This document shows, in pieces, positions 1 through 64,000 of a DNA stretch of 64,000 nt. The stretch spans positions 1,743,515 through 1,807,514 of the forward strand of contig OY769902.1 of assembly GCA_963669175.1 (NCBI GenBank), in the 5' to 3' direction. The stretch comes from a bacterium (GTDB lineage Bacteria; Electryoneota; Electryoneia; Electryoneales; Electryoneaceae). The notes beneath the pieces were generated by a model. The model worked only from the letters and a program-made list of their open reading frames with translations, was not told the DNA's origin and searched no databases. Every line of letters starts with the position of its first letter. Within the stretch, counting starts at the first letter, position 1. A program made the position numbers and the translations under genes.

Positions 1-605
1 AACATCTTGGTGAAAGTCTTTGGGCTCTTCAGAAGCTTTTGTGATAATCCAACAAAACTGTACATGACTTCGAATTCCCATAACGGCATATGGTTGGCCA
101 GCTTGGCATAAATCCTGTCGGTGAAGCCGATCTGTTTCTGCATTACCGGATCGCCATAAAGCGGTGATGCGCAGGCCAATGCGCAGACACAAGTCAGCCG
201 CTGGGGCATATGCCGTGCGGAAGCCATCAGGGTAGGACCGCCGCCGGAAATACCCATGATTGCAAACTTGTCCAACTTCAAATGATCGGCCAGTTCTTCC
301 ATGTAGCCGGCATAGCTCATATGCGTCCATTTGGTAAAACTGGAATCGGATATACCCGGGCGTGTAGGAACAATGATGCGAAATCCAAGATCCTGTCCCG
401 GCTTATGCAACAGCATGGGGTGGATATGCGCGCCAGTGCCATGGTAGAAAAGTATGGGGTGACCTTTGGGATCACCGTATTCATGCACCCCCAGTTTTAC
501 GTTGTCACTCGTTGTAAAATAGAACATTTGCTCATGCAGCTGATCAACTTCTTCTCTGGTCAGAACGGTAAATGTTTTTGTGATATCATCCGGTTTTTCG
601 CCACT
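1..605 (-). CDS. alpha/beta-hydrolase fold protein (partial; C-terminus beyond window start)
   Basis: Minus-strand ORF opening at GTG (605) and running off the window edge, so absent from the ORF track. Translation has an HG oxyanion motif (FYHGTGAH) and a nucleophile elbow G-I-S-G-G-G. The nearby ATG at 633 is in another frame and stops after 15 codons. Confidence 0.5.
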
Positions 606-816
606 GTTGGATGCTACGGTATCCTTTTGCATGCCACATTTCCCCTTGTATATCAACGAAAAAATCACGATGAAGACCAATAACTTGAGCAAGATATAAA
701 GTCGAGTGTTGAAAGGCTACGTGGGAGCGTGGAAAAATCAAAAAACCCGTTCAGCGACTGCTCGCTGAACGGGTATGAAGTTTCTTCAACAAAAGCTGGA
801 GGAAGAACCTGCGAAG

Positions 817-3513
817 CTAGAACTTGTACGTATACATCACCGAGAAGATGTAGTCATTGCGCTTATAATACGTGGGCTGAGGGATGGAATAACCACCATT
901 GATAACGGTTTCTTCCGTCATGTCAAACTTCTGACCGTTCCAGTATTCCCACTGACCATTTTCGGAGATGCTGGTAACACTCAAGTAGCCGGTAATAATA
1001 TGGTTGGGATAAAATTCATAGTCGACACCGGCTGCAAAATCAATCTGCATCATATCCACAATCTGGTATTTGATCGTGCCAGCCCTCAGCGCGGCAGCTT
1101 CCAGTGGATCCGTCGTTGTAAGGCCTGGATCTGTTTGGTTGATCAGGCTTTCACCACTGCCAATCAGTAAACGCGGACTGAAATATGGGACCAGTTTGCG
1201 GTTCAAGAACAAGAACTCAATCCTCGGCGAGAAAGTGAAGTAGTTGATGTCAGTCTCGCCGTTGCTTGCGGTCTGTTTGGCATTGGAAATCGCCAGTATA
1301 GTACGATATGGTCCGGGATACTCTGTTCCAACCTGGAATGCAAGAACAAACTGGTCGGCATCACTATCCGCCTGGTACTCATTGCTGCGATTGGACGTTA
1401 TCACGTTCAGTGAAAGCTGATGGTCAAGGTTACCGGTCTGGAGCCTGTAGGCGGCGCCAACATTGATCAGATTGTTGGTCAACGATTGACGTGTGTCAAT
1501 AATCGTCGCGGAATCAATCGGCGCATTATCGTAGGGGAAAATGGCCGTTGAATCACCATCATTTTCAAAAAGCTGGTGCCGGTAGGTCACGTTGAAATCG
1601 GGATACCGTGGATCGGTGTACAAATTCACCCCTACCATGATCTCGTTGCGATCAAGCGTCAAATCACTCTTGTCGTTCACATTGTTCTGGTAGTGAGAAT
1701 ACCCAAGGTTCAGGTACAACTTGCTGTTGAGCATGCGAATCCGGTCACGGACGTAATATCCTGCTTCGTCGTTGTACATGGAAGGATTACCCAGCGTAAT
1801 GTAGCTGGTGTTAATCTTCCTGTAGCCGATGCGCAAGTCGTTGAACAGGTAGCGTAGTCTCAGCTTGGTGTCGTAGGAAAGAGAATTGGCTATGATGGAC
1901 TTGGCAACGTCTTCAGCCTTGATCGTCGAACCTGTGCTGTCCTCAGACAGCCCATCGTCCGGCAAAGGCTGGAAATACGAGTTGATCCAGATGATGTTTT
2001 TGTAGTTTTTCAATTCACTGAAGGCTTCTTCATACGTATTGTCGTTGTAAAGCGACATCGCAACGCTGGTTGACCATACGATTCGGCGCCGGTCAAAATT
2101 CATATCCAGGTTCAAACCTGACACCACGTTGTCTTTTGGCGTTGCGCCCGTATAGGTCGTGCGGGCGTATAAACTATCAAGATTTGTTATATAGGCCAGA
2201 TCACCAGCATCCGGAAGTCGATCCAGGTATACAGAGTTCCGAACGTCTACCACTTTCATTGCAGTATAGCCGAAATCGACACGGTCCTTGAATCCCAGGT
2301 TACTCGAGATTTTCACTGCGGACAGCATACGTCGGAATGTGCCGGTGTTATTAATGGTTCTTTGCACATTATAGGACGTGTCCGGGACCACATTGGAGCT
2401 GTCAATACTCATGGTCACCGTGCGCTGCTGATAACTGAGGCCGCTAACGTGGCGGTACATCTCGCCATAAACAGCATATACATTTATCGGGCCTGGTTTA
2501 ATGGCCAGCTCGATACCGCGCACCCGGCTGCCATAAAGAACCAGTTCATTGTACTTGGGGTTCACATCACCGACACGCAGCCGCCACCATGGCATACCCA
2601 TGGAGAACAGGAAACGATGTTGCGGCTGGAGGGAAGAATGTTCCTTGCTGGTAAAACGACCCCGCGCAACAGCGTTGAATTTTCCGGCTTTGAAGGTGAT
2701 GGAGAAGGCTTCATTGCCGTAACTTAATCCTTGTTCCGAATATTGGCTTGCCACACCTTCACCGCTGACAAAACCGGTGACATATTTTCTGTACCCGGCC
2801 CGGCTTTCACGTTCCGCTGGCGATACCATGTTAAAGAACCAGGTGCTTAACACCTCCCGACCAGAATCTGTCTGGTGGAACAGGTCAATCCTGTGTCTGC
2901 CGGGTGTCATATCACTAATGACAGCAGTAAGCACTTCAGCGCTGATCATGGCTTCACCGGTTCTATCCTTACCGTCTACGTGAAGAACGATCCGCTGCGG
3001 GTCGATTTGTCCGAGAGCGTTGTTAAAAGCCAGGGCGACCAGGACTTCACTTCCCATGATGGACTTGCCCTGTTCCGGACTGATGATCAGGATCTGGGTG
3101 TTGGTGACTTCGTCGCCGGTTCCCTGGATGGATACCAGAACCGGGTTTACATCACCATTGTCCGGGTACGTAATCGTTGTCCCGTCATTGAATTCCATGG
3201 CGATGTAGTATTCCATCCCCACAGAAACAACTTCTCTACCGGGAATTGCCGCGGAGTAGGTATTCCCCGCAAGGTCCATCTCCACGTAATCGTACGATTC
3301 TTGGTCAACATTTCGGTACCACAGGTAGGCTAGCGATACCTGGTTGACATCGTAATCACCGGCCACACGGGCTTCGACATTAATGGGACGTCCCATTTCG
3401 CCGAATGTAACGGGTGAATGTTCAATGTAAACAACAGCGTTTGTGCCGGCTAATGCCATAAATGGCAGACCAATCACGCAGGCAACAAGAAAAACACGGA
3501 GAGCATACTTCAT
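817..3513 (-). CDS. large outer-membrane beta-barrel protein with N-terminal soluble domains (function unknown)
   Basis: About 900 aa. Signal peptide MKYALRVFLVACVIGLPFMALA at the ATG at 3513 (track start 3567 is TTG). Alternating hydrophobic/aromatic pattern through the C-terminal two thirds, ending in aromatic ...YTYKF as in OM barrels. No TonB box or plug recognised. Last gene of a minus-strand cluster. Confidence 0.6.
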   Translation of the reverse strand: MKYALRVFLVACVIGLPFMALAGTNAVVYIEHSPVTFGEMGRPINVEARVAGDYDVNQVSLAYLWYRNVDQESYDYVEMDLAGNTYSAAIPGREVVSVGMEYYIAMEFNDGTTITYPDNGDVNPVLVSIQGTGDEVTNTQILIISPEQGKSIMGSEVLVALAFNNALGQIDPQRIVLHVDGKDRTGEAMISAEVLTAVISDMTPGRHRIDLFHQTDSGREVLSTWFFNMVSPAERESRAGYRKYVTGFVSGEGVASQYSEQGLSYGNEAFSITFKAGKFNAVARGRFTSKEHSSLQPQHRFLFSMGMPWWRLRVGDVNPKYNELVLYGSRVRGIELAIKPGPINVYAVYGEMYRHVSGLSYQQRTVTMSIDSSNVVPDTSYNVQRTINNTGTFRRMLSAVKISSNLGFKDRVDFGYTAMKVVDVRNSVYLDRLPDAGDLAYITNLDSLYARTTYTGATPKDNVVSGLNLDMNFDRRRIVWSTSVAMSLYNDNTYEEAFSELKNYKNIIWINSYFQPLPDDGLSEDSTGSTIKAEDVAKSIIANSLSYDTKLRLRYLFNDLRIGYRKINTSYITLGNPSMYNDEAGYYVRDRIRMLNSKLYLNLGYSHYQNNVNDKSDLTLDRNEIMVGVNLYTDPRYPDFNVTYRHQLFENDGDSTAIFPYDNAPIDSATIIDTRQSLTNNLINVGAAYRLQTGNLDHQLSLNVITSNRSNEYQADSDADQFVLAFQVGTEYPGPYRTILAISNAKQTASNGETDINYFTFSPRIEFLFLNRKLVPYFSPRLLIGSGESLINQTDPGLTTTDPLEAAALRAGTIKYQIVDMMQIDFAAGVDYEFYPNHIITGYLSVTSISENGQWEYWNGQKFDMTEETVINGGYSIPQPTYYKRNDYIFSVMYTYKF

Positions 3514-3689
3514 GCGGCGCCCCTGGTATAGTTCGTGGTTCCTTCCGGTCCCTCCCTCAGAATTCAAATGTAGAGTGTTGGCAGAAGCAACCTCAACATT
3601 ATCAGGAGACCCCGAACAGAAAATACAGCCCGCCGGCCTTGCCGGCGGGCTACAGGAAGTCCGTAAAACTCAACTTGGTTTACAACTGA

Positions 3690-4385
3690 TCAATCGGTCT
3701 GTTGGTATTGAATGATCAACGTCTTACGTTGCCCATTCTCGTCCTGAAGTTCGATTTCAATGTAGTCCGTCGAACCCTCATCGTTTACCTCGGGCACGGA
3801 GCCCTGATCGGCGCCTCCGGTTTCCATGTTGCCGTCCGGATCGACGGTTCCCATGAAACCAGGTCCGATTTCCGACTCCTGACCTGTCTGAATATTCAGC
3901 AGGCTTACGAGACCTTCCAGGGTGATCTGGAGAGTGGTGCCATCCGGTTCAACGATGACCCAGAACTGGGTGCCTTTGACCGACGCGACTGCGGTCGGGG
4001 TAGCCACTTCCATGGCGCCCTTCTGCTGGGCCACGTTTGCAAACAACTCACCCACTTCCATGTTGACACGTTTCGAAAGCGAATAGTCATCGTTACGTGT
4101 CGCAGTTACTGTAATTTCAGTATTGGGTCGAATTTTTATCTGGGTTTTGTCATCAGTAAATACCATGGATACGAAGCCGTCCGCACCGGTCCGCACCATG
4201 TGACCGTCGTCAAGGACTTCGCCGAAATTCAGCTTGGTCCAACCCTGACCACGGTTTACTTCAGTTTTGCCTTGAACGACGGTAACTACTGCAATCGCCT
4301 TGGCGCCATCCGCCATCGCACATACCGCAAGCAGGAATACCAGCAGAATGGCGAACGCTGCGGTTCCGAATCTATGCGTTCTCAT
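3690..4385 (-). CDS. FecR-domain protein, periplasmic (signal peptide, no anti-sigma N-domain)
   Basis: 231 aa. N-terminal signal peptide (AAFAILLVFLLAVCAMA). Beta-rich FecR-like core with GTQFWV motif. RBS AGGAGAAAG upstream of the ATG. The antisense ORF 3702..4472 is R/C/H-rich and implausible. Confidence 0.5.
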   Translation of the reverse strand: MRTHRFGTAAFAILLVFLLAVCAMADGAKAIAVVTVVQGKTEVNRGQGWTKLNFGEVLDDGHMVRTGADGFVSMVFTDDKTQIKIRPNTEITVTATRNDDYSLSKRVNMEVGELFANVAQQKGAMEVATPTAVASVKGTQFWVIVEPDGTTLQITLEGLVSLLNIQTGQESEIGPGFMGTVDPDGNMETGGADQGSVPEVNDEGSTDYIEIELQDENGQRKTLIIQYQQTD

Positions 4386-4406
4386 GGTTCTTTCTCCTGT
4401 TTGCGC

Positions 4407-5606
4407 CTATTCCGCAATGATTACGTTTTCAACATCAAAACCTGCGCCGAGCATCAGGTTTGTCAGTTCTGAGATTGAACGTCCGCTGACCCCGCCGAAA
4501 GAGATGGTGGAAGGGGAATAGCCGGACAATTGGTTTACGATATACGCGTACTGTTCCGGTGAAAGTTTGTTGCTCAGAATATCCAGCAACTGATTCATCA
4601 TCGGATCCATGCCAGGCTCATTGCCTGCTGCACGATGACCACTACCACCCATACCAACAAAGGTAAACTCGCCTGGAGCGCTTCGGAACGTACGGAAGCC
4701 GCCGGGGATAACAGTCGGCGCCTGCATTTCAACCATCCAGGCATACCGTCTTCCCCTGATCAGCGGACTTTCACCCATTCCCGTACCGAGGAAGAAATGG
4801 TGATCGTACGTTTGAGGATGACCGGCAAACTTGGTCTGGCTGGCATCCTGTGAACGCTGCAAAATGACATCCATCGGGTCCATATTTTCCTGGCCGGGCT
4901 GGAACTCGACGATGTACAGCATAACCTGGTCCGGGGATACCGGTGCGCCGGTCCAGGTCCAGTTGAACTCCACAGTCGGTGATGTGATATCATCGTACGG
5001 CACGGGGTTCATGGGGATGGGGCGCGAAGGATTGTATACCTGGATCGTTGCCAGGTAATGACCATCCGGCGAGACCATGCCATTGAAATCACCAGGACGA
5101 AGTTCCACACCCAGCATATACACCGATGCCGCCAGGTTCAGACCATCAATAAGGTCTGCAAACTCAGCCGGGGATGCGGTCTGGCTGTGATCACCGTCCC
5201 TGCGCATAAAGGCAAGGTCGTTGCTCCACTGGTTGTTGTACAACCTGCCACCGGGTACGTTATCTGCCCACTGGCCAAGTGCAAACGGACGGCTGGCATA
5301 CTCAATGATTCTTCCGTGTCCGGCTACTTCAAGGTATACGTAGAGCACATAATCGTCATCGCGTTCTGCATCAGTGATTCCTGAGATCTGGATATACATG
5401 ATCGGTGGAATATCACCGAAATCCCAGTCTTCACCCTGCTCCAAAGCGTTCACATCAACAACGTCCCCAATCGGAAATATCTGGGGCGTTATGCCGTATT
5501 GAGCCTGCTGTGTGAAGCCGCTGGAGACGTAGAAGGCGTTTGCCTGTAACGGCAGGATCAACAAACCCGCCAGCACAAACAACCCACACAACTCTCTCCA
5601 CTTCAT
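4407..5606 (-). CDS. secreted hypothetical protein
   Basis: Signal peptide MKWRELCGLFVLAGLLILPLQANA starts at the ATG at 5606, preceded by AGGAGG. 21-bp gap to the downstream FecR-domain gene. No recognisable catalytic motif. Confidence 0.5.
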   Translation of the reverse strand: MKWRELCGLFVLAGLLILPLQANAFYVSSGFTQQAQYGITPQIFPIGDVVDVNALEQGEDWDFGDIPPIMYIQISGITDAERDDDYVLYVYLEVAGHGRIIEYASRPFALGQWADNVPGGRLYNNQWSNDLAFMRRDGDHSQTASPAEFADLIDGLNLAASVYMLGVELRPGDFNGMVSPDGHYLATIQVYNPSRPIPMNPVPYDDITSPTVEFNWTWTGAPVSPDQVMLYIVEFQPGQENMDPMDVILQRSQDASQTKFAGHPQTYDHHFFLGTGMGESPLIRGRRYAWMVEMQAPTVIPGGFRTFRSAPGEFTFVGMGGSGHRAAGNEPGMDPMMNQLLDILSNKLSPEQYAYIVNQLSGYSPSTISFGGVSGRSISELTNLMLGAGFDVENVIIAE

Positions 5607-5771
5607 GGTGGACCTCCTGTAAACTGTTTCAAGCCAATGGTTCGCACCACGGGCAGAGCTTTTCGATGACACTATCCCTCATCTAATAAACTACGAACGA
5701 ACCATGTGGGAATTGTGCCCAGTATCACTCTTTTTTTAAAAAGAGAAACCTGAATGGAGTCTCAAAGAGTA

Positions 5772-6908
5772 TCAATTTTTTCTACGACCTGATCCTTTCT
5801 TTTTAACTCTATTTAAAAACTCTGATATGCCATGATCTTGATAATATTTCCATGCTTTTCGATATCCTTTGCCATAAGCCGGATCATCATTTTCTTCAAG
5901 CTGATCCAAATGATAGTCTGCGAGTTTACTGTGAATGGATTCCAGCATAATTCGCATGGCTACATTTGCCGAGCCTTCCCGCCAGTCGGCATGGCCGCCG
6001 TCCGCATCATTCTCGTGTTGCCAGACATGAAAAAGCTCATGTGCGGCAACACCGGATAACATATCACGCGGGAGACCATAAAGAAAATAGATTGTTGTAT
6101 CTTCACGAATAACTCTTCCATTCATTGTCTCCGAGTGAACCGAGTGCAGCCCATTGGCATCACCTTCGCCGCCATGCAATTCATGTAATTGATTTTTATC
6201 AACAAGGACGATGCTGATGTCATCCAGGCTGGTGTTGAATCGGATACCGTTGGCTTCCAGCACCGCAGCGGCTTCACGGACAATCTGAGCAGCCTTCCCG
6301 GCGTCGGTGACTTCCGTTTCACGGCAGACTTCACACTGAATACGTCCATCCGCCAATTTCCAGGCGTGTCCCGGCAGAGCAAAACGTCCGCAAGAATCAC
6401 ATAATTCAACCTGGTCCTTATACTCGGCGCTGATCGTGGTTCCCCACCAGTCCGTTACATAGGGACCGAGAATAGGCTGGCCGGTGATAGCGCAAATCGG
6501 GGCAAGGTTCTCTACATAACACGATTCATGATACACCTTGCCATCAATGGTGAAGTATTTGTCCGATACAGGTGCGCCACACCATTCACAACGCGGCGAG
6601 AACTCATGGTGATAACAATCGGGGTGATAAAATTTGCCCTTGTGTTCGATATAGCTGCCATCGATACGAAACCCGCAGGCGGCGCATTTGAAGCATTCCG
6701 GATGAAAGTATTTGCCATTGGCTTCGATGTACTGGCTGGTGATTACTTTACCGCATCCGGCACAGCGTACCCTCTGTGCCAGGGCATGGGTCGGTAATAC
6801 AATCAAGCCAACTGCAGCCGGTGTCACCACACGAACAAATCGCCTGCGATCCCACTTTTCGGCATCGGCTCGACATGTTCTCTCTGTGCTGTTCTTTTTG
6901 CAAGCCAT
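5772..6908 (-). CDS. LIM-type double zinc-finger protein fused to an HExxH zinc metallopeptidase (DA1-like architecture), Tat-like signal
   Basis: N-terminus has an RRRF twin-arginine-like motif followed by a hydrophobic stretch and ALA-Q. Then C-x2-C-x16-H-x2-C-x2-C-x2-C-x19-C-x2-H, which fits the LIM consensus, followed by a second C-x2-C-x16-H-x2-C unit and CDSC...CEVC. C-terminal region carries HELFH (HExxH). Confidence 0.6.
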   Translation of the reverse strand: MACKKNSTERTCRADAEKWDRRRFVRVVTPAAVGLIVLPTHALAQRVRCAGCGKVITSQYIEANGKYFHPECFKCAACGFRIDGSYIEHKGKFYHPDCYHHEFSPRCEWCGAPVSDKYFTIDGKVYHESCYVENLAPICAITGQPILGPYVTDWWGTTISAEYKDQVELCDSCGRFALPGHAWKLADGRIQCEVCRETEVTDAGKAAQIVREAAAVLEANGIRFNTSLDDISIVLVDKNQLHELHGGEGDANGLHSVHSETMNGRVIREDTTIYFLYGLPRDMLSGVAAHELFHVWQHENDADGGHADWREGSANVAMRIMLESIHSKLADYHLDQLEENDDPAYGKGYRKAWKYYQDHGISEFLNRVKKKGSGRRKN

Positions 6909-7019
6909 AATCTATTAATATACTCTAACCTGACTTCAGAAGAAAAGCGAGGTGATTTTCTCTCGACGAAGCTGTTGTAAAGGGAATAAGCAGTTCGCGA
7001 AAGTTCTTGTTGAGTGGAA

Positions 7020-7634
7020 AGCAATCAGCCTGCTTCAGCAGGCTCTTTTTAGCACCCGGCTGAAGCCCTGTCTCTTGCTCACATCTTCGTGTTTCTGCCA
7101 CCCCAGAGGGGGTGGTATATTTTAGTGTAGGGTTGACGCTGTCTGTTTAGCGTCTACCCTACGAAAAAGATCAAACCTTATCTCAACCCTGGAAGGGTTG
7201 CATAACGTATAATTTACACCCAATTGGTTTGTATAGAATATAAAATGCGTTATTTCCTGTATTTATTGAACGTACTAATATGAATCGCGTATTATGCAAC
7301 CCTTCCAGGGTTGATTATTCGTTAGAATACCTGACATAGTGTACAGGCCAAACAGACGGCCTGTACACTATGCTAAAATAGGGAATCCCGCCGGGATTCT
7401 AAAAATGCTATGTCCACAACTCTTTTACTGATACAGCTTTCAGAAGATGTGAGTAAGAGACAGGGCTTTAGCCGGGTGGATTAGTGTAACTAAATAAAAG
7501 AGCGCGCTTTAGCGTGCTTGCTTGAACAACAGATTGCTGTTTTGGAAAGCACCCTGAAGGGCGCTCGATATAGTTGTTATCTTTGTCCCCCGGCTAAAGC
7601 CGGGGGCTAAGGGGAGCAGGCTAAAGCCTGCTAA
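7020..7634. mobile_element. composite MITE-like element (repeat family A, long copy) with nested inverted repeats
   Basis: Termini agcctgcttcagcaggct-ctttttag-cacccggctgaagcc (left) and cccccggctaaagccggggg-ctaagggg-agcaggctaaagcctgct (right) are inverted relative to each other. The same termini bound the 210-bp copy at 40126..40336. An internal segment at 7497..7585 matches the reverse complement of 40195..40275. Further nested IR pairs at 7050-7095/7425-7475 and 7190-7215/7285-7310. Confidence 0.5.
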
Positions 7635-7855
7635 TACTAATGGATAGAACCCCCTTGAGGCGAATACTTATGGATAGAATTCCCTTGAGATAGTAAACGG
7701 AAAGAAGCGCTTTTCAGAAACTGTGATAGAAGACAGATGTTTCGGCGAGAATAACTTTCGCTAATCTGAAGCCGCAAGAACTTCCGAGAATACCATACGT
7801 GGAACATATCCATTGTGACACGGTACAAGTTTCAGGACGAAAACAGGCTGGATTC

Positions 7856-9808
7856 ATGCGTAACGATAGATATACATATTTGTTGATTATTTCCCTGCTG
7901 GCTTTCTCCTTTTTCCCACTGGAGAAATCAATAGCACAATCCCGCAATGTTGTGGTTCCTCGATCCCAGCAGACAGAAGAAATCCGTCAGGAAGCGACCA
8001 GGAAAAGCCGTACCGCTACCAGGCTTGAGCAAAGAGGGCAAATCGACGAGGCGTTGGCAATCTGGGATTTACTGGCGGACCAATTTCCCGACAACAGCTC
8101 CTATTTTGAAGGGCAGGTGCGTTGCCTGACCACGTTGGCCAGGTATAATGAAGCTGCAAGGTTACTGGAAGAGCGGATACCGCTGGAGATAGACCAGCGC
8201 CAGAAAGCGGAATACCTGGTGCGGCTTGGCGGGGTGTACCAGAAACTGAACAAACCGACCCAGGCCGAGGTCAATTACCGTCAGGCCGAGGAGACCGCTC
8301 GAGGGGTGGAAGGCGCTTATCATGCGGTGGCCATGGAGTTTCTGCGTCAACGTCAAACAGAGCGGGCGATTAGCATTTTAAAGTCTTCGCGAGTTGATCT
8401 CGAGAACCCCTATTTGCACGCGTTTACCATCGCATCCCTGAAACAGAATACCATGGACTGGGCCGGAGCGACCGAAGAATACCTGTTGGCGCTCCAGGAA
8501 AGCGGCACACGCAGGCAATCCGTCCTGCGGTCTTTTGCCACTTTCCCCAACGATCCGAATACGGATAAAGCTGTTGAGGCCAGCATTCGTGCGGAGCTGG
8601 ACCGTACCGAGAAGGAGCAGCCCTGGCCCGGGTATCGAGACGCTCTGTGGCAAATCCTGATCGATCAACGGATCAAGAGCGGCAATTTTGAAGGCGCTGT
8701 GGATCTGCTGGAAACAATCCAGGAGGAAGAGGGCGAAGAGGGCTGGCTGCTTCAGTTCGCCCAGACAGCCGTAGACGAAGGCGCGCACGATGCTGCCAGA
8801 CGTGCGCTGGAGATAGCAGCGCAACGCACGCAAAGTGAAAATCGACGCGCTGAAGTTGATCTTGCCCTGGCGACCCTGGTGCAAGCAGAAGGCGATTTCT
8901 CGCAGGCGGACAGTTTGTATGGCACTGTTATCGGAAGGCTGGAGAAGAATCCTACCCTGGCTTATTCAGCCCTGATCCGGCGTGGACAGATGCGATTGAC
9001 GTATGTCGATAATCCATTGGGGGCGTTGGAAGATTTCGAACACCTTGCCGAATTGCAGGGTAAGCAGGTGGAGCAACAGGTTGAGTACCTGCTGGCTGCC
9101 ACACTGCTTCGTCTGCACCGGTATGATGAAGCGCGTCCACATCTGCAACAGACGATTTCGCCCCAACTTCCTGACGAGCCTCAGCGCGGAAGAAGACGTC
9201 CAAGGCAACCGGTTGCCTACGATGCCGGACTGGGCGCTCATGCCGCGTATCTGAATGCACGGTTATCATGGTGGGAGAACAACCCGGAACGAACAACCGC
9301 TATCCTCGATAGCATGCTGAAGCATCCCACCGGCGCAGAAGTGGAAAACGAAGCGTTTGACCTGCTTTTCCTGCTGAGCAGTAAAGCGGATTCAAGTATT
9401 CTCCGTCGATTTGCACAAACAGACCAGGCATTGTTTGAACAACGAGTAGAAGATGCGGAGAACATGCTCGCGTCCATTGCTACGGACACCGCATCATCCT
9501 TGTCCGCAAACGCTTCCTGGTGGCTGGTGGAAATCGCTGTGCAGACCGGGGCGGAGGATGTCCCGGAAGTTGTTGACGCTTATGTCACGCAGTATCCGGG
9601 CACCCCGCGTGCAGAAGAGGCATGGCTGAACCTGGGAATCTGGTATGAGGATCAGGGCTTGACTGATGAAGCGAAAACCTGCTATGAAACGATACTTATC
9701 GACTATTATGACGGCCTGCTGACCTCGGAGGCACGATTGCGCCTGGATCAACTGGCGGGAATGGAACTGCCGCCCCTGCAACCACCTTCGCCTTTTGAGA
9801 CGCCGTAG
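7856..9808 (+). CDS. tetratricopeptide-repeat (TPR) protein with N-terminal signal/anchor
   Basis: ATG at 7856 gives MRNDRYTYLLIISLLAFSFFPLEKSIA (signal-like). The rest is alpha-helical with repeated A/L/Y/E-rich 34-residue periodicity typical of TPR arrays. Track start 7799 is GTG. Confidence 0.6.
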   Translation: MRNDRYTYLLIISLLAFSFFPLEKSIAQSRNVVVPRSQQTEEIRQEATRKSRTATRLEQRGQIDEALAIWDLLADQFPDNSSYFEGQVRCLTTLARYNEAARLLEERIPLEIDQRQKAEYLVRLGGVYQKLNKPTQAEVNYRQAEETARGVEGAYHAVAMEFLRQRQTERAISILKSSRVDLENPYLHAFTIASLKQNTMDWAGATEEYLLALQESGTRRQSVLRSFATFPNDPNTDKAVEASIRAELDRTEKEQPWPGYRDALWQILIDQRIKSGNFEGAVDLLETIQEEEGEEGWLLQFAQTAVDEGAHDAARRALEIAAQRTQSENRRAEVDLALATLVQAEGDFSQADSLYGTVIGRLEKNPTLAYSALIRRGQMRLTYVDNPLGALEDFEHLAELQGKQVEQQVEYLLAATLLRLHRYDEARPHLQQTISPQLPDEPQRGRRRPRQPVAYDAGLGAHAAYLNARLSWWENNPERTTAILDSMLKHPTGAEVENEAFDLLFLLSSKADSSILRRFAQTDQALFEQRVEDAENMLASIATDTASSLSANASWWLVEIAVQTGAEDVPEVVDAYVTQYPGTPRAEEAWLNLGIWYEDQGLTDEAKTCYETILIDYYDGLLTSEARLRLDQLAGMELPPLQPPSPFETP

Positions 9809-9811
9809 AGA

Positions 9812-9860
9812 AGTGAAAAACGTAAAGAAAGTGAAAAAGGTGAAAAAAGTGAGAAGCGTA
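9812..9860. repeat. phased 9-bp GTGAAAAAN tract (repeat family D)
   Basis: gaagtgaaaaacgtaaagaaagtgaaaaaggtgaaaaaagtgagaag directly after the TPR stop codon. The same periodic motif recurs at 54475..54540. Confidence 0.4.
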
Positions 9861-9892
9861 TCGATGCCTGTCCGGGGACAGTGATAACAGCC

Positions 9893-11476
9893 TCACAACT
9901 TTATATCAAGTGAATCTTTCACCTTCCTGACAACGTAAATCCATTCCTGGCCAACACGTAGTGAGTCGCTCGGGCTGAATCCCGCAAGATCCGTCAGCAC
10001 AATACCGCGTTGCGAAGAATCGTCTGGCGCCAGTCCGATAACCAGGAGTCGATTACTGCCCTGGAATACGCTGTCCGGGAGTGGGGAAGGACAGGCAATT
10101 CTTGTGCGCTCACGTTCATGCTGTGCGATAGTTATCTGCAAGTTGGCAGACGATATATTCCGTACCTGTATCGTATTCAATGTGGGAAAATCGACCATTG
10201 CCGCGCGTGAGGAATAGGAACCATCGAAAAACACCAGGGCTGCTTCTCCTTCCGGATCAAGGCTGATAATCGCATCACGCCACTCGCCAAGGTTTCTGTC
10301 GTTCGCTTTTATACTGCTTGCAGTGCAAGGCGGTGTGATGGCATACACTTGCCATGGATGGGTAAACCAGAGCAGCGACAGTAAAAGGACGACACCTGTC
10401 GCGGACCAGGCCTGCCAGGAACTGCGTGCCGCAAACACAAGCATCAAAGCGGCTATCAGGGTCAACGCCGGGACCAGCAGCAGGAAATAGCCGTCATGAA
10501 ACAACACAACTAATGCGATTACGGGCAAGATTGTCCAGGCCAGGAAAAAGGAACGGATGTAACTGTCCTGATCACGCCATGCAGCCCAGAGCACATGAAG
10601 CCGGGGCAGCAGGGCTACGGGGGCAAAACCGATAGCCAGCAGCAAATATATCCCTGAATGGCTCAGTTGATAGAGAAGGCTTCGTGTTGTGGTATGGAAT
10701 CTGCCGATTTCGAAATCCCGTATCCCGCGAGCGAGGTATTCCACACCCTGACCGGATGCGATTGCAGCGGGCAGAAACCATAACAGGATGCCAATGAGCA
10801 AAGCGGCAAGCGAGGTCAGCATGTGCGATGAACGGGCGTAATCCTTTTTCATTCCCCACACCAGCAATGGGATGAGCAACAGGCTTTCCGGACGCCAACC
10901 CCCCATCCACCCGATAAAAAACGCGGCAATACTCCAGTACCACAGGCTTCTTTTATCCCAGAGTACCAGCCATGCTCCAAGAATACTGATCACAGCAGAT
11001 GCGGAGTAACTCAAGCCGATTTCACTGTAAAACCAGAGCAGGGGATTAAATGCCATCAACACAGCGGCCAGGAGGGCGAACAGCTCCGCTTCCTGCAAGT
11101 TCAGGCCGATACGTTCTGCCAATGGACCACGCGCGAACCAGTGTAAAAGGAAAATCGCCAGCAGGGTTTGTAACAGCGATGCGGCATGCAAAACATCCAG
11201 TGCGGCGCCCTGAATCAGGAGACGAAGCGCCTGTAAAACCAGCACATGGTTCAGGTAACCGGGGAAATGAGGCATGTCTTCACCCGGATGCCATCCGTCA
11301 ACCGCCATGATGAAATTGAAGCTTTCCCAACCGTATGGCTCGGCGGCGACATAGGGGAGACGGCTGACCAGGGTGATCAGTAGCAACAGCCAGATACCGT
11401 AACGGTAAAAGGCGGTGCCACCCGTGGTCAGAGCTTGATCTGCCGTGTTCAGGCTTGCTTCCTGGGGTGAACTCAT
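9893..11476 (-). CDS. polytopic integral membrane protein, possibly a GT-C-type glycosyltransferase (ArnT/PMT-like)
   Basis: 527 aa. About 10 predicted hydrophobic helices followed by a C-terminal soluble domain of roughly 170 aa. Architecture resembles GT39/GT83 enzymes. Family assignment is a guess from topology only. Confidence 0.4.
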   Translation of the reverse strand: MSSPQEASLNTADQALTTGGTAFYRYGIWLLLLITLVSRLPYVAAEPYGWESFNFIMAVDGWHPGEDMPHFPGYLNHVLVLQALRLLIQGAALDVLHAASLLQTLLAIFLLHWFARGPLAERIGLNLQEAELFALLAAVLMAFNPLLWFYSEIGLSYSASAVISILGAWLVLWDKRSLWYWSIAAFFIGWMGGWRPESLLLIPLLVWGMKKDYARSSHMLTSLAALLIGILLWFLPAAIASGQGVEYLARGIRDFEIGRFHTTTRSLLYQLSHSGIYLLLAIGFAPVALLPRLHVLWAAWRDQDSYIRSFFLAWTILPVIALVVLFHDGYFLLLVPALTLIAALMLVFAARSSWQAWSATGVVLLLSLLWFTHPWQVYAITPPCTASSIKANDRNLGEWRDAIISLDPEGEAALVFFDGSYSSRAAMVDFPTLNTIQVRNISSANLQITIAQHERERTRIACPSPLPDSVFQGSNRLLVIGLAPDDSSQRGIVLTDLAGFSPSDSLRVGQEWIYVVRKVKDSLDIKL

Positions 11477-12240
11477 GCCGTAAAATAGAAAGCCCGGACA
11501 GATGATGAAAGAGAAATCTTACACTCTAGTGCGGATATTTCACGAACGAAACATGGATAATCATCTTAACACAGTTCATATCAGCACAACACAACTGATT
11601 CATACAGCATTTTTCAGGGGACAGTTTGCTCCGGTATCCCTTTGCATGTTTATTCCCTGTTTCGCTGGCAAAATGAGGCTGGGTTTCGGCAACCGCCCCG
11701 GCAGGGGCAACCTGTATTAGCCCCGGGCAGCCGCCGTTTGTTTGGCGGCTACCCGGGGAGATGATTCCCACCATATATTTACTCCGGCAGGAGTAACCTA
11801 AAAATTAATAAAGATATACAACATGAATGGTATGGCAACCCGCTGCCGGGGTTGTTCATGAGGAGAGCATTCATTTCCCACCGTGAGCGCCAAACAGACG
11901 GCGCTGGACGGTGGGCTAATACAGAGAACCACTGCCGTGGTTCTTCTCCTGCCCTTTCCAACGAGGATTCTTGCCCTTGCATTTCCATCAAGGATCACAT
12001 GTGCAAGTGCCAGTCGCGCAATATCCGGTCCACTAGCAATTCAACAGTAACGCGGGTCTTCGGAGCAGAGGTATTTACAGGATGCACATGATGGGGAAGG
12101 ATGAACAGGATAGGAATCATTGGTAAACATCAAAAGAAAAGGGTTCTCAGTTTTGGATTTAATTTTGTATGAACCCTGTTTGACGAGCAAACAGGGGCAG
12201 GTTATAGGGGGCAGGTTGCAGGGATGAAATTTTATGAATT

Positions 12241-12281
12241 TATCAAAGAAAAGGCTGTCAATCCTTTGAATTGACAGCCTT
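12241..12281 (-). terminator. intrinsic terminator downstream of glnS
   Basis: Perfect 12-bp stem aaggctgtcaat / attgacagcctt with a 7-nt loop, about 25 nt after the glnS stop, followed on the minus strand by TTCTTTG. Confidence 0.5.
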
Positions 12282-12305
12282 ATGATAAACCTTATTTGGA
12301 AAGCT

Positions 12306-14015
12306 TCATCCCTTTTTCTGAATCTTTGCCCAGGAATCGCGCAGGGTGACGGTCCGGTTATAAATGACATGGTCCGGCGTGGAATTCTTATCCATGCAGA
12401 AATAGCCTTTGCGCTCGAACTGGCAACGGAAGCCCGGTTCCTCTTCGCCCAGTGAGGGTTCCAGCTTGCAACCGTTCAGAACCTGTACGCTGTCGGGATT
12501 GATCGCTTGCTTGAAGCTGACGCCATCGCTCTCATCCATCGGGTTGGACTTGGTGAACAGGCTTTCATACAAGCGCACTTCAGCGTCAACCGCATGTTTC
12601 GCCGATACCCAGTGCAGTGTCGCTTTTACCTTGCGGCCATCGGGAGAGTTGCCGCCGCGTGATGCCGGATCATAGGTGCAGCGCAGTTCAACGATATTCC
12701 CCGCATCATCCTTCACCACCTCGTTGCAGGTCACGAAATAGGCGTAACGCAAACGAACCTCACGTCCCGGCGCCAGGCGGAAGAACTTCTTGGGCGGATC
12801 TTCCATGAAGTCATCACGTTCGATGTAAAGTTCACGGCTGAATGGCACCTTGCGCATTCCGGTATCCGGATCTTCCGGGTTGTTCACACTATCCATCTCC
12901 TCAACCAGGTCTTCCGGGTAGTTGGTGATGACGACCTTGAGCGGATCGAGAACCGCCATACGTCTCAACGCGCGTTTGTTCAAATCTTCACGGATGGCAA
13001 ACTCGAGCTGAGAAAATTCAACCGTACTGTTCCGCTTGGCGACACCGATCATATCACAGAAATTCCGGATGGATTCCGGGGTGTAGCCACGACGCCGCAG
13101 GCCGGAAAGGGTCGGCATGCGTGGATCATCCCAGCCGCTCACGATGCCTTCACGCACCAGCTCCAGCAGGCGACGTTTGCTCATGACAGTATAGGTCAGG
13201 TTCAGACGCGCGAATTCGTACTGATGTACTCGGGGTTCTTCGAAAAGCTGATCGAGGAACCAATCGTACACCTCACGGTTGTTCTCGAATTCCAGAGTGC
13301 AGATGGAATGAGAAATGCCTTCGATGTAGTCAGACATGCAGTGGGCATAATCATACATCGGGTAAATGCACCACTTGTCCCCGGTCCGGTGATGGGCAGT
13401 GTGACGAATGCGATACATCAACGGGTCACGCATTTTCATATTGGGGTTTGCCATGTCAATTTTTGCGCGAAGCGTTTTTTCACCGTCCTTGAATTCACCG
13501 TTACGCATCCGTTCGAACAGGTCCAGGTTTTCCTCAACGCTACGATCACGATAAGGACTGTCCTCACCGGCCTGCTTCACGGTGCCGCGAGTTGCACGAA
13601 TCTCCTCTTCCGTCAAGTCGCAGACATATGCTTTCCCCACTTCAATCAACTGCACCGCATAGTTGTACAGTTTTTCAAAGTAGTCCGACGCAAAATGAAG
13701 ACGATCACCCCAAGTGTAGCCCAGCCACTTGATGTCTTCCTGGATCATGTCTACGTAAAGTGTCTCTTCGGTCAGCGGATTGGTATCGTCAAATCGGAGA
13801 TGCGTGATTCCGCCAAAATCCTCGGCAACGCCAAAGTTCAAGACGATGGATTTCGCATGGCCGATATGAAGGAAACCATTCGGTTCCGGAGGAAACCGGG
13901 TCTCGATCTGACGGTTGTACGTATTGTTCCGAATGTGTTCGCGGATGATCTCACGGACAAAATCGGTATTCTCGGAAGATTGTGTTGCAGCTTCGTTGTT
14001 CGCTTTATCTGACAT
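12306..14015 (-). CDS. glnS: glutamine--tRNA ligase
   Basis: HIGH motif ([16 protein letters not shown]) and KMSKS-type motif (VMSKR). Near-colinear with E. coli GlnRS over its full length ([43 protein letters not shown]). ATG at 14015; track start 14033 is GTG. Confidence 0.93.
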
Positions 14016-14245
14016 GGTCAATCTCGCTCTCACATCGTCATGTTACAGCTTTTCTTTACCGGACTTTTCCGGGCAATTTGTTGACTGGAAGGTACAGGAA
14101 ATCTACGAAGCGGGAAACCCCTTGGAAACATGTTCGGCTTGTCCGGTTCTCTTCAAGAACGGGTTCTTCATAGTGATAAAAAGTGAAGCCAAATGCAGAA
14201 CACCTCTTCCTATGGTTCAATCGTCATCTTATAATTCAGCATATG

Positions 14246-14480
14246 GTACATTGTATGGTTGAAAGCAAAGAGATGGAAAAAGGGGACTGCCTCCTTTCCC
14301 TGGAGTAAAACTATCCCACTGTGAACATGGACCGGGAAAGGTGGCTGTACCCTTTTCCTTGCGAGCAGGCAAGTAGTCCATGGAAAAGGGTACAGTTTCC
14401 TTTTCTGCAAGTTCAGCGAGAGTGTTTTGTGCGAGCATGAAGAAAAGGATTCCGTCCCCTTTTCCTGACAGCATGTCTAT
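14246..14480. repeat. repeat family B, copy 1 (about 235-bp hairpin-rich element)
   Basis: Shares roughly 80-90% identity with 35414..35663 and 44698..44962. Built from four imperfect palindromic modules of GGAAAAGG...CCTTTTCC type. Short ORFs inside differ in length between copies. Confidence 0.6.
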
Positions 14481-14552
14481 AATTCCATAATGACTGAACT
14501 TAATCAAGGAAAGCCATTTTAATACTTGCATGAATCGGACAAAGGAGTCTGT

Positions 14553-15452
14553 ATGGGCAACCGTCCCGTTGTCTTCGGTGAAATTCTAATGGACGTCTTC
14601 CCTGATGGTCAGGCTATCCCGGGAGGCGCTCCGTTTAACGTGGCCTGTCACCTTGCCGCGTTCGGAGCAGATCCGCTCTTCATCAGCGCCGTGGGAAATG
14701 ATGACCATGGTCGTCAACTTCTCCAACTGATGGAAAGCAATCGAATGGATATCTCCGGAATTCAGATATCAGATACCCATCCAACGGGAACAGTCGCTGT
14801 TGCCATAAGGAACAACGAACCGGAATACACGATCCAGACCGAAGTGGCCTGGGATTTTATTGAACCTTCACACCAACTACTGGAACAGGCGACTTCATCT
14901 GGCAACATCCTGGTATTTGGAACCCTTGCCCAACGGTCTGTCGTTTCAAGGAATTCCCTGCAGCGATTACTTGCCGATTCAAGCATGCTGTCGCTTGTCG
15001 ATTTGAACCTTCGGCAGCCTTTTATTGCTGAAGAAGTCATCAAGGACAGCTTGAAGCGTGCATCTTTTGTCAAGCTGAATCGTGCTGAACTGGGGAGAGT
15101 AACCGGACATGTCAGCAGATCAGAGCATGACCTTATTCAGGATGCTCGTGAGCTGGTCAACCGTTACCGGAGCGACGCCCTGTGGGTCACTTGCGGCGAG
15201 GAAGGTAGCTGGTATATCGGCAAAAACGGTGATGTTGAACATTATCACGAAACCAGGAATGAGAATATCGCTGATACAGTTGGCGCTGGCGATGCCTATA
15301 CCGCAGTCCTGGTGCTTGCATATATAAACGGATGGAATACCGGCATTACCCTGAAGCGAGCGCATCGCTTTGCTGCGGCAATTTGCAGTGTTCGTGGCGC
15401 GCTTCCGGCCGATCACGAGTTCTATTCGCCCTGGATAAGGGAATGGAAATAG
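14553..15452 (+). CDS. PfkB-family carbohydrate kinase (fructokinase/ribokinase-like)
   Basis: N-terminal VVFGEILMD...GGAPFNVA and C-terminal DTVGAGDAYTA (PfkB signature). RBS AAAGGAG 5 nt upstream of the ATG at 14553. Confidence 0.75.
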   Translation: MGNRPVVFGEILMDVFPDGQAIPGGAPFNVACHLAAFGADPLFISAVGNDDHGRQLLQLMESNRMDISGIQISDTHPTGTVAVAIRNNEPEYTIQTEVAWDFIEPSHQLLEQATSSGNILVFGTLAQRSVVSRNSLQRLLADSSMLSLVDLNLRQPFIAEEVIKDSLKRASFVKLNRAELGRVTGHVSRSEHDLIQDARELVNRYRSDALWVTCGEEGSWYIGKNGDVEHYHETRNENIADTVGAGDAYTAVLVLAYINGWNTGITLKRAHRFAAAICSVRGALPADHEFYSPWIREWK

Positions 15453-15591
15453 GGCGAAAACGTGACAGAACACGATTGGAGCAATCCCGGTTTTTGTTTG
15501 GAAAACACAGATTGATAAAATCTCTTGTTGTAAGCAGCAGCAACAGGTTGTAAACTATGTGTTCACATTGTACCCAGGGGAGGGGATTAGT

Positions 15592-16308
15592 ATGAACCTG
15601 TCAGACTTGCAGTCGCAACAACCTGTAATTACCCGTGAACAAGCGGAAGTTCAGATCAGGGCATTCATCAACAAGGTTTACGGCTGGATGGCGCTTGCCC
15701 TGATTCTGACGGGATTTGTCGCGTGGTGGGTGGCGAATGATTTGGCGCTGGCACGTTTTATCGCCAGCAACAACTTCATCTTTTACGGTTTGTTGATCGG
15801 CACTCTTCTGATGGTGGGCGCGTTGTCCGGTTGGGTTCACCGGATGTCGCCGGTTACCGCGATTGCTGTATTTATGGGCTATTCGGCGTTGAATGGCGTA
15901 CTATTGAGTTTCATCTTCCTCGTTTATACGAAAGAATCGATTGCCTCCACATTTTTTATTACCGCAGGCACTTTTGCCGTGATGAGCGTGTACGGGTTTG
16001 TCACCAAAACAGACCTCACCCGCATCGGAAACCTGTTGTTCATGGCCCTGCTTGGATTTCTACTTGCCAGCCTTGCCAATATCTTCTTCCACAGCGAAAC
16101 ATTGTACTGGGTGACTACCTATGCAGGTATCCTGATCTTTGTCGGTTTAGTGGCTTATGACACCCAACGGTTGAAGATGATGGCGTTGGGTACTGTCAAT
16201 GATGAAGACATGATGACCCGGGCATCGGTTATCGGTGCGTTGCGGCTGTACCTGGATTTCATTAATCTGTTCCTGTTGCTGCTTCGTATTTTCGGACGGC
16301 GGCGGTAG
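15592..16308 (+). CDS. Bax inhibitor-1/YccA (TMBIM) family membrane protein
   Basis: Seven hydrophobic segments. Conserved ...LVAYDTQRL... motif near the C-terminus. RBS GGGGAGGGG before the ATG at 15592. Confidence 0.8.
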   Translation: MNLSDLQSQQPVITREQAEVQIRAFINKVYGWMALALILTGFVAWWVANDLALARFIASNNFIFYGLLIGTLLMVGALSGWVHRMSPVTAIAVFMGYSALNGVLLSFIFLVYTKESIASTFFITAGTFAVMSVYGFVTKTDLTRIGNLLFMALLGFLLASLANIFFHSETLYWVTTYAGILIFVGLVAYDTQRLKMMALGTVNDEDMMTRASVIGALRLYLDFINLFLLLLRIFGRRR

Positions 16309-16384
16309 TGAAACGATCCTACTAAATCGGTCTACGTTGGAAGCTTTACGTCGTCAGGTCACACGCATGAAAATCGTATGCGCA

Positions 16385-16564
16385 AGACCTGACGAAACTG
16401 GCGCTGCATTAGACCTGACGAATCTGGCGCTGCATTAGACCTGATGAAACTGGCGCTGAATTAGACCTGATGAAACTGGTGCTGCATTAGACCTGACGAA
16501 ACTGGCATGGAGTAGACCTGACGAAACTGGCGCTGCATTAGACCTGACGAAACTGGCATGGAGT
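16385..16564. repeat. tandem array, 7 copies of a 25/26-bp unit (agacctgacgaaactggcgctgcatt)
   Basis: Seven head-to-tail units with a few substitutions; two units end in ggcatggagt. No spacers, so not CRISPR. Lies between the BI-1 gene and a small OMP gene. Confidence 0.85.
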
Positions 16565-16673
16565 AGAATCTGACCTAGCTTGTTGTGTCGGGTCTTGAGA
16601 CGCGAAGCGGATTGTGACCCGACACCGCGCGATTGGGTTATTGACGAGTCAATTCAAAAGATTCTCCGGGGTG

Positions 16674-17348
16674 ATGATGAGAAAGCTACTGGCAGGATTG
16701 CTGTTTCTTGTTGTGTATGTATCGTCCACGCTGGCTCAACCCTATGCCAAAGGAAACTGGCTGGTTGGCCCGGCGATTGGCGATATCGCGTTGGGGGGAT
16801 TTGAATCCCAGATTGATTCAGCGACAACCACAACAACCCTGCTGACCGGCGTACTCGGTGTCAAACTGCAATGCCACAGCGGGCTGTTTGTCGCAAAGAA
16901 ACTGAACATCGGCCTGCTGCTGGATTACAATACCTACGCGGAAGAATCACAGCCTGACCCCGATCCCACCAACATGGAAATCACGGATGGGTGGGGAGAA
17001 ATCCTGATTGGATTGTACGCGCGATACTACATGCCAATTGCGGAACGGTGGGCAGTGTACCCGGAAATCGCCATCGGTTGGGGGGGGTACCAGAGCCTAT
17101 CACTGGTGAACAGCACAGCCATGGCGGAACAGAAAACAGAGGTAATCGCACGTGGTTTCGCAGCGAATGTGACTATCGGAGCCGGGTATTTCTTCAGCGA
17201 GCAGGTCTCTCTCGATTTTTCCATCAACTATGGGCTGGGGCAGTTAACCGGTGAACGGAATGTTTCAGGCAGCAATCAACAGGATATTACCATCACCCTG
17301 GCGGATGTGGATTTCCTGATCGGGGCGACCCTGTTCTTCGGCGATTGA
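16674..17348 (+). CDS. small outer-membrane beta-barrel protein (putative)
   Basis: Signal peptide MMRKLLAGLLFLVVYVSSTLA. Alternating hydrophobic beta-strand pattern. About 225 aa. Confidence 0.45.
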   Translation: MMRKLLAGLLFLVVYVSSTLAQPYAKGNWLVGPAIGDIALGGFESQIDSATTTTTLLTGVLGVKLQCHSGLFVAKKLNIGLLLDYNTYAEESQPDPDPTNMEITDGWGEILIGLYARYYMPIAERWAVYPEIAIGWGGYQSLSLVNSTAMAEQKTEVIARGFAANVTIGAGYFFSEQVSLDFSINYGLGQLTGERNVSGSNQQDITITLADVDFLIGATLFFGD

Positions 17349-17351
17349 GAA

Positions 17352-18131
17352 TCAGGGGTATTTTGCCAGGATAATCTCGGTATTGTAGAGAGTAGCTGCA
17401 CCAGTTGACTCCGAATCATCCAGCATCCATGAATACAGGTGCAAAGTAGTGCCGTCTTCGCTGATCGTGTACGTCATCGGGTTCATATACCAGCGGGTGT
17501 GATCTTCAATTTCGCTTCCATACCAGATCATCCAGCCGCCCCTGGTCATGAATTTAAAAGGCAGACCACTGACACACTCAATAGCCAACTCAAGCTCAGC
17601 ATCGGTTGTGTTAAAATTGTATAATCCCTCGTTCATTTCATACCATGTACTGTCTCCCATCGTGGCATCAACAACTTCCCAGTACCCGGCGAGCCTGGCA
17701 TCTGTATTTTCCGTGCGCTTCAGGTACGTTTCCATCACGTCCTGACCATTCTTCGTCCATCGCAGGTTCAGCATACCCGACTCAGAGATTTCGTACCGAC
17801 CGTTGATGACCTGGTCATACGTAATCCAATTGTACAGGGCATAGTAGGGATCCGTTGTTTCCCATAAAAACGGCGTATATTCAATCGAGCCGCCTCCCAG
17901 GTTCATGGGTTGCCATATTCCGCGATCCAGACGTTCAACTCCTTCCCAGCCATAATAGCGCTGGTAGACCAGGGAAGGATTGAACAGGCCGTCAATGGTC
18001 CGGTGAATCAGGAACCACTCGCCCATGAAAGGATGAACTTCCTCCGGCTCATCCTCCTCCAATTCCCAGTCACAACCGTAAAACAGGAACAACGCCATGA
18101 AAATCACGATGAGATGTGCCTGGAAACGCAT
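17352..18131 (-). CDS. lipoprotein, W/Y-rich, function unknown
   Basis: [20 protein letters not shown]: signal peptide with lipobox-like cysteine. Aromatic-rich mature region. Start at ATG 18131 assumed; track start is 18155. Confidence 0.5.
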
Positions 18132-18310
18132 TTTTTCTCCGTCATTCAATAGCATCCCTGAAAGTAGGCTACTGGTTGAATATTCGCAAGCAGTCAGCTT
18201 CGTTAAAGAATTATACGCTTGTGAACCGATTTGTTTGTCTTGATTGCACCGTCTCCCATTTATCAGCTATTTACACGGCAGAGCGAGTCAGCGAGTGTTA
18301 TATTCCCGCC

Positions 18311-19402
18311 ATGAACCAGGAATTGTTAACACAGCGCATAGGTGCGATCCGGGAACGGCTGAGCGAAGTCGAAAAGACCATGGCTGATCCGGAGGTCGCC
18401 TCAGATCCCAGGAAGCTGGGTGAATTGGGCAAGGAACACGCCCGCTTGGAACGCACGCTCAAGATCGCTGATGCCCTTGAGGAAGCACGTGAGCAGCTCG
18501 ATGCCTCACGTGAGCTTCTGGACGAAGAGGATGAAGAGATGGCCGAGCTGGCTCGTGCGGAGGTAGCCGAGCTGGAGACCCAGACCGCCAAGCTCGAAAG
18601 TGATCTTTACGTGGCCATCGTTCCGGCATCACCGGAGGATGACCGTAACGCCATCATCGAAATTCGCGCCGGGACCGGCGGTGAAGAGGCCGGACTGTTT
18701 GCCGGGGACTTGTACCGTATGTACCAGCGTTTCGCAGAACGGCAGAACTGGTCACTGGAAGTGGTGTCCATGCATGCCAGCGAAATGGGCGGCTTCAAGG
18801 AAGTCATCTTCACCGTCAAGGGTGATGAAGTTTACGGTATCCTGAAGTTTGAGGGCGGAGTTCACCGGGTGCAGCGAGTGCCGGAAACAGAATCGCAGGG
18901 CCGGATTCATACATCCGCTGCTACTGTTGCCGTGCTGCCGGAAGCGGAAGAAGTGGATGTTGCCATTGATCCAAAGGATCTCCGCATAGATGTCTATCGT
19001 TCTTCCGGGCCGGGTGGGCAGTCGGTTAATACGACTGACTCCGCGGTACGTATTACACACGTGCCAACCGGCTTGGTGGTAACCTGCCAGGATGAGAAGA
19101 GCCAGCACAAGAACAAGGCGCAGGCCATGCGTGTGTTGCGTTCACGTCTGTACGAGATCGCCCTGGAAGAGGAACGTGCCAAGCGTTCCGCCAGCCGGAA
19201 GCAACTGGTTTCCACCGGGGATCGTTCGGCAAAGATCCGGACTTATAATTTCCCGCAGGGACGTGTGACCGATCATCGTATCAACCTGACCCTGTACCGG
19301 TTGAACGAGATCCTCGAAGGTGACTTGTACGATGTGCTGGACGCCCTGAGACTGGCAGACGCGGAAGACCGGCTGAAGGAAGCTACACAACAACCGGCGT
19401 AA
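18311..19402 (+). CDS. prfA: peptide chain release factor 1
   Basis: GGQ motif ([23 protein letters not shown]) and an RF1-type tripeptide region ([23 protein letters not shown]). ATG at 18311 (MNQELL...) gives about 363 aa. The track's longer ORF starts upstream and overlaps the neighbouring gene. Confidence 0.9.
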
Positions 19403-19665
19403 GACGATGATGATACCATGCTGAAAGGTCGCAACCTGATCCTTGCGGGTGATGGGGGATCGTTCAGCATTTTGTATTTTGTATGTGAAGACTGAGTATA
19501 TGTTCTTCATATGTCATCCCCGACTTGATCGGGAGAACTCCTTCCGTTAGTCAAGGGAGTAGATTTACGGTTGTACTTCGTAAACCGCAAGCTTACGGTT
19601 CCCGCCTTCGCGGGAATGACGCAACGGAATACGCCAACATTGGGATTTTGACTTTGTCACCCGCG

Positions 19666-20532
19666 ATGAAAGACACAGTGCTTGACCTTCTGCAGAAGGG
19701 CACGGACTACCTGGAAAGGAACCGGGTGGAAAATGCTCGTTTGGAAGCGGAGCGTCTGATTGCTGCGGCCCTGAACATGACCCGTGTTGAGCTCTACCTG
19801 AAATTCGACCGTCCTTGCACGGCTCCCGAGAAAGAGTTGTTACGTGATCAACTGGCGCGTCGTGCGAAAGGGGAACCTCTCCAGTACATCCTTGGCTATG
19901 CGGATTTTTTCAACAGCCGTTTGAAAGTGCGTCCCGGAGTGCTGATTCCACGACCGGAGACCGAGCTGATCATTGAGCTGGCGCGTCAGCATATGCCGGA
20001 AGGCGGTTTCGTCAATGGCATGGACATCGGCTGCGGCAGCGGGGCACTGGCGCTAACCCTGCTGAAAGAGAACATCGTAAAAAGGATGGTGGCTGTTGAT
20101 ATCTCGCCGGATGCTATCGCGGTCACCCGTGAAAATGCGGAAGCGATGGAACTGGGTAAAGACCGGTTGCGGGTAGTGCAGGCGAATGCGTTCAACGGTT
20201 CCCTGAAAGCCTATGAAGCGGATGGCGGAGCTGACCTGATCGTTTCCAATCCACCGTACATCCGTGACGATGAATGGTCCTCGCTGCAACGGGAAATTAC
20301 GGAATACGAACCCCGCATTGCCCTCCTGTCAGGTTCTGACGGTCTGGATGCGCACCGTGCGCTAGCGGCTGCATTGCCGGGCTGGTTGAAGGAGGGTGGA
20401 TTTTTCCTCGGTGAGATTGGCGAATCACAAGGAGATGACGCCAGCAGGCTGCACCGTGCCTGGTCGGCAAAAGTTGAGTTGGCGCAGGATCTTACCGGAC
20501 GAGACCGGGTGGTTATTGCCATGAAGATGTGA
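19666..20532 (+). CDS. prmC: release factor glutamine N5-methyltransferase (HemK/PrmC)
   Basis: NPPY motif (VSNPPYI), SAM-binding MDIGCGSGALAL, conserved position right after prfA. ATG at 19666. Confidence 0.85.
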   Translation: MKDTVLDLLQKGTDYLERNRVENARLEAERLIAAALNMTRVELYLKFDRPCTAPEKELLRDQLARRAKGEPLQYILGYADFFNSRLKVRPGVLIPRPETELIIELARQHMPEGGFVNGMDIGCGSGALALTLLKENIVKRMVAVDISPDAIAVTRENAEAMELGKDRLRVVQANAFNGSLKAYEADGGADLIVSNPPYIRDDEWSSLQREITEYEPRIALLSGSDGLDAHRALAAALPGWLKEGGFFLGEIGESQGDDASRLHRAWSAKVELAQDLTGRDRVVIAMKM

Positions 20533-20712
20533 AACCACACTGTAAATTACTGTCACAGATTTTATGCACGCCTTTTTACAAGCTGATAATCTTAATCTGC
20601 TGATAAATAGGATATTATATTCCTAAAGAATACCATTAACCTCCCTCAACCTTTCAGGCATACCAATTGCAAAACGGCAGTTGGGGGCCGAAAAACTTTG
20701 GGGGATATTTCC

Positions 20713-21294
20713 ATGAAGGTCATCAGTTTCAGTTCTATCAGTATGCTTTTCTTGTTGGTTCTGGCGCAAACCTCACTGGCAGAATTGCCGACTACTTCAA
20801 CAGACACACGACGAAACGCCATCGGAGTCCAGGGGCTTGGCTTGATAATGGGCAATGCCACCGTGGATTACGAGCATGTATTCGGCAGCAGACACGGGCT
20901 GTTTCTCGAGGGCGGGATGGACTTTAATGGCGGGCACAACATGGGTGTCGCCTATCGTATTCATTCGACGAAGGATAAAAACAGACCTGCGATCCAAACC
21001 TCTTTCTGGGGACCGTTTATACGGTTTAGCAAATCGTCCATGGAATTCGAGGACAGCGATACGAAAAAGAACTACGATATCGACATGCAGATGCTGAATA
21101 TCGGGTTGGTCTACGGCAGAAACTACAGTTGGGGAAAATGTATCAACTTCGGCTGGCGCCTGGGATATGGCCTCCCGGTATACACCAGCTACAAATGGAG
21201 CCCGGACAATTACAAGGACGCCAATACGGTGAACAATATCATCTCGGTTGTCAGTGGGATAGAAGGTGGCATTTCAATCGGGTTTGTGTTCTGA
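20713..21294 (+). CDS. small outer-membrane beta-barrel protein (putative)
   Basis: Signal peptide MKVISFSSISMLFLLVLAQTSLA. Amphipathic beta pattern. C-terminal ...GFVF (terminal Phe). Confidence 0.5.
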   Translation: MKVISFSSISMLFLLVLAQTSLAELPTTSTDTRRNAIGVQGLGLIMGNATVDYEHVFGSRHGLFLEGGMDFNGGHNMGVAYRIHSTKDKNRPAIQTSFWGPFIRFSKSSMEFEDSDTKKNYDIDMQMLNIGLVYGRNYSWGKCINFGWRLGYGLPVYTSYKWSPDNYKDANTVNNIISVVSGIEGGISIGFVF

Positions 21295-21308
21295 ACCGAA
21301 TCGTTTGT

Positions 21309-22475
21309 TTAATCCACGACATAGCGCGGTATTCGTGACGGTAGACGGACGAGAACTTCATAGTTCATGCCTTCACTCATTTCACTGAAGGAGGCAACTG
21401 TAATCTCGGCTTTTTTCTGCTTGCCGATCAGGACCACCTCGTCGCCACGTTTTACGCCCGGAATATTGGTCACATCGATCATCACCATGTTCATGTTGAC
21501 CAGTCCGACAACCCCGGCACGACGACCCTGGATCAGCACACGTCCACGATTGCTGAGCAGGCGGGCAAAACCGGATGCGTAGCCAATCGGGACACTGGCA
21601 ATTCGTGATTTTCGGCCTGTCTGAAATATGGTGCCATAGCCGACAAATTCACCCGGTTTGACCTCCTGTACATGCATAACACGGCTTTTCCAGGAGATGA
21701 TGCGCCGCAAAGGATCACGGTGTTTCTTCATCTCTGCGTTGCCGTTACGAAGCATGTACTGCATCCGTGTTTCCTGGGTCGGCCAATAGCCATACTGGGC
21801 GATACCGAAACGGACCATATCCATGATGGTATCGGGATAATTCAGGGCAGCGGCCGAGCAGGCGGTGTGACGAAACCTGGGTTTGAGGCCGGACTTAAAG
21901 ACTTTATTGCCCATTTGAGTGAAATCAACAATCTGGTTGGTAACTCGCAGATAATTGCTGATCGATTCCGCGCCGGCATAATGAGTACATATTCCTTCCA
22001 GGATAAAGGCGTCCGGGTTTGCCTGTATTATTCCAACAGCCTGTTTCAGTGCATCCTCATACAGTCCCATCCGGTGCAAGCCTGTTTCCAGCTCGAGATG
22101 GATGTGGGCTTTGAGATTGAGTTTCTTTGCCGTTGCCAGGGCGGCTTTTAATCGATCCAAACCGAAAATATAAAAGGAGATATCATTTCGAATGGCCCAT
22201 TCCAGCTCATCATCCGGGATGGCGCCCATGATCATGATGTGGCTGTTCTTAACACTGGAAGCGTACGCTCGTCTCGCTTCATCCAGGCTGAAAACAGCAA
22301 ATCGACGAATCCCGCAAGCTTCGGCAAGCGGAACAAACAATTCGATCCCGTGACCATATGCATTTCCCTTGATCACAGAACAGTATTCCACGTCTTTGCC
22401 GATGTAAGAACGTAAAAAGCCGATGTTTTTCTTCAGGGCACTTTTGCTTAACTCAATCCAGGTTATATCCGACAA
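21309..22475 (-). CDS. alr: alanine racemase
   Basis: PLP-lysine motif VIKGNAYGHG near the N-terminus. Length and C-terminal beta-domain pattern fit alanine racemase. Confidence 0.8.
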   Translation of the reverse strand: MSDITWIELSKSALKKNIGFLRSYIGKDVEYCSVIKGNAYGHGIELFVPLAEACGIRRFAVFSLDEARRAYASSVKNSHIMIMGAIPDDELEWAIRNDISFYIFGLDRLKAALATAKKLNLKAHIHLELETGLHRMGLYEDALKQAVGIIQANPDAFILEGICTHYAGAESISNYLRVTNQIVDFTQMGNKVFKSGLKPRFRHTACSAAALNYPDTIMDMVRFGIAQYGYWPTQETRMQYMLRNGNAEMKKHRDPLRRIISWKSRVMHVQEVKPGEFVGYGTIFQTGRKSRIASVPIGYASGFARLLSNRGRVLIQGRRAGVVGLVNMNMVMIDVTNIPGVKRGDEVVLIGKQKKAEITVASFSEMSEGMNYEVLVRLPSRIPRYVVD

Positions 22476-22527
22476 AACTCTTACTCCAGTTTATCCCCAA
22501 TTCTCTTAACAATACACACCAGATACT

Positions 22528-23664
22528 TCAAATAATTTTCGCCTGGCGCAGAATTTCCAGCCACATATCAACCCCATACTGGATCAACTCATCAGGGAAA
22601 TCGTAGGTTGGATGATGCAATGCCGGTTGATCTTTACCTGCTCCAAGCCCGAACAACGCACCCGGATAAGCGTGGGTGAAGTGTCCGAAATCTTCCGACC
22701 AGGGGAAGGGGACTGGCGGTTCGATTACATCCAGGTCGAGTGATCTTGCGGCATTTTTAACAAGCGAAGCTGCATGGATATCATTGAATGTCTCTGGAAA
22801 CTCCTCAGTCCAATTTATTTCAACCTCAAGCTCATGCATGTGTGCAATGGAATGAGCCAGTCTTTCCGCATGTTTTCCCGTTTTTGCCAGGACATTGCCA
22901 TCATGTGCACGAAGGGTGGCCATGACTTGCGCCTTGCCCGGTGAGGTTCCAAACGCTATTTCACCAAGCTTGGCGTAAATGACTGTTACTTTTACCGCCT
23001 CATGCAGGGCAACAGTGGTTTGAGGAAGCGCGCTGAGGCCATGAATCAATTCAGCAACCGCCAACGCCGGGCTTTTTCCCTGTTCCGGTTGTGCGGCATG
23101 AGACGTGGCGCCTGTCAGGTCGATAATCACCCCCTTGGACGCGCAGGCGAAGGTGCCGTCCCGGACGATGACTGATCCCTTTTCAAAACCGGGAAGGTTA
23201 TGCAGGGCGAAGACCATATCCGGAGTGAATTGGGCGAATACAGGATCAGCGAGCACCTGTGCCGCGCCCTGTCCGTTTTCCTCGGCCGGTTGGAACAGGA
23301 GGATGACTTTGCCATGTTTGACCGGGTTGTTCTTCAGGTGTTCAGCAATACCGGCGAGGATGGCCATGTGACCATCATGCCCGCATTTATGCGCAACGCC
23401 CTCGGTTATGGATGTATAGTCGAGGTCAGGCGTGTCCTGTATCGGAAGCGCATCAAGATCTGAACGAATCAGGATTTCCTGTCCTTCCTGACCGCTGTCG
23501 TATACAGCCGCGATACCATGCCCGCCAAGATGGTTGACGATGGTTGTACATCCTGTACCTTTCAGGTATTCAGAAATCGTTGCAGCGGTTTTTTCTTCCT
23601 GTCCGGACAATTCTGCAATCCGGTGCAGGGTGTGACGAAGTTGGATCAGCCTGCTACACATCAT
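22528..23664 (-). CDS. M20-family amidohydrolase (N-acyl-amino-acid amidohydrolase/hippuricase-like)
   Basis: Metal-binding HKCGHDGH motif and length typical of M20D enzymes. Confidence 0.7.
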   Translation of the reverse strand: MMCSRLIQLRHTLHRIAELSGQEEKTAATISEYLKGTGCTTIVNHLGGHGIAAVYDSGQEGQEILIRSDLDALPIQDTPDLDYTSITEGVAHKCGHDGHMAILAGIAEHLKNNPVKHGKVILLFQPAEENGQGAAQVLADPVFAQFTPDMVFALHNLPGFEKGSVIVRDGTFACASKGVIIDLTGATSHAAQPEQGKSPALAVAELIHGLSALPQTTVALHEAVKVTVIYAKLGEIAFGTSPGKAQVMATLRAHDGNVLAKTGKHAERLAHSIAHMHELEVEINWTEEFPETFNDIHAASLVKNAARSLDLDVIEPPVPFPWSEDFGHFTHAYPGALFGLGAGKDQPALHHPTYDFPDELIQYGVDMWLEILRQAKII

Positions 23665-24145
23665 CTATCCCTGGTCTGTGTTTTTGAAATCCGCCATCTT
23701 GCCGATGAGTACTGGTTTAGCGCATTTTTTCAATAATTGCAAAACATCAAGATTTTGTTATAAAATAATAAATAGGCGGCAGGAAATAAACTGACAGAAA
23801 CTGAATATATAATCAAAAAAATACAAAAATTACTGAAACATTTTCAGGAGATTATAAAATAAAAAAAATCACTTGCGAAATGTAATCAGGTTCTCTATTT
23901 TTATATGTCGAACGGGGAGCGGGTCCAGCGGAGACTGGAGTCCGACTCTTACCAGTCAGGCGCTGAGTTTCCATTGTTTTCACTCCATGTCTGTGCTGGA
24001 TGTTCGACGGGAACACCAAACACCACGCTTATTTTGGTCCCCATTCCTGTTGTGCATTTCTCCTCTCCGGATCGGATTCGCTCGTTACTCCTTTGAAAAG
24101 CCATGCAAAAGCATAGGCGCATCATTCATTAACAAGGATTTTCAC

Positions 24146-24607
24146 ATGTCAACACCAGACAATGGTCTTGAGTTTACAACGGTAGAGCATCGTGAACAGT
24201 TACCGGAATGGGCAAGCTGGAACAAGATGGTCATGTACTTTCATGAAACCATGAAACCCTACGAAGATCCGCCTGATCAGGTGGAAGCAGCGTTACACTA
24301 TGCCTTTACCCCCGGTGAGGGACAGGGCGGTTTTCTGGAACTGGTGCGTCTTGATGGCGAACTGGTCGGCGCCTGCCTGATGCTGCGCACCGGCATGAAA
24401 GGCTATATCCCGGAATGGATTCTGCTGATGGTCACAGTTGATCCGAGCACACGTGGCAAAGGGATCGGCGGTAAGCTCATTCGTAAATGCCTTGACCAGG
24501 CGGACGGTAATGTCAAACTGCATGTGGAATACGACAATCCGGCCAAGAGGTTGTATGAACGCATCGGCTTCACATCCAAGTATGCTGATATGAGGTATAC
24601 CAAATGA
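24146..24607 (+). CDS. GNAT-family N-acetyltransferase
   Basis: Acetyl-CoA-binding motif region (TRGKGIGGKLI). About 150 aa from ATG 24146. Stop overlaps the next gene's start (ATGA at 24604-24607). Confidence 0.65.
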   Translation: MSTPDNGLEFTTVEHREQLPEWASWNKMVMYFHETMKPYEDPPDQVEAALHYAFTPGEGQGGFLELVRLDGELVGACLMLRTGMKGYIPEWILLMVTVDPSTRGKGIGGKLIRKCLDQADGNVKLHVEYDNPAKRLYERIGFTSKYADMRYTK

Positions 24608-25785
24608 ACCGGGTCACCATAAACCTGGAAGCATTACAGCATAATTTCAAGATCATCGACGGTTGGATGAAGAAGCACGGGTCTACCTGGACCCTGGTGA
24701 CCAAGGTTCTGTGTGGTCATCAAGATACGATCAAGGGGTTGGAAATGCTGGGTGTGCGTTCCATGGCGGACTCGCGCCTGGCAAACCTGGAAACCATCAA
24801 GAAAACAGTACCGGATGTGGAAACCTGGTATCTTCGCATCCCTCATATGCCGGCGATTCCGGATATCGTACGCTTGGCGGATGTGTCCCTGGCTACGGAA
24901 GAAGAGACCATCTATGCCATGAACGAGGAGGCGAAGAAGCAGGATAAGATGCACAAAGTGATCGTCATGATTGAACTCGGCGATCTGCGTGAAGGTATCC
25001 TGCCCGGTAAGCTGGTTGAGTTCTACCAGAACATTTTTGAATTGTCCAATATCGAAGTGTGGGGAATTGGTGCGAACATAGGTTGCCTGTCCGGTACCGT
25101 ACCCAATGTGGATCAGCTCACCCAGCTTATGCTCTACCGTGAACTGTTGGAATTGAAATTCCAACGCAAGCTTCCCATGATTTCTGCTGGAGCAAGTGTG
25201 GTGATGCCACTATTGCTGGATGGGAAAGTGCCCAGAGAGATCAACAATTTCAGGATTGGAGAAGCGTTGTACCTGGGCACTGACCTGATCAATGGCGGGG
25301 CGCTTCCGGGATTGCGTGATGATGCAGTCACGGTTGAAGCGGACATCGCCGAGATAAAGGAAAAGAGCCTGGTACCGTTGGGTGAAACGACTTCTCTGGC
25401 TCCGTTTGAGACATTCAAGCAGGAAGACACTCATCCCGGTGAACGTGGAGTTCGTGCCGTGATCACCATGGGCCAACTGGACACCGAGATAGCAGGCCTT
25501 ATGCCTATTCACCCGGATCACCAGGTGGTGGGAGCGTCCAGCGATCTGGCGGTTGTTTCAGTCAAGGAGCGGGAAGGGCTCAAGGTTGGCGATACCATAC
25601 GCTTCCGTCCGACCTACGGCGCATTGGTGCGCTTGATGATCGGAAAATATGTCGCTAAACAGGTGATTCCTTCACTGGATAAATACCAGGCTATTCTGGA
25701 CAAAGGATACGACCTGGAATTACCCCCTGTTATGGAACAGGTTGATGAAATCGAGGAGGAGGACACGGCATCCGGGACAGACTGA
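24604..25785 (+). CDS. alanine-racemase-domain (fold-type III PLP, YhfX-like) protein
   Basis: N-terminal TIM-barrel pattern with candidate PLP lysine in LVTKVLCG. Exact enzyme class not assignable. Confidence 0.5.
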   Translation: MNRVTINLEALQHNFKIIDGWMKKHGSTWTLVTKVLCGHQDTIKGLEMLGVRSMADSRLANLETIKKTVPDVETWYLRIPHMPAIPDIVRLADVSLATEEETIYAMNEEAKKQDKMHKVIVMIELGDLREGILPGKLVEFYQNIFELSNIEVWGIGANIGCLSGTVPNVDQLTQLMLYRELLELKFQRKLPMISAGASVVMPLLLDGKVPREINNFRIGEALYLGTDLINGGALPGLRDDAVTVEADIAEIKEKSLVPLGETTSLAPFETFKQEDTHPGERGVRAVITMGQLDTEIAGLMPIHPDHQVVGASSDLAVVSVKEREGLKVGDTIRFRPTYGALVRLMIGKYVAKQVIPSLDKYQAILDKGYDLELPPVMEQVDEIEEEDTASGTD

Positions 25786-25826
25786 TCGAATGGATCCTCA
25801 TCGGCGGGTATATCACTTTCATCATT

Positions 25827-27194
25827 GTGAAAGGGATGTTGAAGGCCCGCAAGATTCATGTCGCTGATGATTTTCTTGTTGCCGGCCGTTCGATAACCTG
25901 GCCACTTCTTTTTGCCACCATGGGGGCTACTGTCATTGGCGGCGGTTACTCCATCGGTGCCGTTGGTAAGTCCTATGAATGGGGTCTGCTCATGGTACTG
26001 ATCTCCATGGGCGGCTACATTCATTTTATTTTTTCCGGGCTTGTGGTGGCCCCGAAATTCCGTGAAGCCAAACTGTATACAGTTGCCGGTTATTTCGGCC
26101 ACCGGTATGGTGAGGGGCCACGTCTTGCCGCAATGGTTCTGTCCCTGCTGTTCTCCGTCTTTATCGTTGCAGCGCAAATGGCGGCAATCGGTTCCGTGCT
26201 GTCTACCCTGATGCCGGCAACTATTGATGCGCAAAACACCATTCGAACAGGCATCCTTGTCGGTGGTATCCTCGTGGTTCTCTACAGTACCGCCGGTGGA
26301 TTGCTGGCGGTGATCTATACGGATGTCTACCAGTTTGTCGTGTTGTTGCTTGGTTTCCTGATCACACTTGCCTTTATCATGCCGGACATGATCGCCACCT
26401 GGCCCACTGTCACCAATACCCTGCCGGACCGCTTTTTCACTATCACCGGGGATAAAGGATGGGCGTTCATGCTCACGACATTCCTGGCTTTTCTTGTGGG
26501 GGAGACCTTCGCACCGGGATATGCCACACGTTACTGTATCGGCAAGGATGTCCGTCACACAAAGATCGGTATCGCCGGAGTTGGCGCTTTTCTGACCCTG
26601 ATTTTTCCCGTGATCATCTTTTTCATCGCTCTGTATGCCCGGATGAAATTTCCGGATATTGATCCCCAGCAGGCCTTGCCGCAAGTAATCCGTTACCTGC
26701 ACAATCCATTCATATCCGGGATCATTATTGCCGCGTTGCTGAGTGCGGTGATGTCATCGGCCGATTCGGCGCTGAATTCATCAACCGCCATTTTCGTGAA
26801 GGATCTGTTCGAGGAAACCTTTCACTGGACCGGGAAAGACCAGGCGCAGATGCTGAGAATCGCTCGTATCTGCACAGCAGTTCTTGGGGTTGTTGCCATG
26901 CTGATTGCCATCCTCTGGTCTGATATTATCGAACTGTTGCTGTTCACCTACCAAGTCTGGGCGCCGGCCATTATTCTGCCGGTGGTCATCGGCGCCACAA
27001 CCAGCTTCCGCAGCAAAGCCCTGAACCGTGCGATCCTGTGGACCATGATTTTGTCTACGGTGATCACCTTCGGCTATCGCTATACGGAGTATGCTGCGAC
27101 CTTCGATCCAGCGGTGTTCGGGGTGTTCCTGAGTGTGGGAGTGTATGCGGTTATCAGGAGTGGGGAGAAACTTATAAAACGAATTAGTAATTAG
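25827..27194 (+). CDS. sodium:solute symporter (SSS) family transporter
   Basis: 12-13 hydrophobic helices with SSS-type motifs (GGLLAVIYTDVYQ). The in-frame upstream stretch LIEWILIGGYITFII looks like part of helix 1 but has no canonical start, so the true start is uncertain. Confidence 0.7.
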   Translation: MKGMLKARKIHVADDFLVAGRSITWPLLFATMGATVIGGGYSIGAVGKSYEWGLLMVLISMGGYIHFIFSGLVVAPKFREAKLYTVAGYFGHRYGEGPRLAAMVLSLLFSVFIVAAQMAAIGSVLSTLMPATIDAQNTIRTGILVGGILVVLYSTAGGLLAVIYTDVYQFVVLLLGFLITLAFIMPDMIATWPTVTNTLPDRFFTITGDKGWAFMLTTFLAFLVGETFAPGYATRYCIGKDVRHTKIGIAGVGAFLTLIFPVIIFFIALYARMKFPDIDPQQALPQVIRYLHNPFISGIIIAALLSAVMSSADSALNSSTAIFVKDLFEETFHWTGKDQAQMLRIARICTAVLGVVAMLIAILWSDIIELLLFTYQVWAPAIILPVVIGATTSFRSKALNRAILWTMILSTVITFGYRYTEYAATFDPAVFGVFLSVGVYAVIRSGEKLIKRISN

Positions 27195-27290
27195 GAATTA
27201 GTAATGAGGAATTACAGGAGAAGAAGCCAAACTTGGCTCAAGCTGGCTCTTATCTAAGCGATGGTACAATTCCTAATTCCTAATTGCAAA
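27185..27290. terminator. convergent-gene terminator region with AT-rich inverted repeat
   Basis: aattaggaattag ... ctaattcctaatt inverted repeat flanking a GC hairpin, between the SSS transporter (plus strand) and dapB (minus strand) stops. Confidence 0.35.
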
Positions 27291-27293
27291 TTG

Positions 27294-27995
27294 CTAATTA
27301 AAGATAGCGTTTGCCATTGAAAACTCCCCCTCCGTTTTCCCCGACAGGAACCTAACTGCCGGGGCAACTCCCTGGGCGAAGGCCTGACGTGAGCGGGCAC
27401 GGTGGATCACTTCGATCTCCTCGCCTTCAGACGCGAACACCACGTGATGCTCGCCGACCACTTCGCCCAGACGCAGGCTGACACACTGCACCGGACCGCC
27501 GACCTCCTGCAGCACTTCCATCAACCGTTTCGCCGTGCCGGAGGGAGCGTCCAGCTTGTGCTTGTGATGGGTTTCCTGTATGCCGACGTCGTACTTGTCA
27601 CCCAACACGGTCCGCATTTTCGGCATCAGGTCAAACAGGAGATTGATCCCGATGGAAAGGTTGGGAGCAACGATATGAGCGTTTTTCAGATCACGAAGAC
27701 GAGCGGCCTGATCCGGTGAGAACCCGGTAGCGCCGATCAGGATGGGGATGCCAAGTTCTTCAGCTCGCAGAGCATGGGTATACGCTACTGATCCAAGCGA
27801 AACATCCACCCAGACATCCGCACTCAAATCAGAATTGCCAAGGTCTGCTTCAAGCGTCAGGTCGCCTACATGCTGCCCTGCTACGGCCTGCACATCCACC
27901 GCATGCGCGATCCGGATATCGGCTTCCTTCGTCAACGCTTCCACAACTTCACGACCCATACGGCCGTTGGCGCCGAACAACGTCACGGTGATCAT
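27294..27995 (-). CDS. dapB: 4-hydroxy-tetrahydrodipicolinate reductase
   Basis: N-terminal Rossmann MITVTLFGANGRMG and the diagnostic E-x-HH-x2-K-x-D-x-PSGTA motif (ETHHKHKLDAPSGTA). Confidence 0.88.
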   Translation of the reverse strand: MITVTLFGANGRMGREVVEALTKEADIRIAHAVDVQAVAGQHVGDLTLEADLGNSDLSADVWVDVSLGSVAYTHALRAEELGIPILIGATGFSPDQAARLRDLKNAHIVAPNLSIGINLLFDLMPKMRTVLGDKYDVGIQETHHKHKLDAPSGTAKRLMEVLQEVGGPVQCVSLRLGEVVGEHHVVFASEGEEIEVIHRARSRQAFAQGVAPAVRFLSGKTEGEFSMANAIFN

Positions 27996-28030
27996 CTCGC
28001 TCTCCCTTTTTAGATCCACTCACAGGCTTA

Positions 28031-28065
28031 ACAGGATAATAGGATGAAAGGATTTCAAGGATGAT
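28031..28065. promoter_or_regulatory. (AGGAT)n direct-repeat module upstream of dapB
   Basis: acaggataataggatgaaaggatttcaaggat. The same module occurs upstream of dapA (29714..29746) and glnA (31408..31447). Confidence 0.35.
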
Positions 28066-28118
28066 TCTTATGGTTAAAAGTTGAAAAGTTATAATGTTAT
28101 AAAGTTATTCGAGCTAAC

Positions 28119-28158
28119 GAAAAACAGGGACTGACCCATCGTAGTCTGTCCCGTTTTT
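28119..28158 (-). terminator. bidirectional intrinsic terminator after the AT-rich orphan gene
   Basis: aaaaacagggactgac...gtctgtcccgttttt: GC stem flanked by an A-tract and a T-tract. Confidence 0.45.
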
Positions 28159-28253
28159 CGCAACTAAATCTGATCCAGTCTCTAAACCAATGGATGTTTG
28201 GCCCGACTGCTCGCTGTCGGGTTTCAGCTATCAGATAGTCAGCGTGAGATACA

Positions 28254-28661
28254 CTAATCCTTGTACCGATAGAAAGTATGGGCATAATCAGAAGACATGG
28301 AAGACTCAATAATTTCCTTTTCATTTGGTTTTAAAGGATCGGGATTTTCAAAATTCATTGAAACAAGAAAATCCTTTGATAAGACTAAACCATCAACAGG
28401 CATATTTACATCATCCTTAATACGTCGCGAAAGCCATAGCGCAATTTGTTGTGCTAAGGATGTTTCTTCGCCAATATTTCTTCCACCAGTCTTGTAAGGG
28501 CAAGCAAAAAAGGCCTCTTTGTATTGAATCTTAAACAATATCGCTATCTGATATGCCGATAACATTATATATTTTCCCAAGTGAGGTTGAAGTGGATTTT
28601 TATGTTGTTTTAATACCTCGATGATTTTTTCGCCAACCTGGTAATCTTCCCACCAACTCAT
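28254..28661 (-). CDS. hypothetical protein encoded in an AT-rich islet
   Basis: 135 aa from ATG 28661, with a strong RBS (AAGGAGGG) 5 nt upstream. Local GC is clearly lower than the flanking dapB and dapA. No recognisable domain. Confidence 0.5.
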   Translation of the reverse strand: MSWWEDYQVGEKIIEVLKQHKNPLQPHLGKYIMLSAYQIAILFKIQYKEAFFACPYKTGGRNIGEETSLAQQIALWLSRRIKDDVNMPVDGLVLSKDFLVSMNFENPDPLKPNEKEIIESSMSSDYAHTFYRYKD

Positions 28662-28788
28662 ACTTCCCTCCTTGTTTCGTTTATCCAAAATTGTTGTTTA
28701 GTAATATTATTACAATACACTAAAAATGCAATATTTAACGAGGCTTCATTTAAGTAATTATAATGTCTGAAAGAGATTAATTCGCTGG

Positions 28789-29682
28789 TCAGCTTGCAAC
28801 TAACGATAGTTCTCGCAATACAGCCAAAATTACTTCTTCCGATTCGGGACGGATTGGCGCCAGTGGCGGACGTACAGTCCCAGCGGGCAGGCCCATTTGA
28901 TTCAAAGCAAACTTGGCAGGGCCGGGGCTGGTTTCGATGAACAGCGCTGAGACCAGGCTGGCAAAACTACGATGTAACTTGTACGCTTCCACATCGTTAC
29001 CGTCGTTTTCCAGCTCCCACTGTTTCACGACCAGTTCTGGGACGATGTTGGACAGCACACTGACCGTGCCCGAGCCACCGATTTGCCAGATAGGCAGGTT
29101 CTGACCGTCTTCGCCGCTGAATACTGTAAGCTCATTACCAACACGCCAGATCAGATCCCATATCTGGGTCAGGTCGCCGGATGCTTCCTTTATGGCAGCT
29201 ATCGACGGAATCTCCATCAGTCGTTCTGCCGTCGCGGGTTTCAAGTTCACACCAGTGCGTCCGGGCACGTTATATACCATGATCGGAATCTCCGGTACCG
29301 CTTCGGCGATCATGGAAAAGTGGCGAACCAGTCCGTCCGGGGTCGGTTTGTTGTAATAGGGAGTGATGACCAGCGCGCCATCCACGCCCAGTTCATGAGC
29401 GCGTCTCGTGCGTTCGATACTCTTGACCGTATTGTTGGTGCCGGTGCCGACGACGATAGTCGCCTTGCCCTTCGCTTCACGCACGGCGATGCGGATCACC
29501 GTTTCCCACTCGTTCATGGTCATCGCAGGCGCTTCACCAGTGGTGCCACAGGGGACCAGTCCGTGAATACCCGCTTCCACCTGGCGCTTCACCAAGGCCG
29601 CGTACGCAGCTTCATCCAATGAACCATCTTCCCTGAACGGGGTCACTAACGCTGTAAAAACTCCCTGCCAGTCTACTCGCAT
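28789..29682 (-). CDS. dapA: 4-hydroxy-tetrahydrodipicolinate synthase
   Basis: GLVPCGTTGE motif near the N-terminus, TIM-barrel length, Schiff-base lysine region. Confidence 0.88.
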   Translation of the reverse strand: MRVDWQGVFTALVTPFREDGSLDEAAYAALVKRQVEAGIHGLVPCGTTGEAPAMTMNEWETVIRIAVREAKGKATIVVGTGTNNTVKSIERTRRAHELGVDGALVITPYYNKPTPDGLVRHFSMIAEAVPEIPIMVYNVPGRTGVNLKPATAERLMEIPSIAAIKEASGDLTQIWDLIWRVGNELTVFSGEDGQNLPIWQIGGSGTVSVLSNIVPELVVKQWELENDGNDVEAYKLHRSFASLVSALFIETSPGPAKFALNQMGLPAGTVRPPLAPIRPESEEVILAVLRELSLVAS

Positions 29683-29713
29683 GCTTCCACTCCCAATATC
29701 TTACCGCAGGACT

Positions 29714-29890
29714 CACAGGATAATAGGATGAAAGGATGCCAAGGATAACTGCACAAATATACTTAAAAGATAAAGAAAAGCAATGATACGATTAGAATAA
29801 TAAATGCTATTAATCAATAATATAATTTGTCACCCATAAAATGTGTTTTTATCCTTGAAATCCTTCTATCCTATCATCCTGTTAAGCCTG
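29714..29890. promoter_or_regulatory. dapA upstream module: (AGGAT)n array, AT-rich spacer, inverted (ATCCT)n array
   Basis: cacaggataataggatgaaaggatgccaaggat (29714..29746), about 100 bp of AT-rich DNA, then atccttgaaatccttctatcctatcatcctgt (29851..29882). Same architecture as the glnA upstream module. Confidence 0.4.
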
Positions 29891-29945
29891 TTTTGTATCC
29901 TGAATATCTGTTGAAATCCTGTTTATCCTGTAAATGCTTGCTCGT

Positions 29946-31361
29946 TTAAATGTCGTAATACAGCTCAAACTCCCACGGATGCGGCCGTTGACGAAGCGCG
30001 TTCACTTCACGGTCGCGTTTGTACCAGATCCAGGTATCTACAACATCCTCCGTGAACACATTCCCCTTGTACAGGAAGTCCTGATCGGCTTCAAGGGCGT
30101 CAAGCGCATCGGCCAGTGTCGGCGGGGTTTCCGGCACATTGTCCAGCTCTTCCGGTTCCAGGTCATACATGTTCTTGTCCAGCGGATCGCCGGGATGGAT
30201 GCGGTTCTGGATGCCGTCAAGCCCGGCCATCAGCATGGCGCTGAAGGCAAGGTAGGGATTGCAGGAGCTGTCCGGGACACGGAACTCCACACGTTTCGCC
30301 TTCGGACTGTTGGAATACATGGGAATCCGGATTGCCGCGCTACGGTTACGTTGGCTGTAGGTCAGGCGTGTCGGCGCTTCGAAGCCGGGAATCAGGCGCT
30401 TGTAACTGTTCGTGGTTGGGTTGGTGAAGGCGCACAACGCCGGGGCATGCTTCAGGATACCGCCAATGAAATGCAGCGCCATCTCCGACATGCCGGCATA
30501 ATGATCACCGGCGAACAGAGGAGTTTCCCCGTTCCACAGGCTCATGTGAACGTGCATTCCGCTGCCGTTATCGCCATAGATCGGTTTCGGCATGAAGGTC
30601 GCGGTTTTGTTATGACGGTGCGCGACATTCTTGACCACATATTTGAAAAGCTGCAGGTTGTCCGCCATACGGAGCAGCGGGCTGAACTGCATGTCAATCT
30701 CGCCCTGTCCACCGGTCGCGACTTCATGGTGATGCGCTTCAACCGTGATATTCAGCGATTCAAGAATCATCGCCATTTCGCTACGCAGATCCTGGGTGGC
30801 ATCCTGCGGCGGTACCGGGAAATAGCCCTCTTTGTAACGTGGTTTGTACCCAAGGTTCGGGTTCTCTTCCCGCCCGGAATTCCAATGTCCTTCAACAGAA
30901 TCGATGTGGAAATAGCCTTCATGAGCGTTCTGGTCATAACGAATATCGTCAAAGATGAAAAACTCCGCTTCCGGGCCGACAAACACCGTGTCCGCCTGTC
31001 CCAGGGAACGCATGTACTCCTCGGCTTTGCGTGCGAGGGTACGTGGGCACTTGCTGTACGGCAGCATGGTTGTCGGTTCAATGATATCGCAGAACAGGAT
31101 CAGGGTTGGAGTGGAGGCGAAGGGATCGAGTACGGCTGTGGAAGCGTCAGGACGCACCAGCATGTCGGACTCGTTGATCTGCCGCCAGCCACGGATGCTG
31201 CTGCCGTCGAAACCGTAGCCCGACTCAAAATCCTCATGCTTCAATCGACCGACCGGGATGGTGAAATGCTGCCATAATCCGGGGAAATCCATGAAACGAA
31301 GATCGACCATGGTGATGCCACGGCTCTTGATCAATTCGAACAGATCATGAATCAGATCCAT
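29946..31361 (-). CDS. glnA: glutamine synthetase, type I
   Basis: GS signature regions ([34 protein letters not shown]). About 470 aa from ATG 31361 (MDLIHDLF...), preceded by AGGAGAAGA. Confidence 0.9.
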
Positions 31362-31407
31362 CTGTCTTCTCCTTCTATGTTCGCTTTTTCTTTTCCGACC
31401 TTTGGGA

Positions 31408-31578
31408 CTCACAGGATATTAGGATGATAGGATGATAAGGATAAGGCGAAAAGTTCTATTGAAAAGAAAAGATTTTCATTTGATCTTTCAAAAGTAAATA
31501 ATAAATAATTGATTACAGGGTTCTTGCTAATATTTTGTATCCTTGATATCCTTCTATCCTATCATCCTGTGCGACATG
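31408..31578. promoter_or_regulatory. glnA upstream module: (AGGAT)n array, AT-rich spacer, inverted (ATCCT)n array
   Basis: cacaggatattaggatgataggatgataaggat (31408..31447), AT-rich spacer, then tatccttgatatccttctatcctatcatcctgt (31538..31572). Lies between glnB and glnA. Confidence 0.4.
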
Positions 31579-31580
31579 AA

Positions 31581-31937
<357 letters not shown>

Positions 31938-32996
31938 TTATACTGCGAAACGGATATGCATGATATCGCCATCCTGCACGATATAGGTCTTGCCTTCCAG
32001 ACGTAACAGTCCCTTGTCCTTACACGCGGACATGGAGCCCAATTCAAGCAACGTGGTCGATGGAACCACCTCTGCACGGATGAAGCCACGTTGCAGATCC
32101 GAATGAATCTCGCCCGCCGCTTCCACTGCGGGAAGACCCGAGGTGATCGGCCAGGAACGGCACTCATCATCGCCAACGGTGAAGAATCGGATCAGGCCCA
32201 GCAACTCAAATCCCAATCGGATAACTCGCAGCGACGCAGGTTCGTCAACCCCGAGATCCGCCAGGAAATCGCCACGGTCTTCCGGTTCAAGCTGCGCGAT
32301 TTCCGCTTCGAGTTCCGCGTTCAGGACTTCCAGTCTGCGTTTGATCCCGTTCAAAGTATCGGCCAACGCATCCCGGAGCACTGCGCCATCCTGATGCTCG
32401 CCATGATTGATTACGATCAATATTGGCTTCTGGGACAGGAAAGCATAGGTGCGAAGAACCTTTTCCTCTTCCGGGGCAAATTCCAGCTCGCGTAACGGTT
32501 TTTCTTCGTTCAGAGTATCGAGGCAACGCTGGATGGCCTTCTCTTCGATGGCGTCAACCTTCAGACCACGCTGACGAGACTGCTTGATCTTCTCGGCACG
32601 GTTCTCCGCGGTTTGCAGATCAGAAAGAAGCAGCTCGGCTTCAATATCCTCCACCTGCCTGCGGATATGATTCAGCATTTCGTCTTTGTCGTCACCGAGA
32701 TGGAATGTGCCGATTACCGCCGCCAATACGGTAGCGCCCTGCAGGTGATTAACCATGGAACGCTTGAACCCGGTACGTTCTTCCGTATGCGCCAGTCCCG
32801 CGATATCCAGGTAATTCATCTTGGCAGCGACTTTTTTCGAGCGTGGCCAGAGAGCGTGAAGTTGATCCAGGGTCGCATCTGTAACTTCCGCGACGCCGGG
32901 ATGCGCCTGTGAACCGATATCCGGCTGATCGCCTGTCAACGCCGTAAATAGGGTGGACTTCCCTCCGCCCTGCCACCCGATGAGTGCAATGTGCAT
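31938..32996 (-). CDS. YchF/OLA1-like P-loop ATPase with C-terminal TGS domain (divergent G1 motif)
   Basis: Walker A GWQGGGKST, G3 DIAGL, and a C-terminal motif EGKTYIVQDGDIMHIRF that closely resembles the YchF TGS domain. Confidence 0.65.
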   Translation of the reverse strand: MHIALIGWQGGGKSTLFTALTGDQPDIGSQAHPGVAEVTDATLDQLHALWPRSKKVAAKMNYLDIAGLAHTEERTGFKRSMVNHLQGATVLAAVIGTFHLGDDKDEMLNHIRRQVEDIEAELLLSDLQTAENRAEKIKQSRQRGLKVDAIEEKAIQRCLDTLNEEKPLRELEFAPEEEKVLRTYAFLSQKPILIVINHGEHQDGAVLRDALADTLNGIKRRLEVLNAELEAEIAQLEPEDRGDFLADLGVDEPASLRVIRLGFELLGLIRFFTVGDDECRSWPITSGLPAVEAAGEIHSDLQRGFIRAEVVPSTTLLELGSMSACKDKGLLRLEGKTYIVQDGDIMHIRFAV

Positions 32997-33804
32997 GGTT
33001 GTACTGTTTCCGTTAGCCTGATCAATGTTTAGCGAAAATAAATAATGTAGAGGAGCCTATGATACAAGGCAAGAGGTCAAAAATATTACGTCCCCCGGAT
33101 GAAAAAAGGATCAATCATTCATCCGGTTGAAAATACGCGTTTTGACATGTCGTCCCGTACGGCAAGTTCCTGTCGTCGCATGGGGGGTTAGGGAAATCTA
33201 ATCTCCCTTACTGCAATATGTAACTTAAATATGGGTGCCTCACAATCTTGTGTGTGTATACTATATAGGGCACAAACGCCAAGTGAGTATTCAAGTGACC
33301 CACCTTCGGTGGACATGGATGAAACCTGATCAAACTTTCTGTATTCTTGTTGACTATGGTTGTTTGCCCCGCACGAAACGGCGAGGCACCCCAAAATGAA
33401 TGTTCAAATCATGAGTGAGGTTTGTGGCAGGTATCCTGATCATCATGCTGCTGACAGGGACTTCCTGTTTACAAGATGCTCCTCAAATCCAGTAGTCGTG
33501 AAGGTTTTAGCACGGGGTAACTTGGCTCTCCTGTAATTAGCCTATTCCTCGCGAGACAAACTCTTGATAAGGCAAAAATTGAATATTGTCTTCGTAATTG
33601 TCTATTATTGAATATAGTATCGAAATTCATAATCGGGGATGTAAGATCTCAGCAAACATCTGGTTCTGCCTACTCCAACCTTCCTGAATTGCTCGCCTAT
33701 TGTTTGCATTGTAGATCTACAAGTCTTTAAACTTATAAATACATATGTTAGGAACGGGAAGAGCAACTTTGTCACATTTTTCACAAAGCAGTACAGGAGG
33801 GAGC

Positions 33805-35253
33805 ATGAGATCAGGATGCCTTGTTTTGTTTATCCTTGTCTTTGCATTCGTGATGATCGGGTGTGAAGGGGAGGTTGGGCCCCAGGGACCGGCAGGTCCG
33901 GAAGGCCCGGAAGGAGCGCAAGGCCCGGCGGGTGAAGATGGGCAGGATGGGCAGGGTGTGTATGAGTTTACCTACCTAGGCAATGGTGGCGAAGACTGTA
34001 TGCACTGCCACATGACAACGGTTTCCAACTGGAGCGGCACCAAGCATTACGAAGCTTACGCGGACCTGGATTCGGAAAGTAAGGAAAATCCGTATTGCGT
34101 GAAGTGCCACGTTACCGGTTGGGACAGCGAAGTCGCGTATGGTGATACCGTCATCAATGTATACGGTCCCGATACGACTGGTTTTGATGATTACTGGATG
34201 GTAGAGACCGATGAGGCGGAAGAGCGTCGCATGGCCTTGGCTGGTGTGCAGTGTGAGGCTTGTCACGGTGGCATGGGACCAGACTTCAACGCACATCGTC
34301 CCAATATCAGTTTTGCCACTCATAACGATGAGGATGGTGAATCCTTATCCCTTTGTTCGCCTTGTCACAGCACCCAGTTGAATGAATGGGTGGAATCCGG
34401 GCATGCGGCTGTGCAGGCTTCGTTGACGCCGGAACAGTTTACAGATGAATTCGGACGTTCATCATGCAACCCCTGCCATACCTCGGAAGGTTTCCTTGCC
34501 GCCAATGACCCGGCGTATGCGACCTATGAGTTTGATGAACTGCAATCCTACATCGGTTGTGTGACCTGTCATGATCCGCACTCCAACACCTACGAAGCCC
34601 AGGTGCGCACGGTAGGTGCGGTTGAGACGGTGTACCATCCCGGTTATGAAGATGGCGACCCGGAAGTGGCGACCATGGACGGGTACGGTGTCGGCCAGGT
34701 TTGTGCGCAGTGCCACCACGGACGGCGTGATGCGGACAACGTTGACAGCCAGATTGCAGACGGCTACGCTCACTTCGGTCCGCACGGTTCCCCGCAGATG
34801 GACACCTACATCGGTACCGGTTGTTACGAGATCGAGGACTTCGTCTATGAAGGCAGCCATGCACATCAGTCGATCAGCAACGGCTGCGTAAGCTGTCACA
34901 TGGAACGTGAAGCGATTATCCATGGCGAGCTCCAGGATCACTCGTTCCATTCTTTCACACCGGATGCGGATAACTGCCTGCCCTGCCACAGCATCGAAGA
35001 TTTCGATTACAACGGTGTCCAGACCGAGGTCATGGACAAACTGGATCAATTGGCCCAGGCGCTCGGCTACACAGATCGTGATGATTTCGAAGCCAACTTC
35101 GACAGCCAGGCGGATGGAGTTACCGCTGATGAACGTATGATTGCCTACGCAATGGTGTTCATTCTGAACGATGGCAGCTATGGTGTGCACAATCCTACGT
35201 ACGTGATGGATCTGCTGGACAACGCGATTTCCTATTCGGCAACACTGCCGTAA
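33805..35253 (+). CDS. lipoprotein with collagen-like GXY repeat fused to a nine-heme c-type cytochrome
   Basis: RBS AGGAGGG before ATG 33805. Lipobox VMIGC. Ten consecutive GXY triplets (GEVGPQGPAGPEGPEGAQGPAGEDGQDGQG). Nine CxxCH motifs (CMHCH, CVKCH, CEACH, CSPCH, CNPCH, CVTCH, CAQCH, CVSCH, CLPCH). Confidence 0.75.
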   Translation: MRSGCLVLFILVFAFVMIGCEGEVGPQGPAGPEGPEGAQGPAGEDGQDGQGVYEFTYLGNGGEDCMHCHMTTVSNWSGTKHYEAYADLDSESKENPYCVKCHVTGWDSEVAYGDTVINVYGPDTTGFDDYWMVETDEAEERRMALAGVQCEACHGGMGPDFNAHRPNISFATHNDEDGESLSLCSPCHSTQLNEWVESGHAAVQASLTPEQFTDEFGRSSCNPCHTSEGFLAANDPAYATYEFDELQSYIGCVTCHDPHSNTYEAQVRTVGAVETVYHPGYEDGDPEVATMDGYGVGQVCAQCHHGRRDADNVDSQIADGYAHFGPHGSPQMDTYIGTGCYEIEDFVYEGSHAHQSISNGCVSCHMEREAIIHGELQDHSFHSFTPDADNCLPCHSIEDFDYNGVQTEVMDKLDQLAQALGYTDRDDFEANFDSQADGVTADERMIAYAMVFILNDGSYGVHNPTYVMDLLDNAISYSATLP

Positions 35254-35280
35254 TAGATTGTTCTTATTTTTTGACAAACA

Positions 35281-35318
35281 ACGGGACAGGCCGGTGCTGG
35301 TCTGTCCCGTTGTTCTCC
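35281..35318 (+). terminator. candidate terminator after the cytochrome gene
   Basis: Stem acgggacag / ctgtcccgt with a 12-nt loop, followed by tgttctcc. The U-tract is weak. Confidence 0.35.
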
Positions 35319-35413
35319 CTGATTCATACTGACTCACAGGATGTACAGATGGAGATTTATAGCGATTCCCATTATTATTCCGTCATGTGCAAGATCAGTG
35401 AAAGGTCAACCAT

Positions 35414-35663
35414 ATGGTTGGAATAAAGGATAAGGATATGGAAAAAGGGGACAGTTTCCTTTCCCTGGGGCAAAGCCTTCCCGCTGTGAGCATGGACCGG
35501 GAAAGGTGGCTGTACCCTTTTTCTTGAGAGCAGGCAGGACGTACACGGAAAAGGGTACAGTTTCCTTTTCCACAAGTTCGGCGAGAGTTTTTCATATGCG
35601 CGCGAGGAAAAGGATCCCGTCCCCTTTTCCCGGCAATCCTTATTATGTCGGAATAAAATCGAG
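35414..35663. repeat. repeat family B, copy 2
   Basis: Aligned with 14246..14480 and 44698..44962. Ends in ggaataaaatcgagaa as copy 3 does. Confidence 0.6.
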
Positions 35664-35772
35664 AACAGCAATACAAGATGTACAGGATGTTGAAGGATGA
35701 TCAGGATGGGAAATGATTGCTTGAGATAACTTTAGAATATAGTAGCGTGTCAACTTTTTACCTTTTGCTGTT

Positions 35773-36045
35773 ATCCCCGGCTTCGACCGGGGATCTCGCG
35801 GGATATCGTGTAAAGCCCGTTTGGCACTACTTGTGCGTCGTGGTGTACGTCTAACAGTCGGGATACTGGTAGCGCAACCTCGAGATCCCCGTTCAAGCCG
35901 GGGATGACATGGGGATGGGGGATGGGGATGGGGGATGGGGATGACATGGGGATGGGGATGACATGGGGATGGGGTGGGGATGACATAGGGACTGGGGGAT
36001 GGGGATGACATGGGGATGGGGGATGGGGATGACATGGATATTGGG
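35773..36045. repeat. hairpin repeats (family C) plus G-rich heptamer tandem tract
   Basis: Hairpins atccccggcttcgaccggggat and gagatccccgttcaagccggggatgacat, followed by about 140 bp of GGGGATG/GGGGATGACAT units. The overlapping 173-aa minus-strand ORF is a low-complexity artefact. Confidence 0.7.
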
Positions 36046-36186
36046 AGGACGGATGGCCCGATGCACAGGTGACAATACTTCCATACCAAACGGAGCAGGC
36101 AAACTCTCACAAGAACAAGCCTTACCAGTTGTTCTTCGAGTGCGTCGGGATGAATGAAAAACAATACCTTATAACTTCAAATCAAA

Positions 36187-36876
36187 CTACAATGAAAATC
36201 TGCGTAACCGTTGGAAAACGACCGGCACCAGCAGGATAAACACCAGTGTATTGGTTACCAGGTGCATCACGACAAAGGGCAATCCCAGCAGGAAATACGC
36301 CAGCCAGTTGTGCCAGTGAAGCAGACCTGCGGAGAGTGGGAAGGCCAGGGAGGTCAGGGAATCATAAATGAATGTAAGCAGCAGGCCGAAGCAGCCGCTG
36401 ATAATCACCTGAATTTTCAAAGGGGATTGTTGTAACCACGACCGCAACAAACCGAAAGTCATCCCCATGAGCCCCATTCCGGTTATCTGGGCGGCCCATA
36501 CGGGCGGATAAGGCAGTCCCCAGGCATTCAGACCGCCGTAGATCAACATGGCGAACCCACCGACGACAAAACCACTCGATGCTCCGAGCGTCAAACCGGC
36601 AAGCGCGACGGTAGCGCTGATCAGCTCGAAGTTCGGCACGATCGTCAGCAGGTAGCCGAGGGCCACAGCAGCAGCCGTAAACATGGCAACACGAGCCAGC
36701 AAAACAGCCTGGCTTCTCTTGAACCGTGCCGAATGCTCGAACGGGTCACCGGGGTTGTTGGAATTGTGCTGATTTTCCACGATTTTTCGACCTGGTTTCT
36801 TTTGCATGCCACGCAAAGTTAGGTCCGGCAGAGAAACTTTGCAATCATGCGGGAACCCTCGGAACAGTATATTCAT
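36187..36876 (-). CDS. integral membrane protein, possibly an ECF-transporter S component
   Basis: Five or six hydrophobic helices, Gly-rich. No soluble domain. Start uncertain. Family guess only. Confidence 0.35.
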   Translation of the reverse strand: MNILFRGFPHDCKVSLPDLTLRGMQKKPGRKIVENQHNSNNPGDPFEHSARFKRSQAVLLARVAMFTAAAVALGYLLTIVPNFELISATVALAGLTLGASSGFVVGGFAMLIYGGLNAWGLPYPPVWAAQITGMGLMGMTFGLLRSWLQQSPLKIQVIISGCFGLLLTFIYDSLTSLAFPLSAGLLHWHNWLAYFLLGLPFVVMHLVTNTLVFILLVPVVFQRLRRFSL

Positions 36877-37035
36877 CTAACATTCACTGGAGGAGAAGCG
36901 GCGACTTTCGTCACATGACATTCAGGGCCTTGAGTCCTATATTACGGAGTTGAAGCATTCCTCTAACTCTGGGCCACGTAAATCGGTTCAGAAGGAACTG
37001 AGCGTTTCAGGAATAAGTACAAAAAACACCTTCCA

Positions 37036-38547
37036 TTGGGGATTGAAAGCGAGAAAAGGATGCCAGGGACAGTTCATCAGGAAGCCGGGAAGACAAGATG
37101 CTGTATACGTATTTATAGCACCGTGGGCTTTATGCTCCTGTTGGTGACTGCCATTCTCGTTTCCGGATTAACAATTCCTGTCACCGCACAAGAGGATGAA
37201 GGGTGGGAAGTGTTTATCGTGTCCAAGGACAATGAGACGGATGCGATGTTGTACGCCTCGGTTGTCAGGGAAGAATCCAACTACGACCCTGAGATCGCAC
37301 AGTTTGGCAATGCCTTTCGTCTGATTATTGCAGATTTGCCTACGAGCGCGGAAGCGGAAGAAGTCGCTGCGGAAATGCGTCAGCTTGGTTTTACCCAGGC
37401 ACGTGCTGTCGTTGGGATGCTGGCCCAGCAGCACATGTCAGCGATGGAGGCAGTACAGGCAACGCCACGACCAGCTCCACAACAACCAGCTTCTACACCG
37501 GCCGCTTCGCCTTCACCGCAACCGACTGGGCAGCAGCTACCTGTTGCGACAACGCCACCTCAGAGTACGCCAGCCGTGTCCAGCGCTGCAATCCCGGAAC
37601 CGAGCCCGGAGCCGACAACAGCCGGCGAGACACCGCTGATTGCGATGAGCAACGAAGACAGCATGCAGGATGCCAACCAGAACGCATGGGAAGATCAGCC
37701 TTTAACAGTGCCCACATCCTCACAACAATCACAGGCGCAGCCTCAGACGCAACCACAGCAACAAGCGATACCGACAACGCAGTCTGCGGTTCAACCTGCT
37801 GTGCAACCCAGTGCGCAACCGGTATCACAGCCAACCACAGCGCCGCAAACGCAGGCTGATCCGGAAACACCGTTGAGCAGTCCGTTGTTTGATACACCGA
37901 TATCCCATCGAGATACGGCTGCGAATCAAGCCAATGCCGCCCCAATTGCAGTACCCGTTCAGGAAGAAAAAGAAGAACCTGTTATTACGCCGCCGCCTGT
38001 TGTTCAGCCGGTAGCGCAGAAGCAGCAGGAAAAGCCTGAACCGGAACCGGTGGTGAAGAAAACGCCAGAGCCGACGCCTGCGCCAGCGACCAATCGTAAC
38101 GATGATCAAGGTCCACCGATCAAGTGGGTGCGTGTGACGGATCATGGGGAAGTGGAAGTCCCGCGTGGCCATGCAGAGCTGAATCCTGCGCCTCCGGAAC
38201 GAAGTGTTTCCAGTACGGCACCAGCGCCGACGTCAGCACCGGTAGCCACGAGAAAGCCGCAGCCGGTTACCTCCCCGGATCGCCATCTTCCGCCGCCCAC
38301 TCCTGACGAGGAACTGGCGTGGCGTATCCAGATCATGGCGCTGTTCCAGTCACCATATGAGACGGCTGTGCAGGAGGCGAAACAAGCGGAACGTGACCTT
38401 GGTGTCCCGGTACGGGTGAAAGTGACTGCCGGGGGCGCTTTGCTGCTCCAGGTGGGGAAATACCGTTCTGAGGCCGATGCGATGCGCGCGCTTCCTATCG
38501 TAAAACAACTCGGCTACAAAGACTCATACCTCATTCATACCCGGTAA
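37036..38547 (+). CDS. SPOR-domain protein with long Pro/Gln/Thr-rich linker
   Basis: C-terminal SPOR-like pattern (WRIQIMALFQSPYETAVQEAKQAERDLGVPVRV...LLLQVGKYRSEADAMRALPIVKQLGY). N-terminal SPOR-like segment after a signal/anchor. Central low-complexity P/Q/T/A linker of about 250 aa. True start probably at an internal Met. Confidence 0.65.
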   Translation: MGIESEKRMPGTVHQEAGKTRCCIRIYSTVGFMLLLVTAILVSGLTIPVTAQEDEGWEVFIVSKDNETDAMLYASVVREESNYDPEIAQFGNAFRLIIADLPTSAEAEEVAAEMRQLGFTQARAVVGMLAQQHMSAMEAVQATPRPAPQQPASTPAASPSPQPTGQQLPVATTPPQSTPAVSSAAIPEPSPEPTTAGETPLIAMSNEDSMQDANQNAWEDQPLTVPTSSQQSQAQPQTQPQQQAIPTTQSAVQPAVQPSAQPVSQPTTAPQTQADPETPLSSPLFDTPISHRDTAANQANAAPIAVPVQEEKEEPVITPPPVVQPVAQKQQEKPEPEPVVKKTPEPTPAPATNRNDDQGPPIKWVRVTDHGEVEVPRGHAELNPAPPERSVSSTAPAPTSAPVATRKPQPVTSPDRHLPPPTPDEELAWRIQIMALFQSPYETAVQEAKQAERDLGVPVRVKVTAGGALLLQVGKYRSEADAMRALPIVKQLGYKDSYLIHTR

Positions 38548-38631
38548 AACACTATTGCGCTTTCAACTACGCGCCATTTGCAGGTAGCCCGGCCATGCCT
38601 GGCCGGGAAAATGTCTCTGCGATAACCGCTG

Positions 38632-40065
38632 CTAGAGCAACGGGCTCAGCAGCTTCGCAATCTGCTGGATGATCCGTTTGTAGAAAGGACGTTCCTGCAC
38701 TTGCTTCAGGGTGAGTTCGGTCGAATTCACCAGGTACCATTGACAAATCTCGCCCAAACGCCGGGTCACACGGTCGCTGTAAAAAACCAGGTTGATCTCA
38801 TAGTTCAGGGAGAAGGACCGGATATCAAAATTGCTTGATCCGAAGAAAGTATACGCATCATCAATCATCATGGACTTGGTATGTAGAATCCCCAGATGAA
38901 ATTCGTAGATATGGATATTCTGTTCCAGCAGATATTCGTAGTAGGCTTTCCCTGCCATGTCTACCCAGAAGTGATCCCCACGTTTCGGCACCAGCAGGTT
39001 GACAGTCACCCCACGCAGAGCAGCGGCCTGCATGGCCTGGAAAAAGGGTTCATCGGGAATGAAATACGGTGTTGTTATGGTCACTTCCTTTTGGGCCGTG
39101 TAAAGTGCGGTGACCACCATGCGCTGGTATATCTCCGAATTATAACTCGGGCCGGAGGGAACAACCTGTACATGTGTATTTCCGACAATCTTCGGATCAG
39201 GAAACAGCTCTGGCGCATCGAGCAGGGTTTTGGTTTCGAAGAACCAGTCGGTAAGGAACACCCACTGCAAATCAATCACGGCTGGACCTTCGAGACGGGC
39301 AAACATATCATGCCAGACCTGGTCATGACGACCATAATCCTCATTCGCGATATTCTGTGATCCGGTATAGCCGATTTTGCCATCAATCACGGCAATCTTA
39401 CGGTGATTGCGGAGGTCGATACGGTCCAGTTTACGCCGCAAAAGATGCACCGGCAAAGCGTACTGAAACTCAACCCCGTGTTCGATCAGGTATGCGCCAA
39501 TGGTTTTGTGAAGTTTCGATGATCCCACCGCATCTACCAGAACCCGGCATTTGACGCCGCGTTCGGCTGCGCCAGCCAACGCTTCCGCTACCTGACGCCC
39601 GGATTCGTCGTCCATGAATATATAGAACAACAGGTGAACATGATGAGTTGCGTTTCCAATATCTTCGACCAGCCGTTCAATCGAATCATGGCTGCTGTGA
39701 AACAGTTCGACAGCGTTGCCAAGTCGCACCGGCAAATGGCTCACAGCTTCGGCCAGTTTTGCAACGCCACTGTCTTTGACCACCAGTTCCGGTGGGGCGA
39801 AGGCTGCCTGGTTCTGAAAACGTGTGATCAGGCGGCGGGATTTATCCAGTAGCTGGGCGTGACGGTCTATGCGTCTGCGGGGAAGACGATGGTTCCCGAT
39901 TGCCAGGTACAGGAACAGGCCCGGGTACGGTAGGAACAGAATGATAATCATCCATGGATATACTGTGTTGATCTGACGTCGTCGCATGAGGACGACGATC
40001 ATCACAACACGTATGATCCACTCGGAGATCTCAAACGCTGAATAGAGTAGCGACCAGGTTAACAT
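38632..40065 (-). CDS. cls: cardiolipin synthase (PLD superfamily)
   Basis: Two HKD motifs (HRKIAVIDGKIGYTGSQN and HTKSMMIDDAYTFFGSSNFD) and two N-terminal TM helices. Confidence 0.85.
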   Translation of the reverse strand: MLTWSLLYSAFEISEWIIRVVMIVVLMRRRQINTVYPWMIIILFLPYPGLFLYLAIGNHRLPRRRIDRHAQLLDKSRRLITRFQNQAAFAPPELVVKDSGVAKLAEAVSHLPVRLGNAVELFHSSHDSIERLVEDIGNATHHVHLLFYIFMDDESGRQVAEALAGAAERGVKCRVLVDAVGSSKLHKTIGAYLIEHGVEFQYALPVHLLRRKLDRIDLRNHRKIAVIDGKIGYTGSQNIANEDYGRHDQVWHDMFARLEGPAVIDLQWVFLTDWFFETKTLLDAPELFPDPKIVGNTHVQVVPSGPSYNSEIYQRMVVTALYTAQKEVTITTPYFIPDEPFFQAMQAAALRGVTVNLLVPKRGDHFWVDMAGKAYYEYLLEQNIHIYEFHLGILHTKSMMIDDAYTFFGSSNFDIRSFSLNYEINLVFYSDRVTRRLGEICQWYLVNSTELTLKQVQERPFYKRIIQQIAKLLSPLL

Positions 40066-40125
40066 GATCCGCTCACCATCATCCTGTTCATATATGGTGG
40101 TTCTTCTGTTCCAGCTGATTCGAAT

Positions 40126-40336
40126 AGCAATCAGCCTGCTTCAGCAGGCTCTTCTTAGCACCCGGCTTCAGTCGGGGTGTTCATGGTGACAAAGAAATGA
40201 CGAGCGCCCTTCAGGGTGCTTTCCTGAATCAGGACTTGTACAAGGCAAGCACGCTAAAGCGCGCTCAGAATGATCTCCGCATCTTTACACCCCGGCTGAA
40301 GCCGGGTGCTAAAAAGAGCAGGCTAAAGCCTGCTAA
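40126..40336. mobile_element. MITE-like element (repeat family A, short copy) with terminal inverted repeats
   Basis: Left end agcctgcttcagcaggct-cttcttag-cacccggcttcagtcggggtg. Right end caccccggctgaagccgggtg-ctaaaaag-agcaggctaaagcctgct. Together these form a roughly 45-bp TIR around a 110-bp core. Termini match those of 7020..7634. Confidence 0.55.
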
Positions 40337-40342
40337 AATTGT

Positions 40343-40414
40343 CAGATAGCAGAATGAATTCAGATTGCAGAATGAATTCAGATTGCAGAATGAATTCAGA
40401 TAGCAGAATAAATA
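40343..40414. repeat. tandem array, 4 copies of an 18-bp unit (cagattgcagaatgaatt)
   Basis: Direct head-to-tail repeats immediately right of the MITE-like element. Confidence 0.8.
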
Positions 40415-40639
40415 TTGAAGAATGGAAATAGTGTCAGCCTGAATAATTCTCTTTCGGGAGAGAGTTTAGTTATGTCAAATACTAAGTTTTTGCAAAGCTA
40501 ACGCCTACCCGACTCATGGGAAGATTGTTATCAACAAAAAAATTGCAAGATCCTTTTGTACACTCCTATAGTCAGTTTACAATTACTGTTTTCCTGTTGC
40601 AAGTGAACATGCTTACAGACTGAATTATTGTCAATTACC

Positions 40640-41881
40640 TTAAATCGCCTCGCCAGCTCCAAGATAGAAACGTACCGGCCCCTCCGGCGCGTAACAGAAA
40701 TCAAGTCTGAACACCAGGTCCGGCGGGAGTACGGCATGAATCCCGATACCGAAACCGTGACGCGTCTCATGCCAGCCGCACTGCGGATCACCAATCACGC
40801 CTACGTCATAGAACGGCACAATCTCATAGTCCAGCAGTGAGGGGGGCAAAACATGCCACAGGTTGTGCAGGGGAACCCAGGGAAAGCCGGAATTGTGGGC
40901 GATGGTATGATAGTATTGTACTCGACCGGATAAATAGCGGCGTCCCCATTCACGCATGTAAGGCTGTCCACGGTGATTTCGGTCCCAGCCCAGGAATTGC
41001 TGCACGGGTTGCGGCGCTTCAAGCTGGAAAATGGTCCAGGCACGCAGGTAGAATCGGCTACGTTCGGTAACAGGTATCGCCCAGGCTATCTTCCCTTCGA
41101 AATCCATATCGAAACGAGGGACAGCGTAGGCGTCTCCATCGGTACGTCCCGCACGAACCGCCGATTCAAATACCCAGCCATCGGTGGGACGAACCGGGTT
41201 TGTGTTTGAGTAGCGGGCACGGAAACCGATCAGTTCCACATCCGCGTCTTCAAATCGTGCAAATGTACTGCGGGGGATATTTCTTCCATCGGTATAGAGC
41301 AGGGATTTTTTCGGATCGTTGGGATCACGCAGGTCACGCGCTTCCCTTGTGCGAACAAAGCGTACCAGCGTGGTCGGTCCTATTTCCCATCCGCTGTTTC
41401 CCATTTTTTTCAGTGCGGAGATGTTAAACTCGTATTGAGTCTGGAGCGCTCCGGCGAGAATTTGCGGATCATTATCGGATAACGTATAAATGTAGAGAAC
41501 TTTTTGTGCAATCCATGAAATATCCAGGATTCGCCAATTTTCGGTTTCAATTTCCATGGAGGAGATACCGCCTTCGAGCAACCCGCCCAAGGAGCCGTCT
41601 ATGAAGAAGAGTGAATAAAAACCTGGCTCTTTGGAAATACCGCCTCCAGCGCCCACGACCAGCCCTAAATCACTGTTGGCGAAGGCATAGGGCGCTCCCA
41701 GGAAACGGACTTTACCGGTTTCTTCTGTCGGATTTGCCTGTTCCACCAGCGTATCCAGCATCGTTACAGCCTGCTGAGGGGCGTCCTGTTGATCAGATTG
41801 GGCCACTGTTTGAGAGGAAGGGCTGAACCCGTTCGCGAGGGTAAGCGTAAATGCAAGAAAACCGATAACAAATAGCCTCAT
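40640..41881 (-). CDS. secreted Omp85-superfamily-like outer-membrane barrel protein (paralog 1)
   Basis: Signal peptide MRLFVIGFLAFTLTLANG. Shares colinear motifs with the divergent neighbour (RGQP...TIAH...FYDVG..GDP..GW...RHG.G.G....LPP.LV.R.D). LGG..LRG-type motif resembles Omp85 barrels. Confidence 0.45.
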   Translation of the reverse strand: MRLFVIGFLAFTLTLANGFSPSSQTVAQSDQQDAPQQAVTMLDTLVEQANPTEETGKVRFLGAPYAFANSDLGLVVGAGGGISKEPGFYSLFFIDGSLGGLLEGGISSMEIETENWRILDISWIAQKVLYIYTLSDNDPQILAGALQTQYEFNISALKKMGNSGWEIGPTTLVRFVRTREARDLRDPNDPKKSLLYTDGRNIPRSTFARFEDADVELIGFRARYSNTNPVRPTDGWVFESAVRAGRTDGDAYAVPRFDMDFEGKIAWAIPVTERSRFYLRAWTIFQLEAPQPVQQFLGWDRNHRGQPYMREWGRRYLSGRVQYYHTIAHNSGFPWVPLHNLWHVLPPSLLDYEIVPFYDVGVIGDPQCGWHETRHGFGIGIHAVLPPDLVFRLDFCYAPEGPVRFYLGAGEAI

Positions 41882-42030
41882 GATTTTCCCCGGTATATGG
41901 ATCTCTTTCGGACTTGAGAATTGTACCTGGTATAGCTGGAATGATTTTACTGCCGGGAGGTATGTTATGCAAATGCTGATACCACTATATTTATCGTTTC
42001 AGTAGCTTTTCTCTACACAGGCCTTTTTGC

Positions 42031-43179
42031 ATGCTGGGAATACACTTGCAAAGTCGTTTAACAACCGTTCCTTTACGCATCTCCCTGATTGCGTTCGCTC
42101 TCCTGTTCGCTGTACCCGGCCACGCACAGCTTCCCGGTAAAGGATTGGGCTATTTCGGCTGGAAAGTGATTGGTATTCCCTATGTATATGGCAATAGCGA
42201 TGACGGTCTGATCTTCGGGGTGTCAGCCGAAGCCACGTCACCGGGCGGCCAATACATGCAAGGGTATGTACAGGCTACATCTGGTGGGGCTCTCGCGGTC
42301 CGTGTAAAAGGTGAACTCCAATTCAGTTCTTTCCGGATTGTTGGTCGGGTGAAGGCGCAACAGGGAAATGAGTATCTCTACCCGACATCAGCAGTTGATC
42401 CCAAATGGATGGCCCGGGCGGATGTGTACCGTCTGGAAGCGCAGAGCGCCATGCTGTTCGAGGCGGCGTCACATCTTGAGATCGGACCTGATGTGGAAGT
42501 ATTGCTGACCGATGCAAAGAAACTGGAAGATCAAAATGAACAATCACTGCCCGACAATTCTATTGCACGATTTACACGCGGCTCTCATGCGCTGATCGGT
42601 GTGCGGCTGCGGTATCGTACGATGGACCCGATACGTCCGCTGCGTGGTTTTATGGTTGACGGCGCGTTTCGGATTGGCAGGCTGGGTGGTGCGACAGATA
42701 TCCGCTTTGATTATGCCTCCGAGGTTACTCTTGCCGGCGCCATCCCGATATGTTGTGACCTGCGCTGGTTTAATCGCATGTACGGCAAGCGCCAGATGGA
42801 AGCCACCCCTCCTATACAGACGGAACTGGGTGGTATCAAGACGCTACGGGGGCAGCCATCCGGACGAGACTATGGCAGGACTCAATTGGCCGGACGTTCG
42901 CAGGTCCATTGGACTATCGCGCATGGCTGGCGGGGCTTCTTTGGGACGCTTCATTCGATTATCCATGGCATCCCGGCATGGAAAGTCGATGTGGAAACCG
43001 TGGCGTTTTATGATGTGGGTATGACCGGTGATCCTACGTACGGCTGGCGGAAAATGAGGCATGGGGTGGGGGGCGGTTTCAGGATTGTCTTACCCCCGAC
43101 ACTGGTACTACGTGCGGATGTCGCGGTCTCACCCGGTGGAAGCCCGGCATTCTATATTGGTGTAGGTGAGGAATTGTAA
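42031..43179 (+). CDS. secreted Omp85-superfamily-like outer-membrane barrel protein (paralog 2)
   Basis: Signal peptide (LRISLIAFALLFAVPGHA). Motifs LGGIKTLRGQP, TIAHGWRG, FYDVGMTGDP. Clear paralog of 40640..41881. Confidence 0.45.
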   Translation: MLGIHLQSRLTTVPLRISLIAFALLFAVPGHAQLPGKGLGYFGWKVIGIPYVYGNSDDGLIFGVSAEATSPGGQYMQGYVQATSGGALAVRVKGELQFSSFRIVGRVKAQQGNEYLYPTSAVDPKWMARADVYRLEAQSAMLFEAASHLEIGPDVEVLLTDAKKLEDQNEQSLPDNSIARFTRGSHALIGVRLRYRTMDPIRPLRGFMVDGAFRIGRLGGATDIRFDYASEVTLAGAIPICCDLRWFNRMYGKRQMEATPPIQTELGGIKTLRGQPSGRDYGRTQLAGRSQVHWTIAHGWRGFFGTLHSIIHGIPAWKVDVETVAFYDVGMTGDPTYGWRKMRHGVGGGFRIVLPPTLVLRADVAVSPGGSPAFYIGVGEEL

Positions 43180-43185
43180 GCAACA

Positions 43186-44664
43186 TTGATATACTCGGTT
43201 TTGTTGAATTACTCAGGTCTTGCAAAAAGTAAAAGGCATGGTTCATTTTACAACCAAGAAGACGCCAAATCTCTTCAGTTGTAAAGGAGATAACCATGCC
43301 TGTCATAACATCGTCATTTTTTGAGTTACTTGCAAGTTTTCGTCCGGTGTTTCGGAAGCCTGTTTATGAGAATTTTGTACTGTTGGCTATCGGCGCTGTA
43401 TTGAATTTCGGTCGTCAGACAGTCTGTCAGTTATTACGTGTATTTCCCGGACCGGTAGCGAAGAGTTGGTCTTGTTATCACCATTTTCTTTCGTCTGCCA
43501 ACTGGTCCGCCCTGAAACTGGCAAAGATTCTCTGCTCTTTGATACTTGATCAGATTGCCGAACGTGATCCGATCCTTCTGATCGTGGATGATACCCTGAT
43601 CCGTCGTTGGGGAAAGCATGTTTACCAGATATCCGTTCACCGCGATCCCGTCCGTTCGGGCAAAGCAGGGACAAAAGTCGTTTATGCTCGCGGTCTTCAA
43701 TGGATGGTGATTTCGATTGGTTTGCGCACCCGTTATCGTTCGCAGATCTGGGCGCTTCCTGTATTCGTGTTTCCGGAGATCGCCAAAAAGCGTGTTCCGG
43801 AATCGAAGTACCGCAGTCCTGTACACCTGATCATTCTCGGGGCGCGTCTGCTGCTTCGATGGTTCCCGGACCGCCGTTTCCTTATCCTTGCCGACGGTAC
43901 GTTGAACTCCCACGAACTTCACCGTTTCGTGGCGAAAGAGAACCGTCTTGCTATCATCGGGCATTCGCGTATGGATACGGTGCTGCATGATCCGCCGCCT
44001 CCACCGAACGGGAAACGTGGACGTCCGCGCAAAGTCGGTGACCGTTTGCCCGCACCGGGACAAGAGGCGAAAAAGCCGGATGCTGCCTGGGAAAAAGCGT
44101 CTTGCCTCTGGTATGGGAACAAGACAAAAGACCTGTTGCTGCTTTCCGGTGTTGGCTGCTGGTACCGTTCCGGGGAAGATGTTGTCCTGATACGCTGGGT
44201 GGTGGCGCGTGATCCCGACGGCAAAAACAAGGACATTGTCTTATCTACATCCAAAACAGACTTAACCCCGGCCCAGGTTGTCAGCTCATATGTACGACGA
44301 TGGGCGTTGGAAACCACGTTTGAAGAGTCACGGAAACATCTGCGTATCGAAACGACAGAAAACTGGTCAAAAAAATCGATTCAAAGAACAGTGCCCCTGC
44401 TGTTTGGCTTGTTCAGTCTGATGGTTGTTTGGTATAGTCAGCAGCCAGAGCAGAAAGCTGTTGCGCAAACAGAGTGGTACACAAAACTGGAACCCAGTTT
44501 CTCAGACGTGCATCAGGCATTGCGTGCTGAATTGTGGATGCAGGCGATTTTTCCCGAATGCAAGCAGCCACGCGGATTCTTAAAAAAGAAAAGCAATATC
44601 CTTAAATTCCTTATTCACAAAGCCGCTTGATCCGCTAAAATGAGCAAAACCGAGTGATATAGTT
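43186..44664 (+). mobile_element. insertion sequence (IS4/IS701-superfamily), apparently intact
   Basis: Single transposase ORF flanked by imperfect terminal inverted repeats tgatatactcggttttg (43188..43204) and caaaaccgagtgatata (44646..44662), which share an 11-bp perfect core. Confidence 0.6.
43296..44630 (+). CDS. DDE transposase (IS4/IS701 superfamily)
   Basis: Candidate catalytic residues in LIVDDT and ILADG, and the Y-x2-R-x3-E-x6-K signature in YVRRWALETTFEESRKHL. 444 aa. Confidence 0.75.
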   Translation: MPVITSSFFELLASFRPVFRKPVYENFVLLAIGAVLNFGRQTVCQLLRVFPGPVAKSWSCYHHFLSSANWSALKLAKILCSLILDQIAERDPILLIVDDTLIRRWGKHVYQISVHRDPVRSGKAGTKVVYARGLQWMVISIGLRTRYRSQIWALPVFVFPEIAKKRVPESKYRSPVHLIILGARLLLRWFPDRRFLILADGTLNSHELHRFVAKENRLAIIGHSRMDTVLHDPPPPPNGKRGRPRKVGDRLPAPGQEAKKPDAAWEKASCLWYGNKTKDLLLLSGVGCWYRSGEDVVLIRWVVARDPDGKNKDIVLSTSKTDLTPAQVVSSYVRRWALETTFEESRKHLRIETTENWSKKSIQRTVPLLFGLFSLMVVWYSQQPEQKAVAQTEWYTKLEPSFSDVHQALRAELWMQAIFPECKQPRGFLKKKSNILKFLIHKAA

Positions 44665-44697
44665 GTTCTGTCATATGTTCATTTGCTGTATCAGTGC

Positions 44698-44962
44698 GAG
44701 ATCCACTGTATGGTTAATGGTTAGAGGAAAGGAAATGGAAAAAGGGGACTGCCTCCTTTCCCCGGGGTAAAGCCTTCCCGCTGTGAAAATGGACCGGGAA
44801 AGGTGGCTGTACCTTTTTTCTTGAGAACAGGCTGGAATTATACGGAAAAGGGGATAGCTTCCTTTCCCACGAGTTCAGCTAGCGTTTTTTGTGTGAGTGC
44901 GAGGAAAAGGATTCCGTCTCCTTTTCCCGACAATCTCATCACAACGGAATAAAATCGAGAAT
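44698..44962. repeat. repeat family B, copy 3
   Basis: Directly right of the IS. Aligned with copies at 14246 and 35414. Confidence 0.6.
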
Positions 44963-45051
44963 CATTATATTCCACTACGAACCCTAAGATATTGAGTGGC
45001 GGCTGTTTAAGGCATTACAACAGAAACAACAAACCATAAAGCAACACTACC

Positions 45052-46101
45052 ATGCGCTTACGCATCAACCTTGGCTACGACGGGACAGATTTTAAAGGCT
45101 GGCAACTTCAGCCCGGGGATACCCGTACGGTCCAGGGGGAGCTGGAAAAAACCATTGGCCAATTGTTCGGCAATGTGCGTCGCTTGCGTGTCATTGTCGC
45201 TGGACGTACTGATGCCGGGGTTCATGCAGCCGGACAGGTTTGCCACGTGGATACGCCGGAGAACCTGGAAGTCGAGGAAATCGAGAAAGGACTACGCGCC
45301 TTGCTGCCGGGCGATGTACAGATCTGGCGCGTACGAAGAACCTTTAACCATTTCCACGCCCGTTACTGGGCACGGGAACGAGTTTACGTATACCGCATCC
45401 TGAAGAAACCGGACGTTTTTCTGCAACGGTTCGGCTGGTGTCCTGAAATGAAGTTTGATCCCGCCCGCGCTGCGGAGCTGACCGATGTTTTCCTGGGCCG
45501 TTATAACTTCAAACCCTTTACCACCAAGCTGCACAAGGGTGATGATCCAATCTGTGAAGTAAAAGAGGTTAACTTCATTGAGACGCCGGACTGCTGGCTG
45601 TTCCAGGTACGCGCCGACCGTTTCCTGCGCAGGATGGTACGCGCACTGGTCAGTACGCTTGTCTACATGGCGGCGGAAAAACTGGACCCGGACGAGGTTC
45701 GCGAAGTGATTACTTCTGGGATAATGACCAAGGAAGCATGGGAACGCTATAAGCGTGAACATCCGCTGATTCAATACAAAAATGAAGACAAGCCTGATAC
45801 GAATAGTGAGGGAGAGGCTGGAACTACTGTTTCAGGCGTGAGTTCCACAGATATAATTAAAAGCGATTATGAACCGGCAGGCGGTCAGGCACGCTATATA
45901 CCCGAGGAAAATGAGGATAATACTGGACAAAAGAGTATACATGGCGACAATTTAATTGAAGTAGCCAATAATAACAAAGGGTTAAGTCGGCCTGTTGCAC
46001 CGCCTGCGCCTCCGCAAGGGCTGGCATTGGTACGGGTCCGTTACGATATTGACGACGAGTTTGATACACATTCCTTTTCAACTTGGAGAATACCTTCATG
46101 A
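45052..46101 (+). CDS. truA: tRNA pseudouridine(38-40) synthase with about 100-aa C-terminal extension
   Basis: N-terminal [18 protein letters not shown] and catalytic-Asp region RTDAGVHA. The C-terminal roughly 100 residues are low-complexity (E/N/G/P-rich) and lie outside the core TruA fold. Confidence 0.8.
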
Positions 46102-46745
46102 AGCTGTTCATCGATACCGCGGACATAGAAGAGATCCGGCAAGCTGCGGATATGGGCGTCATAGACGGCGTTACCACAAATCCTTCCCTTATCGCCAAGA
46201 CCGGAAAGCCCTTCCGGCAGGTACTGGATGAGATCGTTGCCATCATTGACGGCCCGATTTCAGCGGAAGTGGTTGCGCTGGATGCGGAAGGCATGATCAG
46301 AGAAGGCAAGGAGCTGGCAGAGATTCACAGCAATATTGTGATCAAGGTGCCGTTGACGGTTGACGGACTGAAAGCCTGTAAAGCCCTTTCCGACGAAGGC
46401 ATTGCCGTGAACCAGACACTGTGCTTCTCGCCGATGCAGGCGCTCCTGTCGGCCAAGGCCGGCGCTGCCTATATCAGCCCGTTCGTCGGTCGCCTCGATG
46501 ATATCGCGCATGATGGCATGGAATTGATTCGCCAGATTGTTGAGATCTACGGGAACTACGGATTTGGCACGGAAGTACTGGTAGCAAGTGTTCGCAACCC
46601 GATTCACCTGCTGGAGTCGGCATTGATCGGGGCGGATGTCGCCACAGTACCGTTTAAGGTTATCAAGCAGTTGGCCAAGCATCCGTTGACGGATATTGGT
46701 TTGGAGAATTTCCTCAAGGACTGGGAGAACGTACCGAAGTCATGA
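46098..46745 (+). CDS. tal: transaldolase / fructose-6-phosphate aldolase (short, FSA/TalC-type)
   Basis: [13 protein letters not shown] start, Schiff-base lysine region NIVIKVP, about 215 aa. ATGA overlap with the truA stop. Confidence 0.85.
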
Positions 46746-48004
46746 GGCGTTTCCTGCTGTGGTTTGTCGTTGGGCTCTTGATAGGCGCCGGGGGAGCGGC
46801 CGGGTATCACTACCTGTTGCAAGCTCCGGCACCGGTTGAGCAGGCCCAATCGGCGCGGGGGAGTGAGTCTGATACGGAAGAGGAGGCGATCTGGCCTCCT
46901 CCGCCCGTTTTGGCGGACTCTGCCAGTTACCCACGCAGGGGAGAATTGAGTTCGGAAGTCGCTACTGAACGTCAAACAGCGATAACACGTGCGATAGAAA
47001 AAGGCTCGCCTGCTGTCGTGGGCATCCTGGTCACCCAGCTACGCCGTTATCGTCGTAACAGCAATCCCTGGTTTCGTGATCCTTTCTTCGACTATTTCTA
47101 TGGCTCTCAGCAACAACAGCAGCAGGCGATCCAGGAATTCGGGTCCGGGTTTATCATGACGCCCGATGGGTATGTAGTAACCAATGAACACGTTGTCCAT
47201 AACGCTGCCGACATTAAAGTCCAGATGGCAGAGGGCAAGGAATACGAAGCGGAAATTATCGGAACTGATTTTGACTCCGATCTTGCCCTGTTGAAGATCA
47301 AGACGGAAGAAGAAGTCGCGTTTCCCTGGATTCCGATTTGTCCCTCGGATGAAGTCATCGTAGGCGAGTGGGCCATAGCAATCGGGAATCCGTTCGGGTT
47401 GTTCCAGCTAAGTTCGCAACCTTCCGTGTCGGTTGGCGTTGTATCGGCATCGGGTCTGAGTTGGCAGCGAAAAAGTGATGGACGTCTTTACAGTGACATG
47501 ATTCAGACGGATGCAGCGATCAACCCGGGTAATTCGGGTGGACCGCTGCTGAACGCCATGGGGCACGTCATTGGTGTGAACACCTTTATCTATACTCCGG
47601 GCGGATCGGGTGGCTCGGTAGGGGTTGGTTTCGCTATTCCGGCGCGTACCCTGCGTGAACGTATCGCACAATTGAAGCAGCGTGAGGGTGCGGCCAGCGA
47701 TTTCTGGACCGGGTTGACGGTTCAGAAAATTGATCCCTGGATGGCACGGATGTATGGTTTCCCGGTGGCGCGTGGAGCGTTGGTTGCGGAAGTGGAAGAG
47801 AACAGCCCCGGCAGTCATGCCGGCATCAAGTCCGGTGATATCCTGGTTGAGATTGAACAAATTCCAGTCACCAACGCCGATGCCATACTTCAGTATTTTA
47901 AGAACCATGACATGCGTGTAGGCGACAAACTGCATCTGAAACTCATTCGTAACGGCCAGGAAAAGGATGTAGTGATGATTTTGGAGGCGATACCCCGTGA
48001 TTGA
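46742..48004 (+). CDS. HtrA/DegP-family serine protease (trypsin-like domain plus PDZ)
   Basis: N-terminal TM anchor. Catalytic-triad regions ([24 protein letters not shown]). C-terminal PDZ-like segment. Confidence 0.8.
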
Positions 48005-49295
48005 ACGATATACACGACCGAAGATTGGCGCCATCTGGACAGATGAAGCCAGGTTCAGAACATGGCTGCAGGTTGAGCTTGCAGTATGCAAATCCTGGGC
48101 AAAACGTGGCAGGATTCCGGAAGAAGCGTTGAATACCATTCTTGACAAGGCGGATTTCGATACTGAAGAGATCCTGACCATTGAAAAGACGGTACGACAT
48201 GATGTAATCGCGTTTCTGACCAGTGTAGCGCGTCATGTCGGCGCGGATTCGCGATATATCCACCTGGGCATGACCTCTTCGGACATGCTGGATACTGCTT
48301 TGGCGCTGCAACTGAAGCAGGTTGCGCCCTTGCTCCTGGATGGCTGCGAACGGCTCAAAAATGCGCTGAAAGAGAAAGCGCTGAAGTATCGTCGTTTGCC
48401 TGCAATCGGACGTACGCATGGTGTCCATGCCGAGCCGGTGGCGTTCGGATTGCGATTTGCGCGTTTCTACGAGCAGATGGACCGCGCGTCCAAACAGCTT
48501 GAGCAGGCGTTTGATTCCGCATGTGTGGGGAAGCTGTCCGGTGCGGTCGGCTGTTATGTTCACCTCGATCCGGAGATGGAAGAAGAGGTGATGGACAGGC
48601 TGGGAATCGGAGTCGCACCCATCTCCAGCCAGATCGTTTCCCGTGACCGAATTGCCTCACTCCTCGCTGCTATTGCTCTGGTCGGAGCGGTAATGGAAGG
48701 AATTGCTCTGGAGGTACGTCACCTGCAACGGACCGAAGTTGGCGAAGCTCGTGAAGGCTTCCGAGTGGGGCAAAAAGGAAGTTCGGCAATGCCGCATAAG
48801 CGCAACCCCATTGACTCGGAGAAGATTTGCGGCATGGCCCGACTGCTGCGTGGAAACATGCATGCAGCGTATGAAAATGTCGCTCTGTGGCACGAGCGCG
48901 ACATTTCGCATTCTTCTGTAGAACGTGTTATCTTGCCCGACAGCACGATTGCGCTTTCATATTTATTGCATCTTACTTCGGATGTTGTCGAGAACCTGTA
49001 TGTCGAGGAAGCCAACATTGAACGCAACCTCGGCATTACCGGCGGAGCAGTATTCTCGGAGGGGCTGCTCCTCGAGTTGGTGCAGACAGGCATGACTCGT
49101 GAAAATGCCTACGCAATTGTGCAACGTGTAGCACACGGCGCGATGGAGAAAAAAGTCGGGTTTGAAGAAGCGGCGCTGGATACACCGGAATTGAAAGAAA
49201 AGCTGGATGAAGCCACCATTCGCTCTGCGTTTGATTTGAATCATATTTTACGGAACGTGGACTTTATCTATCGTAGACTGGGCCTGGACGAGTGA
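47997..49295 (+). CDS. purB: adenylosuccinate lyase
   Basis: MIERYTRP start, fumarase/aspartase-family signature GSSAMPHKRNP, length about 430 aa. Confidence 0.9.
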   Translation: MIERYTRPKIGAIWTDEARFRTWLQVELAVCKSWAKRGRIPEEALNTILDKADFDTEEILTIEKTVRHDVIAFLTSVARHVGADSRYIHLGMTSSDMLDTALALQLKQVAPLLLDGCERLKNALKEKALKYRRLPAIGRTHGVHAEPVAFGLRFARFYEQMDRASKQLEQAFDSACVGKLSGAVGCYVHLDPEMEEEVMDRLGIGVAPISSQIVSRDRIASLLAAIALVGAVMEGIALEVRHLQRTEVGEAREGFRVGQKGSSAMPHKRNPIDSEKICGMARLLRGNMHAAYENVALWHERDISHSSVERVILPDSTIALSYLLHLTSDVVENLYVEEANIERNLGITGGAVFSEGLLLELVQTGMTRENAYAIVQRVAHGAMEKKVGFEEAALDTPELKEKLDEATIRSAFDLNHILRNVDFIYRRLGLDE

Positions 49296-49329
49296 ACTGA
49301 CCAGCCCTACGGACCAAGGAGACTTCTGC

Positions 49330-50040
49330 ATGGAAAAGAAGGACCTGCTCTACGAAGGCAAAGCAAAACAACTGTTCATGACGGATGATACAGATCTGCT
49401 CATCCAGGTCTTTAAAGATGAGCTATCAGCCTTCAATGGGACGAAAAAAGGGGAGTTTGAAGGTAAGGGCGCTATCTGTAACGGGATATCCACTTACCTG
49501 TTCGAATACCTGGAAAACTATCACGTTCCTACCCATTTTGCAAAAAAATTCTCCGCTACGGAGATGGTTGTAAAACGGCTGGAAATGATCCCGATTGAAG
49601 TCGTTGTCCGCAATATTGCCACCGCGAACCTCGCCAAGACGTACAACCTGGAAGAGGGCGCGGTGCTTGAATATCCGATCATCGAGTATTTCCTGAAGAA
49701 TGACCGTCTGGGCGACCCGATGATCAATGAGCATCATGCGTTTGCCATGGGGTACGCCACTCCGGAAGAAATGCGCCTGATTTCACGGGTTGTCTCCAAG
49801 GTGAACGCCATCCTGAAATCGTTCTTTGATCGCAGGAGCCTGCTGCTGGTGGACTTCAAGCTGGAGTTCGGCAAGCACGGCAAACATCTGCTGATCGGCG
49901 ACGAGATTTCGCCGGATACCTGCCGTATCTGGGACAAGAAGACAAGTAAAAAGATGGATAAAGACCGGTTCCGCTTCGATATGGGTGGGGTGGACAAGGT
50001 TTACCAGGAACTATTGGACCGCATCATAAGCGTGGGTTGA
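49330..50040 (+). CDS. purC: phosphoribosylaminoimidazole-succinocarboxamide synthase (SAICAR synthetase)
   Basis: LLYEGKAKQLF N-terminus and conserved LIGDEISPDTCRIWD region. 236 aa. Confidence 0.9.
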   Translation: MEKKDLLYEGKAKQLFMTDDTDLLIQVFKDELSAFNGTKKGEFEGKGAICNGISTYLFEYLENYHVPTHFAKKFSATEMVVKRLEMIPIEVVVRNIATANLAKTYNLEEGAVLEYPIIEYFLKNDRLGDPMINEHHAFAMGYATPEEMRLISRVVSKVNAILKSFFDRRSLLLVDFKLEFGKHGKHLLIGDEISPDTCRIWDKKTSKKMDKDRFRFDMGGVDKVYQELLDRIISVG

Positions 50041-50041
50041 C

Positions 50042-50716
50042 ATGTTTGCTCCTGAAGGACTCTGGTTTATCCTTGCGCCGGCAATTGCGCTTGTGCTGTT
50101 CGCCGCAATTGCTTTTTGGCGGAAAAGGAACGGTTTATGGAAGGGCCTTGCGGCCTTTTTTCTCTTGTTGACACTGTTTATGCTGTTCTTCTTCCGTGAT
50201 CCCAGCCGGGATTTGCCGGATGAAACAGCAATTGTGTCACCGGCTGATGGGACTGTCCTGTCCATTCGTCGCCTGGCTGACGGGCAGATGAATATCGCCA
50301 TCTTCCTGTCACTGATGAATGTTCATCAGATTCGCACCCCTGTTTCCGGGAAAGTTGTCTCCGCAGAATACATTCCCGGGAAGTATCATCGTGCGGATCA
50401 GGCCGTTGCGGGCGTGGAAAACGAGCATGTCAAGTTCATGACAGATTCACCGCACGGGATGATTGAAACCCGGGTATATGCCGGGAAAGTCGCTCGCAGA
50501 ATCGTCTGTCCTATCAAAGAAGGCGACGAAATAAAGGCTGGCCAGCGAATTGGTTTTATCCGGTTCGGATCACGTGCGGAAGTGACACTCCCACCGAAAA
50601 GTGATATCCGTGTTGTTGTTGATCAGCGGATTACCGGTGGCGAGACCATACTGGCGGTTGTACCGGAACCGGATGAGTCGGATTCGTTGACAGTGGAGGC
50701 GGACAGTGCTCCGTAG
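50042..50716 (+). CDS. psd: phosphatidylserine decarboxylase-family proenzyme (short archaeal/bacterial type)
   Basis: N-terminal TM helix. Candidate self-cleavage motif FGSR. About 220 aa. Immediately followed by a CDP-alcohol phosphatidyltransferase gene. Confidence 0.7.
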   Translation: MFAPEGLWFILAPAIALVLFAAIAFWRKRNGLWKGLAAFFLLLTLFMLFFFRDPSRDLPDETAIVSPADGTVLSIRRLADGQMNIAIFLSLMNVHQIRTPVSGKVVSAEYIPGKYHRADQAVAGVENEHVKFMTDSPHGMIETRVYAGKVARRIVCPIKEGDEIKAGQRIGFIRFGSRAEVTLPPKSDIRVVVDQRITGGETILAVVPEPDESDSLTVEADSAP

Positions 50717-51395
50717 GGTTATCCCGACCCTTTTAACGGCATCCAATGCAGGATGTGGTATTGCAGCCATGTTCCTGATTCTGCAGGGACATACGTTCTG
50801 GCCGGGTTTTCTGCTTCTGTTTGCAGCTTTCCTGGATGGAATAGATGGGACTGTTGCTCGCCGCCTTGGAGTCGCAGGTAGTACCGGGGCCGGTCTGGAT
50901 ACCATAGCCGACCTGATTTCTTTCGGCGCTGCGCCTGCCGTGCTGGTCGCTTTTGTGGCAAAAGGTCCGTACGGTCTCGCGGCTGGGTTGTTCTATGGTG
51001 TTATGATTGTAGCGCGTCTTATCAGGTATCACATGATTCATATGCCCCCGGGAGTATTCATGGGATTACCGGCGCCGATAGCGGCGATGCCGGTAATGGC
51101 GGTTGCCATGATGTCGCTTCAGACGTCCGGACCTCCAGTATGGCCCATTATCGCTGCAGTGCTTTCAGGACTGTTTGCCATGCTTCCTGTCTCTTTCCCG
51201 GCGTGGCGGCATCCATCCATTCTGGGACTGCCTGCTTTTGTGAAGTTCGGGTTTTTGATTGTTGGAATTGGAGCGTTACCATTTGTTTTCGAAGAGTCTG
51301 TGTTGACCTGTCACTTGATTTATATTGTATTCTCACCCATGCTTCTGACACGCTATGAAACATTGCTCAATGATGAGCATAAGGAAGAGGTGTAA
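50706..51395 (+). CDS. pssA: CDP-alcohol phosphatidyltransferase (probable phosphatidylserine synthase)
   Basis: D-G-x2-A-R-x8-G-x3-D-x3-D motif (DGIDGTVARRLGVAGSTGAGLDTIAD). Polytopic membrane protein. The pssA call rests on adjacency to psd. Confidence 0.65.
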   Translation: MLRRVIPTLLTASNAGCGIAAMFLILQGHTFWPGFLLLFAAFLDGIDGTVARRLGVAGSTGAGLDTIADLISFGAAPAVLVAFVAKGPYGLAAGLFYGVMIVARLIRYHMIHMPPGVFMGLPAPIAAMPVMAVAMMSLQTSGPPVWPIIAAVLSGLFAMLPVSFPAWRHPSILGLPAFVKFGFLIVGIGALPFVFEESVLTCHLIYIVFSPMLLTRYETLLNDEHKEEV

Positions 51396-51416
51396 CTGCA
51401 CGATATCGCGTGTACC

Positions 51417-51695
51417 ATGCAGAAGGGATCGAGGGAAGAGATGGTCGTACTTGTTGAAGTGATGCCGAAAGAGGGAATCCTGGACCCCCAGGGCAAGGCG
51501 GTTGGGAATGCGCTGCGTCAGATGGGGTACGAGGAAGTGGGTGAGGTGAAGATCGGAAAAATCATTCGTCTGGAACTGGACGAGACCGATCCCGACAAAG
51601 CACGCGCCCGTGCAGAAGAGATGGGGCGGCAGCTCCTGGCCAATCCGAATGTGGAACGGTTCCGGGTAGTTTTCCCCGAGGAGGCAGTCGCGTGA
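51417..51695 (+). CDS. purS: phosphoribosylformylglycinamidine synthase subunit PurS
   Basis: About 85-aa protein with VEVMPKEGILDPQGKAV motif. Precedes purQ with a 4-nt overlap. Confidence 0.85.
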   Translation: MQKGSREEMVVLVEVMPKEGILDPQGKAVGNALRQMGYEEVGEVKIGKIIRLELDETDPDKARARAEEMGRQLLANPNVERFRVVFPEEAVA

Positions 51696-52384
51696 AATGG
51701 GGTGTAGTTGTATTTCCCGGGTCCAATTGTGACCATGATGCCTATTACGCTCTTCACGACATCCTTGGGCAGGATGTTCGTTATATCTGGCATACGGAAC
51801 GTGATCTCGATGGTCTGGATGGCGTGATGCTCCCCGGCGGTTTTGCTTATGGCGATTATCTCCGCGCCGGAGCCATCGCACGTTTCAGCCCGGCAATGGA
51901 TGAGCTGGTTAAATTTTCGGAAAAAGGCGGCACGGTTATCGGTGTTTGTAACGGTTTCCAGGTCTTGACCGAGCTGGGGTTGCTGCCCGGCGCGCTGGTG
52001 CGCAATACCGGTCTGCGGTTCATCTGCGAAGACCTGCCCCTGCGGGTGGAACATGCTGACAGCAGGTTCACCGCTACTTGCAAAGCCGGGGAAGTGCTGA
52101 ACATCCCGGTAGCGCACAATGAAGGCAATTACATGCTGGACGAAGCGGGGCTGGATGAACTGGAAGCGAACAAACAGGTTCTGTTCCGGTACTGTACCCG
52201 TGAAGGTGAAGTGACAAAAGAAGTGAATCCGAACGGATCAAGCCGTAATATCGCGGGTATCATGAATCGCCAGGGCAATGTGCTGGGGATGATGCCGCAC
52301 CCGGAACGCCGTGTTGATGCCGTTCTGGGGCATGTTGACGGCCGTAAGATATTCGAAAGTGTTCTCCAAAGCGTTGGGGGCTGA
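51692..52384 (+). CDS. purQ: phosphoribosylformylglycinamidine synthase subunit PurQ (glutaminase)
   Basis: MKWGVVVFPGSNCD start, class I amidotransferase with catalytic Cys in GVCNGFQ and C-terminal HPER. Confidence 0.9.
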   Translation: MKWGVVVFPGSNCDHDAYYALHDILGQDVRYIWHTERDLDGLDGVMLPGGFAYGDYLRAGAIARFSPAMDELVKFSEKGGTVIGVCNGFQVLTELGLLPGALVRNTGLRFICEDLPLRVEHADSRFTATCKAGEVLNIPVAHNEGNYMLDEAGLDELEANKQVLFRYCTREGEVTKEVNPNGSSRNIAGIMNRQGNVLGMMPHPERRVDAVLGHVDGRKIFESVLQSVGG

Positions 52385-53226
52385 TGAGCAGGAAAAAACC
52401 TGCCAGTGAGATGAATTTCCTGGATCACCTCGACGAGCTGCGAAGCGTCCTGATCAAGGCGCTGATCGGGCTCATGATCGGGGTGATTGTGTCTTACTTC
52501 TTTTCGCCCAGGATCCAGGACCTGTTGTTGCTGGCGTTCAAAACGCCGGAGAACATTCGTCTGTCCCTTTTGTATCCTACCGAAGGTTTCATGGTGCAAC
52601 TGAAAATCTCGCTGGTGGCGGGAATTTTCGTCGCTGCGCCCTGGATATTTTACCAGTTCTGGTCCTTTGTCGCCCCGGCGCTTTATGATAATGAAAAGCG
52701 CTGGATCGGGCCGACAGTATTCTTTACCAGCCTCTGCTTTATCACCGGCGCCGTGTTCGCCTGGTTTGTGCTGTTGTGGGCGACATCCTTCCTGATGGGA
52801 TTTGCTTCGGATGGTGGAAGCGTCACCCTGGGATGGGGCGGACATACCTTCCTTGAGTTCGGAACACCCGCAGTGGAAAATGTCTGGTCACTGGGCAAAA
52901 CGCTCGATTTCATCCTGCGCATGTTCCTCGCATTCGGGGTGATGTTTGAGCTGCCCGTCGCCATGTATTTCCTGGCACGGCTTGGGCTGGTGGACGCAAA
53001 GTTTCTGCGCACCTACCGTAAGCATGCCTATGTGCTGGTCTTGATCGCAGCAGCCATCATTACGCCCCCGGATGTCATTACCCAGATTGCGCTGGGGTTG
53101 CCCTTGTTCGGCCTCTATGAAATCAGCATCTATGTCGCCATGATCGGTTCCAGGCGGCACAAAAAAGCCATTGATTCGATGGGGCAGGATGAGGAAAGTA
53201 GCGCCAAGGCGGGAGGCGCCGCATGA
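52384..53226 (+). CDS. tatC: twin-arginine translocase subunit TatC
   Basis: Six TM helices. N-terminal LDHLDELR motif and conserved FxxAPWIFYQFWSF region. Confidence 0.9.
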   Translation: MSRKKPASEMNFLDHLDELRSVLIKALIGLMIGVIVSYFFSPRIQDLLLLAFKTPENIRLSLLYPTEGFMVQLKISLVAGIFVAAPWIFYQFWSFVAPALYDNEKRWIGPTVFFTSLCFITGAVFAWFVLLWATSFLMGFASDGGSVTLGWGGHTFLEFGTPAVENVWSLGKTLDFILRMFLAFGVMFELPVAMYFLARLGLVDAKFLRTYRKHAYVLVLIAAAIITPPDVITQIALGLPLFGLYEISIYVAMIGSRRHKKAIDSMGQDEESSAKAGGAA

Positions 53227-53654
53227 TGCCCGGCGGTGGTGAACTGATCCTGATCGCGTTTGTGATTCTGCTTCTGTTTGGAGGCAAGGAACTGCCGCGA
53301 GTGGCGCGTACCCTCGGCAAGTGGACCTCAATCTTTCGCCGCTCAATGAATGAAGTCCGCCGCGAGATCAACCGTATCGCGCTGGAAGATGAGCTGGCCG
53401 AAGCGAAAAAATCGTTCGGCGAACTCAATAAGGACTTGCGCGAAGAGCTGCACTTGGACCGTAAACTCTATGAACCACCCGAGTCACGCGAGGCCGGTGC
53501 ATCCGAGAAAAAAAAGACCGTATCACGTGATAATCCCTACGCAAAGCAGTCCGAAACATCCGGCATGATAAAGGACAGTGATGCCAAGCCGGACCAACCT
53601 GCCACGGATACCACTCCGAAACAAGGTGAAACCGAAACGGATGAACCCGGGTAA
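53223..53654 (+). CDS. tatA: twin-arginine translocase TatA/TatB-family protein
   Basis: N-terminal TM helix plus amphipathic helix (LILIAFVILLLFGGKELPRVARTLGK), charged C-terminal tail. Its 143-aa length is closer to TatB. Confidence 0.75.
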   Translation: MMPGGGELILIAFVILLLFGGKELPRVARTLGKWTSIFRRSMNEVRREINRIALEDELAEAKKSFGELNKDLREELHLDRKLYEPPESREAGASEKKKTVSRDNPYAKQSETSGMIKDSDAKPDQPATDTTPKQGETETDEPG

Positions 53655-53661
53655 AACTACC

Positions 53662-54468
53662 ATGAAAGCTCCACGATTTCCATTGATTTCCGGTTTCCGC
53701 TCGACCGTGCTGTTTCTGATACTTGCGGCACTAATGCTGCCTATAGCCTATGTGTCCGCGCAAGACACAGAACAGGTTTTTATGGCTGTCGCAGTCAACG
53801 AGTTTCCTCACGATGTCGAGGCGTACACCCAGGGATTGGTGATTCACAATGGTTTCCTGTTTGAGGGAACCGGGCTGAACGGGTATTCTTCCATTCGTCG
53901 TGAACACCTGGAGACCGGAGTTGTCCTGCAACAGCGTGATATGGAGAAGAAGTATTTTGGGGAAGGTATCACCATCTTCGACGATATGCTGATCCAGGTA
54001 ACCTACCTGAACCGTGAAGGATTCGTCTACACCGTGGATGAATTTGAACCGGTATCGTCATTCCGCTATACCCAGCAAGGGTGGGGGCTGACTCACGACG
54101 GCGAAAAGCTGATTATGAGTGATGGTACCTCTACGCTGTATTTCCTCGATCCAGTCAGTTTTTCCAAACGTGGGCAGATTGATGTGTGGTCCTCGAACGG
54201 TCCCCTGACACACCTGAACGAGCTGGAATACATTGACGGTGAAATCTGGGCGAATGTATACCCCACCTACTATATCGCACGAATCAACCCGGAAACCGGC
54301 CAGGTCAACAGTTGGATCAACTGCAGCGAACTTCTGGACGATGCAGACTGGCATGACAAGATCGATGTGCTGAACGGCATCGCATACGATCCCGAAACAG
54401 GGCGCATTTTCGTGACCGGTAAACGCTGGCCGAAACTGTATGAGATCGAGCTGATCCCGATGGACTGA
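53662..54468 (+). CDS. glutamine cyclotransferase (beta-propeller type)
   Basis: Signal peptide, then YTQGL...FEGTGL.G.S and C-terminal NGIAYD...FVTGKRWP...YEI motifs typical of plant/bacterial glutaminyl cyclases. Confidence 0.65.
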   Translation: MKAPRFPLISGFRSTVLFLILAALMLPIAYVSAQDTEQVFMAVAVNEFPHDVEAYTQGLVIHNGFLFEGTGLNGYSSIRREHLETGVVLQQRDMEKKYFGEGITIFDDMLIQVTYLNREGFVYTVDEFEPVSSFRYTQQGWGLTHDGEKLIMSDGTSTLYFLDPVSFSKRGQIDVWSSNGPLTHLNELEYIDGEIWANVYPTYYIARINPETGQVNSWINCSELLDDADWHDKIDVLNGIAYDPETGRIFVTGKRWPKLYEIELIPMD

Positions 54469-54474
54469 CGGGAA

Positions 54475-54540
54475 GTGAAAAAAGTAGACAGTGAATAAAG
54501 TGAAAAAAGTAAAGAAGGTAAAAAATGTAAAGAAAGTCAT
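54475..54540. repeat. phased 9-bp GTRAAAAAN tract (repeat family D)
   Basis: gtgaaaaaagtagacagtgaataaagtgaaaaaagtaaagaaggtaaaaaatgtaaagaaagt directly after the cyclase stop. Confidence 0.4.
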
Positions 54541-54667
54541 TTGACGGGCAAGTGTGGCCCGATCCGCAAGTGACGTAACTTCCACTTTCCATTCAACAAC
54601 AATACTCCCACGACATCTCCATTCTATCCATACTCATGAGCGCATCGGGACGTGTCGTAAAGGTTGC

Positions 54668-54756
54668 AGGAAAAGGGGACTGTTTCCTTTTCGTTGCGCT
54701 GAGATATATGATTATAAATACAGGGGATCGAAAAGGGGACTGTCCCCTTTTCCATG
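54668..54756. repeat. repeat family B, partial/degenerate copy
   Basis: Two palindromic modules ggaaaaggggactgtttccttttc and gaaaaggggactgtccccttttcc about 50 bp apart. Confidence 0.45.
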
Positions 54757-55427
54757 AGACAAGGCTTCATCACTAACATGAGTCTGGATAAAGTTCTGTG
54801 TATTTGCCAAAGACTCGAAAGCTGCCACATTCCCGACTCACTCATAGTCGCGTCATGGATTGTCACTTCAGCACAGTACCCATCACGAACGACAGCGTCA
54901 GTTCCATCACGTACGAGTCGGGCCACCCGAGCTTGCTGCACAGGATAATGTCGTCGCCTTTGATCCGATGCGCTCAATGTTGCGTCACGTGGCATTGCTT
55001 CATCAGAGTATTCTTGAATCTGTCCACGAGGAAGCTATATCACTTGCGAGTCGGGCCACCCGAGCGGGGACTTGGGTATCCTGAACAAGGCCATCTCAAC
55101 TTAGCCTTCCTGGGTCAATGCGAAGTTCGCTGATTGACAACGCTACACATCCCGCAATCCAACCCTTTGAAAAGAATGGGCAGTCAAAATGCGAAGCGTG
55201 GTCAAGTTGAGGAATAGTGGGGAGATAGTGCTATCTGCATTGTTTTTAATTAGTTTCAATCAGCTTCAGCTTGAACTGACCAGACAGACTTCCCCCCACT
55301 TTTTCCACTAATTTCTTCTTACTTATGGATTCCTGACGAAATTTGATTATCTTATTAACACGGTGATTCTAGATTCTGCTTCGCATCGTTCGAGCAATTT
55401 CGGCACTCAACAACTGGGAGGGCCTGT

Positions 55428-57026
55428 ATGAGCCCCAAAGCGAGTTCCGCCTCAGAATCTACTGGTCAAACAAAAACAACCACTAAAGCCAAAGCTTCTC
55501 AACGCTCCACGGCAACAACCACCAAAAAGACAACCAAGAAGACAACGAAACCGAAAACCCCGTCAACAAACAGAAAAACGTCGGTTAGCAAGAGCGCAGT
55601 AGTTAAACCGACCAATGGCAATGGTAAAACCAATGGGAATGGCGCCAATGGACATGGCATCATCCTGGATATAAGTCCCAGTAATATCAAGGTCGAAGAT
55701 GTCACTACGACCAAAGTATTCGTGCTGGATACCAATGTCCTGTTGCATGATCCTACCGCCATTCGTCGCTTCGACGAGCATGACCTGATCATCCCCATCA
55801 CCGTGCTGGAAGAGGTGGATCAGTTCAAAAAAGGCGCGGATACCATCAATTTTAACGCTCGCGAAGTGGCGCGTGAGCTGGATGAGCTTGCTTCTCATGG
55901 AAAGATGGACGAAGAGGGCGTGCCGTTAGGAGATGGTCGTGGCACGATTCGAATTGTCGTAGGTGGTCCGGTTCATGAAAAAGTGAGGACCACGTTTTTA
56001 CAGGACAATCCCGATCACCGTATTCTGTCCGCAACCCTGAAAGTCAAACAACGCTTTCCCAACCGTGAAGTGGTCCTGGTTTCCAAGGACGTATCCTTGC
56101 GCCTGAAAGCCCGCAGTATGGGAGTGGCTGCGGAGGATTATGAAAACGACAAGATCCCTGAACTGGATAAACTGTACAAGGGTCGTTATGTGCTGGAGGG
56201 CGTGGATGACGAGCTGATCGACCGGCTTTTTTTGCTGCCGTTTTCGGTGCCCGTGGCAGATTTCAGAATTGAGGAACCCTACCCGAATGCCTATTTCATC
56301 TTACGTGGCATGTCCAAGAGCGCTATTGCACGGTATGACGCGAGCGAGCGTGCGCTGGTGCGTGTCGAGAAAAGAACATGTTATGGTATTTATCCACGCA
56401 ACAGCGAGCAGACCTTTGCGCTGGACGCCCTGACCAATCCGGATATCCAACTGGTCACATTGTCCGGAAAGGCCGGGACCGGAAAAACCTTGCTGGCCCT
56501 GGCGGGGGCTCTGGAAACACGGCGTCGTTATCACCAGGTTTTTCTCGCTCGCCCGATTGTGCCGTTGTCCAACCGCGATATCGGCTATCTTCCCGGGGAT
56601 ATTCAGGACAAGATTGCGCCCTATATGCAGCCGTTGTGGGATAACCTTGGGGTGATACGTTCGCAATTCAAGGGCAACGACCCCAACCTGGCTACGATAC
56701 AGAACATGCTGGAGCACGAGAAGCTGAAGATCAGCGCGTTGGCGTATATACGTGGACGTAGCCTGAACCGGATTTATTTCATTGTGGATGAGGCGCAGAA
56801 CCTGACCGGACATGAGGTGAAGACAATTATCACCCGGGCCGGAGAAGGTACGAAGATCATCTTTACCGGTGATCCCTACCAGATTGATTCGCCTTACCTG
56901 GACGCACGTTCCAACGGCCTGACCAGGCTGATTGACAAAATGAAAGGACAGGAAGTTTACGCGCATGTGACGCTGGAAAAGGGGGAACGGAGCCTGCTTT
57001 CAGATTTGGCTTCAGATTTGTTATAA
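55428..57026 (+). CDS. PIN-domain/PhoH-like ATPase (YlaK-type) with K/T-rich N-terminal extension
   Basis: PIN motif region VFVLDTNVLLHDP, Walker A SGKAGTGKT, PhoH-like C-terminal region. The first roughly 90 residues are basic, Lys/Thr-rich low complexity. Confidence 0.8.
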   Translation: MSPKASSASESTGQTKTTTKAKASQRSTATTTKKTTKKTTKPKTPSTNRKTSVSKSAVVKPTNGNGKTNGNGANGHGIILDISPSNIKVEDVTTTKVFVLDTNVLLHDPTAIRRFDEHDLIIPITVLEEVDQFKKGADTINFNAREVARELDELASHGKMDEEGVPLGDGRGTIRIVVGGPVHEKVRTTFLQDNPDHRILSATLKVKQRFPNREVVLVSKDVSLRLKARSMGVAAEDYENDKIPELDKLYKGRYVLEGVDDELIDRLFLLPFSVPVADFRIEEPYPNAYFILRGMSKSAIARYDASERALVRVEKRTCYGIYPRNSEQTFALDALTNPDIQLVTLSGKAGTGKTLLALAGALETRRRYHQVFLARPIVPLSNRDIGYLPGDIQDKIAPYMQPLWDNLGVIRSQFKGNDPNLATIQNMLEHEKLKISALAYIRGRSLNRIYFIVDEAQNLTGHEVKTIITRAGEGTKIIFTGDPYQIDSPYLDARSNGLTRLIDKMKGQEVYAHVTLEKGERSLLSDLASDLL

Positions 57027-57120
57027 TACGGGTGAATTCTTCTCCCACCGCAGAAGCTATTGGAACTCCTGCCGGGAGTTCAGCGTGAGCGCATTGTTAC
57101 TGGTACAGTCGTAAAACAGA

Positions 57121-57933
57121 GTGGTGATAGAGATGACCCGGCAGGATTTTGAAACGGTAAAGCAGTCATATCAGAGTTATATGGCCCGGTATTCAGATGC
57201 CAGGGGTTCTGTTGCTGGCGCGATTCATGTGAAGCTGGTCCATATTGAACAGGTTGTTCATGAAATGAAACTGCTGGTTGAAGCGCTGTACCTGGATGAA
57301 TTCGACACATTCATTGCCCTTTCCATCGCGCAACTCCATGATATCGCCCGTCCCGAACAGCTTGTCAAATACGGCACGATGAAAGATGCCGACTCGGAAA
57401 ACCACGCCCTTATGGCTGTCCGTATTATTAAGGAAGAGGAGATTCTGGGCCATCTGGAAAGGGATGAACAGGAGCTGATCCTGACAGCGGTCGCCAATCA
57501 CAATCGGTATGCTGTTGAGGATGGATTGGATGAACGTACGCTGTTATTTTGCAAACTGATACGTGATGCGGACAAGCTGGATATCTGGCGGGTGTTTATT
57601 GAGCTGGACAGCCAGCCGGAATCGTCGGAAGCCGCCACTGCCTTTTTTGGCCTGGAAGAACGTGATGAAGTGACGCCCTCTGTATGGCAGGCTATCATGG
57701 AAGGACACATTGCTGATTATCGAGAATTGCAAACACGTTGCGATTTTCGCCTGCTGGTCATGGGATGGGTTTTTGATCTGAATTTCCAGCATAGTCTGAA
57801 CCGGGTCGTACAGCAGGGATTCCTGGACACAATGAAATCACGCATTCCCCTTACTCCGAACGTGGAAAACGCCCTGAAGAGAATAGAGACTTTTATTAAC
57901 GAAAGAACACAACAACAGGTTGCCATATCCTGA
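57121..57933 (+). CDS. HD-domain metal-dependent phosphohydrolase
   Basis: H...HD...D pattern (AQLHDIARP, DADKLD). About 270 aa. Confidence 0.65.
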   Translation: MVIEMTRQDFETVKQSYQSYMARYSDARGSVAGAIHVKLVHIEQVVHEMKLLVEALYLDEFDTFIALSIAQLHDIARPEQLVKYGTMKDADSENHALMAVRIIKEEEILGHLERDEQELILTAVANHNRYAVEDGLDERTLLFCKLIRDADKLDIWRVFIELDSQPESSEAATAFFGLEERDEVTPSVWQAIMEGHIADYRELQTRCDFRLLVMGWVFDLNFQHSLNRVVQQGFLDTMKSRIPLTPNVENALKRIETFINERTQQQVAIS

Positions 57934-57970
57934 GTTACAGTAGAATAATGTCCCATGGAATAGAACAACT

Positions 57971-58056
57971 GCGAGATCCCCGTTATGTTCACGGCTGTGC
58001 TTCGCACACCGCAAGCTTCGCTTCGCTATGGTTCAAGCCGGGGATGACATGATGGG
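57971..58056. repeat. hairpin repeat (family C) copy with inserted loop
   Basis: gcgagatccccg ... ggttcaagccggggatgacatg matches the 35882..35914 hairpin but carries a 49-nt insertion. Confidence 0.5.
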
Positions 58057-58240
58057 ACTTTAAGTAACATGTACTTCCTGATAGCGCTGACCTGAAAAAA
58101 CGCTGTACTTCCTCATCGAGATCTTGCTTTCGTCAGAAAACGATAGTATTATTACTGAACATTTGTACAGATTTTACGCGATTCGAAAGATACCGGACAG
58201 TTTTCAGAGTGTTCATACCATCATTAAAGGAGAGAAAGAG

Positions 58241-58714
58241 ATGCAGGAAAATCCAAACCTTATACCGTTGCAGATGGCGCGTCAGCTTTTCCTGAATTCC
58301 ACCAGTGTTCTGGAGGAGGCGGACTCAGGATTTTTCCCGAAAGAAGGGATGTACTCTGTAGCACAGCAGGTAGAACACACCGCTTTGACTGTATTGTGGT
58401 TTGCGAATGCAGTAAAGGGTGAAGGTTTTAATATGGATTTCGAAACCTTTGAAAAGAAGTGTCGTGCAGCGACCTCGTATGACGAATCAATGGCTCATTT
58501 CAACGCAGCGTTTGATAAGGCGGAGGAGATTTTTGGTGGCTTGAGCCAGGAAGAAATCATGGCGCCACTACCGGATAACCCGATTATGGGACCGGTTCCG
58601 ATCTTTTCCCTGCTTTTTTCAATCCAGGACCACACGGCGCACCATCGTGGTTCACTGGTGGTCTATGCAAGGCTGCTGGGCAAGCAACCGAAAATGCCGT
58701 ATAGCGAGATGTAG
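58241..58714 (+). CDS. DinB/YfiT-like four-helix-bundle metalloprotein
   Basis: His triad pattern (QQVEHTALTV ... QDHTAHHRG). ATG 58241 preceded by AAAGGAGAGAAAGAG. Confidence 0.55.
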   Translation: MQENPNLIPLQMARQLFLNSTSVLEEADSGFFPKEGMYSVAQQVEHTALTVLWFANAVKGEGFNMDFETFEKKCRAATSYDESMAHFNAAFDKAEEIFGGLSQEEIMAPLPDNPIMGPVPIFSLLFSIQDHTAHHRGSLVVYARLLGKQPKMPYSEM

Positions 58715-58740
58715 AGGTCTAATCCGAGATACAACTTTAT

Positions 58741-58772
58741 AAAGGGGCTGATAGCAGCCCCTTTTGTTTGGT
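58741..58772 (+). terminator. intrinsic terminator
   Basis: aaaggggctg-atag-cagcccctttt followed by gtttgg. 10-bp GC-rich stem with flanking A and T tracts. Confidence 0.65.
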
Positions 58773-59207
58773 GGTCCTAATAGTTGCAAACATGGGTACA
58801 TAAATTTTGAAACAGAGATTCTCAAAGAAAGAAAACCAAAAGCAAAAAATCCGAAGAATCGATCAAGGTATAACCTCAAATAGAAAGAGGTATGGAAAAT
58901 GTCTCTCTTAAAAAATGAGAATATACTTGTCATCTATTTGATTACATGGATCTAAGGAGAATCGAAATTTGTACTCCTCCTCTCCCAGAGAACAAAGCTT
59001 TTCGCTTGTAGTCATTTTGACTACAAAAAACTTCGAATTACTTTATTCATAGATAGTCATTTCCCTGCACTGCTCCCTTGTTATCCCTATTGAAATCGAT
59101 TCCATGATTGTTCCTGTCGTAATAATACTGTGTTAGGGGAAGTTAATTGTTGGAGGGTTATTGATTCTTCATAGACCGGGAGAATCCTTGTACGAGGAGG
59201 TGGCATC

Positions 59208-61733
59208 GTGTTTCTAAGTAATCTTCGTTTGCCGGTAAAGATTGCGGGATTAAGCCTGGGAATACTTGTCATTGTTGCGGTAATTCTTGGTGTTGTAGCA
59301 ACAATGGGTATTCGTAATCTTGGCAATCAGGTTCAGTCTGATTTGAAGCAGAACACTGAAGACGAGCTGGTGTCGACTCGAGAAACACTGGAAAATGCGC
59401 ATCAAAGCCGTCTACGTGATTTGGTGAATACGGCAGCCAGTCATTTCGAGGAATTGAATCAGGCTGTATTGGAAGGAAGGATGAGCCTGCAGCGTGCGCA
59501 GCGTGAGGCGATGGAGCGGGTTCGCGTAATGCGTTACGATGAAGGGAAGGGCTATTTCTGGATTAATTCGGCTGATCCGATTCAGACTACGATGATCATG
59601 CATCCGACGGTTCCTTCTCTGGAGGGCACCGACGTATCTCAGTATACGAAGAATGGTCGCGTGGTCATGGCAGATGGAACAAATACGCCGATGTTTGTTG
59701 AAATGGCTCGCGTAACCTTGAACAGTCCGACAGATGACGGTTTTGTCGGCTATCCCTGGCCAAATCCTCTCAACATGTCCGAGTGGCTTCCCAAGTTATC
59801 TTATGTGTACAATTTCAAACCCTGGGGCTGGGTGATCGGCTCAGGCGTTTATGTGGATGACATTGACAAGGCCATGGTGTTGAAGCAGGCGCAAATGGAA
59901 GAGATGCAGGAGCGTTTCATTTCTGAAGCGTCCAAACAGACCACTTCAGCAATAACACGTATTCTTATAGTCACCCTCATTCTTGCTGTCATCGGAGTAT
60001 TCCTGACCATGTTGGTAGTCCGGGATATCAATGTGCCGTTGAAGAGAATTCAGGATGCTGCGGATGCCATTGCCATGGGTGATGTCCAGCAGGATGTCGA
60101 GATGCGCAGAAAGGATGAGATCGGCCAACTTGCCGTTGTCTTCGGCAATATGATTGAAGGCCTGAAGGATAAGGCGCGAATTGCCGAGGAAATCGCAGCG
60201 GGCAATCTTCAGGTTGATATCAAAGCCCTGTCGGACCGGGATGCAGTTGGCAAAGCCATGCAATCCATGAAGGACAGTCTCCTTGCCATGCAGAAGAACC
60301 TGGGCGAGACCATAGAGGCGCAGAAAGCCGGCGACCTGGATATGCGGTGCAATCCCGAGCGTTTCAAGGGCGCGTATGCAGAACTGCTGCAGGGCATGAA
60401 TGATGCGCTTGAAGCTGTGATCAAGCCATTAATTGAAGCTAGTGACATTCTTCAGGTTTATGCTGACGGCGATCTTACCCGTCAGATACGTGATCTGCCC
60501 GGCAAGCAGGTTGTGTTGACAAACGGCATGAATCAGATTCGAGCCAACCTGAACTCGCTGATTCAGGCCGGTGTTGAACTGGCAGATGCAGCTCGTGAAG
60601 GACGTCTGCATGAACGCGGGGACGCTGGTCGGTTCTCCGGCGGCTATCGCAAGATCATTGAAGGAATGAATGATATCATCGACAACCTGCTCAAACCGGT
60701 TGAGGAGGTTGTCAAGGCGCTGGAGAAGATGGCGGACGGCGATCTGAACCTGTCTGTAAGCGCGGATTACAAGGGCGATCATGCCAAGATGATGAACGCC
60801 ATGAACAACACCCTGGATGCGCTGAATGAACTGTTGATCGAAGTTCAGGAAGCAATTGACCAGGTGGATTCCGGTTCAACCCAGGTTTCCGATGCTGCGC
60901 AGTCGCTGTCTCAGGGATCGACCGAGCAGGCAAGTTCCATGGAAGAAGTGACATCCGCGACTACAGAAGTCGGTGGTATGATCAAGCAGAATGCCGAGTC
61001 GGCAGTTCAGGCGAACATGCTGGTTGCGGACTCACGCAAGGCGGCTGATCAGGGCAATGCCCAGATGCAGGATATGCTTGGCGCCATGCAGGATATCAAC
61101 TCATCCTCCGATGAGATCAACCGCATTATCAAGGTGATCGATGAAATCGCCTTCCAGACCAACCTGCTGGCGCTGAATGCTGCGGTTGAGGCCGCTCGTG
61201 CCGGTGTACACGGGAAAGGGTTTGCCGTCGTTGCCGATGAAGTCCGAAACCTTGCCCAGCGAAGCGCGCAGGCAGCGAAAGAAACAACCGAATTGATCGA
61301 AGGCACCCGGCAACGTGTTGATAAGGGCGCCAAGATCGCGGATGAGACAGCAGAAGCGTTGGTGAAAATTGTCGATGGCGTTACGAAAGTAACGGACCTG
61401 GTAAGTGAGATTGCATCGGCCTCCAAGGAGCAGTCCCTTGGAATCGAGCAGATCACGGATGCGCTGGGGCAGATTGATCAGGTTACCCAGGCGAATACGA
61501 CCAATGCGGAAGAGAGCGCTGCGGCGGCAGAGGAGCTGTCAAGCCAGGCAACGAATCTGCGGGCCATGGTGGCAAGGTTCTCCCTGAGAAGCTCCAAGTC
61601 GAGAAGAAAACACAACACGTATGCTGAAATAGCGGCTGCTCCGAGAAAGAAAGCCCTGCCAGGGTACGAAGGCATAGAAACCAAACCTGAAGATGTAATC
61701 GCCCTGGATGATGAGGACTTTGAAGACTTCTAG
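59208..61733 (+). CDS. methyl-accepting chemotaxis protein with Cache-like periplasmic sensor and multiple HAMP repeats
   Basis: N-terminal TM, periplasmic sensor region ([18 protein letters not shown]), second TM, several HAMP-like repeats, and the highly conserved MCP signalling hairpin ([39 protein letters not shown]). GTG start with GAGGAGG RBS. Confidence 0.9.
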
Positions 61734-61755
61734 AGAGATGGCTTCTGTAAAGCAA

Positions 61756-61800
61756 TCCACTAGTGGATCATAGCAGGTGCAATGATCCACTAAATCGATA
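61756..61800. promoter_or_regulatory. conserved bipartite palindromic motif (copy 1)
   Basis: aatCCACTAGTGGATCA-n15-TCCACTAA. Contains the perfect palindrome CCACTAGTGG. A near-identical motif lies at 62993..63040. Confidence 0.4.
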
Positions 61801-61822
61801 GTCCAGGTACAAGAATAGTAAT

Positions 61823-61858
61823 ACCCATCGAGTCGAATTACTCGATGGGTATTTTTTC
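61823..61858 (+). terminator. intrinsic terminator
   Basis: Perfect 11-bp stem acccatcgagt / actcgatgggt, 6-nt loop, followed by ATTTTTTC. Confidence 0.7.
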
Positions 61859-61936
61859 TAAGAATTGTATAAGAATCATACTTATCCTGTTCACTGACAG
61901 TTGGGAAAGACTCGCCCGGAAGAAAAGGAATTGCTG

Positions 61937-62830
61937 ATGAAAGTGGCGTTAAGCGCAGTCCAGCCTGGAATGGTATTGGCTGAAGATATTCGTATTGATA
62001 GGCGTGTTTACTATCATCGAGGGGAGCGTATATCAAAATCTGACTTGAAGGTACTGAAATCGCTTCGTGTTAAGAGTCTTCACATCGATGAGAACGCCGA
62101 TAAGCCGGAAAGCCGTGAGGGGTTTCTCTCGGATAAGCTGCGTGAAGAAGCTGTTGCTGAAGTGCGCCGTACCTACCTGGATTTTCACCTGATTACCCCG
62201 CGCAGGTTTGATGCCATACGCACTGTGGGCGAGAAAATCGTCGATGAAATTCTCAGTCAGAATACCTTCAATTTTTCATCAATGGCGTTGCGTACTTACG
62301 ATGATTACACCTTCCATCATTCAGTAAATGTTACTTCGGTATCGGTAGCGCTCGGTTCGCAGATGGGGTTGCCCGAACGTGAGCTGAAAGGGCTGGCAGC
62401 AGGCGCTTTGATGCATGACATCGGGAAAATGCGGATACCGGAATTGATTCTGCAAAAGAATGGTCGGCTTGAACCGACAGAACGTGATTTTATCAACCGA
62501 CACCCGGAATGGGGCTTCGATATCCTGTCAGAACAGACCGCCAGCGACCCGGTAATCTGGGGGGTGGCACACCAGCATCATGAGGCAATGGATGGGTCCG
62601 GATATCCCAACGCGAAGACCGGACGCAATATTCATCCGTGGGCCAGGATTGTCATGGTGGCTGATATCTGGGATGCGTTGCGCAGTGACCGGCCTTATAA
62701 ACCTGCCTGGTCAGTTGGGGATACTTTCGGGTACATGAACAGTGCGGAAATGACAAAGAAACTGGACCCGGAAGCGCTCAACGCCATGAATCAAATGATC
62801 GCTGTTGAAGACACCTGCATGTCTGAATAG
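61937..62830 (+). CDS. HD-GYP domain protein (probable c-di-GMP phosphodiesterase)
   Basis: HD motif (ALMHDIGK) and HHEAMDGSGYP (HD-GYP signature). An N-terminal domain of about 110 aa precedes it. Confidence 0.8.
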   Translation: MKVALSAVQPGMVLAEDIRIDRRVYYHRGERISKSDLKVLKSLRVKSLHIDENADKPESREGFLSDKLREEAVAEVRRTYLDFHLITPRRFDAIRTVGEKIVDEILSQNTFNFSSMALRTYDDYTFHHSVNVTSVSVALGSQMGLPERELKGLAAGALMHDIGKMRIPELILQKNGRLEPTERDFINRHPEWGFDILSEQTASDPVIWGVAHQHHEAMDGSGYPNAKTGRNIHPWARIVMVADIWDALRSDRPYKPAWSVGDTFGYMNSAEMTKKLDPEALNAMNQMIAVEDTCMSE

Positions 62831-62992
62831 CGACAAGGTTATCCTGCAGACGATTCAGTTAATGTACTTTATCGAATTATTATTCCACAAAATTGCATGA
62901 TTATACTGTCCCCGTGCCCCAAAAGGGATTTGAAATCTCTTTGGAGTTCCGCTTGCCGTGTCCCTATCTTGCTATCTTAGCATTGCCATTCA

Positions 62993-63040
62993 TACACTAG
63001 TGGATCAATCAGATTGGGTAAAACGGTCCACTAAGCACTT
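62993..63040. promoter_or_regulatory. conserved bipartite palindromic motif (copy 2)
   Basis: ataCACTAGTGGATCA-n19-TCCACTAA, ending about 27 bp before the ATG of the second HD-GYP gene. Confidence 0.4.
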
Positions 63041-63066
63041 TTCACGTTGAACCTGGGTAATCGTCC

Positions 63067-64000
63067 ATGCACCTCGTAAGTGTCAATAAGCTGAAACCAG
63101 GTGATGTTGTCGGGAAACCAGTTTTTACCAGCGCCAGCGACATGCTGCTGGCGGCGGGCCAGGAACTGAGTACGCCAATGATCCAAAACCTCGTACGAAG
63201 AGGTTTTACTTATATATATGTACAGGATGGTGTCGCTGACGATATCGCGCCTTCGCAAGTCGTATCGGATACGCTGCGCCGTATGGTCAGCACGGAAATC
63301 AGCCAGGCCTACCAGAAAGTCAAGAATACCCCGGTCTATACTGCGATTAAGACGGAAACAGTTCAGAAAAGGCTGGAGAACGACCCCAAGCTGAAAGACC
63401 TGTTTACGGTTGCAGCGTTTCGCAAGCAGGCTTTGCACCTGCTGAACAATGTAGTCGATAACAATATCAGGGTCTTTTCCGCGCTTCCGGTGCGTTCGGA
63501 TGATACAGAACAATTTCAACATGCTGTTGATACAGCGCTGTTGTGTATTCTTGTCGGTCGTGAGCTTCATCTTGGCTGGCAGGATTTGCAGGTACTGACG
63601 ACGGCGGCAATGCTGCATGACATTGGTAAAGTACTTCTGTTAGAGGCTCGTCCTTCACTTCGAGAGACGAAAGGTGAGCAACTTCAAAAGGCGTTGGAGT
63701 CACACCCGGAGTATGCTGCTTCTTTGCTGAAGCACAGCGACCCGGACAGCTCCAAAGAACAGATCATTGTGCAGCAACACCATGAAAGATTGAATGGATC
63801 AGGTTATCCCGCTCGTCTGCGTGGCAAAGATATCGCACCGTTACAGATCAGCCAGTATGATACGGGTACAATTTCTGGATTATCTATGGTCCTGGCTGTT
63901 GTAAACCACTATGATAATCTGTTATCAGGGAAAACCAATGGCACTCTTCATTCTCCCGAAGATGCGATTAAGCAGCTTGTTCTCGAAGCCGGTGAAAGCT
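63067..64000 (+). CDS. HD-GYP domain protein, paralog (partial; 3' end beyond window)
   Basis: Hand-translated from ATG 63067 to the window edge. MLHDIGK and HHERLNGSGYP motifs. N-terminal domain similar to that of 61937..62830. Absent from the ORF track because it has no stop in the window. Confidence 0.75.
   Translation, partial: MHLVSVNKLKPGDVVGKPVFTSASDMLLAAGQELSTPMIQNLVRRGFTYIYVQDGVADDIAPSQVVSDTLRRMVSTEISQAYQKVKNTPVYTAIKTETVQKRLENDPKLKDLFTVAAFRKQALHLLNNVVDNNIRVFSALPVRSDDTEQFQHAVDTALLCILVGRELHLGWQDLQVLTTAAMLHDIGKVLLLEARPSLRETKGEQLQKALESHPEYAASLLKHSDPDSSKEQIIVQQHHERLNGSGYPARLRGKDIAPLQISQYDTGTISGLSMVLAVVNHYDNLLSGKTNGTLHSPEDAIKQLVLEAGES

Follow-up and report, generated by a model that had tools for sequence, protein, structure and literature searches.

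Inverted arrays of phased AGGAT cores beside glnA, dapA and dapB: a putative clade-specific dispersed intergenic repeat

In the window, by which we mean the whole 64-kb stretch of DNA that was analyzed, the genes glnB, glnA, dapA and dapB follow one another on the minus strand, and the spacers between them contain paired or single arrays of the pentamer AGGAT. We refer to each array as an arm and to an inverted pair of arms with the DNA between them as a unit. The features of this region and of a second region near 35 kb are as follows.

27294 to 27995, minus strand: dapB (NCBIfam)
28022 to 28062, plus strand: gene-proximal arm of the dapB unit, a pseudo-core (ACAGGCTTA) and then four AGGAT cores
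28063 to 28119, minus strand: AT-rich interior remnant of the dapB unit, within which lies a short tandem repeat, (GTTATAAA)n (TRF, 28073-28108)
28120 to 28159, minus strand: terminator-like hairpin with A and T runs on its sides (fold -26 kcal/mol, z = -5.1)
28254 to 28688, minus strand: AT-rich open reading frame of 144 aa, 36% GC (ORF144)
28789 to 29682, minus strand: dapA (NCBIfam)
29709 to 29748, plus strand: gene-proximal arm of the dapA unit, a GGACTC flank and then four AGGAT cores
29749 to 29850, no strand assigned: interior of the dapA unit, 22% GC, no alignment to other interiors
29851 to 29931, minus strand: gene-distal arm of the dapA unit, four perfect cores (29851-29882) and an outward extension
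29946 to 31364, minus strand: glnA, type I glutamine synthetase (NCBIfam)
31405 to 31444, plus strand: gene-proximal arm of the glnA unit, a GGACTC flank and then four AGGAT cores
31445 to 31536, no strand assigned: interior of the glnA unit, 22% GC
31537 to 31572, minus strand: gene-distal arm of the glnA unit, four cores, its end 10 nt past the P-II (glnB) stop codon
31581 to 31919, minus strand: glnB, P-II (NCBIfam)
35331 to 35348, plus strand: solo relic of an arm end, GACTCACAGGAT and then degenerate sequence
35668 to 35762, plus strand: degenerate sixth arm (35668-35712) and a 40-nt module

The window contains five 32-nt arms with the layout ACAGGAT-nnT-AGGAT-nnn-AGGAT-nnnA-AGGAT. Plus-strand arms begin at 28031, 29715 and 31411, and minus-strand arms occupy 29851-29882 and 31539-31570. 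The first-pass annotation had recognized the 8-bp period, which TRF also reports at 29717 and 31420; its count of three cores per arm has to be raised to four, spaced 8, 8 and 9 nt apart. The sequences and positions it gave for the modules at dapB, dapA and glnA were all reproduced, with five matches to AGGATnnnAGGATnnnAGGAT (28033+, 29717+, 31413+, 29860-, 31548-) against 0.00 expected from 100 dinucleotide shuffles. A two-core pattern matched 10 times (0.10 expected), and the full 32-nt pattern ACAGGATnnTAGGATnnnAGGATnnnAAGGAT matched the five arm sites at 0 mismatches and nothing else in the window, even at 3 mismatches. All full copies in the window sit within the glnB-glnA-dapA-dapB cluster.

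The arms hold regular positions relative to the genes. The start codons of dapB (27995), dapA (29682) and glnA (31364) are each preceded, at a distance of 32-46 nt, by a plus-strand arm, and minus-strand arms lie 10-15 nt past the stop codons of P-II/glnB and glnA. The two inverted pairs previously described at dapA and glnA, about 100 bp apart over AT-rich DNA, were confirmed, with inner spacers of 104 and 96 nt (GC 0.22). Inverted arms measure 32-41 nt and are 78-93% complementary, in units of 152-300 bp. The arm at 29851-29891 finds its best inverted match in the dapB arm (41 nt, 93% complementary).

Each unit has its own peculiarities. At dapB the cores begin at 28033, 28041, 28049 and 28058, in an arm that precedes the start codon (27995, minus strand) by about 35 nt, and the terminator-like hairpin, which lies downstream of ORF144, cuts the gene off from upstream transcription. 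Because this strong hairpin lies directly upstream, a dapB promoter has room only in the interior remnant at 28063-28119, where we infer it to be located. A similar copy of the hairpin is found at 35276-35315. ORF144 has no Pfam or NCBIfam match and sits where one would expect the dapB unit to have its distal half; it is probably an accessory insertion. In the dapA unit, the proximal arm lies 32 nt upstream of the start codon (29682) and the distal arm continues outward from its four perfect cores through AGCCTGT, ATCCTG, ATCTGT and two copies of ATCCTGT; these approximately five degenerate cores extend to 29931, 14 nt past the glnA stop codon, and bring the total to about nine. The proximal arm of the glnA unit lies 46 nt upstream of the start codon (31364). 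GACTCACAGGAT is present at 29710, 31406 and 35331, the last being the half copy that had been noted near 35332. The arm at 35668 reads ACAAGATGT ACAGGATGTTGA AGGATGATC AGGATGG and is followed by a 40-nt module (ATAACTTTAGAATATAGTAGCGTGTCAACTTTTTACC) resembling the dapB-unit interior.

One close relative was found in the collections, MAG CAZYOC01, which is syntenic with the window and shares 83% nucleotide identity in glnA. A scan of its genome identified at least 37 distinct arms at 17 loci, with the consensus aaaacccttaACAGGATrnTAGGATAGAAGGATatcAAGGATaa. At 9 of the 17 loci a contig ends no more than 300 nt from an arm, which is unsurprising since repeats break assemblies. The neighboring genes encode a urea transporter, an SDR, NrfD/4Fe-4S, TrpRS, a flavin reductase, nucleoside and dicarboxylate transporters, nuoJ, DUF58, PPDK, the cbb3 oxidase genes ccoI/ccoS/ccoNO, and APH. 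They span respiration, tRNA charging, transport and central carbon metabolism with no functional bias, and the family fills many spacers beside unrelated housekeeping genes in this only close relative. At the syntenic locus of the relative (L020), a unit is present between glnB and glnA and a decayed one between dapA and dapB, with none upstream of the orthologous dapA. The relative's dapA-dapB unit has the same sequence in two independent assemblies.

Among the units examined, the distal arm begins 9-40 nt past a stop codon in nearly all cases and none lies between divergent genes; at L027, L034, L057 and L069 there are also units between convergent genes or solo arms past stop codons. Arms form 50-nt tandem arrays at L075, interior short tandem repeats differ between duplicated units at L051, and at L018 inverted arrays approximately 1 kb apart flank a housekeeping gene, not a transposase. 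JGI metagenomes yielded no exact four-core arm.

More distant syntenic relatives (L095, L216, L217) keep the order ychF-glnB-glnA-dapA-dapB and have no arrays anywhere in this cluster. Their glnB-glnA spacers measure 41 (L095), 37 (L216) and 164 nt (L217), their glnA-dapA spacers 20 (L216) and 124 nt (L217), with two other genes intervening in L095, and their dapA-dapB spacers 70 (L095) and 41 nt (L216). Overall, array-free spacers in these three relatives range from 20 to 164 nt and are longer where other genes intervene. The units of the window thus occupy spacers of an ancestrally compact cluster whose counterparts in distant relatives are free of them. This array-free synteny marks the units as insertions into old operon spacers, made within the small clade to which this FCB-group bacterium (Calditrichota/'Electryonea'-like) belongs, and not as ancestral lysine/nitrogen operators. 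Comparable inverted AGGAT-octamer arrays are found in seven other genomes, the named ones being Bacteroidota and Kapaibacterium, and the polarity 5'-(AGGAT)n...(ATCCT)n-3' holds in 8 of the 8 genomes with such arrays (binomial p = 0.008).

We observed that conservation is concentrated in the cores. The fourth core, which lay outside the search pattern used to collect the 37 distinct arms of the relative, is intact in 34 of them, and the neighboring linker positions are 49-68% conserved. In the arms of the glnA unit, which are orthologous between the window and L020, we counted differences at 0 of 48 core positions and 7 of 16 linker positions (Fisher p = 2e-5; p = 0.01 when restricted to the fourth core). 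These arms stayed intact while the interior came to measure 96 nt in the window and an unalignable 236 nt in L020. Intact arms beside a wholly diverged interior at an orthologous site resemble host-level purifying selection more than they do a selfish element. In an alignment of eight units, invariant columns fall almost entirely in arm cores, and the interiors (88-236 nt) cannot be aligned. Complementarity between the two arms of a unit is not in excess, with a linker identity of 4.2/8 within units and 4.5/8 between units (permutation p = 0.79, n=9), and paired arms show no compensatory change. Since conservation is limited to the cores and their spacing, with drifting linkers and interiors and no co-variation, the arms appear to be kept as phased recognition arrays. 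Conserved cores with free linkers suggest a protein that reads phased sites, in keeping with the first-pass description of the repeats as an array of the oligomeric-regulator type.

The same annotation had offered promoter-carrying MITEs as another possibility, and that description comes closer to the data: the units are short, non-coding and dispersed, have terminal inverted repeats, and vary in presence among relatives. Other marks of a classical MITE were looked for and not seen. By inspection, neither ACAGGAT nor the extended AAAACC...GGTTTT symmetry has a direct target-site duplication on its outer side, though the exact ends are uncertain because the inverted symmetry extends about 10 nt outward of the arm ends. 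The eight-unit alignment contains no homologous interior common to copies, neither the window nor the related loci encode an autonomous element or a transposase with matching ends, and a sigma-70 consensus scan of the interiors gave no consistent gene-ward promoter. The flanks and ends of the IS701 of the window (43296-44630) are unrelated to the arms, and IS701 is absent from the related loci. No Y1/RAYT-like gene was seen among the scanned open reading frames of the window.

Based on these observations, we consider it probable that the modules are a clade-specific, non-autonomous, foldback-type dispersed intergenic repeat, similar to REPINs, BIMEs and Correia elements, with arms that are arrays of putative protein-recognition sites. 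A unit consists of a pair of inverted arms, both about 40 nt long and with four AGGAT cores at 8-8-9 nt, enclosing a very AT-rich, fast-evolving interior of about 90-240 nt rich in short tandem repeats. The arms would be retained for a hypothetical sequence-specific DNA-binding protein, the likeliest being a trans-acting enzyme responsible for the spread or upkeep of the family, in the way that RAYT serves REPINs, or else a host protein by which the arms were co-opted. Consequences for neighboring genes would be side effects. Former operon junctions would be split, and a sense-strand AGGAT arm directly past the upstream stop codon would close all three reading frames. The AT-rich interior could provide a start site, which dapB would need in its half unit because the strong terminator-like hairpin precedes it. 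In read-through transcripts, the two arms could pair as an interrupted stem of about 32 bp.

We also considered whether the paired arrays are operators of a host global DNA-binding system, either an oligomeric nucleoid-associated protein or a global repressor similar to those that recognize tandem 7-8-bp boxes (MetJ, omega), that bridges the arms and loops out an AT-rich, promoter-bearing interior, as GalR does at gal OE/OI. The units would then be domesticated regulatory or insulator modules, not selfish DNA. The retention of cores and spacing amid drifting linkers, the intact glnA-unit arms around an interior that went from 96 to 236 nt, the position of arm pairs around 22%-GC DNA directly upstream of genes, and the need for dapB transcription to begin within its half unit would all follow. 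The interior is also biased in its orientation relative to the downstream gene, at 7 of 9 units one way and 2 of 9 the opposite by inspection. However, no promoter is needed between convergent genes or at solo arms past stop codons (L027, L034, L057, L069), sigma-70-like promoters are not consistently gene-ward, and the relative has a decayed dapA-dapB unit and no dapA unit. Arms also occur as 50-nt tandem arrays (L075), and the window encodes no candidate regulator. We therefore regard a host system of this kind as unlikely.

An RNA-level role is, in our judgment, decidedly unlikely. Co-transcribed arms would form a long intercistronic stem-loop that shields the upstream 3' end or undergoes RNase III cleavage, setting the relative mRNA levels of glnB, glnA, dapA and dapB; this is the mode of action of REP/BIME and Correia elements, the latter offering a precedent (PMC2649163). 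Location inside former operons, with the distal arm 9-40 nt past a stop codon, suits such a role, as do the 5'-AGGAU...AUCCU-3' polarity, identical on both strands and across all of the 8 genomes, and the predicted pairing of the arms, which is more stable than that of shuffles (z = -3.0 and -5.0). The linkers of paired arms, however, are no more complementary than those of arms from different units (p = 0.79), so that the predicted stems are 5-bp helices broken by 3-nt internal loops. Moreover, a hairpin has no need of a conserved pentamer at fixed phase, folds of the 5' UTR only, with the AUCCU array paired to the Shine-Dalgarno region, lack significance (z = -1.5, +2.0, -0.9), and Rfam returned no matches.

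The layout, with inverted repeats of 32-41 nt enclosing 100-240 bp of AT-rich DNA ahead of genes, is also that of an inverton, in which a site-specific recombinase would flip the interior and switch the downstream genes; two units of nine have the opposite interior orientation relative to the gene (by inspection). We judge such invertible promoters very improbable: the switch would act on essential housekeeping genes and on junctions within operons, some units sit between convergent genes, paired arms differ in their linkers, the window encodes no recombinase, the dapA-dapB unit of the relative is identical in two independent assemblies, and the glnA unit has the same orientation in both species. 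Scarcely credible is the common regulator of lysine biosynthesis (dapA, dapB) and nitrogen assimilation (glnA) that the first-pass annotation had proposed, for which the confinement of full copies in the window to the glnB-glnA-dapA-dapB cluster, the glnA unit retained in the relative, and a urea transporter among the neighbors there could be cited, but these genes are merely adjacent in an ancestral cluster, most neighbors in CAZYOC01 are unrelated to nitrogen or lysine, and the module is missing before the orthologous dapA (L020) and from three further relatives (L095, L216, L217), so that both findings named beforehand as counting against it, no functional bias and absence from orthologous promoters, were made in relatives.

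Several known systems resemble the dispersed repeat that we favor. Tandem-box operators of oligomerizing repressors include the 8-bp met-boxes of MetJ and the heptads of omega, and GalR forms loops between two operators, OE and OI; these systems control a defined regulon, and their sites recur at orthologous promoters. By analogy, their phased 7-8-bp boxes, in runs of 2-5 and in either orientation, are comparable to the arms, and two arrays approximately 100-130 bp apart about AT-rich DNA upstream of genes would recall the two-operator loops. Unlike those operators, the sites described here are dispersed without functional bias and inserted in one clade only. Eukaryotic foldback (FB) transposons similarly have terminal inverted repeats of variable-number tandem sub-repeats and heterogeneous, unrelated middles, but they are eukaryotic and kilobase-scale, and some copies carry a transposase; the likeness would be one of architecture only, with homology unsupported.

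Heptamer (LSSR) arrays, such as TAACTGA in Beggiatoaceae, Cyanobacteria and Bacteroidetes (PMC4679880), and cyanobacterial STRR share with the arms tandem units of 7-9 nt. LSSR arrays likewise occupy spacers near the start or stop codons of genes that have no function in common and may even be essential, are lacking from the shorter, repeat-free spacers of same-order relatives, vary in copy number by unit steps, and break assemblies (PMC4679880). Unit-step variation is seen here in the one arm with about nine cores, the others having four, and both the window and the relative are rich in short arrays of (AAGTGAAAA)n, (GAATTAG)n and (GGGGATG)n. In contrast to plain LSSR arrays, only a 5-nt core is fixed within each 8-9-nt unit, and the arms have a fixed four-core length, defined flanks and an inverted partner of constant polarity. 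Fixed length, flanks and inverted pairing point to a defined dispersed element, not to simple slippage products.

Correia repeat-enclosed elements (CREE/NEMIS) of Neisseria are also small (100-160 bp), bounded by inverted repeats and located beside genes, and their presence differs between related genomes (PMC2649163). They can create outward promoters, bind IHF in their core, and become RNase III substrates when co-transcribed (PMC2649163). The inner core TTATCCT together with (TTTTCACTT)n forms weak outward -35/-10-like pairs, which may, speculatively, parallel those outward promoters. Correia elements differ in having a conserved core and a TA target duplication, whereas the interiors here cannot be aligned and a duplication was not seen; the two kinds of element are unrelated in sequence, and the arms here are built of sub-repeats.

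REPINs and BIMEs, the REP doublets of Pseudomonas and enterobacteria (PMC3116915, PMC3337134), are composed of imperfect palindromes with a conserved GTAG head, whereas the arms here are direct, non-palindromic arrays of four phased AGGAT cores without self-complementarity. The complementarity between arms is not specially preserved here, unlike in REPINs and BIMEs, and the spacer is far longer, extremely AT-rich and made of short tandem repeats. The shared traits are two short inverted repeats about a less conserved spacer, an extragenic location, usually near gene 3' ends and also within operons, many copies per genome with a species-specific consensus and no target duplication, and persistence at orthologous sites, with upkeep thought to depend on a trans-acting protein (PMC3116915, PMC3337134).

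The arms, 32-nt arrays of four AGGAT cores spaced 8, 8 and 9 nt apart, occur in the window as five copies of the form ACAGGAT-nnT-AGGAT-nnn-AGGAT-nnnA-AGGAT. The window contains the three-core pattern 5 times, where shuffled sequence gives an expectation of 0.00, and the two-core pattern 10 times, where it gives 0.10; tolerating three mismatches in the arm pattern recovered no extra site in the window. The arrays described in the first-pass annotation are therefore real and far exceed the shuffled expectation, and their extent grows slightly with the additional cores and relics described here. Two inverted arms and the AT-rich interior between them form a unit, which we name after the gene downstream.

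Genes and arms of the cluster and its surroundings (genes by gene assignment, arms by pattern search, relic by sequence search)
31938-32996, minus strand: ychF
31581-31919, minus strand: glnB/P-II
29946-31364, minus strand: glnA
28789-29682, minus strand: dapA
28254-28688, minus strand: AT-rich ORF of 144 aa, without family match
27294-27995, minus strand: dapB
28031, 29715 and 31411, plus strand: arms
29851-29882 and 31539-31570, minus strand: arms
35331: relic GACTCACAGGAT
35668-35712: degenerate arm, followed by a 40-nt module similar to the dapB-unit interior

The plus-strand arms lie 32-46 nt 5' of the start codons of dapB, dapA and glnA, with an ordinary Shine-Dalgarno sequence between each arm and its start codon, and the minus-strand arms start 10-15 nt past the stop codons of glnB and glnA. 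The spacers inside the two arm pairs are 104 and 96 nt long and have 22% GC. The arm 3' of glnA is extended outward by about five degenerate cores, to 29931. The dapB arm is unpaired, the place of its partner being taken by an AT-rich stretch of 57 nt, a strong terminator-like hairpin (-26 kcal/mol, z = -5.1) and the AT-rich ORF. Because the hairpin precedes them, either the 57-nt remnant or the arm would have to supply dapB transcription. Two hairpins at 28120-28159 and 35276-35315 are related (73% identical) and resemble bidirectional terminators of the type AAAAAC-GGGACAG...CTGTCCC-GTTTTT.

A scan for the exact pattern in one genome per species gave at least 94 loci. Among the matches listed, the metagenome-assembled genome (MAG) CAZYOC01 ("uncultured bacterium SRP141376_co4_309") contributes at least 17 loci with dozens of arms, whose consensus is aaaacccttaACAGGATrnTAGGATAGAAGGATatcAAGGATaa. 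One of its contigs (locus L020) is syntenic with the window, with nucleotide identities of 83% for glnA, 76% for glnB and ychF, 73% for dapA and 72% for dapB. CAZYOC01 is the sole close relative found, since its dapA protein is 79% identical to that of the window and the next matches reach at most 66%. The named organisms with the nearest dapA belong to Calditrichota, "Candidatus Electryonea clarkiae" and KSB1, and the relative carries a fused ccoNO gene and Por_Secre_tail proteins, which together place the organism in the FCB group. The window belongs to a source genome assembled as a 5.45-Mb contig, of which the analysis covered these 64 kb. In at least 9 of the 17 CAZYOC01 loci among the matches listed, an arm lies less than 300 nt from a contig end. 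The exact four-core arm was found 0 times in JGI metagenomes, where a looser three-core pattern matched mostly unrelated octamer arrays or chance sequence. Viral contigs gave 3 matches only, and BLAST of a whole unit against plasmids and phages returned nothing beyond AT-rich chance matches.

Arms alone are common to the units of both genomes. In an alignment of eight units, invariant columns fall almost solely in the cores (ACAGGAT, TAGGAT, AGGAT, AAGGAT and their complements). The interiors, 88-236 nt long, cannot be aligned; they are mosaics of short tandem repeats, namely (AAGTGAAAA)n, (AATTAGR)n, (CTCCAAT)n and (AAGGATAA)n, whose copy number varies even between duplicated units and whose repeat types are also found alone elsewhere in the window. 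The fourth core, which was absent from the search pattern and hence unascertained, has remained intact in 34 of the 37 distinct arms, and conservation of the linker positions beside it is only 49-68%. Between the orthologous glnA-unit arms of the window and L020, cores differ at 0/48 positions and linkers at 7/16 (Fisher p = 2e-5, a value conditional on the retrieval of L020 by a match of its first three cores); with the unascertained fourth core only, p = 0.01. Linkers are no more complementary between paired arms than between arms of different units (4.2 versus 4.5 of 8; permutation p = 0.79, n = 9), and the arm-to-arm hairpin showed no covariation. Pentamers kept at fixed phase, free linkers and the lack of compensatory change between paired arms argue that four phased recognition sites are preserved, rather than a hairpin as such or a whole transposon copy. 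Constraint on cores only, in arms of phased 5-nt cores, is an uncommon design for a bacterial repeat.

The ends of the units are not sharply defined, because the inverted symmetry extends about 10 nt beyond ACAGGAT (AAAACCYYTN / NARGGGTTTT in the relative; GGACTC or AGGCTTA in the window). In nearly all units a stop codon lies no more than 40 nt from one arm, and at two loci an arm overlaps the 3' end of the upstream ORF; read directly in the AGGAT sense, the consensus arm contains stop codons in all three frames. Arms also occur solo past stop codons, between convergent genes, in 50-nt tandem arrays and in tandem whole units; no unit was seen between divergent genes. Of the two explanations in the first-pass annotation, promoter-carrying MITEs are partly right. 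Dispersed, clade-specific insertion holds for the AGGAT element; inspection of its poorly defined ends revealed no target-site duplication.

The other explanation was a common regulator of lysine biosynthesis and nitrogen assimilation. Dispersal across functional classes speaks against it: the neighbours of CAZYOC01 arms include a urea-transporter fusion, an SDR, NrfD with its 4Fe-4S partner, TrpRS, a flavin reductase, nucleoside and dicarboxylate transporters, nuoJ, DUF58, PPDK and an APH-family kinase, arms stand at every ccoI-ccoS-ccoNO junction, and these neighbours show no pathway bias. The orthologous promoters point the same way. In L020, the glnB-glnA spacer holds a full unit with conserved arms and an unalignable interior (236 nt versus 96 nt in the window), the dapA-dapB spacer holds a decayed unit, and dapA is preceded by a DUF3800 gene and a terminator in place of a unit. 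Three loci of more distant relatives (L095, L216 and L217) keep the order (ECF-S)-ychF-glnB-glnA-dapA-dapB and contain no AGGAT array anywhere. Their spacers are 41 nt (glnB-glnA) and 70 nt (dapA-dapB) in L095, with two other genes between glnA and dapA; 63, 37, 20 and 41 nt in L216; and 46, 164 and 124 nt in L217. With unrelated genes beside the arms and arrays missing at orthologues, the shared regulator is refuted by the criteria set in the first-pass annotation, and a tempting but wrong inference is removed. The ychF-glnB-glnA-dapA-dapB adjacency is ancestral and the AGGAT modules are later insertions into operon-internal spacers, so that, in one clade, inserted repeats can be seen to have broken up a compact ancestral cluster.

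AT-rich accessory genes lie in adjoining spacers of the cluster in the two species, the orphan 144-aa ORF between dapA and dapB in the window and the DUF3800 gene (5354-6136) between glnA and dapA in L020, and spacers that bear repeats may be where foreign genes land. The ECF-transporter S-component gene is directly upstream of ychF in L216 and separated from it by two genes in L217; in the window the interval (33000-36186) spans about 3.2 kb, with a divergent multihaem cytochrome gene (33745-35253) and a repeat-rich, gene-poor stretch. That stretch includes, within 35375-36186, which lacks a convincing gene, a G-rich (GGGGATG / GGGGATGACAT)n array of about 20 units at 35900-36037 (GC skew +0.84; G-quadruplexes possible), preceded by a structured segment at 35770-35900 with no Rfam match. 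A further repeat family of about 200 bp, with several hairpins of type GGAAAAAGGGGACAGTTTCCTTTCCC, has one copy 3' of the cytochrome gene (35440-35631) and one just past the IS701 transposase gene (44720-44940). Arrays of (AAGTGAAAA)n at 9804-9860 and 54473-54537 lie at or just past plus-strand stop codons in convergent spacers, and in the relative this 9-mer array regularly forms part of AGGAT-unit interiors (e.g., L051 6290-6350). Intergenic tandem repeats of longer period occur at 16385-16557 (26 nt, 6.7 copies, 89% matches) and 40342-40413 (18 nt, 4 copies, 94%). At 27181-27299, between the stop codon of dapB and a convergent sodium/solute symporter gene, (GAATTAG)n (27181-27214) faces (AATTCCT)n (27268-27299) across a GC-richer hairpin, and the segment folds well on both strands (z = -3.2 and -3.8); its design is like that of the AGGAT units, with a different repeat unit.

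An anti-Shine-Dalgarno role found no support in folds of 5' UTRs with the AUCCU array (z-scores non-significant). Inversion polymorphism did not show in two assemblies of one unit, which are identical. CsrA GGA sites, NarL heptamers, a sigma-54 promoter at glnA, integron attC and DnaA boxes (TTATCCACA versus TTATCCTGT) were rejected, as they misfit in sequence or 8-nt phase. The IS701-family transposase gene (43296-44630) is unrelated; neither AGGAT arrays nor an exact inverted repeat reaching 12 nt were present in the flanks searched. No transposase could be linked to AGGAT-array elements, as no protein family is common to 16 loci. Sigma-70 promoter-like sites numbered 7, versus 8.6 in shuffles, with none convincing in unit interiors; 12 interiors showed no gene-ward bias (summed best scores 90 versus 78.5) and no strong promoter, and consensus scans gave no more than weak pairs of the TTTACT-N17-TATCCT type, which point outward and draw on the innermost core. 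Rfam returned nothing at the gathering threshold in the whole window and, at E<=1, only chance miRNA-like matches near the modules and the Kapaibacterium elements described below. A tRNA search found none, and a search by sequence string matched no published description.

The AGGAT element is most likely a clade-specific dispersed foldback repeat under core-only constraint, an intergenic repeat that we assign to no named family. Its dispersal, lack of functional bias, clade specificity and preservation of cores only fit a non-autonomous intergenic repeat of foldback design. From the phasing of the cores we infer that a putative sequence-specific DNA-binding protein reads the arms. One candidate reader would be an enzyme responsible for spreading or maintaining the repeats, in the way that RAYTs serve REPINs (PMC3116915, PMC3337134); another would be a host protein that adopted the arms. 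The arms could also pair if transcription reads through (in silico z = -3.0 and -5.0). A 4xAGGAT oligonucleotide offers a handle to fish out such a protein. For annotation and assembly, the units signal where operons are interrupted, where internal promoters are likely and where repeats break contigs.

Similar arrays occur in other genomes. Among the fetched loci, 8 genomes have inverted pairs (26 loci), and in all 8 the polarity is 5'-(AGGAT)n...(ATCCT)n-3' (binomial p = 0.008), and the phasing is 8-9 nt in all these AGGAT-octamer arrays. An unclassified MAG, CAYWSY01, has a high-copy AGGAT-array hairpin with arms 25 nt apart (L013 3410-3580 and about 20 other loci), nested in an outer inverted repeat CTTCCGGTTCAAAGGC...GCCTTTGAACCGGAAG. 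Kapaibacterium (L070 2250-2900) has an element of about 125 bp with TG...CA ends, TGTCTGAATCAGGATTTACAGGATTTTAGGATTagAGGATT...inverted copy...GATTCAGACA, whose arms consist of TGTCTGAATCAGGATTT and then three further AGGATT octamers and which is often tandemly clustered. This widespread element is also found at L006, L030, L031, L045, L049, L050, L061, L071 and L082; its end motif stands beside AGGAT arrays in loci of Bacteroidota (Chitinophagaceae, Cytophagales), Ignavibacteria, Cloacimonadota and Poribacteria, and we found no published description of it. Inverted arrays flank small segments in Flavobacteriales, Arsenicibacter and Sphingobacterium. In a Bacteroidales MAG (L018 6870-7942, L022 3253), a conserved leader GCTCGARGGGAG...GATTACAGGATTATAGGATTACAGGATGA is present, in L018 at both ends of a 3-dehydroquinate-synthase-like gene, whose ATG start codon is overlapped, at one of these ends, by the last AGGAT core. 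No neighbouring protein family is common to the cross-phylum arrays. We regard it as unlikely that the AGGAT-octamer arm is a recognition code common to a foldback-element superfamily across FCB-group bacteria. If it were, an undescribed and widespread protein would read four phased AGGAT sites, perhaps an enzyme of a new kind for mobilisation, perhaps a DNA-bridging host factor, conserved in these lineages and used by them to punctuate intergenic DNA; were the likeness homologous rather than convergent, it would imply that the FCB group has a system for mobilisation or DNA organisation that has gone unrecognised.

Among known repeats, REPINs and BIMEs are nearest to the AGGAT units in architecture and genomic behaviour, but the AGGAT arms are not REP palindromes and do not maintain hairpin complementarity. 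Correia elements are nearest in size and gene-proximal effects, but have conserved cores and TA duplications. Read-through pairing of the arms would resemble the behaviour of REP/BIME and Correia sequences (PMC2649163). Eukaryotic foldback transposons, with inverted repeats built of sub-repeats around a heterogeneous middle, resemble the units by analogy only. In genomic habit, the nearest counterparts of the arms are the intergenic heptamer arrays of Beggiatoaceae, Cyanobacteria and Bacteroidetes, which show no functional bias, lie near start codons, are absent from the shorter spacers of relatives and cause assembly trouble (PMC4679880); unlike these, each AGGAT arm is a defined module of four cores that has flanks and is matched by an inverted partner.

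What the first reader, a model, noticed from the sequence alone, without database searches (positions are those of the whole stretch)
33805..35253. Collagen-like GXY repeat fused to a nine-heme c-type cytochrome lipoprotein
Ten uninterrupted GXY triplets sit directly after the lipobox cysteine. Nine CxxCH motifs follow within about 430 residues. A collagen-like stalk could hold a multiheme domain away from the membrane or drive trimerisation, which suggests an extracellular or periplasmic electron conduit. I do not recognise this combination from characterised cytochromes. The gene has a roughly 800-bp upstream non-coding region and a strong RBS.
Basis: partly seen in the sequence, partly recalled or inferred. 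Interest (0 to 1): 0.62.

Follow-up and report, generated by a model that had tools for sequence, protein, structure and literature searches.

The report
Collagen-stalked nine-heme cytochrome lipoprotein
This gene encodes a lipid-anchored nine-heme electron-transfer protein, related to the cell-surface iron reductase OcwA of Gram-positive bacteria, whose heme domain is joined to its membrane anchor by a short collagen-like rod that is conserved across hundreds of relatives in uncultivated bacteria and has not, as far as I could find, been described.

Summary
ORF 33805-35253 (+) encodes a 482-aa protein with a signal peptide and lipobox (Cys20), then Glu21, then ten uninterrupted Gly-X-Y triplets, then a ~430-aa domain with nine CxxCH motifs.

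The GXY tract is not a local expansion. 109 of 114 full-length, lipobox-bearing homologs (45-66% identical) carry 4-10 uninterrupted triplets. In 104 of those 109 the run starts one residue after the lipid-modified Cys. All nine heme motifs are essentially invariant.

Best reading: an OcwA-type multiheme oxidoreductase of a Gram-negative FCB-group bacterium (Zixibacteria-like). It is tethered by a lipid anchor and held about 3.5-9 nm from the membrane by an acidic, Pro-rich collagen-like stalk that probably trimerises it.

Triple-helix formation, cellular location and substrate could not be tested here. No paper in the searchable library links collagen-like repeats with multiheme cytochromes. 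Verdict: a new variant of a known kind, of moderately high interest.

The parts
33795..33800 (+). Shine-Dalgarno AGGAGG, 4 nt upstream of the ATG
   Evidence: Sequence read directly.
33805..33861 (+). Signal peptide (residues 1-19, MRSGCLVLFILVFAFVMIG), ending in the lipobox
   Evidence: The family consensus is L-x-G-C, and Cys20 is invariant in 116/116 aligned homologs.
33862..33864 (+). Lipobox cysteine Cys20, the predicted lipid-modified N-terminus of the mature protein
   Evidence: Invariant column C20. Lipidation is inferred from the motif and was not shown.
33868..33957 (+). Collagen-like tract of ten uninterrupted Gly-X-Y triplets (residues 22-51). It has 6 acidic, 0 basic and 5 Pro residues.
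   Evidence: Pfam Collagen scores 21.9 bits, below the 27.2 cut-off. The tract is conserved in 109/114 homologs. The Gly columns G19, G22, G25, G28 and G31 are at least 90% conserved while X and Y vary.
33889..33955 (+). Two 9-bp tandem repeats inside the GXY coding region: CCGGAAGGC x4.4 at 33889-33928 and GATGGGCAG x2.1 at 33937-33955. They mark recent triplet-unit slippage.
   Evidence: Tandem Repeats Finder. The nearest homolog, P0002, has only 6 triplets.
33967..35250 (+). OcwA-like nonaheme cytochrome c domain (residues 55-482): a c554-like N-terminal module, an NrfA-like C-terminal module and a C-terminal three-helix bundle (helices 402-419, 441-456, 464-478)
33997..34011 (+). Heme motif 1, CMHCH (residue 65)
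   Evidence: invariant.
34096..34110 (+). Heme motif 2, CVKCH (residue 98). It is equivalent by order to OcwA heme 2, which is five-coordinate in OcwA.
   Evidence: OcwA heme coordination is from PMC6703420. The equivalence is inferred from motif order.
34252..34266 (+). Heme motif 3, CEACH (residue 150)
   Evidence: It aligns with OcwA CEQCH.
34354..34368 (+). Heme motif 4, CSPCH (residue 184)
34465..34479 (+). Heme motif 5, CNPCH (residue 221). It is the candidate open-coordination site, equivalent to NrfA heme 1 and OcwA heme 5.
   Evidence: It aligns with OcwA CLKCH-SAEAY. OcwA heme 5 is five-coordinate. The family motif H323-F-G-P-H327 aligns with OcwA V-H-H-P-H, the distal pocket of heme 5. 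The assignment is an inference.
34558..34572 (+). Heme motif 6, CVTCH (residue 252)
34702..34716 (+). Heme motif 7, CAQCH (residue 300)
34885..34899 (+). Heme motif 8, CVSCH-M (residue 361)
   Evidence: M366 is 99% conserved.
34975..34989 (+). Heme motif 9, CLPCH (residue 391)
35277..35314 (+). Perfect-looking hairpin 24 nt after the stop codon (16-nt arms, 94% complementary, 6-nt loop). It is a probable transcription terminator but has no clean T run.
   Evidence: the repeat finder I8. The consensus terminator scan did not pick it up.

Best explanation
The gene encodes a secreted, lipid-anchored member of the OcwA/OmhA branch of the NrfA-c554-MccA multiheme cytochrome superfamily.

Proposed sequence of events:
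1. The protein is exported by Sec, lipid-modified at Cys20 and loaded with nine c-type hemes. These steps are inferred from the motifs.
2. The nine hemes form one continuous chain, a c554-like tetraheme module followed by an NrfA-like pentaheme module, ending in a three-helix bundle. Homology and fold are shown.
3. As in OcwA, six conserved distal histidines would leave one or two hemes (2 and/or 5) with an open coordination site. The protein could then both pass electrons along the chain and bind small substrates or flavins. This is inferred.
4. Between the lipid anchor and the heme domain lies a conserved, acidic, Pro-rich (Gly-X-Y)4-10 tract, ten triplets in this protein. Whether it is a triple helix or a single polyproline-II strand, it is extended. 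Six triplets span about 5 nm and ten about 8.6-9.3 nm.
5. It therefore acts as a spacer that holds the heme domain a defined distance from the membrane. Its conservation is shown; its function is inferred.

I think it most likely that three chains, brought together by their adjacent lipid anchors and by the globular domain, zip into a short collagen triple helix. That would give a trimer carrying 27 hemes.

I also think the assembly most likely serves as a terminal or near-terminal oxidoreductase at the outer side of the envelope, acting on Fe(III)/Mn(IV) minerals, humics or flavins, with nitrite or hydroxylamine reduction as a side activity. This rests on analogy with OcwA and on the neighbouring multiheme clusters seen in some relatives.

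The confidence of 0.6 is for the whole statement. By component it is about 0.9 for an OcwA-type nonaheme lipoprotein with a conserved spacer, about 0.5 for the triple helix and trimer, and about 0.45 for an outward-facing electron-transfer role.
For: Anatomy.

Conservation of the GXY tract:
- 109/114 homologs carry 4-10 uninterrupted triplets, starting one residue after the Cys in 104/109.
- The spacer from the end of the run to heme 1 is mostly 12-15 residues (103 of 109).
- Position X is 54% Pro, and K/R are almost absent.
- Gly columns are at least 90% conserved while X and Y vary.
- The tract is also present in every full-length close representative at the 50%-identity cluster level, with profile E-values down to about 1e-91.

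Independent recurrence: other OcwA-related multiheme architectures also carry a GXY run directly behind the N-terminal membrane anchor. That anchor is a lipobox Cys in L049, L059, L067, L071, P0277 and P0283, and an N-terminal hydrophobic helix without a lipobox Cys in P0200.

Heme domain:
- All nine CxxCH are essentially invariant.
- The AF2 model has pLDDT 90.5.
- The family profile against PDB sequences has OcwA as best hit, E 5.5e-14, with seven of the nine heme motifs aligned one-to-one, heme 4 aligned ambiguously and heme 2 not aligned.
- Six non-motif His (H81, H200, H259, H327, H379, H462) are conserved in both the family and OcwA. This equals the number of bis-His hemes in OcwA.

OcwA properties (PMC6703420): cell-surface terminal reductase, hemes 2 and 5 five-coordinate, reduces nitrite and hydroxylamine, binds FMN. 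Its in-vitro iron-oxide reductase activity is stated (Soares et al.).

Gene context in 4 of 13 contexts (the window plus 12 related loci): the gene lies beside a NapC/NirT-type 17-18-heme membrane cytochrome (L001, L003, L081; L082 instead has a multiheme protein fused to a cytochrome b domain). L001, L003 and L082 also carry a conserved ~420-aa protein without Pfam match and further multiheme proteins. L001 has a cytochrome with a T9SS C-terminal sorting tail.

Background knowledge, not tested here: N-terminal lipid tails stabilise short collagen-model peptides (peptide-amphiphile work), and short GXY runs occur in trimeric phage fibres.
Against: - No result here shows a triple helix or a trimer. 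The AF2 monomer model is uninformative for residues 20-55 (pLDDT about 50).
- Four to ten Hyp-free triplets are short for a stable triple helix on their own.
- The tract is strongly acidic with almost no basic residues, so the inter-chain salt bridges used by known bacterial collagens are unavailable and three chains would repel each other.
- OcwA itself is a monomer/dimer mixture, not a trimer.
- Five family members replace the GXY run with an ordinary linker of similar length. Spacing may therefore matter more than trimerisation.
- The gene is solitary in the window and in most of the contexts examined, so no partner fixes its pathway.
- Location (periplasmic face or cell surface) is unknown.
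- The OcwA His-His motif above heme 2 has no clear counterpart. The motif above heme 5 is only approximately matched.
Confidence: 0.6

Rival explanations
1. The same OcwA-like lipoprotein, but the GXY tract never forms a collagen triple helix. It is a monomeric, extended polyproline-II tether, as many lipoproteins have, and acts only as a semi-rigid spacer. It may also act as a sorting signal, comparable to the acidic lipoprotein export signal that follows the Cys of surface lipoproteins in Bacteroidota.
For: - The run is short (4-10 triplets) and acidic, with no K/R.
- Five homologs have a non-collagen linker of similar length instead.
- OcwA is a monomer/dimer.
- Pfam Collagen scores below its cut-off for this protein.
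- The residues after the Cys are E/T-G-D/E, which loosely resembles acidic export signals. That comparison comes from background knowledge and was not tested.
- PgcA of Geobacter, an extracellular multiheme lipoprotein, uses Pro-Thr repeats without detectable special secondary structure.
Against: A plain tether does not need Gly at exactly every third position. Yet the Gly register is uninterrupted in 109 homologs whose X and Y residues have diverged. Length changes occur in whole triplets. Many runs end in GPPG next to the globular domain, as expected for a nucleation end. The same GXY design recurs in unrelated N-terminal contexts, with up to 31 triplets in L049.
Confidence: 0.33
2. A periplasmic enzyme rather than an electron conduit: a membrane-tethered NrfA/ONR-like reductase of nitrite, hydroxylamine or NO (or another small N/S oxyanion). 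The stalk would merely let the catalytic domain reach its redox partner in the periplasm.
For: - Automated pipelines name some homologs 'ammonia-forming cytochrome c nitrite reductase subunit c552'.
- The C-terminal 130 residues match Pfam Cytochrom_C552 and NrfA structures.
- ONR and NrfA are the next-best structural matches.
- OcwA itself reduces nitrite and hydroxylamine.
- A His-rich, invariant segment (H323, H327, Q331, D333) lies where the NrfA/OcwA active-site pocket aligns.
Against: - There is no CxxCK heme.
- NCBIfam NrfA scores 15.8 bits against a cut-off of 595.
- No NrfH/NrfBCD partner is adjacent in the window or in the related loci.
- OcwA and OmhA are distinctly closer than any nitrite reductase.
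- Where there is a conserved neighbourhood, it consists of large multiheme, NapC/NirT-fusion and T9SS-tailed cytochromes.
Confidence: 0.25
3. The GXY run is a recent, selectively neutral low-complexity expansion (replication slippage) in this one gene and has no structural role.
For: Two 9-bp tandem repeats lie inside the coding region, one of them perfect. This copy has 10 triplets and its nearest homolog has 6.
Against: The tract is present at the same position in 109/114 homologs at 45-66% identity, and in all close 50%-cluster representatives, with diverged codons and X/Y residues. Slippage explains only the last one or two triplets.
Confidence: 0.02

Closest known systems
OcwA (TherJR_2595), nonaheme outer-cell-wall cytochrome of Thermincola potens JR (PDB 6I5B; PMC6703420)
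   Same: - Nine CxxCH in about 480 residues.
- A c554-like N-module, an NrfA-like C-module and a C-terminal three-helix bundle.
- Seven of the nine heme motifs align one-to-one; heme 4 aligns ambiguously and heme 2 is not aligned.
- Six distal His are conserved in both.
   Different: - Only about 25% identity over the aligned core.
- OcwA comes from a Gram-positive bacterium. It has an ordinary cleaved signal peptide (mature N-terminus EKPAD), with no lipobox and no GXY tract.
- OcwA carries an extra beta-sheet domain and a ~55-residue insertion bearing the HH281/282 motif. This family lacks a clear counterpart.
- OcwA is a monomer/dimer.
OmhA, undecaheme S-layer cytochrome of Carboxydothermus ferrireducens (PDB 6QVM)
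   Different: It has eleven hemes and an N-terminal diheme extension, and is associated with the Gram-positive S-layer. It has no lipobox or collagen-like segment.
NrfA / ONR / MccA / HAO multiheme enzymes
   Different: There is no CxxCK catalytic heme, no NrfH partner, a different number of hemes and much weaker similarity. NCBIfam NrfA scores 15.8 bits against a cut-off of 595.
Bacterial collagen-like proteins (Scl1/Scl2, BclA, Lcl, Bucl)
   Same: Uninterrupted Gly-X-Y repeats with Pro favoured at X and no expected hydroxyproline. There are weak hits to the SclA/SclB/Lcl models and to BclA 1WCK.
   Different: - Much shorter: 4-10 triplets, compared with tens in the known proteins.
- 54% Pro at X, compared with 19-31% in known bacterial collagens. 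Gln/Pro/Glu/Ala at Y instead of Thr (against PMC8968730).
- No basic residues.
- Anchored by an N-terminal lipid rather than LPXTG.
- No recognised trimerisation (V) domain.
- Attached to a redox enzyme rather than an adhesin.
PgcA of Geobacter sulfurreducens (extracellular triheme lipoprotein with Pro-Thr repeats; PMC5732950)
   Same: A lipobox-bearing multiheme cytochrome that uses Pro-rich tandem repeats as extended linkers and acts on Fe(III) oxides outside the cell. It is a functional analogy.
   Different: It is not homologous. Its repeats are (PT)n placed between heme domains, not GXY behind the lipid anchor. No special secondary structure was detected.
Braun's lipoprotein Lpp (background knowledge)
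   Same: An N-terminally lipidated trimeric rod about 8 nm long that sets a distance in the envelope. It is a conceptual analogue of a lipidated trimeric spacer.
   Different: It is an alpha-helical coiled coil with no enzymatic cargo, and it is not homologous.

Membership tests
OcwA/OmhA-type cell-surface multiheme cytochromes | Nine CxxCH motifs in the OcwA order (c554-like hemes 1-4, NrfA-like hemes 5-9) | tested here: met
   The nine motifs are present and invariant across 116 homologs. Motifs 1, 3, 5, 6, 7, 8 and 9 align with OcwA motifs, motif 4 aligns ambiguously and motif 2 is not aligned. Pfam places C554 at residues 65-110 and C552 at 347-479.
OcwA/OmhA-type cell-surface multiheme cytochromes | Overall fold, including the C-terminal three-helix bundle, closer to OcwA than to other multiheme families | tested here: met
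OcwA/OmhA-type cell-surface multiheme cytochromes | Significant sequence homology | tested here: met
   The family profile against PDB sequences has 6i5b as best hit, E 5.5e-14. The single sequence alone does not reach OcwA.
OcwA/OmhA-type cell-surface multiheme cytochromes | Two five-coordinate hemes (2 and 5) with His-His motifs above the distal face (HH281/282, HH380/381) | tested here: inconclusive
   The family motif H323-F-G-P-H327 aligns with OcwA V-H-H-P-H at heme 5 with a one-residue offset. The HH281/282 segment of OcwA aligns ambiguously with the family's heme-4 motif. Six shared distal His fit six bis-His hemes. Spin states need spectroscopy.
OcwA/OmhA-type cell-surface multiheme cytochromes | Cell-surface location and reduction of Fe(III) oxides or electrodes | not testable with these tools
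   Only indirect hints exist. Four related loci have neighbouring multiheme genes, and one of them includes a cytochrome with a T9SS sorting tail.
NrfA pentaheme nitrite reductase | CxxCK active-site heme and full-length match to the NrfA models | tested here: not met
   There is no CxxCK. NCBIfam NF008339 scores 15.8 bits against a cut-off of 595. Only the C-terminal ~130 residues match PF02335.
NrfA pentaheme nitrite reductase | Adjacent NrfH or NrfBCD electron donor | tested here: not met
   There is no other cytochrome in the 64-kb window and no NrfH-type neighbour in the contexts examined.
Collagen triple-helix repeat proteins (Pfam PF01391; bacterial Scl/Bcl type) | Uninterrupted Gly-X-Y repeats | tested here: met
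   There are ten triplets after the Cys, and they are conserved in 109/114 homologs.
Collagen triple-helix repeat proteins (Pfam PF01391; bacterial Scl/Bcl type) | Score above the Pfam gathering threshold | tested here: not met
   The score is 21.9 bits against 27.2, because the tract is short. Four homologs with long runs do carry a precomputed PF01391 hit (P0020, P0026, P0070, P0091).
Collagen triple-helix repeat proteins (Pfam PF01391; bacterial Scl/Bcl type) | Formation of a homotrimeric triple helix, usually nucleated by an adjacent trimerisation domain | not testable with these tools
   The structure tool predicts single chains only, and the model has pLDDT about 50 over the tract. No known trimerisation domain was detected.
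Bacterial lipoproteins | Signal peptide ending in a lipobox [LVI][ASTVI][GAS]C | tested here: met
   This protein has VMIGC, with Met at position -3, which is atypical. The family consensus is L-[VA]-G-C, and the Cys is invariant in 116/116. Actual acylation is not testable here.
MtrC/OmcA/UndA outer-membrane decaheme cytochromes | Staggered-cross deca/undecaheme fold with beta-barrel domains | tested here: not met

The most novel reading that the evidence does not exclude
The acidic (Gly-Pro-X)n tract directly behind the lipidated cysteine folds into a genuine collagen triple helix, nucleated by the three clustered lipid anchors. It would assemble three OcwA-like nonaheme units into a 27-heme complex held 3.5-9 nm above the outer membrane. 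This 'collagen stalk' would be a reusable module by which several families of multiheme cytochromes, in Zixibacteria, Gemmatimonadota, Latescibacterota, Krumholzibacteria, Myxococcota and others, are displayed beyond the LPS layer for extracellular electron transfer. That would be a structural principle not described for any characterised electron conduit.
Probability: 0.3. Interest if true: 0.8.

Novelty: new variant of a known kind. Interest (0 to 1): 0.6.

Why it matters
OcwA was presented as the way Gram-positive thermophiles deliver electrons across a thick wall. This locus belongs to a large, deeply branching set of OcwA-like nonaheme cytochromes in uncultivated Gram-negative phyla. The family profile finds 418 clusters at the 50%-identity level with E <= 1e-30, and 5,906 at E <= 1e-3, although the weaker hits include other branches of the superfamily. 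Automated annotation currently labels members as 'hypothetical' or, probably wrongly, as NrfA nitrite reductase.

The conserved collagen-like stalk gives a concrete and cheap hypothesis about how such cytochromes are positioned and oligomerised at the envelope. If the triple helix is real, three things follow:
- It would be the first collagen-type element linked to respiratory electron transfer.
- It would be an unusually short, acidic, lipid-nucleated bacterial collagen.
- It would offer a ready-made design for spacing redox proteins from membranes in bioelectrochemical engineering.

The result also bears on metagenome-based inference of iron and nitrogen cycling in sediments and soils where these phyla are abundant.

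Tried and rejected
1. Chance or local expansion of the GXY run: rejected. Only the last one or two triplets are a recent 9-bp duplication.
2. The alternative start at 33745 (502 aa): rejected because homolog N-termini match the 33805 start. Neither form is on record in the gene-position index.
3. Single-sequence search of PDB: only marginal NrfA, MtrA and BclA hits. The family profile and the fold search were needed to reach OcwA.
4. NrfA membership: rejected.
5. MtrC/OmcA-type membership: rejected.
6. Partner genes in the window: none. There is no other CxxCH-containing ORF and no homolog of the ~420-aa, 638-aa, 365-aa or 183-aa cluster proteins of L001/L003/L082.
7. A conserved upstream element or leader: the 808-bp upstream region shares nothing with the upstream regions of 11 related loci. 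Rfam gave only sub-threshold chance hits. Promoter-like and terminator-like matches were no more frequent than in shuffled sequence.
8. The small ORF (80-83 aa) upstream of the gene in L081/L082: not present in the window.
9. Literature: five searches found no paper that mentions collagen-like repeats together with multiheme cytochromes, or OcwA together with these phyla. The library holds only open-access papers, so this is not proof of absence.
10. Trimer prediction: not possible, because the structure tool takes single natural chains only.
11. afdb50 fold search: the library was unavailable.
12. Organism: not named in any source. GlnRS points only tentatively to Zixibacteria (67-69% identity).
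Full report
**1. The observation**

ORF 33805-35253 on the + strand is preceded by AGGAGG, 4 nt upstream of the ATG. It encodes 482 residues. Residues 1-19 form a hydrophobic signal peptide that ends in the lipobox VMIGC, with Cys20 as the modified residue.

The mature protein would begin C-E-GEV-GPQ-GPA-GPE-GPE-GAQ-GPA-GED-GQD-GQG. That is ten uninterrupted Gly-X-Y triplets (33868-33957), or eleven if counted from the lipobox glycine. Nine CxxCH motifs follow, starting at residues 65, 98, 150, 184, 221, 252, 300, 361 and 391. No CxxCK or longer-spaced variant is present.

Glycine makes up 8.7% of the rest of the protein, so ten in register has a chance probability of about 2e-11. The upstream intergenic region is 808 bp. 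A 16-bp-stem hairpin lies 24 nt after the stop codon.

**2. The GXY tract is a conserved family feature**

A database search returned more than 842 homologs, and the best 120 are 45-66% identical to the query. I examined the 114 full-length sequences that have a lipobox.
- 109 carry 4-10 uninterrupted triplets after the Cys, most often 6.
- In 104 of those 109, the run starts exactly one residue after the Cys. The consensus is G-C-E-G-D-x-G-P-x-G-P.
- The stretch between the end of the run and the first heme cysteine is mostly 12-15 residues (103 of 109).

The Gly columns are at least 90% conserved, whereas X and Y vary. Position X is 54% Pro. Position Y is mainly Gln, Pro, Glu, Ala or Asp. 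Lys and Arg are almost absent.

An exhaustive profile search of 1.84 billion cluster representatives found 418 clusters at E <= 1e-30. Every full-length close representative again has the lipobox-GXY arrangement. This includes a sub-group with an extra domain inserted after the stalk.

The only local peculiarity in the window copy is a pair of 9-bp tandem repeats in the coding DNA. One is a perfect GATGGGCAG duplication that accounts for the last GQD-GQ(G) units. The second, 'heme motifs not conserved', is not met either: eight of the nine CxxCH motifs are invariant in all 116 aligned sequences, and the ninth varies only at C391 (97%).

**3. What the heme domain is**

Pfam and NCBIfam give only generic multiheme hits. 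There is a c554-type match at residues 65-110 and an NrfA-type match at 347-479. A single-sequence search of PDB gave only marginal hits.

An AlphaFold2 model built on 116 homologs is confident for residues 55-482 (pLDDT 90.5, pTM 0.84). It ends in three helices. The fold and profile searches gave the following.

| Search | Best matches |
|---|---|
| Foldseek against PDB | OcwA first, E 2e-8 |
| Family profile against PDB sequences | OcwA best, E 5.5e-14; motifs 1, 3 and 5-9 aligned one-to-one, motif 4 ambiguously, motif 2 not aligned |

OcwA is described as a nine-heme cell-surface terminal reductase. It combines a c554-like tetraheme module, an NrfA-like pentaheme module and a three-helix bundle. 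Six of its hemes are bis-His, heme 9 is His/Met, and hemes 2 and 5 are five-coordinate. It reduces nitrite and hydroxylamine in vitro and binds FMN (PMC6703420); its iron-oxide reductase activity is stated by Soares et al..

Six non-motif histidines (H81, H200, H259, H327, H379, H462) are conserved in both this family and OcwA. That number equals the number of bis-His hemes in OcwA. The family's invariant H323-F-G-P-H327...Q331-x-D333 segment aligns with OcwA's V-H-H-P-H, which forms the distal pocket of heme 5. The OcwA HH281/282 motif over heme 2 has no clear counterpart.

I therefore file the domain as OcwA-type. Its heme coordination is probably, but not demonstrably, similar to that of OcwA.

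**4. Surroundings and organism**

The window contains no other CxxCH-bearing ORF. The neighbours are housekeeping genes: YchF upstream on the opposite strand, and PII, glutamine synthetase and DapA/B nearby.

I examined twelve related loci in addition to the window.
- Four place the gene next to multiheme clusters. L001, L003 and L081 have a 638-642-aa NapC/NirT-type cytochrome with 17-18 hemes. L001, L003 and L082 have a conserved ~420-aa protein with no Pfam match, which is 37-78% identical between those three loci. L001, L003 and L082 also carry further multiheme proteins, including a c554-like tetraheme protein. L001 has an octaheme protein with a T9SS sorting tail, and L082 has a multiheme protein fused to a cytochrome b domain.
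- One (L005) lies next to a divergently oriented 8-heme cytochrome gene.
- In the remaining seven the gene is solitary or its flanks are too short to judge.

This context is suggestive of extracellular electron transfer. It is neither universal nor present here.

No source names the organism. Its GlnRS is closest to named Zixibacteria sequences at 67-69% identity. Named homologs of the cytochrome come from Gemmatimonadota, Latescibacterota, Eisenbacteria, Krumholzibacteria and Fibrobacteraceae MAGs. A diderm of the FCB group is the likely source.

**5. How it most likely works**

Shown:
- A nine-heme OcwA-type domain follows a lipobox.
- A conserved, register-perfect, Pro-rich GXY tract of 4-10 triplets lies between them.

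Inferred:
- The protein is lipidated and loaded with heme.
- The tract is extended in either conformation. Six triplets span about 5 nm and ten about 8.6-9.3 nm. It therefore sets the distance between membrane and heme domain.
- Strict Gly periodicity, indels in whole triplets and the frequent GPPG end next to the globular domain point to a collagen-type triple helix, and hence to a trimer. Three adjacent lipid anchors would help nucleate such a short helix. This last point rests on background knowledge of lipidated collagen-model peptides.

Against the triple helix:
- The tract is short and lacks hydroxyproline.
- It is acidic with no basic residues for inter-chain salt bridges.
- OcwA is a monomer/dimer.
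- Five homologs replace the tract with an ordinary linker.

I put the triple helix at roughly even odds. I put the spacer role much higher.

By analogy with OcwA and the occasional neighbouring clusters, the function is most likely a terminal or near-terminal oxidoreductase at the outer side of the envelope. A periplasmic nitrite/hydroxylamine-type enzyme is the main functional rival. There is no CxxCK heme, no NrfH partner and no NrfA-model match.

**6. A recurring module**

More distant OcwA-related proteins with other architectures also place a GXY run directly behind the N-terminal membrane anchor. The anchor is a lipobox Cys in all but P0200, which has an N-terminal hydrophobic helix instead.

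| Protein or locus | Source | Length | Hemes | Triplets |
|---|---|---|---|---|
| L049 | Myxococcota | 934 aa | 9 | 31 |
| L059 | Anaeromyxobacter | 922 aa | 9 | 13 |
| L071 | delta-proteobacterial MAG | 1120 aa | 9 | 12 |
| L067 | Roseivirgaceae | 360 aa | 5 | 11 |
| P0200 | not named | 759 aa | 8 | 25 |
| P0277 | not named | 337 aa | 5 | 5 |
| P0283 | not named | 362 aa | 6 | 9 |

Ignavibacteria- and Verrucomicrobia-type relatives instead have a long non-collagen N-terminal extension of roughly 120-160 residues. The collagen-like stalk thus looks like one of several interchangeable display modules for this heme domain.

**7. Comparison with what is known, and novelty**

The heme domain is a new, distant member of a known kind, the OcwA/OmhA clade of the NrfA-c554-MccA superfamily. 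The lipobox-plus-collagen stalk is not part of any characterised cytochrome that I could find. Neither the OcwA paper nor the evolutionary analysis by Soares et al. mentions it. Five full-text searches returned nothing that links collagen-like repeats to multiheme cytochromes.

The nearest functional analogy is Geobacter PgcA, a lipoprotein cytochrome with Pro-Thr repeat linkers. Compared with known bacterial collagens, the tract is much shorter, richer in Pro at X (54% against 19-31%), lacks Thr at Y and lacks basic residues.

Verdict: a new variant of a known kind, with interest about 0.6. The finding would rise sharply if a lipid-nucleated triple helix and a trimeric 27-heme surface assembly were demonstrated.

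Noticed in passing
window 35440-35631: There are four copies of a ~23-25-nt palindromic unit (GGAAAAGG-N8-10-CCTTTTCC) spaced 48-59 nt apart. They lie in the 930-bp non-coding stretch downstream of the cytochrome gene, and the copies are also mutually complementary. Only sub-threshold chance Rfam hits were found. Their function is unknown.
   Followed up: partly
window 35900-36037: A G-rich tandem repeat, GGGGATGGGGATGACATGGGGATG (period 24, about 3.8 copies, with sub-periods of 6, 7 and 17), lies on the + strand. It is G-quadruplex-prone and is flanked by a 23-26-nt inverted repeat (35769-35801 / 35878-35909).
   Followed up: no
window 5772-6908 (-): A 378-aa protein has a LIM zinc-finger domain (PF00412, E 7e-13) and a DA1-like peptidase domain (PF12315, E 1e-12). 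To my knowledge this combination is typical of plants and other eukaryotes, so it is unusual in a bacterial genome.
   Followed up: no
window 36187-36876 (-): The next gene downstream is convergent with the cytochrome gene. It is an ECF-transporter S component with a weak riboflavin-type match (PF07155, E 2e-4). OcwA binds FMN tightly. The proximity may be a coincidence.
   Followed up: no
L001 4235-13941; L003 9608-17184; L081 9573-11489; L082 9654-17488: A recurrent cluster lies next to the nine-heme gene in some relatives. L001, L003 and L081 have a 638-642-aa NapC/NirT-type cytochrome with 17-18 hemes. L001, L003 and L082 have a conserved ~420-aa secreted protein with no Pfam match (a possible beta-barrel), plus multiheme lipoproteins and a c554-like tetraheme protein. 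L001 has an octaheme protein with a T9SS sorting tail, and L082 has a multiheme protein fused to a cytochrome b domain.
   Followed up: partly
L049, L059, L067, L071; proteins P0200, P0277, P0283: Other multiheme architectures (5-9 hemes, 337-1120 aa) also carry a GXY run of 5-31 triplets directly behind the N-terminal membrane anchor, which is a lipobox Cys in all but P0200 (a hydrophobic helix there). The stalk therefore looks like a reusable module.
   Followed up: partly
proteins P0010, P0054, P0079, P0080, P0081: Five close family members keep the lipobox and all nine hemes but replace the GXY run with a non-repetitive linker of roughly similar length.
   Followed up: no
proteins P0147, P0153, P0154, P0156, P0160: A sub-group of 535-559 aa has an extra ~90-residue segment, starting N-P-x-x-A-P-x-I-T-A, inserted between the GXY stalk and the heme domain.
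   Followed up: no
L081 7703-7954; L082 7676-7918: A small conserved ORF (80-83 aa, 44% identical between the two loci) lies immediately upstream of the cytochrome gene in two relatives. It is absent from the window's 808-bp upstream region.
   Followed up: yes
homologs P0021, P0026, P0123, P0127 and others: NCBI's annotation pipeline names several members of this family 'ammonia-forming cytochrome c nitrite reductase subunit c552'. The family lacks the CxxCK heme and scores far below the NrfA model cut-off, so this is probably a misannotation.
   Followed up: yes

Follow-up and report, generated by a model that had tools for sequence, protein, structure and literature searches.

In the 64-kb stretch of DNA analysed here, hereafter the window, two short hairpins are followed by a G-rich tract within a 930-bp gap between two convergent genes, which raises the question of what these elements are and how they are related to each other. 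The gap is bordered on the left by a multihaem cytochrome gene (33745-35253, plus strand) and on the right by the gene of an ECF-transporter S component (36187-36876, minus strand), and the G-rich tract is downstream of both. The window is chromosomal. Its YchF protein, compared with the nearest named relatives, gave 62% for Ca. Electryonea clarkiae and 57-58% for Calditrichota, and a megablast search with the locus DNA returned no close match in E. coli genomes, plasmids or phages. We consider it likely that the locus as a whole is selfish or neutral repeat DNA between convergent genes, consisting of a doublet of Ssn-related motifs (SRMs) and a satellite of half-SRM units. Placing the hairpins and the tract in the Ssn/SRM system, which was described recently, gives a concrete identity that replaces the description as a tRNA-like hairpin plus G-quadruplex (G4) tract that the initial annotation had offered, and it adds three points that were absent from it: the hairpins are mutually inverted, the G-rich tract repeats the outer half of the right hairpin, and the hairpin falls in a family linked to GIY-YIG nucleases (PMC11893778).

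The two hairpins preceding the tract were found just as first described. The left hairpin (35773-35794) is ATCCCCGG-CTTCGA-CCGGGGAT and the right hairpin (35884-35910) is GATCCCCG-TTCAAGC-CGGGGATGACAT; in an inverted-repeat search they were inverted copies of one another, with TGTTATCCCCGGCTTCGACCGGG and CCCCGTTCAAGCCGGGGATGACA being 83% complementary. Together with its orienting flanks, the left copy, a degenerate SRM hairpin, spans 35769-35798 on the plus strand (T-GTTAT-CCCCGG-CTTCGA-CCGGGG-ATCTCG; predicted DNA fold of -9.1 kcal/mol, z -3.1), and the right SRM hairpin spans 35881-35909 on the minus strand (T-GTCAT-CCCCG-GCTTGAA-CGGGG-ATCTCG; predicted fold of -6.8 kcal/mol). They form a gene-less inverted doublet (35769-35909) with GT(C/T)AT at both outer ends, and the spacer inside the doublet (35799-35880) leaves no room for a gene and occurs only once in the window. 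When 35766-35912 was folded as ssDNA, it was predicted to form one long hairpin of -40.4 kcal/mol, compared with -21.6 kcal/mol in shuffles (z -7.05), and none of 200 shuffles was as good. The four short hairpin copies of the window also fold as DNA with the expected stem, at -5.1 to -9.1 kcal/mol, with modest z-scores of -1.6 to -3.1 for the single hairpins.

Judged by their sequence, these hairpins are members of the SRM/NTS family, which is found in many phyla, so that the independent repeat mentioned as an option in the initial annotation turns out to have a family. Chenal et al. (Nat Commun 2025, PMC11893778) defined the Neisseria Transformation Sequence (NTS) as CGTCATTCCCGCGMAVGCGGGAATCYRG and a broader SRM pattern as HGTCWYN(0-2)YYVSBRHN(0-5)WNVSBRGN(0-2)RNCYNB; an SRM is an oriented hairpin of GTCAT plus a palindrome that is bound by small GIY-YIG ssDNA endonucleases, and the Ssn cut falls a few nucleotides 5' of GTCAT. 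SsnA is a 94-aa single-domain GIY-YIG protein (cd10448) that binds the motif as ssDNA only and on one strand only, and in the N. meningitidis SsnA cleavage is governed by the three nucleotides 5' of the palindrome and binding by the C just 3' of it (PMC11893778). SRMs lie near 71% of the ssnA homologues surveyed there and on both sides of 42% (PMC11893778). In the window, the SRM pattern gave three matches, at 35881-35909 (minus strand), 19512-19541 (plus strand) and 19595-19621 (minus strand), against 0.24 per shuffled window, and in all three the palindrome is preceded by GTC on its 5' side and directly followed by a C on its 3' side. The minus strand of the right hairpin, GTC-ATCCCCG...CGGGGAT-C, thus carries both orienting features. 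The left hairpin fails the published pattern because its conserved GTC is mutated to GTT.

The matches at 19512-19541 (TGTCATCCCCGACTTGATCGGGAGAACTCC) and 19595-19621 (CGTCATTCCCGCGAAGGCGGGAACCGT, of the canonical NTS type) are the left and right members of a second inverted doublet. This pair (19512-19621) comes in addition to the copies that had been noticed initially. A solitary SRM-type hairpin lies on the minus strand at 57978-58048, within the interval 57971-58056 for which a related hairpin with an insertion had been reported; its arms are indeed identical (GTCAT-CCCCG ... CGGGG-ATCTCG), and exactly 49 extra nucleotides (57990-58038) bring its loop to 56 nt. The long loop alone makes this copy fail the SRM pattern, which allows 5 nt at most. 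Loop insertions were also observed in other genomes, one of 16 nt in L057, with TCAAG duplicated on either side, and one of about 40 nt in L078. These insertions fit the report that neither the identity nor the length of the loop is essential for cleavage (PMC11893778).

Compared with the NTS/SRM-Ssn system, the window hairpins share the oriented GTCAT-palindrome-ATC structure, the multi-copy and intergenic occurrence and the inverted pairs with GTCAT pointing outward, as in NTS-ssnA-NTS (PMC11893778), and in other genomes, single-domain GIY-YIG genes have the identical hairpin on their flanks. They differ in that the window doublets have no ssn gene between the hairpins, the stem is CCCCG instead of TCCCGCG, and one arm is mutated (GTT). 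Similarities to REP, BIME and REPIN-RAYT elements, as discussed by Chenal et al. (PMC11893778) and generally known, include short extragenic palindromes with an orienting 5' motif that are recognised as ssDNA. The position between convergent genes and the inverted doublets folding into one long hairpin are similar as well. However, the orienting motif is GTCAT here and GTAG there, and the family enzyme is a GIY-YIG nuclease, in contrast with the HUH/Y1 transposase of the IS200/IS605 type. The GTCAT motif and the GIY-YIG genes flanked by the hairpin elsewhere speak against membership in REP or REPIN-RAYT, and only the geometry of the doublet is REPIN-like. The units of the Neisseria NIME are 50-150-bp blocks bounded by complete dRS3 palindromes. 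The units in the window, in contrast, are 6-24 nt in length and hold just the outer half of the hairpin. What the dRS3/NIME elements have in common with the present locus is the intergenic arrangement of short repeats with hairpins of the ATTCCC-N8-GGGAAT type in arrays (PMC11893778).

To place the hairpin among other genomes, an 18-nt core, TCAAGYCGGGGATGACAT, was scanned in one representative genome per species. The core occurred in at least 106 stretches from many phyla, and among the matches listed the complete hairpin, in which the core is preceded by ATCCCCG, was present in 76 of 109; the remaining listed matches without a hairpin (about 33 of 109) roughly equal the chance 18-mer matches estimated for a collection of this size. 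The taxa among the matches listed include Fibrobacter, Bacteroidales, Patescibacteria, Sphingomonadales, Rickettsiales, Gammaproteobacteria, Planctomycetia, Zixibacteria and others. The consensus of the 76 related hairpins, again among the matches listed, is GGATCCCCG(A/G)-TCAAG-(T/C)CGGGGATGAC with a 6-bp stem and a 5-nt loop, or (C/G)(T/A)GGATCCCCG(A/G)TCAAG(T/C)CGGGGATGACAT in its extended form, and within those matches the hairpin is often paired with, and preceded by, GTCATTCCCGCGAAGGCGGGAATCC. The SRM hairpins of the window extend this distribution to a deep-branching lineage near Calditrichota and Ca. Electryonea.

At four loci (L038, L093, L104 and L105), the hairpin is present on both sides of an ORF of 93-117 aa with GTCAT outward on each side, and the sole Pfam domain of these ORFs is GIY-YIG (E of 3e-15 to 4e-17). 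The doublets of the window have the same geometry with no gene between the hairpins, and no GIY-YIG gene was found in the 64-kb window. Among the 106 loci of 8 kb each, an ssn gene was present in only four. A weak tblastn match of Ssn to an ORF of L115 was considered as an ssn gene and rejected, as the ORF is not GIY-YIG.

The G-rich tract runs from 35900 or 35911 to approximately 36037. It had been annotated as about 140 bp of GGGGATG and other units with more than 20 G-runs; the tract was confirmed, while the run count and the unit needed correction. Between 35900 and 36045 there are 18 G-runs of at least three, of which 16 are of at least four, and the tract is built of GGGGAT, GGGGGAT and GGGGATGACAT; to read GGGGATG as a heptamer is to borrow the first G of the next unit. 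GGGGATG itself is concentrated far beyond chance, with 15 of its 25 window sites within these 138 bp. Six exact copies of GGGGATGACAT start at 35900, 35937, 35954, 35976, 36001 and 36025, and the order of units is GGGGATGACAT, GGGGAT, GGGGGAT, GGGGAT, GGGGGAT, GGGGATGACAT, GGGGAT, GGGGATGACAT, GGGGAT, GGGGT, followed by GGGGATGACAT, (A)GGGACT, GGGGGAT, GGGGATGACAT, GGGGAT, GGGGGAT and GGGGATGACAT. Over 35900-36037, Tandem Repeats Finder (TRF) reported periods of 6 (20.5 copies, score 103), 7, 17 and 24, the period of 24 with 3.8 copies, 89% matches and a score of 150, and the corresponding higher-order unit of approximately 24 nt is GGGGAT-GGGGGAT-GGGGATGACAT.

The 3' arm of the right hairpin supplies the first GGGGATGACAT, so that the tract reiterates that arm and the ATGACAT after it. 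The half-SRM unit array proper (35911-36035, plus strand) then contains five further copies of GGGGATGACAT interleaved with GGGGAT and GGGGGAT at the higher-order period of about 24 nt. On the minus strand, which is the SRM strand, the sequence of the tract is (…CATCCCC…ATGTCATCCCC)n, with the complete motif ATGTCATCCCCGGCTTGAACGGGGATCTCG following immediately; the array therefore abuts the GTCAT or cleavage side of the right SRM, namely its 5' side. The letters themselves show that the tract is derived from the arm of the right hairpin, its outer half being copied many times: in all six exact copies of GGGGATGACAT, the opening letters are those of the 3' arm of the hairpin itself. The minus-strand frames are probably open for no other reason than that stop codons do not occur in the C-rich repeat; no expression signals were detected, and the idea that these frames are coding was dropped.

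One-sided arrays of half-SRM units recur in unrelated genomes and in the closest relative retrieved. Allowing one mismatch, the outer half GGATGACAT recurs within 60 nt on the outer side of 8 of the 76 true hairpins and on the inner side of 1 of 76 among the matches listed, whereas no outer-side recurrence of the inner half was seen among the 76, with about 0.5 expected by chance. Of 100 hairpins fitting the SRM pattern, the outer half recurs 5' in 13, compared with 4, 2 and 4 for the other combinations of half and side, and these recurrences of the other combinations are mostly neighbouring complete SRMs. The statistics on one-sidedness are based on approximately 100 hairpins chosen with a pattern that was derived from the window hairpin itself. 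The arrays have periods of 22 nt in L010, 24 in L026, 21 in L049, about 20-22 at two loci in L085, 20 in L088 and 25 in L094, and L086 has a period of 21 at two loci with up to 5-7 units that decay with distance. The 24-nt higher-order period in the window fits this series.

The closest relative retrieved, L115 (GCA_964648415.1, CAZYOC010000074.1), has a YchF that is 84% identical to that of the window, and a 1.2-kb gap beside its ychF is full of SRM-like hairpins (GTCATTCCTGCGCAGGCAGGAATCC and a CTCTCAT variant). Arrays with 41-42-nt periods, of 3.5 and 4.2 copies (8891-9039 and 9570-9740), adjoin at least two of these hairpins on the GTCAT side, and a third has a single extra half-unit on the GTCAT side. 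What makes the array in the window G-rich is that truncated units, GGGGAT and GGGGGAT, have taken the place of its spacer. In the main text of Chenal et al. (PMC11893778), half-motif tandem arrays such as the one on the cleavage side here are absent: the word 'tandem' does not occur, and the sole uses of 'array' and 'duplicat' are unrelated. The one-sided half-motif array is thus a feature beyond the one paper that describes the SRM family.

Under the preferred explanation of repeat DNA between convergent genes, the doublet would be the empty counterpart of the SRM>ssn<SRM unit of other genomes, and the tract would be a satellite that arose as the right SRM's outer half, namely GTCAT and the first stem arm, was duplicated locally time and again together with a short spacer. 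The satellite would have grown outward from the foot of the hairpin, on the side where Ssn cuts. A likely route would be template switching or slippage when the extruded hairpin brings synthesis to a halt, and a minus-strand nick by Ssn, immediately 5' of GTCAT, may have contributed. Slipped-strand expansion and unequal exchange may have followed, with the spacer in the source genome being overwritten by truncated GGGGAT units. The half-units have neither the palindrome nor the C after it, both of which are needed for binding of SsnA (PMC11893778). For this reason, and considering that in other genomes the units become more degenerate the farther they lie from the hairpin, the half-units are probably scars and not working sites.

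A more specific proposal, which we regard as possible but doubtful, is that one-sided half-SRM arrays are footprints of Ssn acting on the chromosome, where a nick made 5' of GTCAT, while the DNA is transiently single-stranded, provokes template switching and thereby a further copy of the outer half-site. In that case, the position and the strand of Ssn cuts in vivo could be read from the arrays, the arrays would offer an approach to the open question of how SRM/NTS repeats come to multiply, and the G-rich version would in addition set a strong G4 beside a nuclease site. More generally, if the arrays are by-products of Ssn nicking or of replication stalled at hairpins, they would provide a cheap genomic read-out of Ssn activity in vivo and could help explain the expansion of the repeats to hundreds of copies. 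If they are products of slippage only, the locus would be ordinary repeat DNA with an unusually strong G4-forming strand.

The G4 potential that had been ascribed to the tract was borne out computationally by a motif scan and by G4Hunter. No other multi-motif cluster of canonical G4s is present in the 64-kb window: the tract has 24 overlapping G3+N1-7 motif starts in 35900-36002, and elsewhere there are two isolated single motifs near 33.9 kb; the G4Hunter score over the tract is the highest in the window, with a mean of 2.06 and a peak of 2.88. The sequence has at least four runs of G3+ separated by loops of 1-7 nt and a G4Hunter score of at least 1.5, as is expected of G4-forming sequences, and the predicted G4 potential of the plus strand is very high. 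The C-runs of the minus strand might form an i-motif. The GC skew is positive on the plus strand across most of the window, and this is only suggestive of the G-rich strand being on the lagging-strand template. The tract resembles G4-forming microsatellites in its eighteen G3-5 runs, its 1-7-nt loops and a G4Hunter score above 2. It differs from them in that it owes its G-richness, as a by-product, to the particular hairpin arm that was amplified and in that the sister half-SRM arrays of other genomes are not G-rich. Formation of a G4 on the plus strand is plausibly a side effect of the array.

One alternative is that the array is a selected element, either a G4 roadblock or terminator or a set of phased half-sites for protein binding, iteron-like and with about two helical turns per unit. 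The extreme predicted G4 propensity (G4Hunter mean of 2.06) would suit such a role, as would the placement of the tract where read-through from both convergent genes would collide, and a simple scan found no canonical intrinsic terminator in the gap between these genes. The periods elsewhere, which cluster at 20-25 and 41-42 nt, correspond to about two or four helical turns. However, the arrays of other genomes have unrelated spacers that are not G-rich, so G4 formation is not the conserved feature, and the decay of units with distance in L086 is what would be expected of unselected duplications. As working half-sites, moreover, the units would have to do without the palindrome and the 3' C that SsnA binding requires. 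The tract is also not conserved outside the source genome, since in a metagenome scan the exact junction of hairpin and array was not found outside it and yielded six chance matches in coding-like DNA and no strain variants. Considering these points, selection on the array seems improbable.

A sequencing or assembly artefact, in which the tract length or the alternation of G4 and G5 runs would come from homopolymer or repeat-collapse errors, is still harder to maintain. The source is a single contig of 5,447,365 bp, which may mean a long-read assembly, and run lengths of G4 versus G5 are the kind of detail that long reads get wrong. Against this, the higher-order structure is ordered and the flanks of the tract are unique, and analogous arrays are present in many independent assemblies; at most the exact unit counts would be affected and not the existence of the tract. 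We therefore regard an artefact as very unlikely.

Another alternative is a small RNA gene, such as a sponge of the CsrA/RsmA type with a GGA motif in each GGGGAUG, which would draw on about 17 GGA-containing units in 138 nt and on AGGATG triplets just upstream (35684-35708). However, no promoter- or terminator-like signals bracket the tract, around which a simple signal scan detected no enrichment of promoters or terminators, and Rfam gave no CsrB/Rsm match even at E<=10. Across Rfam, no family reached the gathering score and relaxed E-values gave only spurious miRNA and snoRNA matches that reflect the hairpin shape. The GGA motifs are not displayed in hairpin loops, and the units are fully explained as copies of the hairpin arm, which leaves a small RNA scarcely credible.

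Next to no probability attaches to the tRNA-derived relic of the initial annotation. On this reading, a decayed tRNA or an integration (att) site would have left the hairpin as its T-arm and ATGACAT as its 3' acceptor strand. The loop of this copy, TTCAAGC, does have 7 nt and start with TTC, on a 5-bp stem followed by 7 nt, but this look is peculiar to the copy, because a T/C mismatch replaces the loop-closing A-T or G-C pair, and is no family trait, given the 6-bp stem and 5-nt TCAAG loop in the consensus of 76 copies. ATGAC complements the GTCAT that SRMs conserve, and a tRNA remnant would not account for the inverted orientation of the partner hairpin. ARAGORN found no tRNA or tmRNA gene in the window, and Rfam recovered none either.

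Several other features of the gap and of the window were observed. A 16-bp inverted repeat with 94% complementarity (35277-35314), located 24 nt past the stop codon of the cytochrome gene, is probably the stem of the transcription terminator of this gene, and the terminator scan missed it because it has no T-run. In the distant relatives L107 and L108, the ECF S-component gene directly adjoins ychF with a gap of about 94 nt. In the source genome, the multihaem cytochrome gene and two repeat-rich spacers separate the two genes (32997-36186), and in L115 the repeat-filled gap and a PBP gene are present at the corresponding place beside ychF. The ychF neighbourhood is accordingly a variable spot in the lineage, as compared among the window, L107, L108 and L115.

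The hexamer AGGATG occurs 71 times in the window, compared with 36 expected, and forms small intergenic tandem clusters at 29725-29738, 31421-31434 and 35684-35708; a 41-nt stretch with three AGGATG from the last cluster recurs at 12076-12116 with 83% identity. Two tandem repeats unrelated to the SRM array are located at 16385-16557 (26 nt, 6.7 copies, 89% matches) and 40342-40413 (18 nt, 4 copies, 94% matches). Another repeat element of approximately 200-285 bp comprises four GGAAAAGG-N9-CCTTTTCC hairpins spaced by about 59, 47 and 59 nt, and its copies at 35383-35665, 14267-14465, 44679-44961 and 54669-54753 are 81-85% identical. The first of these lies in the same intergenic gap as the SRM doublet, and the GGAAAAGG-N9-CCTTTTCC hairpin pattern has 22 matches, compared with 0.09 by chance.

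What the first reader, a model, noticed from the sequence alone, without database searches (positions are those of the whole stretch)
40640..43179. Divergently transcribed pair of Omp85-like paralogs, flanked by a MITE and an IS
Two roughly 380-410-aa secreted proteins share colinear motifs (RGQP, TIAH, FYDVG..GDP..GW, RHG.G.G, LPP.LV.R.D) and face away from each other across about 150 bp. They are short for BamA/TamA and have no obvious POTRA repeats, so they may be barrel-only Omp85-superfamily members. The MITE-like element lies on one side and the IS directly on the other, suggesting a recombinogenic neighbourhood.
Basis: partly seen in the sequence, partly recalled or inferred. Interest (0 to 1): 0.45.

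Follow-up and report, generated by a model that had tools for sequence, protein, structure and literature searches.

The report
Paired barrel-only Omp85 outer-membrane proteins
Two back-to-back genes encode old, diverged copies of a rare outer-membrane barrel protein that has the BamA/Omp85 core but no periplasmic POTRA domains; this is a new lineage-restricted family within an already described class, not a new kind of system.

Summary
ORF A (40640-41881, minus strand, 413 aa) and ORF B (42031-43179, plus strand, 382 aa) face away from each other across 149 bp. They are 36% identical over 356 residues (E=1e-61), and all the listed motifs are colinear.

Neither window protein reaches any Pfam model. 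The family is small: 27 clusters at 50% identity among 1.84 billion proteins, from Calditrichota and Ca. Electryoneota metagenome-assembled genomes (MAGs).

The duplication is old. Adjacent pairs of deeply diverged members recur, in tandem, in five other contigs.

The IS is a real 1463-bp IS701-family element with a 5-bp target duplication. The "MITE" is a palindromic repeat with one longer relative in the window.

The function is untested. An auxiliary outer-membrane protein assembly role is my best guess.

The parts
40640..41881 (-). Paralog A: 413-aa barrel-only (noNterm) Omp85-superfamily protein. It has a signal-peptide-like N-terminus, a disordered linker (residues 17-52) and a 16-strand barrel (residues 58-409).
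   Evidence: ORF. AF2 model pLDDT 83.3, pTM 0.77, 16 strands. Foldseek PDB top 50 are all Omp85-superfamily. Orthologues at 47-68% identity form a clade with 100% bootstrap.
41882..42030 (.). 149-bp divergent intergenic region between A and B.
   Evidence: Coordinates, sequence. It has no repeat elsewhere in the window. Sigma-70-like matches are no more frequent than in shuffled sequence, so the promoters are not defined.
42031..43179 (+). Paralog B: 382-aa barrel-only Omp85-superfamily protein with a signal-peptide-like N-terminus (helix 13-27) and a 16-strand barrel (residues 45-379). Loop-6 R273-G274 and strand-13 F326-x-D328-x-G330.
43193..44655 (+). IS701-family insertion sequence, 1463 bp. 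Transposase ORF at 43296-44630. Terminal inverted repeats at 43193-43210 and 44638-44655. 5-bp target-site duplication GATAT at 43188-43192 and 44656-44660.
   Evidence: NF049999 E=4e-86, 289.5 bits against a cutoff of 170; Pfam DDE_5 E=4e-24. Inverted repeats. Flank read-out. Single copy in the window.
40127..40350 (.). Palindromic, non-coding MITE-like element built from short GC-rich hairpins. It lies between paralog A and the cardiolipin-synthase-like gene.
   Evidence: Inverted arms 40133-40180 and 40287-40334, 48 nt, 85% complementary. Both termini recur at 7003-7061 and 7579-7635. Its termini do not resemble the IS701 inverted repeats (sequence).
40342..40413 (.). 18-bp x 4 tandem repeat (TCAGATAGCAGAATGAAT) that abuts the palindromic element.
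   Evidence: TRF score 123, 94% matches.
44679..44961 (.). Copy of an approximately 280-bp dispersed repeat holding four GGAAAAGG...CCTTTTCC hairpins, immediately downstream of the IS. Before the IS inserted, it lay about 30 bp after B's stop codon.
   Evidence: Copies at 14255-14470 and 35383-35665, 81-85% identical. No Rfam family matches.

Best explanation
A and B are two anciently diverged members of a small, lineage-restricted family of barrel-only (noNterm class) Omp85-superfamily outer-membrane proteins. The family is found in FCB-group bacteria (Calditrichota and Ca. Electryoneota MAGs).

Shown: each protein is a Sec-type precursor by sequence. The mature part is a single 16-stranded barrel of the BamA/TamA/TpsB fold, and the Omp85 'lid-lock' is kept (an invariant Arg-Gly in extracellular loop 6 and an invariant F-x-D-x-G on strand 13). 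Strands 1-2 carry a strongly conserved motif (LGAPYxxANSDxG).

Inferred: because the catalytic barrel core is conserved but all POTRA and substrate-docking domains are missing, the proteins most likely act at the outer membrane as auxiliary or specialised beta-barrel assembly (insertase-type) factors working through the strand 1/strand 16 seam. I put this at about 0.35-0.4. They are less likely to be the essential general BamA. Adjacent pairs of deeply diverged members recur: divergent here, tandem in five other contigs. This suggests the two barrels have split functions or work together.

The IS701 element and the flanking repeats are later, incidental insertions into intergenic DNA. The confidence value below refers to the identity (barrel-only Omp85 paralogs), not to the mechanism.
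For: Paralogy: 36% identity over 356 aa, E=1e-61.

Homology: an exhaustive profile search finds 27 full-length clusters (E<1e-30) and then weaker hits. I Pfam-scanned ten of the hits outside that full-length core. Eight pass the PF01103 gathering threshold; five of those eight are barrel-only (351-390 aa) and two carry one POTRA domain. hhalign of the family against 15 such proteins gives probability 99.9%, E=2.2e-32 over 350 columns, with RG aligned to RG and FYDxG aligned to FxDxG.

Motifs: R273, G274, F326 and D328 are invariant in 36 sequences. They lie in the loop between strands 11 and 12 and on strand 13 of the model.

No POTRA: no Pfam hit of any kind at E<=1, and strand 1 starts at residue 45 (B) or 58 (A).

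Recurrent pairs: L002, L008, L009, L010 and L011.

Literature: the noNterm class and its proposed auxiliary-foldase role are described in PMC4104836 and PMC11358297.
Against: Neither window protein reaches PF01103 or any other Pfam model. Only 2 of 17 relatives give a PF01103 hit at E<=1. NCBIfam Omp85_fam scores are far below cutoff: 19 and 45 bits against 200. The loop-6 motif is RG(Q/E)P rather than the canonical (V/I)RG(Y/F), so lid-lock geometry is inferred rather than shown.

Nothing here tests function. There are no expression data and no conserved partner gene. I have no information on whether the genome also encodes a canonical BamA. Several family members are solitary (L001, L003, L005, L006, L012, L014), so pairing is not obligatory. 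The 15 Omp85 proteins used for hhalign were picked from hits to the family profile, which favours a match; however, every one of them that I scanned passes Pfam independently.
Confidence: 0.88

Rival explanations
1. The barrels are translocators (TpsB-like, type V secretion) that export one or more specific proteins or surface lipoproteins encoded elsewhere in the genome.
Confidence: 0.12
2. The barrels are outer-membrane docking partners for a periplasm-spanning AsmA/TamB-like or other envelope-biogenesis protein encoded elsewhere. They would act like the TamA barrel, which pairs with TamB, and serve lipid or glycolipid traffic rather than protein insertion.
For: TamA barrels are among the top structural matches. 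The tandem X-Y pairs in related MAGs always lie beside a UbiA prenyltransferase / FAD oxidase / short-chain dehydrogenase cluster, which are envelope glycolipid-type genes. In the window the neighbour is a cardiolipin-synthase-like gene.
Against: No AsmA/TamB (DUF490) gene is adjacent in any locus. The neighbouring envelope genes are transcribed divergently, and the ones beside the window pair differ from those in the other loci. The synteny could simply reflect shared ancestry among related genomes.
Confidence: 0.13
3. The proteins are passive diffusion channels (porin-like) that merely descend from an Omp85 ancestor.
Against: The lid-lock residues that plug Omp85 barrels, and a strand 1-2 motif, are invariant across 36 sequences that are only about 35% identical on average. 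That pattern is not expected for a simple pore. No transport or catabolic genes are conserved nearby.
Confidence: 0.08
4. The pair is a recent local duplication or rearrangement product of the flanking mobile elements, with one copy redundant or decaying.
For: An IS and two dispersed repeat families bracket the pair. The window pair is divergent, whereas the pairs in other genomes are tandem.
Against: A and B are only 36% identical, as far apart as any two clades of the family. Both are full length and keep every invariant residue. The IS has an intact 5-bp target duplication, which marks a simple insertion rather than a recombination scar. GC content is unremarkable across the region.
Confidence: 0.03

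Closest known systems
noNterm Omp85 subfamily (Heinz & Lithgow 2014, PMC4104836), exemplified by Leptospira interrogans LIC12252/LIC12254/LIC12258 (Bettin et al. 2024, PMC11358297)
   Same: Signal peptide followed by a 16-strand Omp85 barrel, with only a short (12-40 aa) periplasmic stretch and no POTRA. The loop-6 RG and strand-13 FxDxG lid-lock is conserved. Several diverged paralogs are co-localised on the chromosome. Gene neighbourhoods vary and the function is unknown.
   Different: The window proteins get no Pfam hit at all (neither PF01103 nor any DUF) and fall far below the NCBIfam Omp85_fam cutoff. Loop 6 reads RG(Q/E)P instead of (L/M)RG(W/Y). The family comes from Calditrichota and Ca. 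Electryoneota MAGs, not from Leptospira or Cytophagales. I made no direct sequence comparison with the Leptospira proteins.
BamA (core of the beta-barrel assembly machinery)
   Different: BamA carries periplasmic POTRA domains (five in E. coli) that dock substrates and lipoproteins; A and B have none. Sequence identity in the structural alignment is about 13%.
TamA (translocation and assembly module) and TpsB transporters (FhaC, CdiB)
   Different: TamA has three POTRA domains and an adjacent tamB gene. TpsB proteins have two POTRA domains, a plug helix and an adjacent tpsA cargo gene. None of these features is present here or in related loci.
IS701-family insertion sequences
   Same: DDE transposase above the NCBIfam equivalog cutoff, terminal inverted repeats and a short target-site duplication.
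   Different: Nothing unusual. It is a single copy in the window, and I made no comparison with named ISfinder entries.

Membership tests
Omp85 superfamily (PF01103 / bacterial surface antigen D15 barrel) | 16-stranded outer-membrane beta-barrel | tested here: met
   The AF2 models of B (pLDDT 84.8) and A (pLDDT 83.3) each show 16 long strands.
Omp85 superfamily (PF01103 / bacterial surface antigen D15 barrel) | Closer in structure to solved Omp85 barrels than to other outer-membrane barrels | tested here: met
Omp85 superfamily (PF01103 / bacterial surface antigen D15 barrel) | Conserved loop-6 (V/I)RG(Y/F) motif | tested here: inconclusive
   Arg-Gly is invariant in 36 sequences (R273-G274 in B), lies in the loop between strands 11 and 12, and aligns with the RG of PF01103 proteins. 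The following residue is Q/E-P, not aromatic.
Omp85 superfamily (PF01103 / bacterial surface antigen D15 barrel) | FxDxG motif on strand 13 | tested here: met
   F326 and D328 are invariant and G330 nearly so. The motif lies in strand 319-334 (the 13th strand) and aligns with LFxDxG of PF01103 proteins.
Omp85 superfamily (PF01103 / bacterial surface antigen D15 barrel) | Sequence match to the Pfam model above its gathering threshold | tested here: not met
   Neither window protein has a Pfam hit at E<=1. Only 2 of 17 relatives hit PF01103 at E<=1, best 2.6e-5. Homology is nevertheless supported by profile-profile comparison (99.9%, E=2.2e-32) and by transitive hits.
noNterm Omp85 subfamily | No POTRA or other periplasmic N-terminal domain | tested here: met
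   No PF07244 or other Pfam hit. Strand 1 begins at residue 45 (B) and 58 (A). Residues 17-52 of A are disordered, with pLDDT below 50.
noNterm Omp85 subfamily | Sec signal peptide for export, not a lipoprotein | tested here: inconclusive
   N-terminal hydrophobic helices (A residues 2-17, B residues 13-27) and no Cys in that region. No dedicated signal-peptide predictor was available.
DUF5982-type noNterm Omp85 (Leptospira/Cytophagales group) / NCBIfam NF047779 | Match to the family-specific N-terminal DUF or to the NCBIfam subfamily model above cutoff | tested here: not met
   No Pfam family at E<=1. NF047779 gives 19.4 bits (A) and 44.8 bits (B) against a cutoff of 200, covering the C-terminal part only.
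BamA | POTRA domains N-terminal to the barrel | tested here: not met
   no POTRA domains, and no sequence length available to hold them.
TamA / TpsB | POTRA domains plus an adjacent partner gene (tamB, or tpsA cargo) | tested here: not met
   The window neighbours are a PLD/cardiolipin-synthase-like gene, a SPOR protein, an IS701 transposase, a pseudouridine synthase and a transaldolase. Related loci carry no such partner.
IS701 family insertion sequence | DDE transposase of the family, terminal inverted repeats, short target-site duplication | tested here: met
   NF049999 at 289.5 bits against a cutoff of 170. Inverted repeats at 43193-43210 and 44638-44655. GATAT duplication on both sides.
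MITE | Short non-coding element with terminal inverted repeats, present in multiple copies | tested here: inconclusive
   48-nt inverted arms. Only one related element in the window (7003-7635), which is longer and shares both termini.
MITE | Target-site duplication and termini matching an autonomous element | tested here: inconclusive
   The element boundaries are blurred by the palindromic terminal hairpins, so no duplication could be called. The termini do not match the adjacent IS701 inverted repeats. The rest of the genome was not available.

The most novel reading that the evidence does not exclude
The recurring adjacency of two deeply diverged barrel-only Omp85 genes (divergent here; tandem X-Y pairs in at least five other contigs) may reflect a two-barrel heteromeric outer-membrane machine specific to some FCB-group phyla. 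Such a POTRA-less hybrid-barrel assembly or translocation device would be distinct from BAM, TAM and two-partner secretion systems.
Probability: 0.1. Interest if true: 0.65.

Novelty: new member of a known kind. Interest (0 to 1): 0.33.

Why it matters
Barrel-only Omp85 proteins are a recognised class that remains functionally unexplained. This locus adds a divergent family that standard domain models (Pfam) miss, and it is confined to poorly studied FCB-group lineages. In half of the examined contexts two old paralogs sit side by side. If the pairing is functional, it would give a handle on what POTRA-less Omp85 barrels do. As it stands, the result is mainly an annotation gain: 'hypothetical protein' becomes 'noNterm Omp85 barrel'.

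Tried and rejected
1. A direct Pfam scan of A and B found no hit. PDB sequence searches with B alone and with the family profile found nothing meaningful. The Omp85 link therefore had to come from structure and profile-profile methods.

2. I tried three times to recover the source genome record through exact-protein look-ups, and none was on record. The cluster look-up gave no names. Taxonomy therefore rests on named relatives: Calditrichaeota MAGs and Ca. Electryonea clarkiae.

4. The third homologue search, run with a 36-sequence alignment, saturated its candidate list and returned only 2 proteins.

5. The afdb50 fold library was unavailable.

6. Synteny: no ORF of at least 120 aa from window 26-58 kb has a homologue within 8 kb of family members in L001-L007. 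The conserved neighbours from L010 that I tested (UbiA, FAD oxidase, SDR, RecJ and three others) are absent from the whole window.

7. I tried to equate A with clade X and B with clade Y using a bootstrapped NJ tree. It was unresolved: A+X 31%, B+Y 7%, A+B 10%.

8. Sigma-70 promoter and terminator scans found no more sites than in shuffled sequence.

9. Rfam and tRNA scans of the window found nothing.

10. I considered BamK as a noNterm comparator and dropped it. The paper retrieved describes it as a BamA paralog that can replace BamA, and I did not verify its domain content.
Full report
**1. What is in the sequence**

ORF A (40640-41881, minus strand, 413 aa) and ORF B (42031-43179, plus strand, 382 aa) are intact. 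They point away from each other across 149 bp. BLASTP of A against B gives 36% identity and 51% positives over 356 residues with 19 gap positions, E=1e-61. The alignment runs from just after the signal peptides to the last residue.

Both N-termini are hydrophobic, modelled as helices and free of Cys. They look like Sec signal peptides rather than lipoprotein signals. This is read from the sequence; I had no dedicated predictor.

**2. What the proteins are**

Direct domain searches are almost silent.
- Pfam gives no hit at E<=1 for either protein.
- NCBIfam's Omp85_fam model matches only the C-terminal part, at 19 and 45 bits against a cutoff of 200.
- PDB sequence searches find nothing meaningful.

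Structure prediction from a 17-sequence family alignment gives confident models:
- B: pLDDT 84.8, pTM 0.78.
- A: pLDDT 83.3, pTM 0.77.
- Each has 16 long beta-strands, spanning residues 45-379 in B and 58-409 in A.

Structural comparison is unambiguous.
- Foldseek with A gives 50 of 50 top hits in the superfamily.

Sequence homology is recoverable with profiles.
- An exhaustive HMM search of 1.84 billion cluster representatives finds 27 full-length family clusters (E<1e-30), followed by weaker hits.
- I Pfam-scanned ten of the hits outside that full-length core. Eight pass PF01103's gathering threshold. Five of those eight are barrel-only (351-390 aa) and two carry a single POTRA domain.
- hhalign of the family against 15 such proteins gives probability 99.9%, E=2.2e-32 over 350 columns.

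The two residues groups that define the Omp85 'lid-lock' (as summarised in PMC11358297) are present.
- An Arg-Gly (R273-G274 in B) is invariant across 36 family sequences. It sits in the long loop between strands 11 and 12, which corresponds to loop 6.
- F326-x-D328-x-G330 sits on the 13th strand.
- Both align in register with the RG and FxDxG of the PF01103 proteins.
- One deviation: the residue after RG is Q/E followed by P, not the usual aromatic.

Only about 12 residues (B) or about 40 disordered residues (A) lie between the signal peptide and strand 1. A POTRA domain of roughly 75 aa cannot be present.

These are therefore barrel-only Omp85 proteins. That is the 'noNterm' class of Heinz & Lithgow (PMC4104836). 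Its best-studied examples are three co-localised Leptospira paralogs (PMC11358297).

**3. Family, distribution and age of the duplication**

The family is rare. I found 15 homologues of A and 3 of B in a 5.8-billion-protein index, and 27 clusters at 50% identity in the exhaustive search.

The named sources are Calditrichaeota MAGs and a Candidatus Electryonea clarkiae MAG, which belongs to the FCB group. The window's own record could not be retrieved. Its affiliation with Calditrichota or a neighbouring phylum is therefore an inference.

A belongs to a tight clade: 47-68% identity to its relatives and 100% bootstrap support. B has no relative above about 40% identity, and its position is unresolved. 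A and B are as distant from each other as any two clades of the family. The duplication is therefore ancient, not a by-product of the local mobile elements.

**4. Genomic context elsewhere**

No gene near the window pair is syntenic with the neighbourhoods of homologues. No TamB-like, TpsA-like or other partner gene is conserved.

One pattern does recur. In L002, L008, L009, L010 and L011, a clade-X gene is followed 44-270 bp downstream by a clade-Y gene on the same strand. X and Y are about 36-39% identical to each other. The pair lies between a divergently oriented UbiA / FAD-oxidase / short-chain-dehydrogenase cluster and recJ.

Other members are solitary within 6-8 kb: A-clade genes in L001, L003, L006 and L014; a Y-clade gene in L005; and P0036 in L012. 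Side-by-side pairs of old paralogs thus occur in about half of the contexts examined, the window included, but in a different orientation here. This is suggestive of cooperation or split function. It does not prove it.

**5. The flanks**

Right flank. A complete IS701-family element occupies 43193-44655 (1463 bp).
- Its transposase scores 289.5 bits on NF049999 against a cutoff of 170.
- It has terminal inverted repeats whose tips match 11 of 11 bases (ACTCGGTTTTG).
- The same 5-bp sequence GATAT lies on each side.
- This is the signature of a simple insertion, 13 nt after B's stop codon. It is not a recombination scar.

Downstream of the IS (44679-44961) lies one copy of an approximately 280-bp dispersed repeat made of four similar hairpins. 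Two more copies are in the window.

Left flank. 40127-40350 is a palindromic non-coding element with 48-nt arms, followed by an 18-bp x 4 tandem repeat. Both of its termini recur around a longer nested-palindrome element at 7003-7635. 'MITE-like' is a fair label, but I could not establish a target duplication, the copy number or a parent element. Its ends do not resemble the IS701 ends.

Other neighbours are housekeeping genes: a PLD/cardiolipin-synthase-like gene, a SPOR-domain protein, a pseudouridine synthase and a transaldolase-family gene. GC content is unremarkable.

**6. Mechanism**

Shown: the fold, the conserved lid-lock residues, a strongly conserved strand 1-2 motif, the lack of POTRA domains, and the recurrent pairing.

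Inferred: outer-membrane location, and a role that uses the Omp85 barrel seam. My best guess, at about 0.35-0.4, is an auxiliary or specialised beta-barrel assembly factor. This is the leading hypothesis for noNterm proteins in the literature, which cites Sam50 remaining active without its POTRA domain (PMC4104836, PMC11358297).

The alternatives cannot be excluded with these data: a translocator for unlinked cargo, a docking barrel for an AsmA/TamB-like bridge, or a plain channel. They are ranked in the rival explanations.

**7. Verdict**

The finding is a sound annotation of a divergent, lineage-restricted noNterm Omp85 family, with an intriguing but unproven tendency to occur as adjacent paralog pairs. 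It is a new member of a known kind and of moderate interest.

Noticed in passing
window 14255-14470, 35383-35665, 44679-44961: An approximately 280-bp dispersed intergenic repeat, 81-85% identical between copies. It contains four similar hairpins of the type GGAAAAGGG-loop-CCTTTTCC spaced about 50-60 bp apart. No Rfam family matches it. It could be a REP/BIME-like element or an unknown small RNA or mobile element.
   Followed up: partly
window 6909-7798: An 890-bp gene-free interval packed with nested palindromes. Its outer ends (7003-7061 and 7579-7635) are the same termini as the element at 40127-40350, and further inverted pairs lie inside (for example 7053-7088 with 7443-7478). It looks like a larger or composite member of the same palindromic repeat family.
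   Followed up: partly
window 40342-40413: A perfect-register 18-bp x 4 tandem repeat (TCAGATAGCAGAATGAAT, 94% matches) that directly abuts the palindromic element. Its function is unknown.
   Followed up: no
L002 4043-10971; L009 2407-10418; L010 2784-11612; L011; L008: A conserved block in related MAGs: UbiA prenyltransferase, FAD_binding_4/ALO oxidase and short-chain dehydrogenase on one strand, then the tandem pair of barrel-only Omp85 genes, then recJ. From memory, the enzyme trio resembles the polyprenyl-phosphate-arabinose type pathway (UbiA-family transferase plus DprE1/DprE2-like enzymes). I did not test that resemblance.
   Followed up: partly
window 37036-38547 (+): A 503-aa protein with a C-terminal SPOR domain at threshold (E=3.8e-4). 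It is preceded by about 350 residues of Pro/Gln/Thr/Ala-rich low-complexity linker.
   Followed up: no
window 45052-46101 (+): A pseudouridine synthase (PF01416) ORF of 349 aa. It has an acidic or low-complexity C-terminal extension of about 100 aa, and its end overlaps the start of the transaldolase-family gene at 46083.
   Followed up: no
window 16385-16557; 28022-28062 with 29851-29891; 29709-29882 with 31405-31570; 35900-36031: Further short internal repeats in the window self-comparison: a 70-bp direct repeat at 91% identity, a 41-bp inverted pair, a 180-bp repeat at 70% identity, and a 31-bp perfect direct repeat. None was examined.
   Followed up: no
L010 8445-9753: In one MAG an EcoRII-N / HNH_2 gene pair (restriction-like) sits between the tandem Omp85 pair and recJ. 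This shows that this junction also accepts insertions elsewhere.
   Followed up: no
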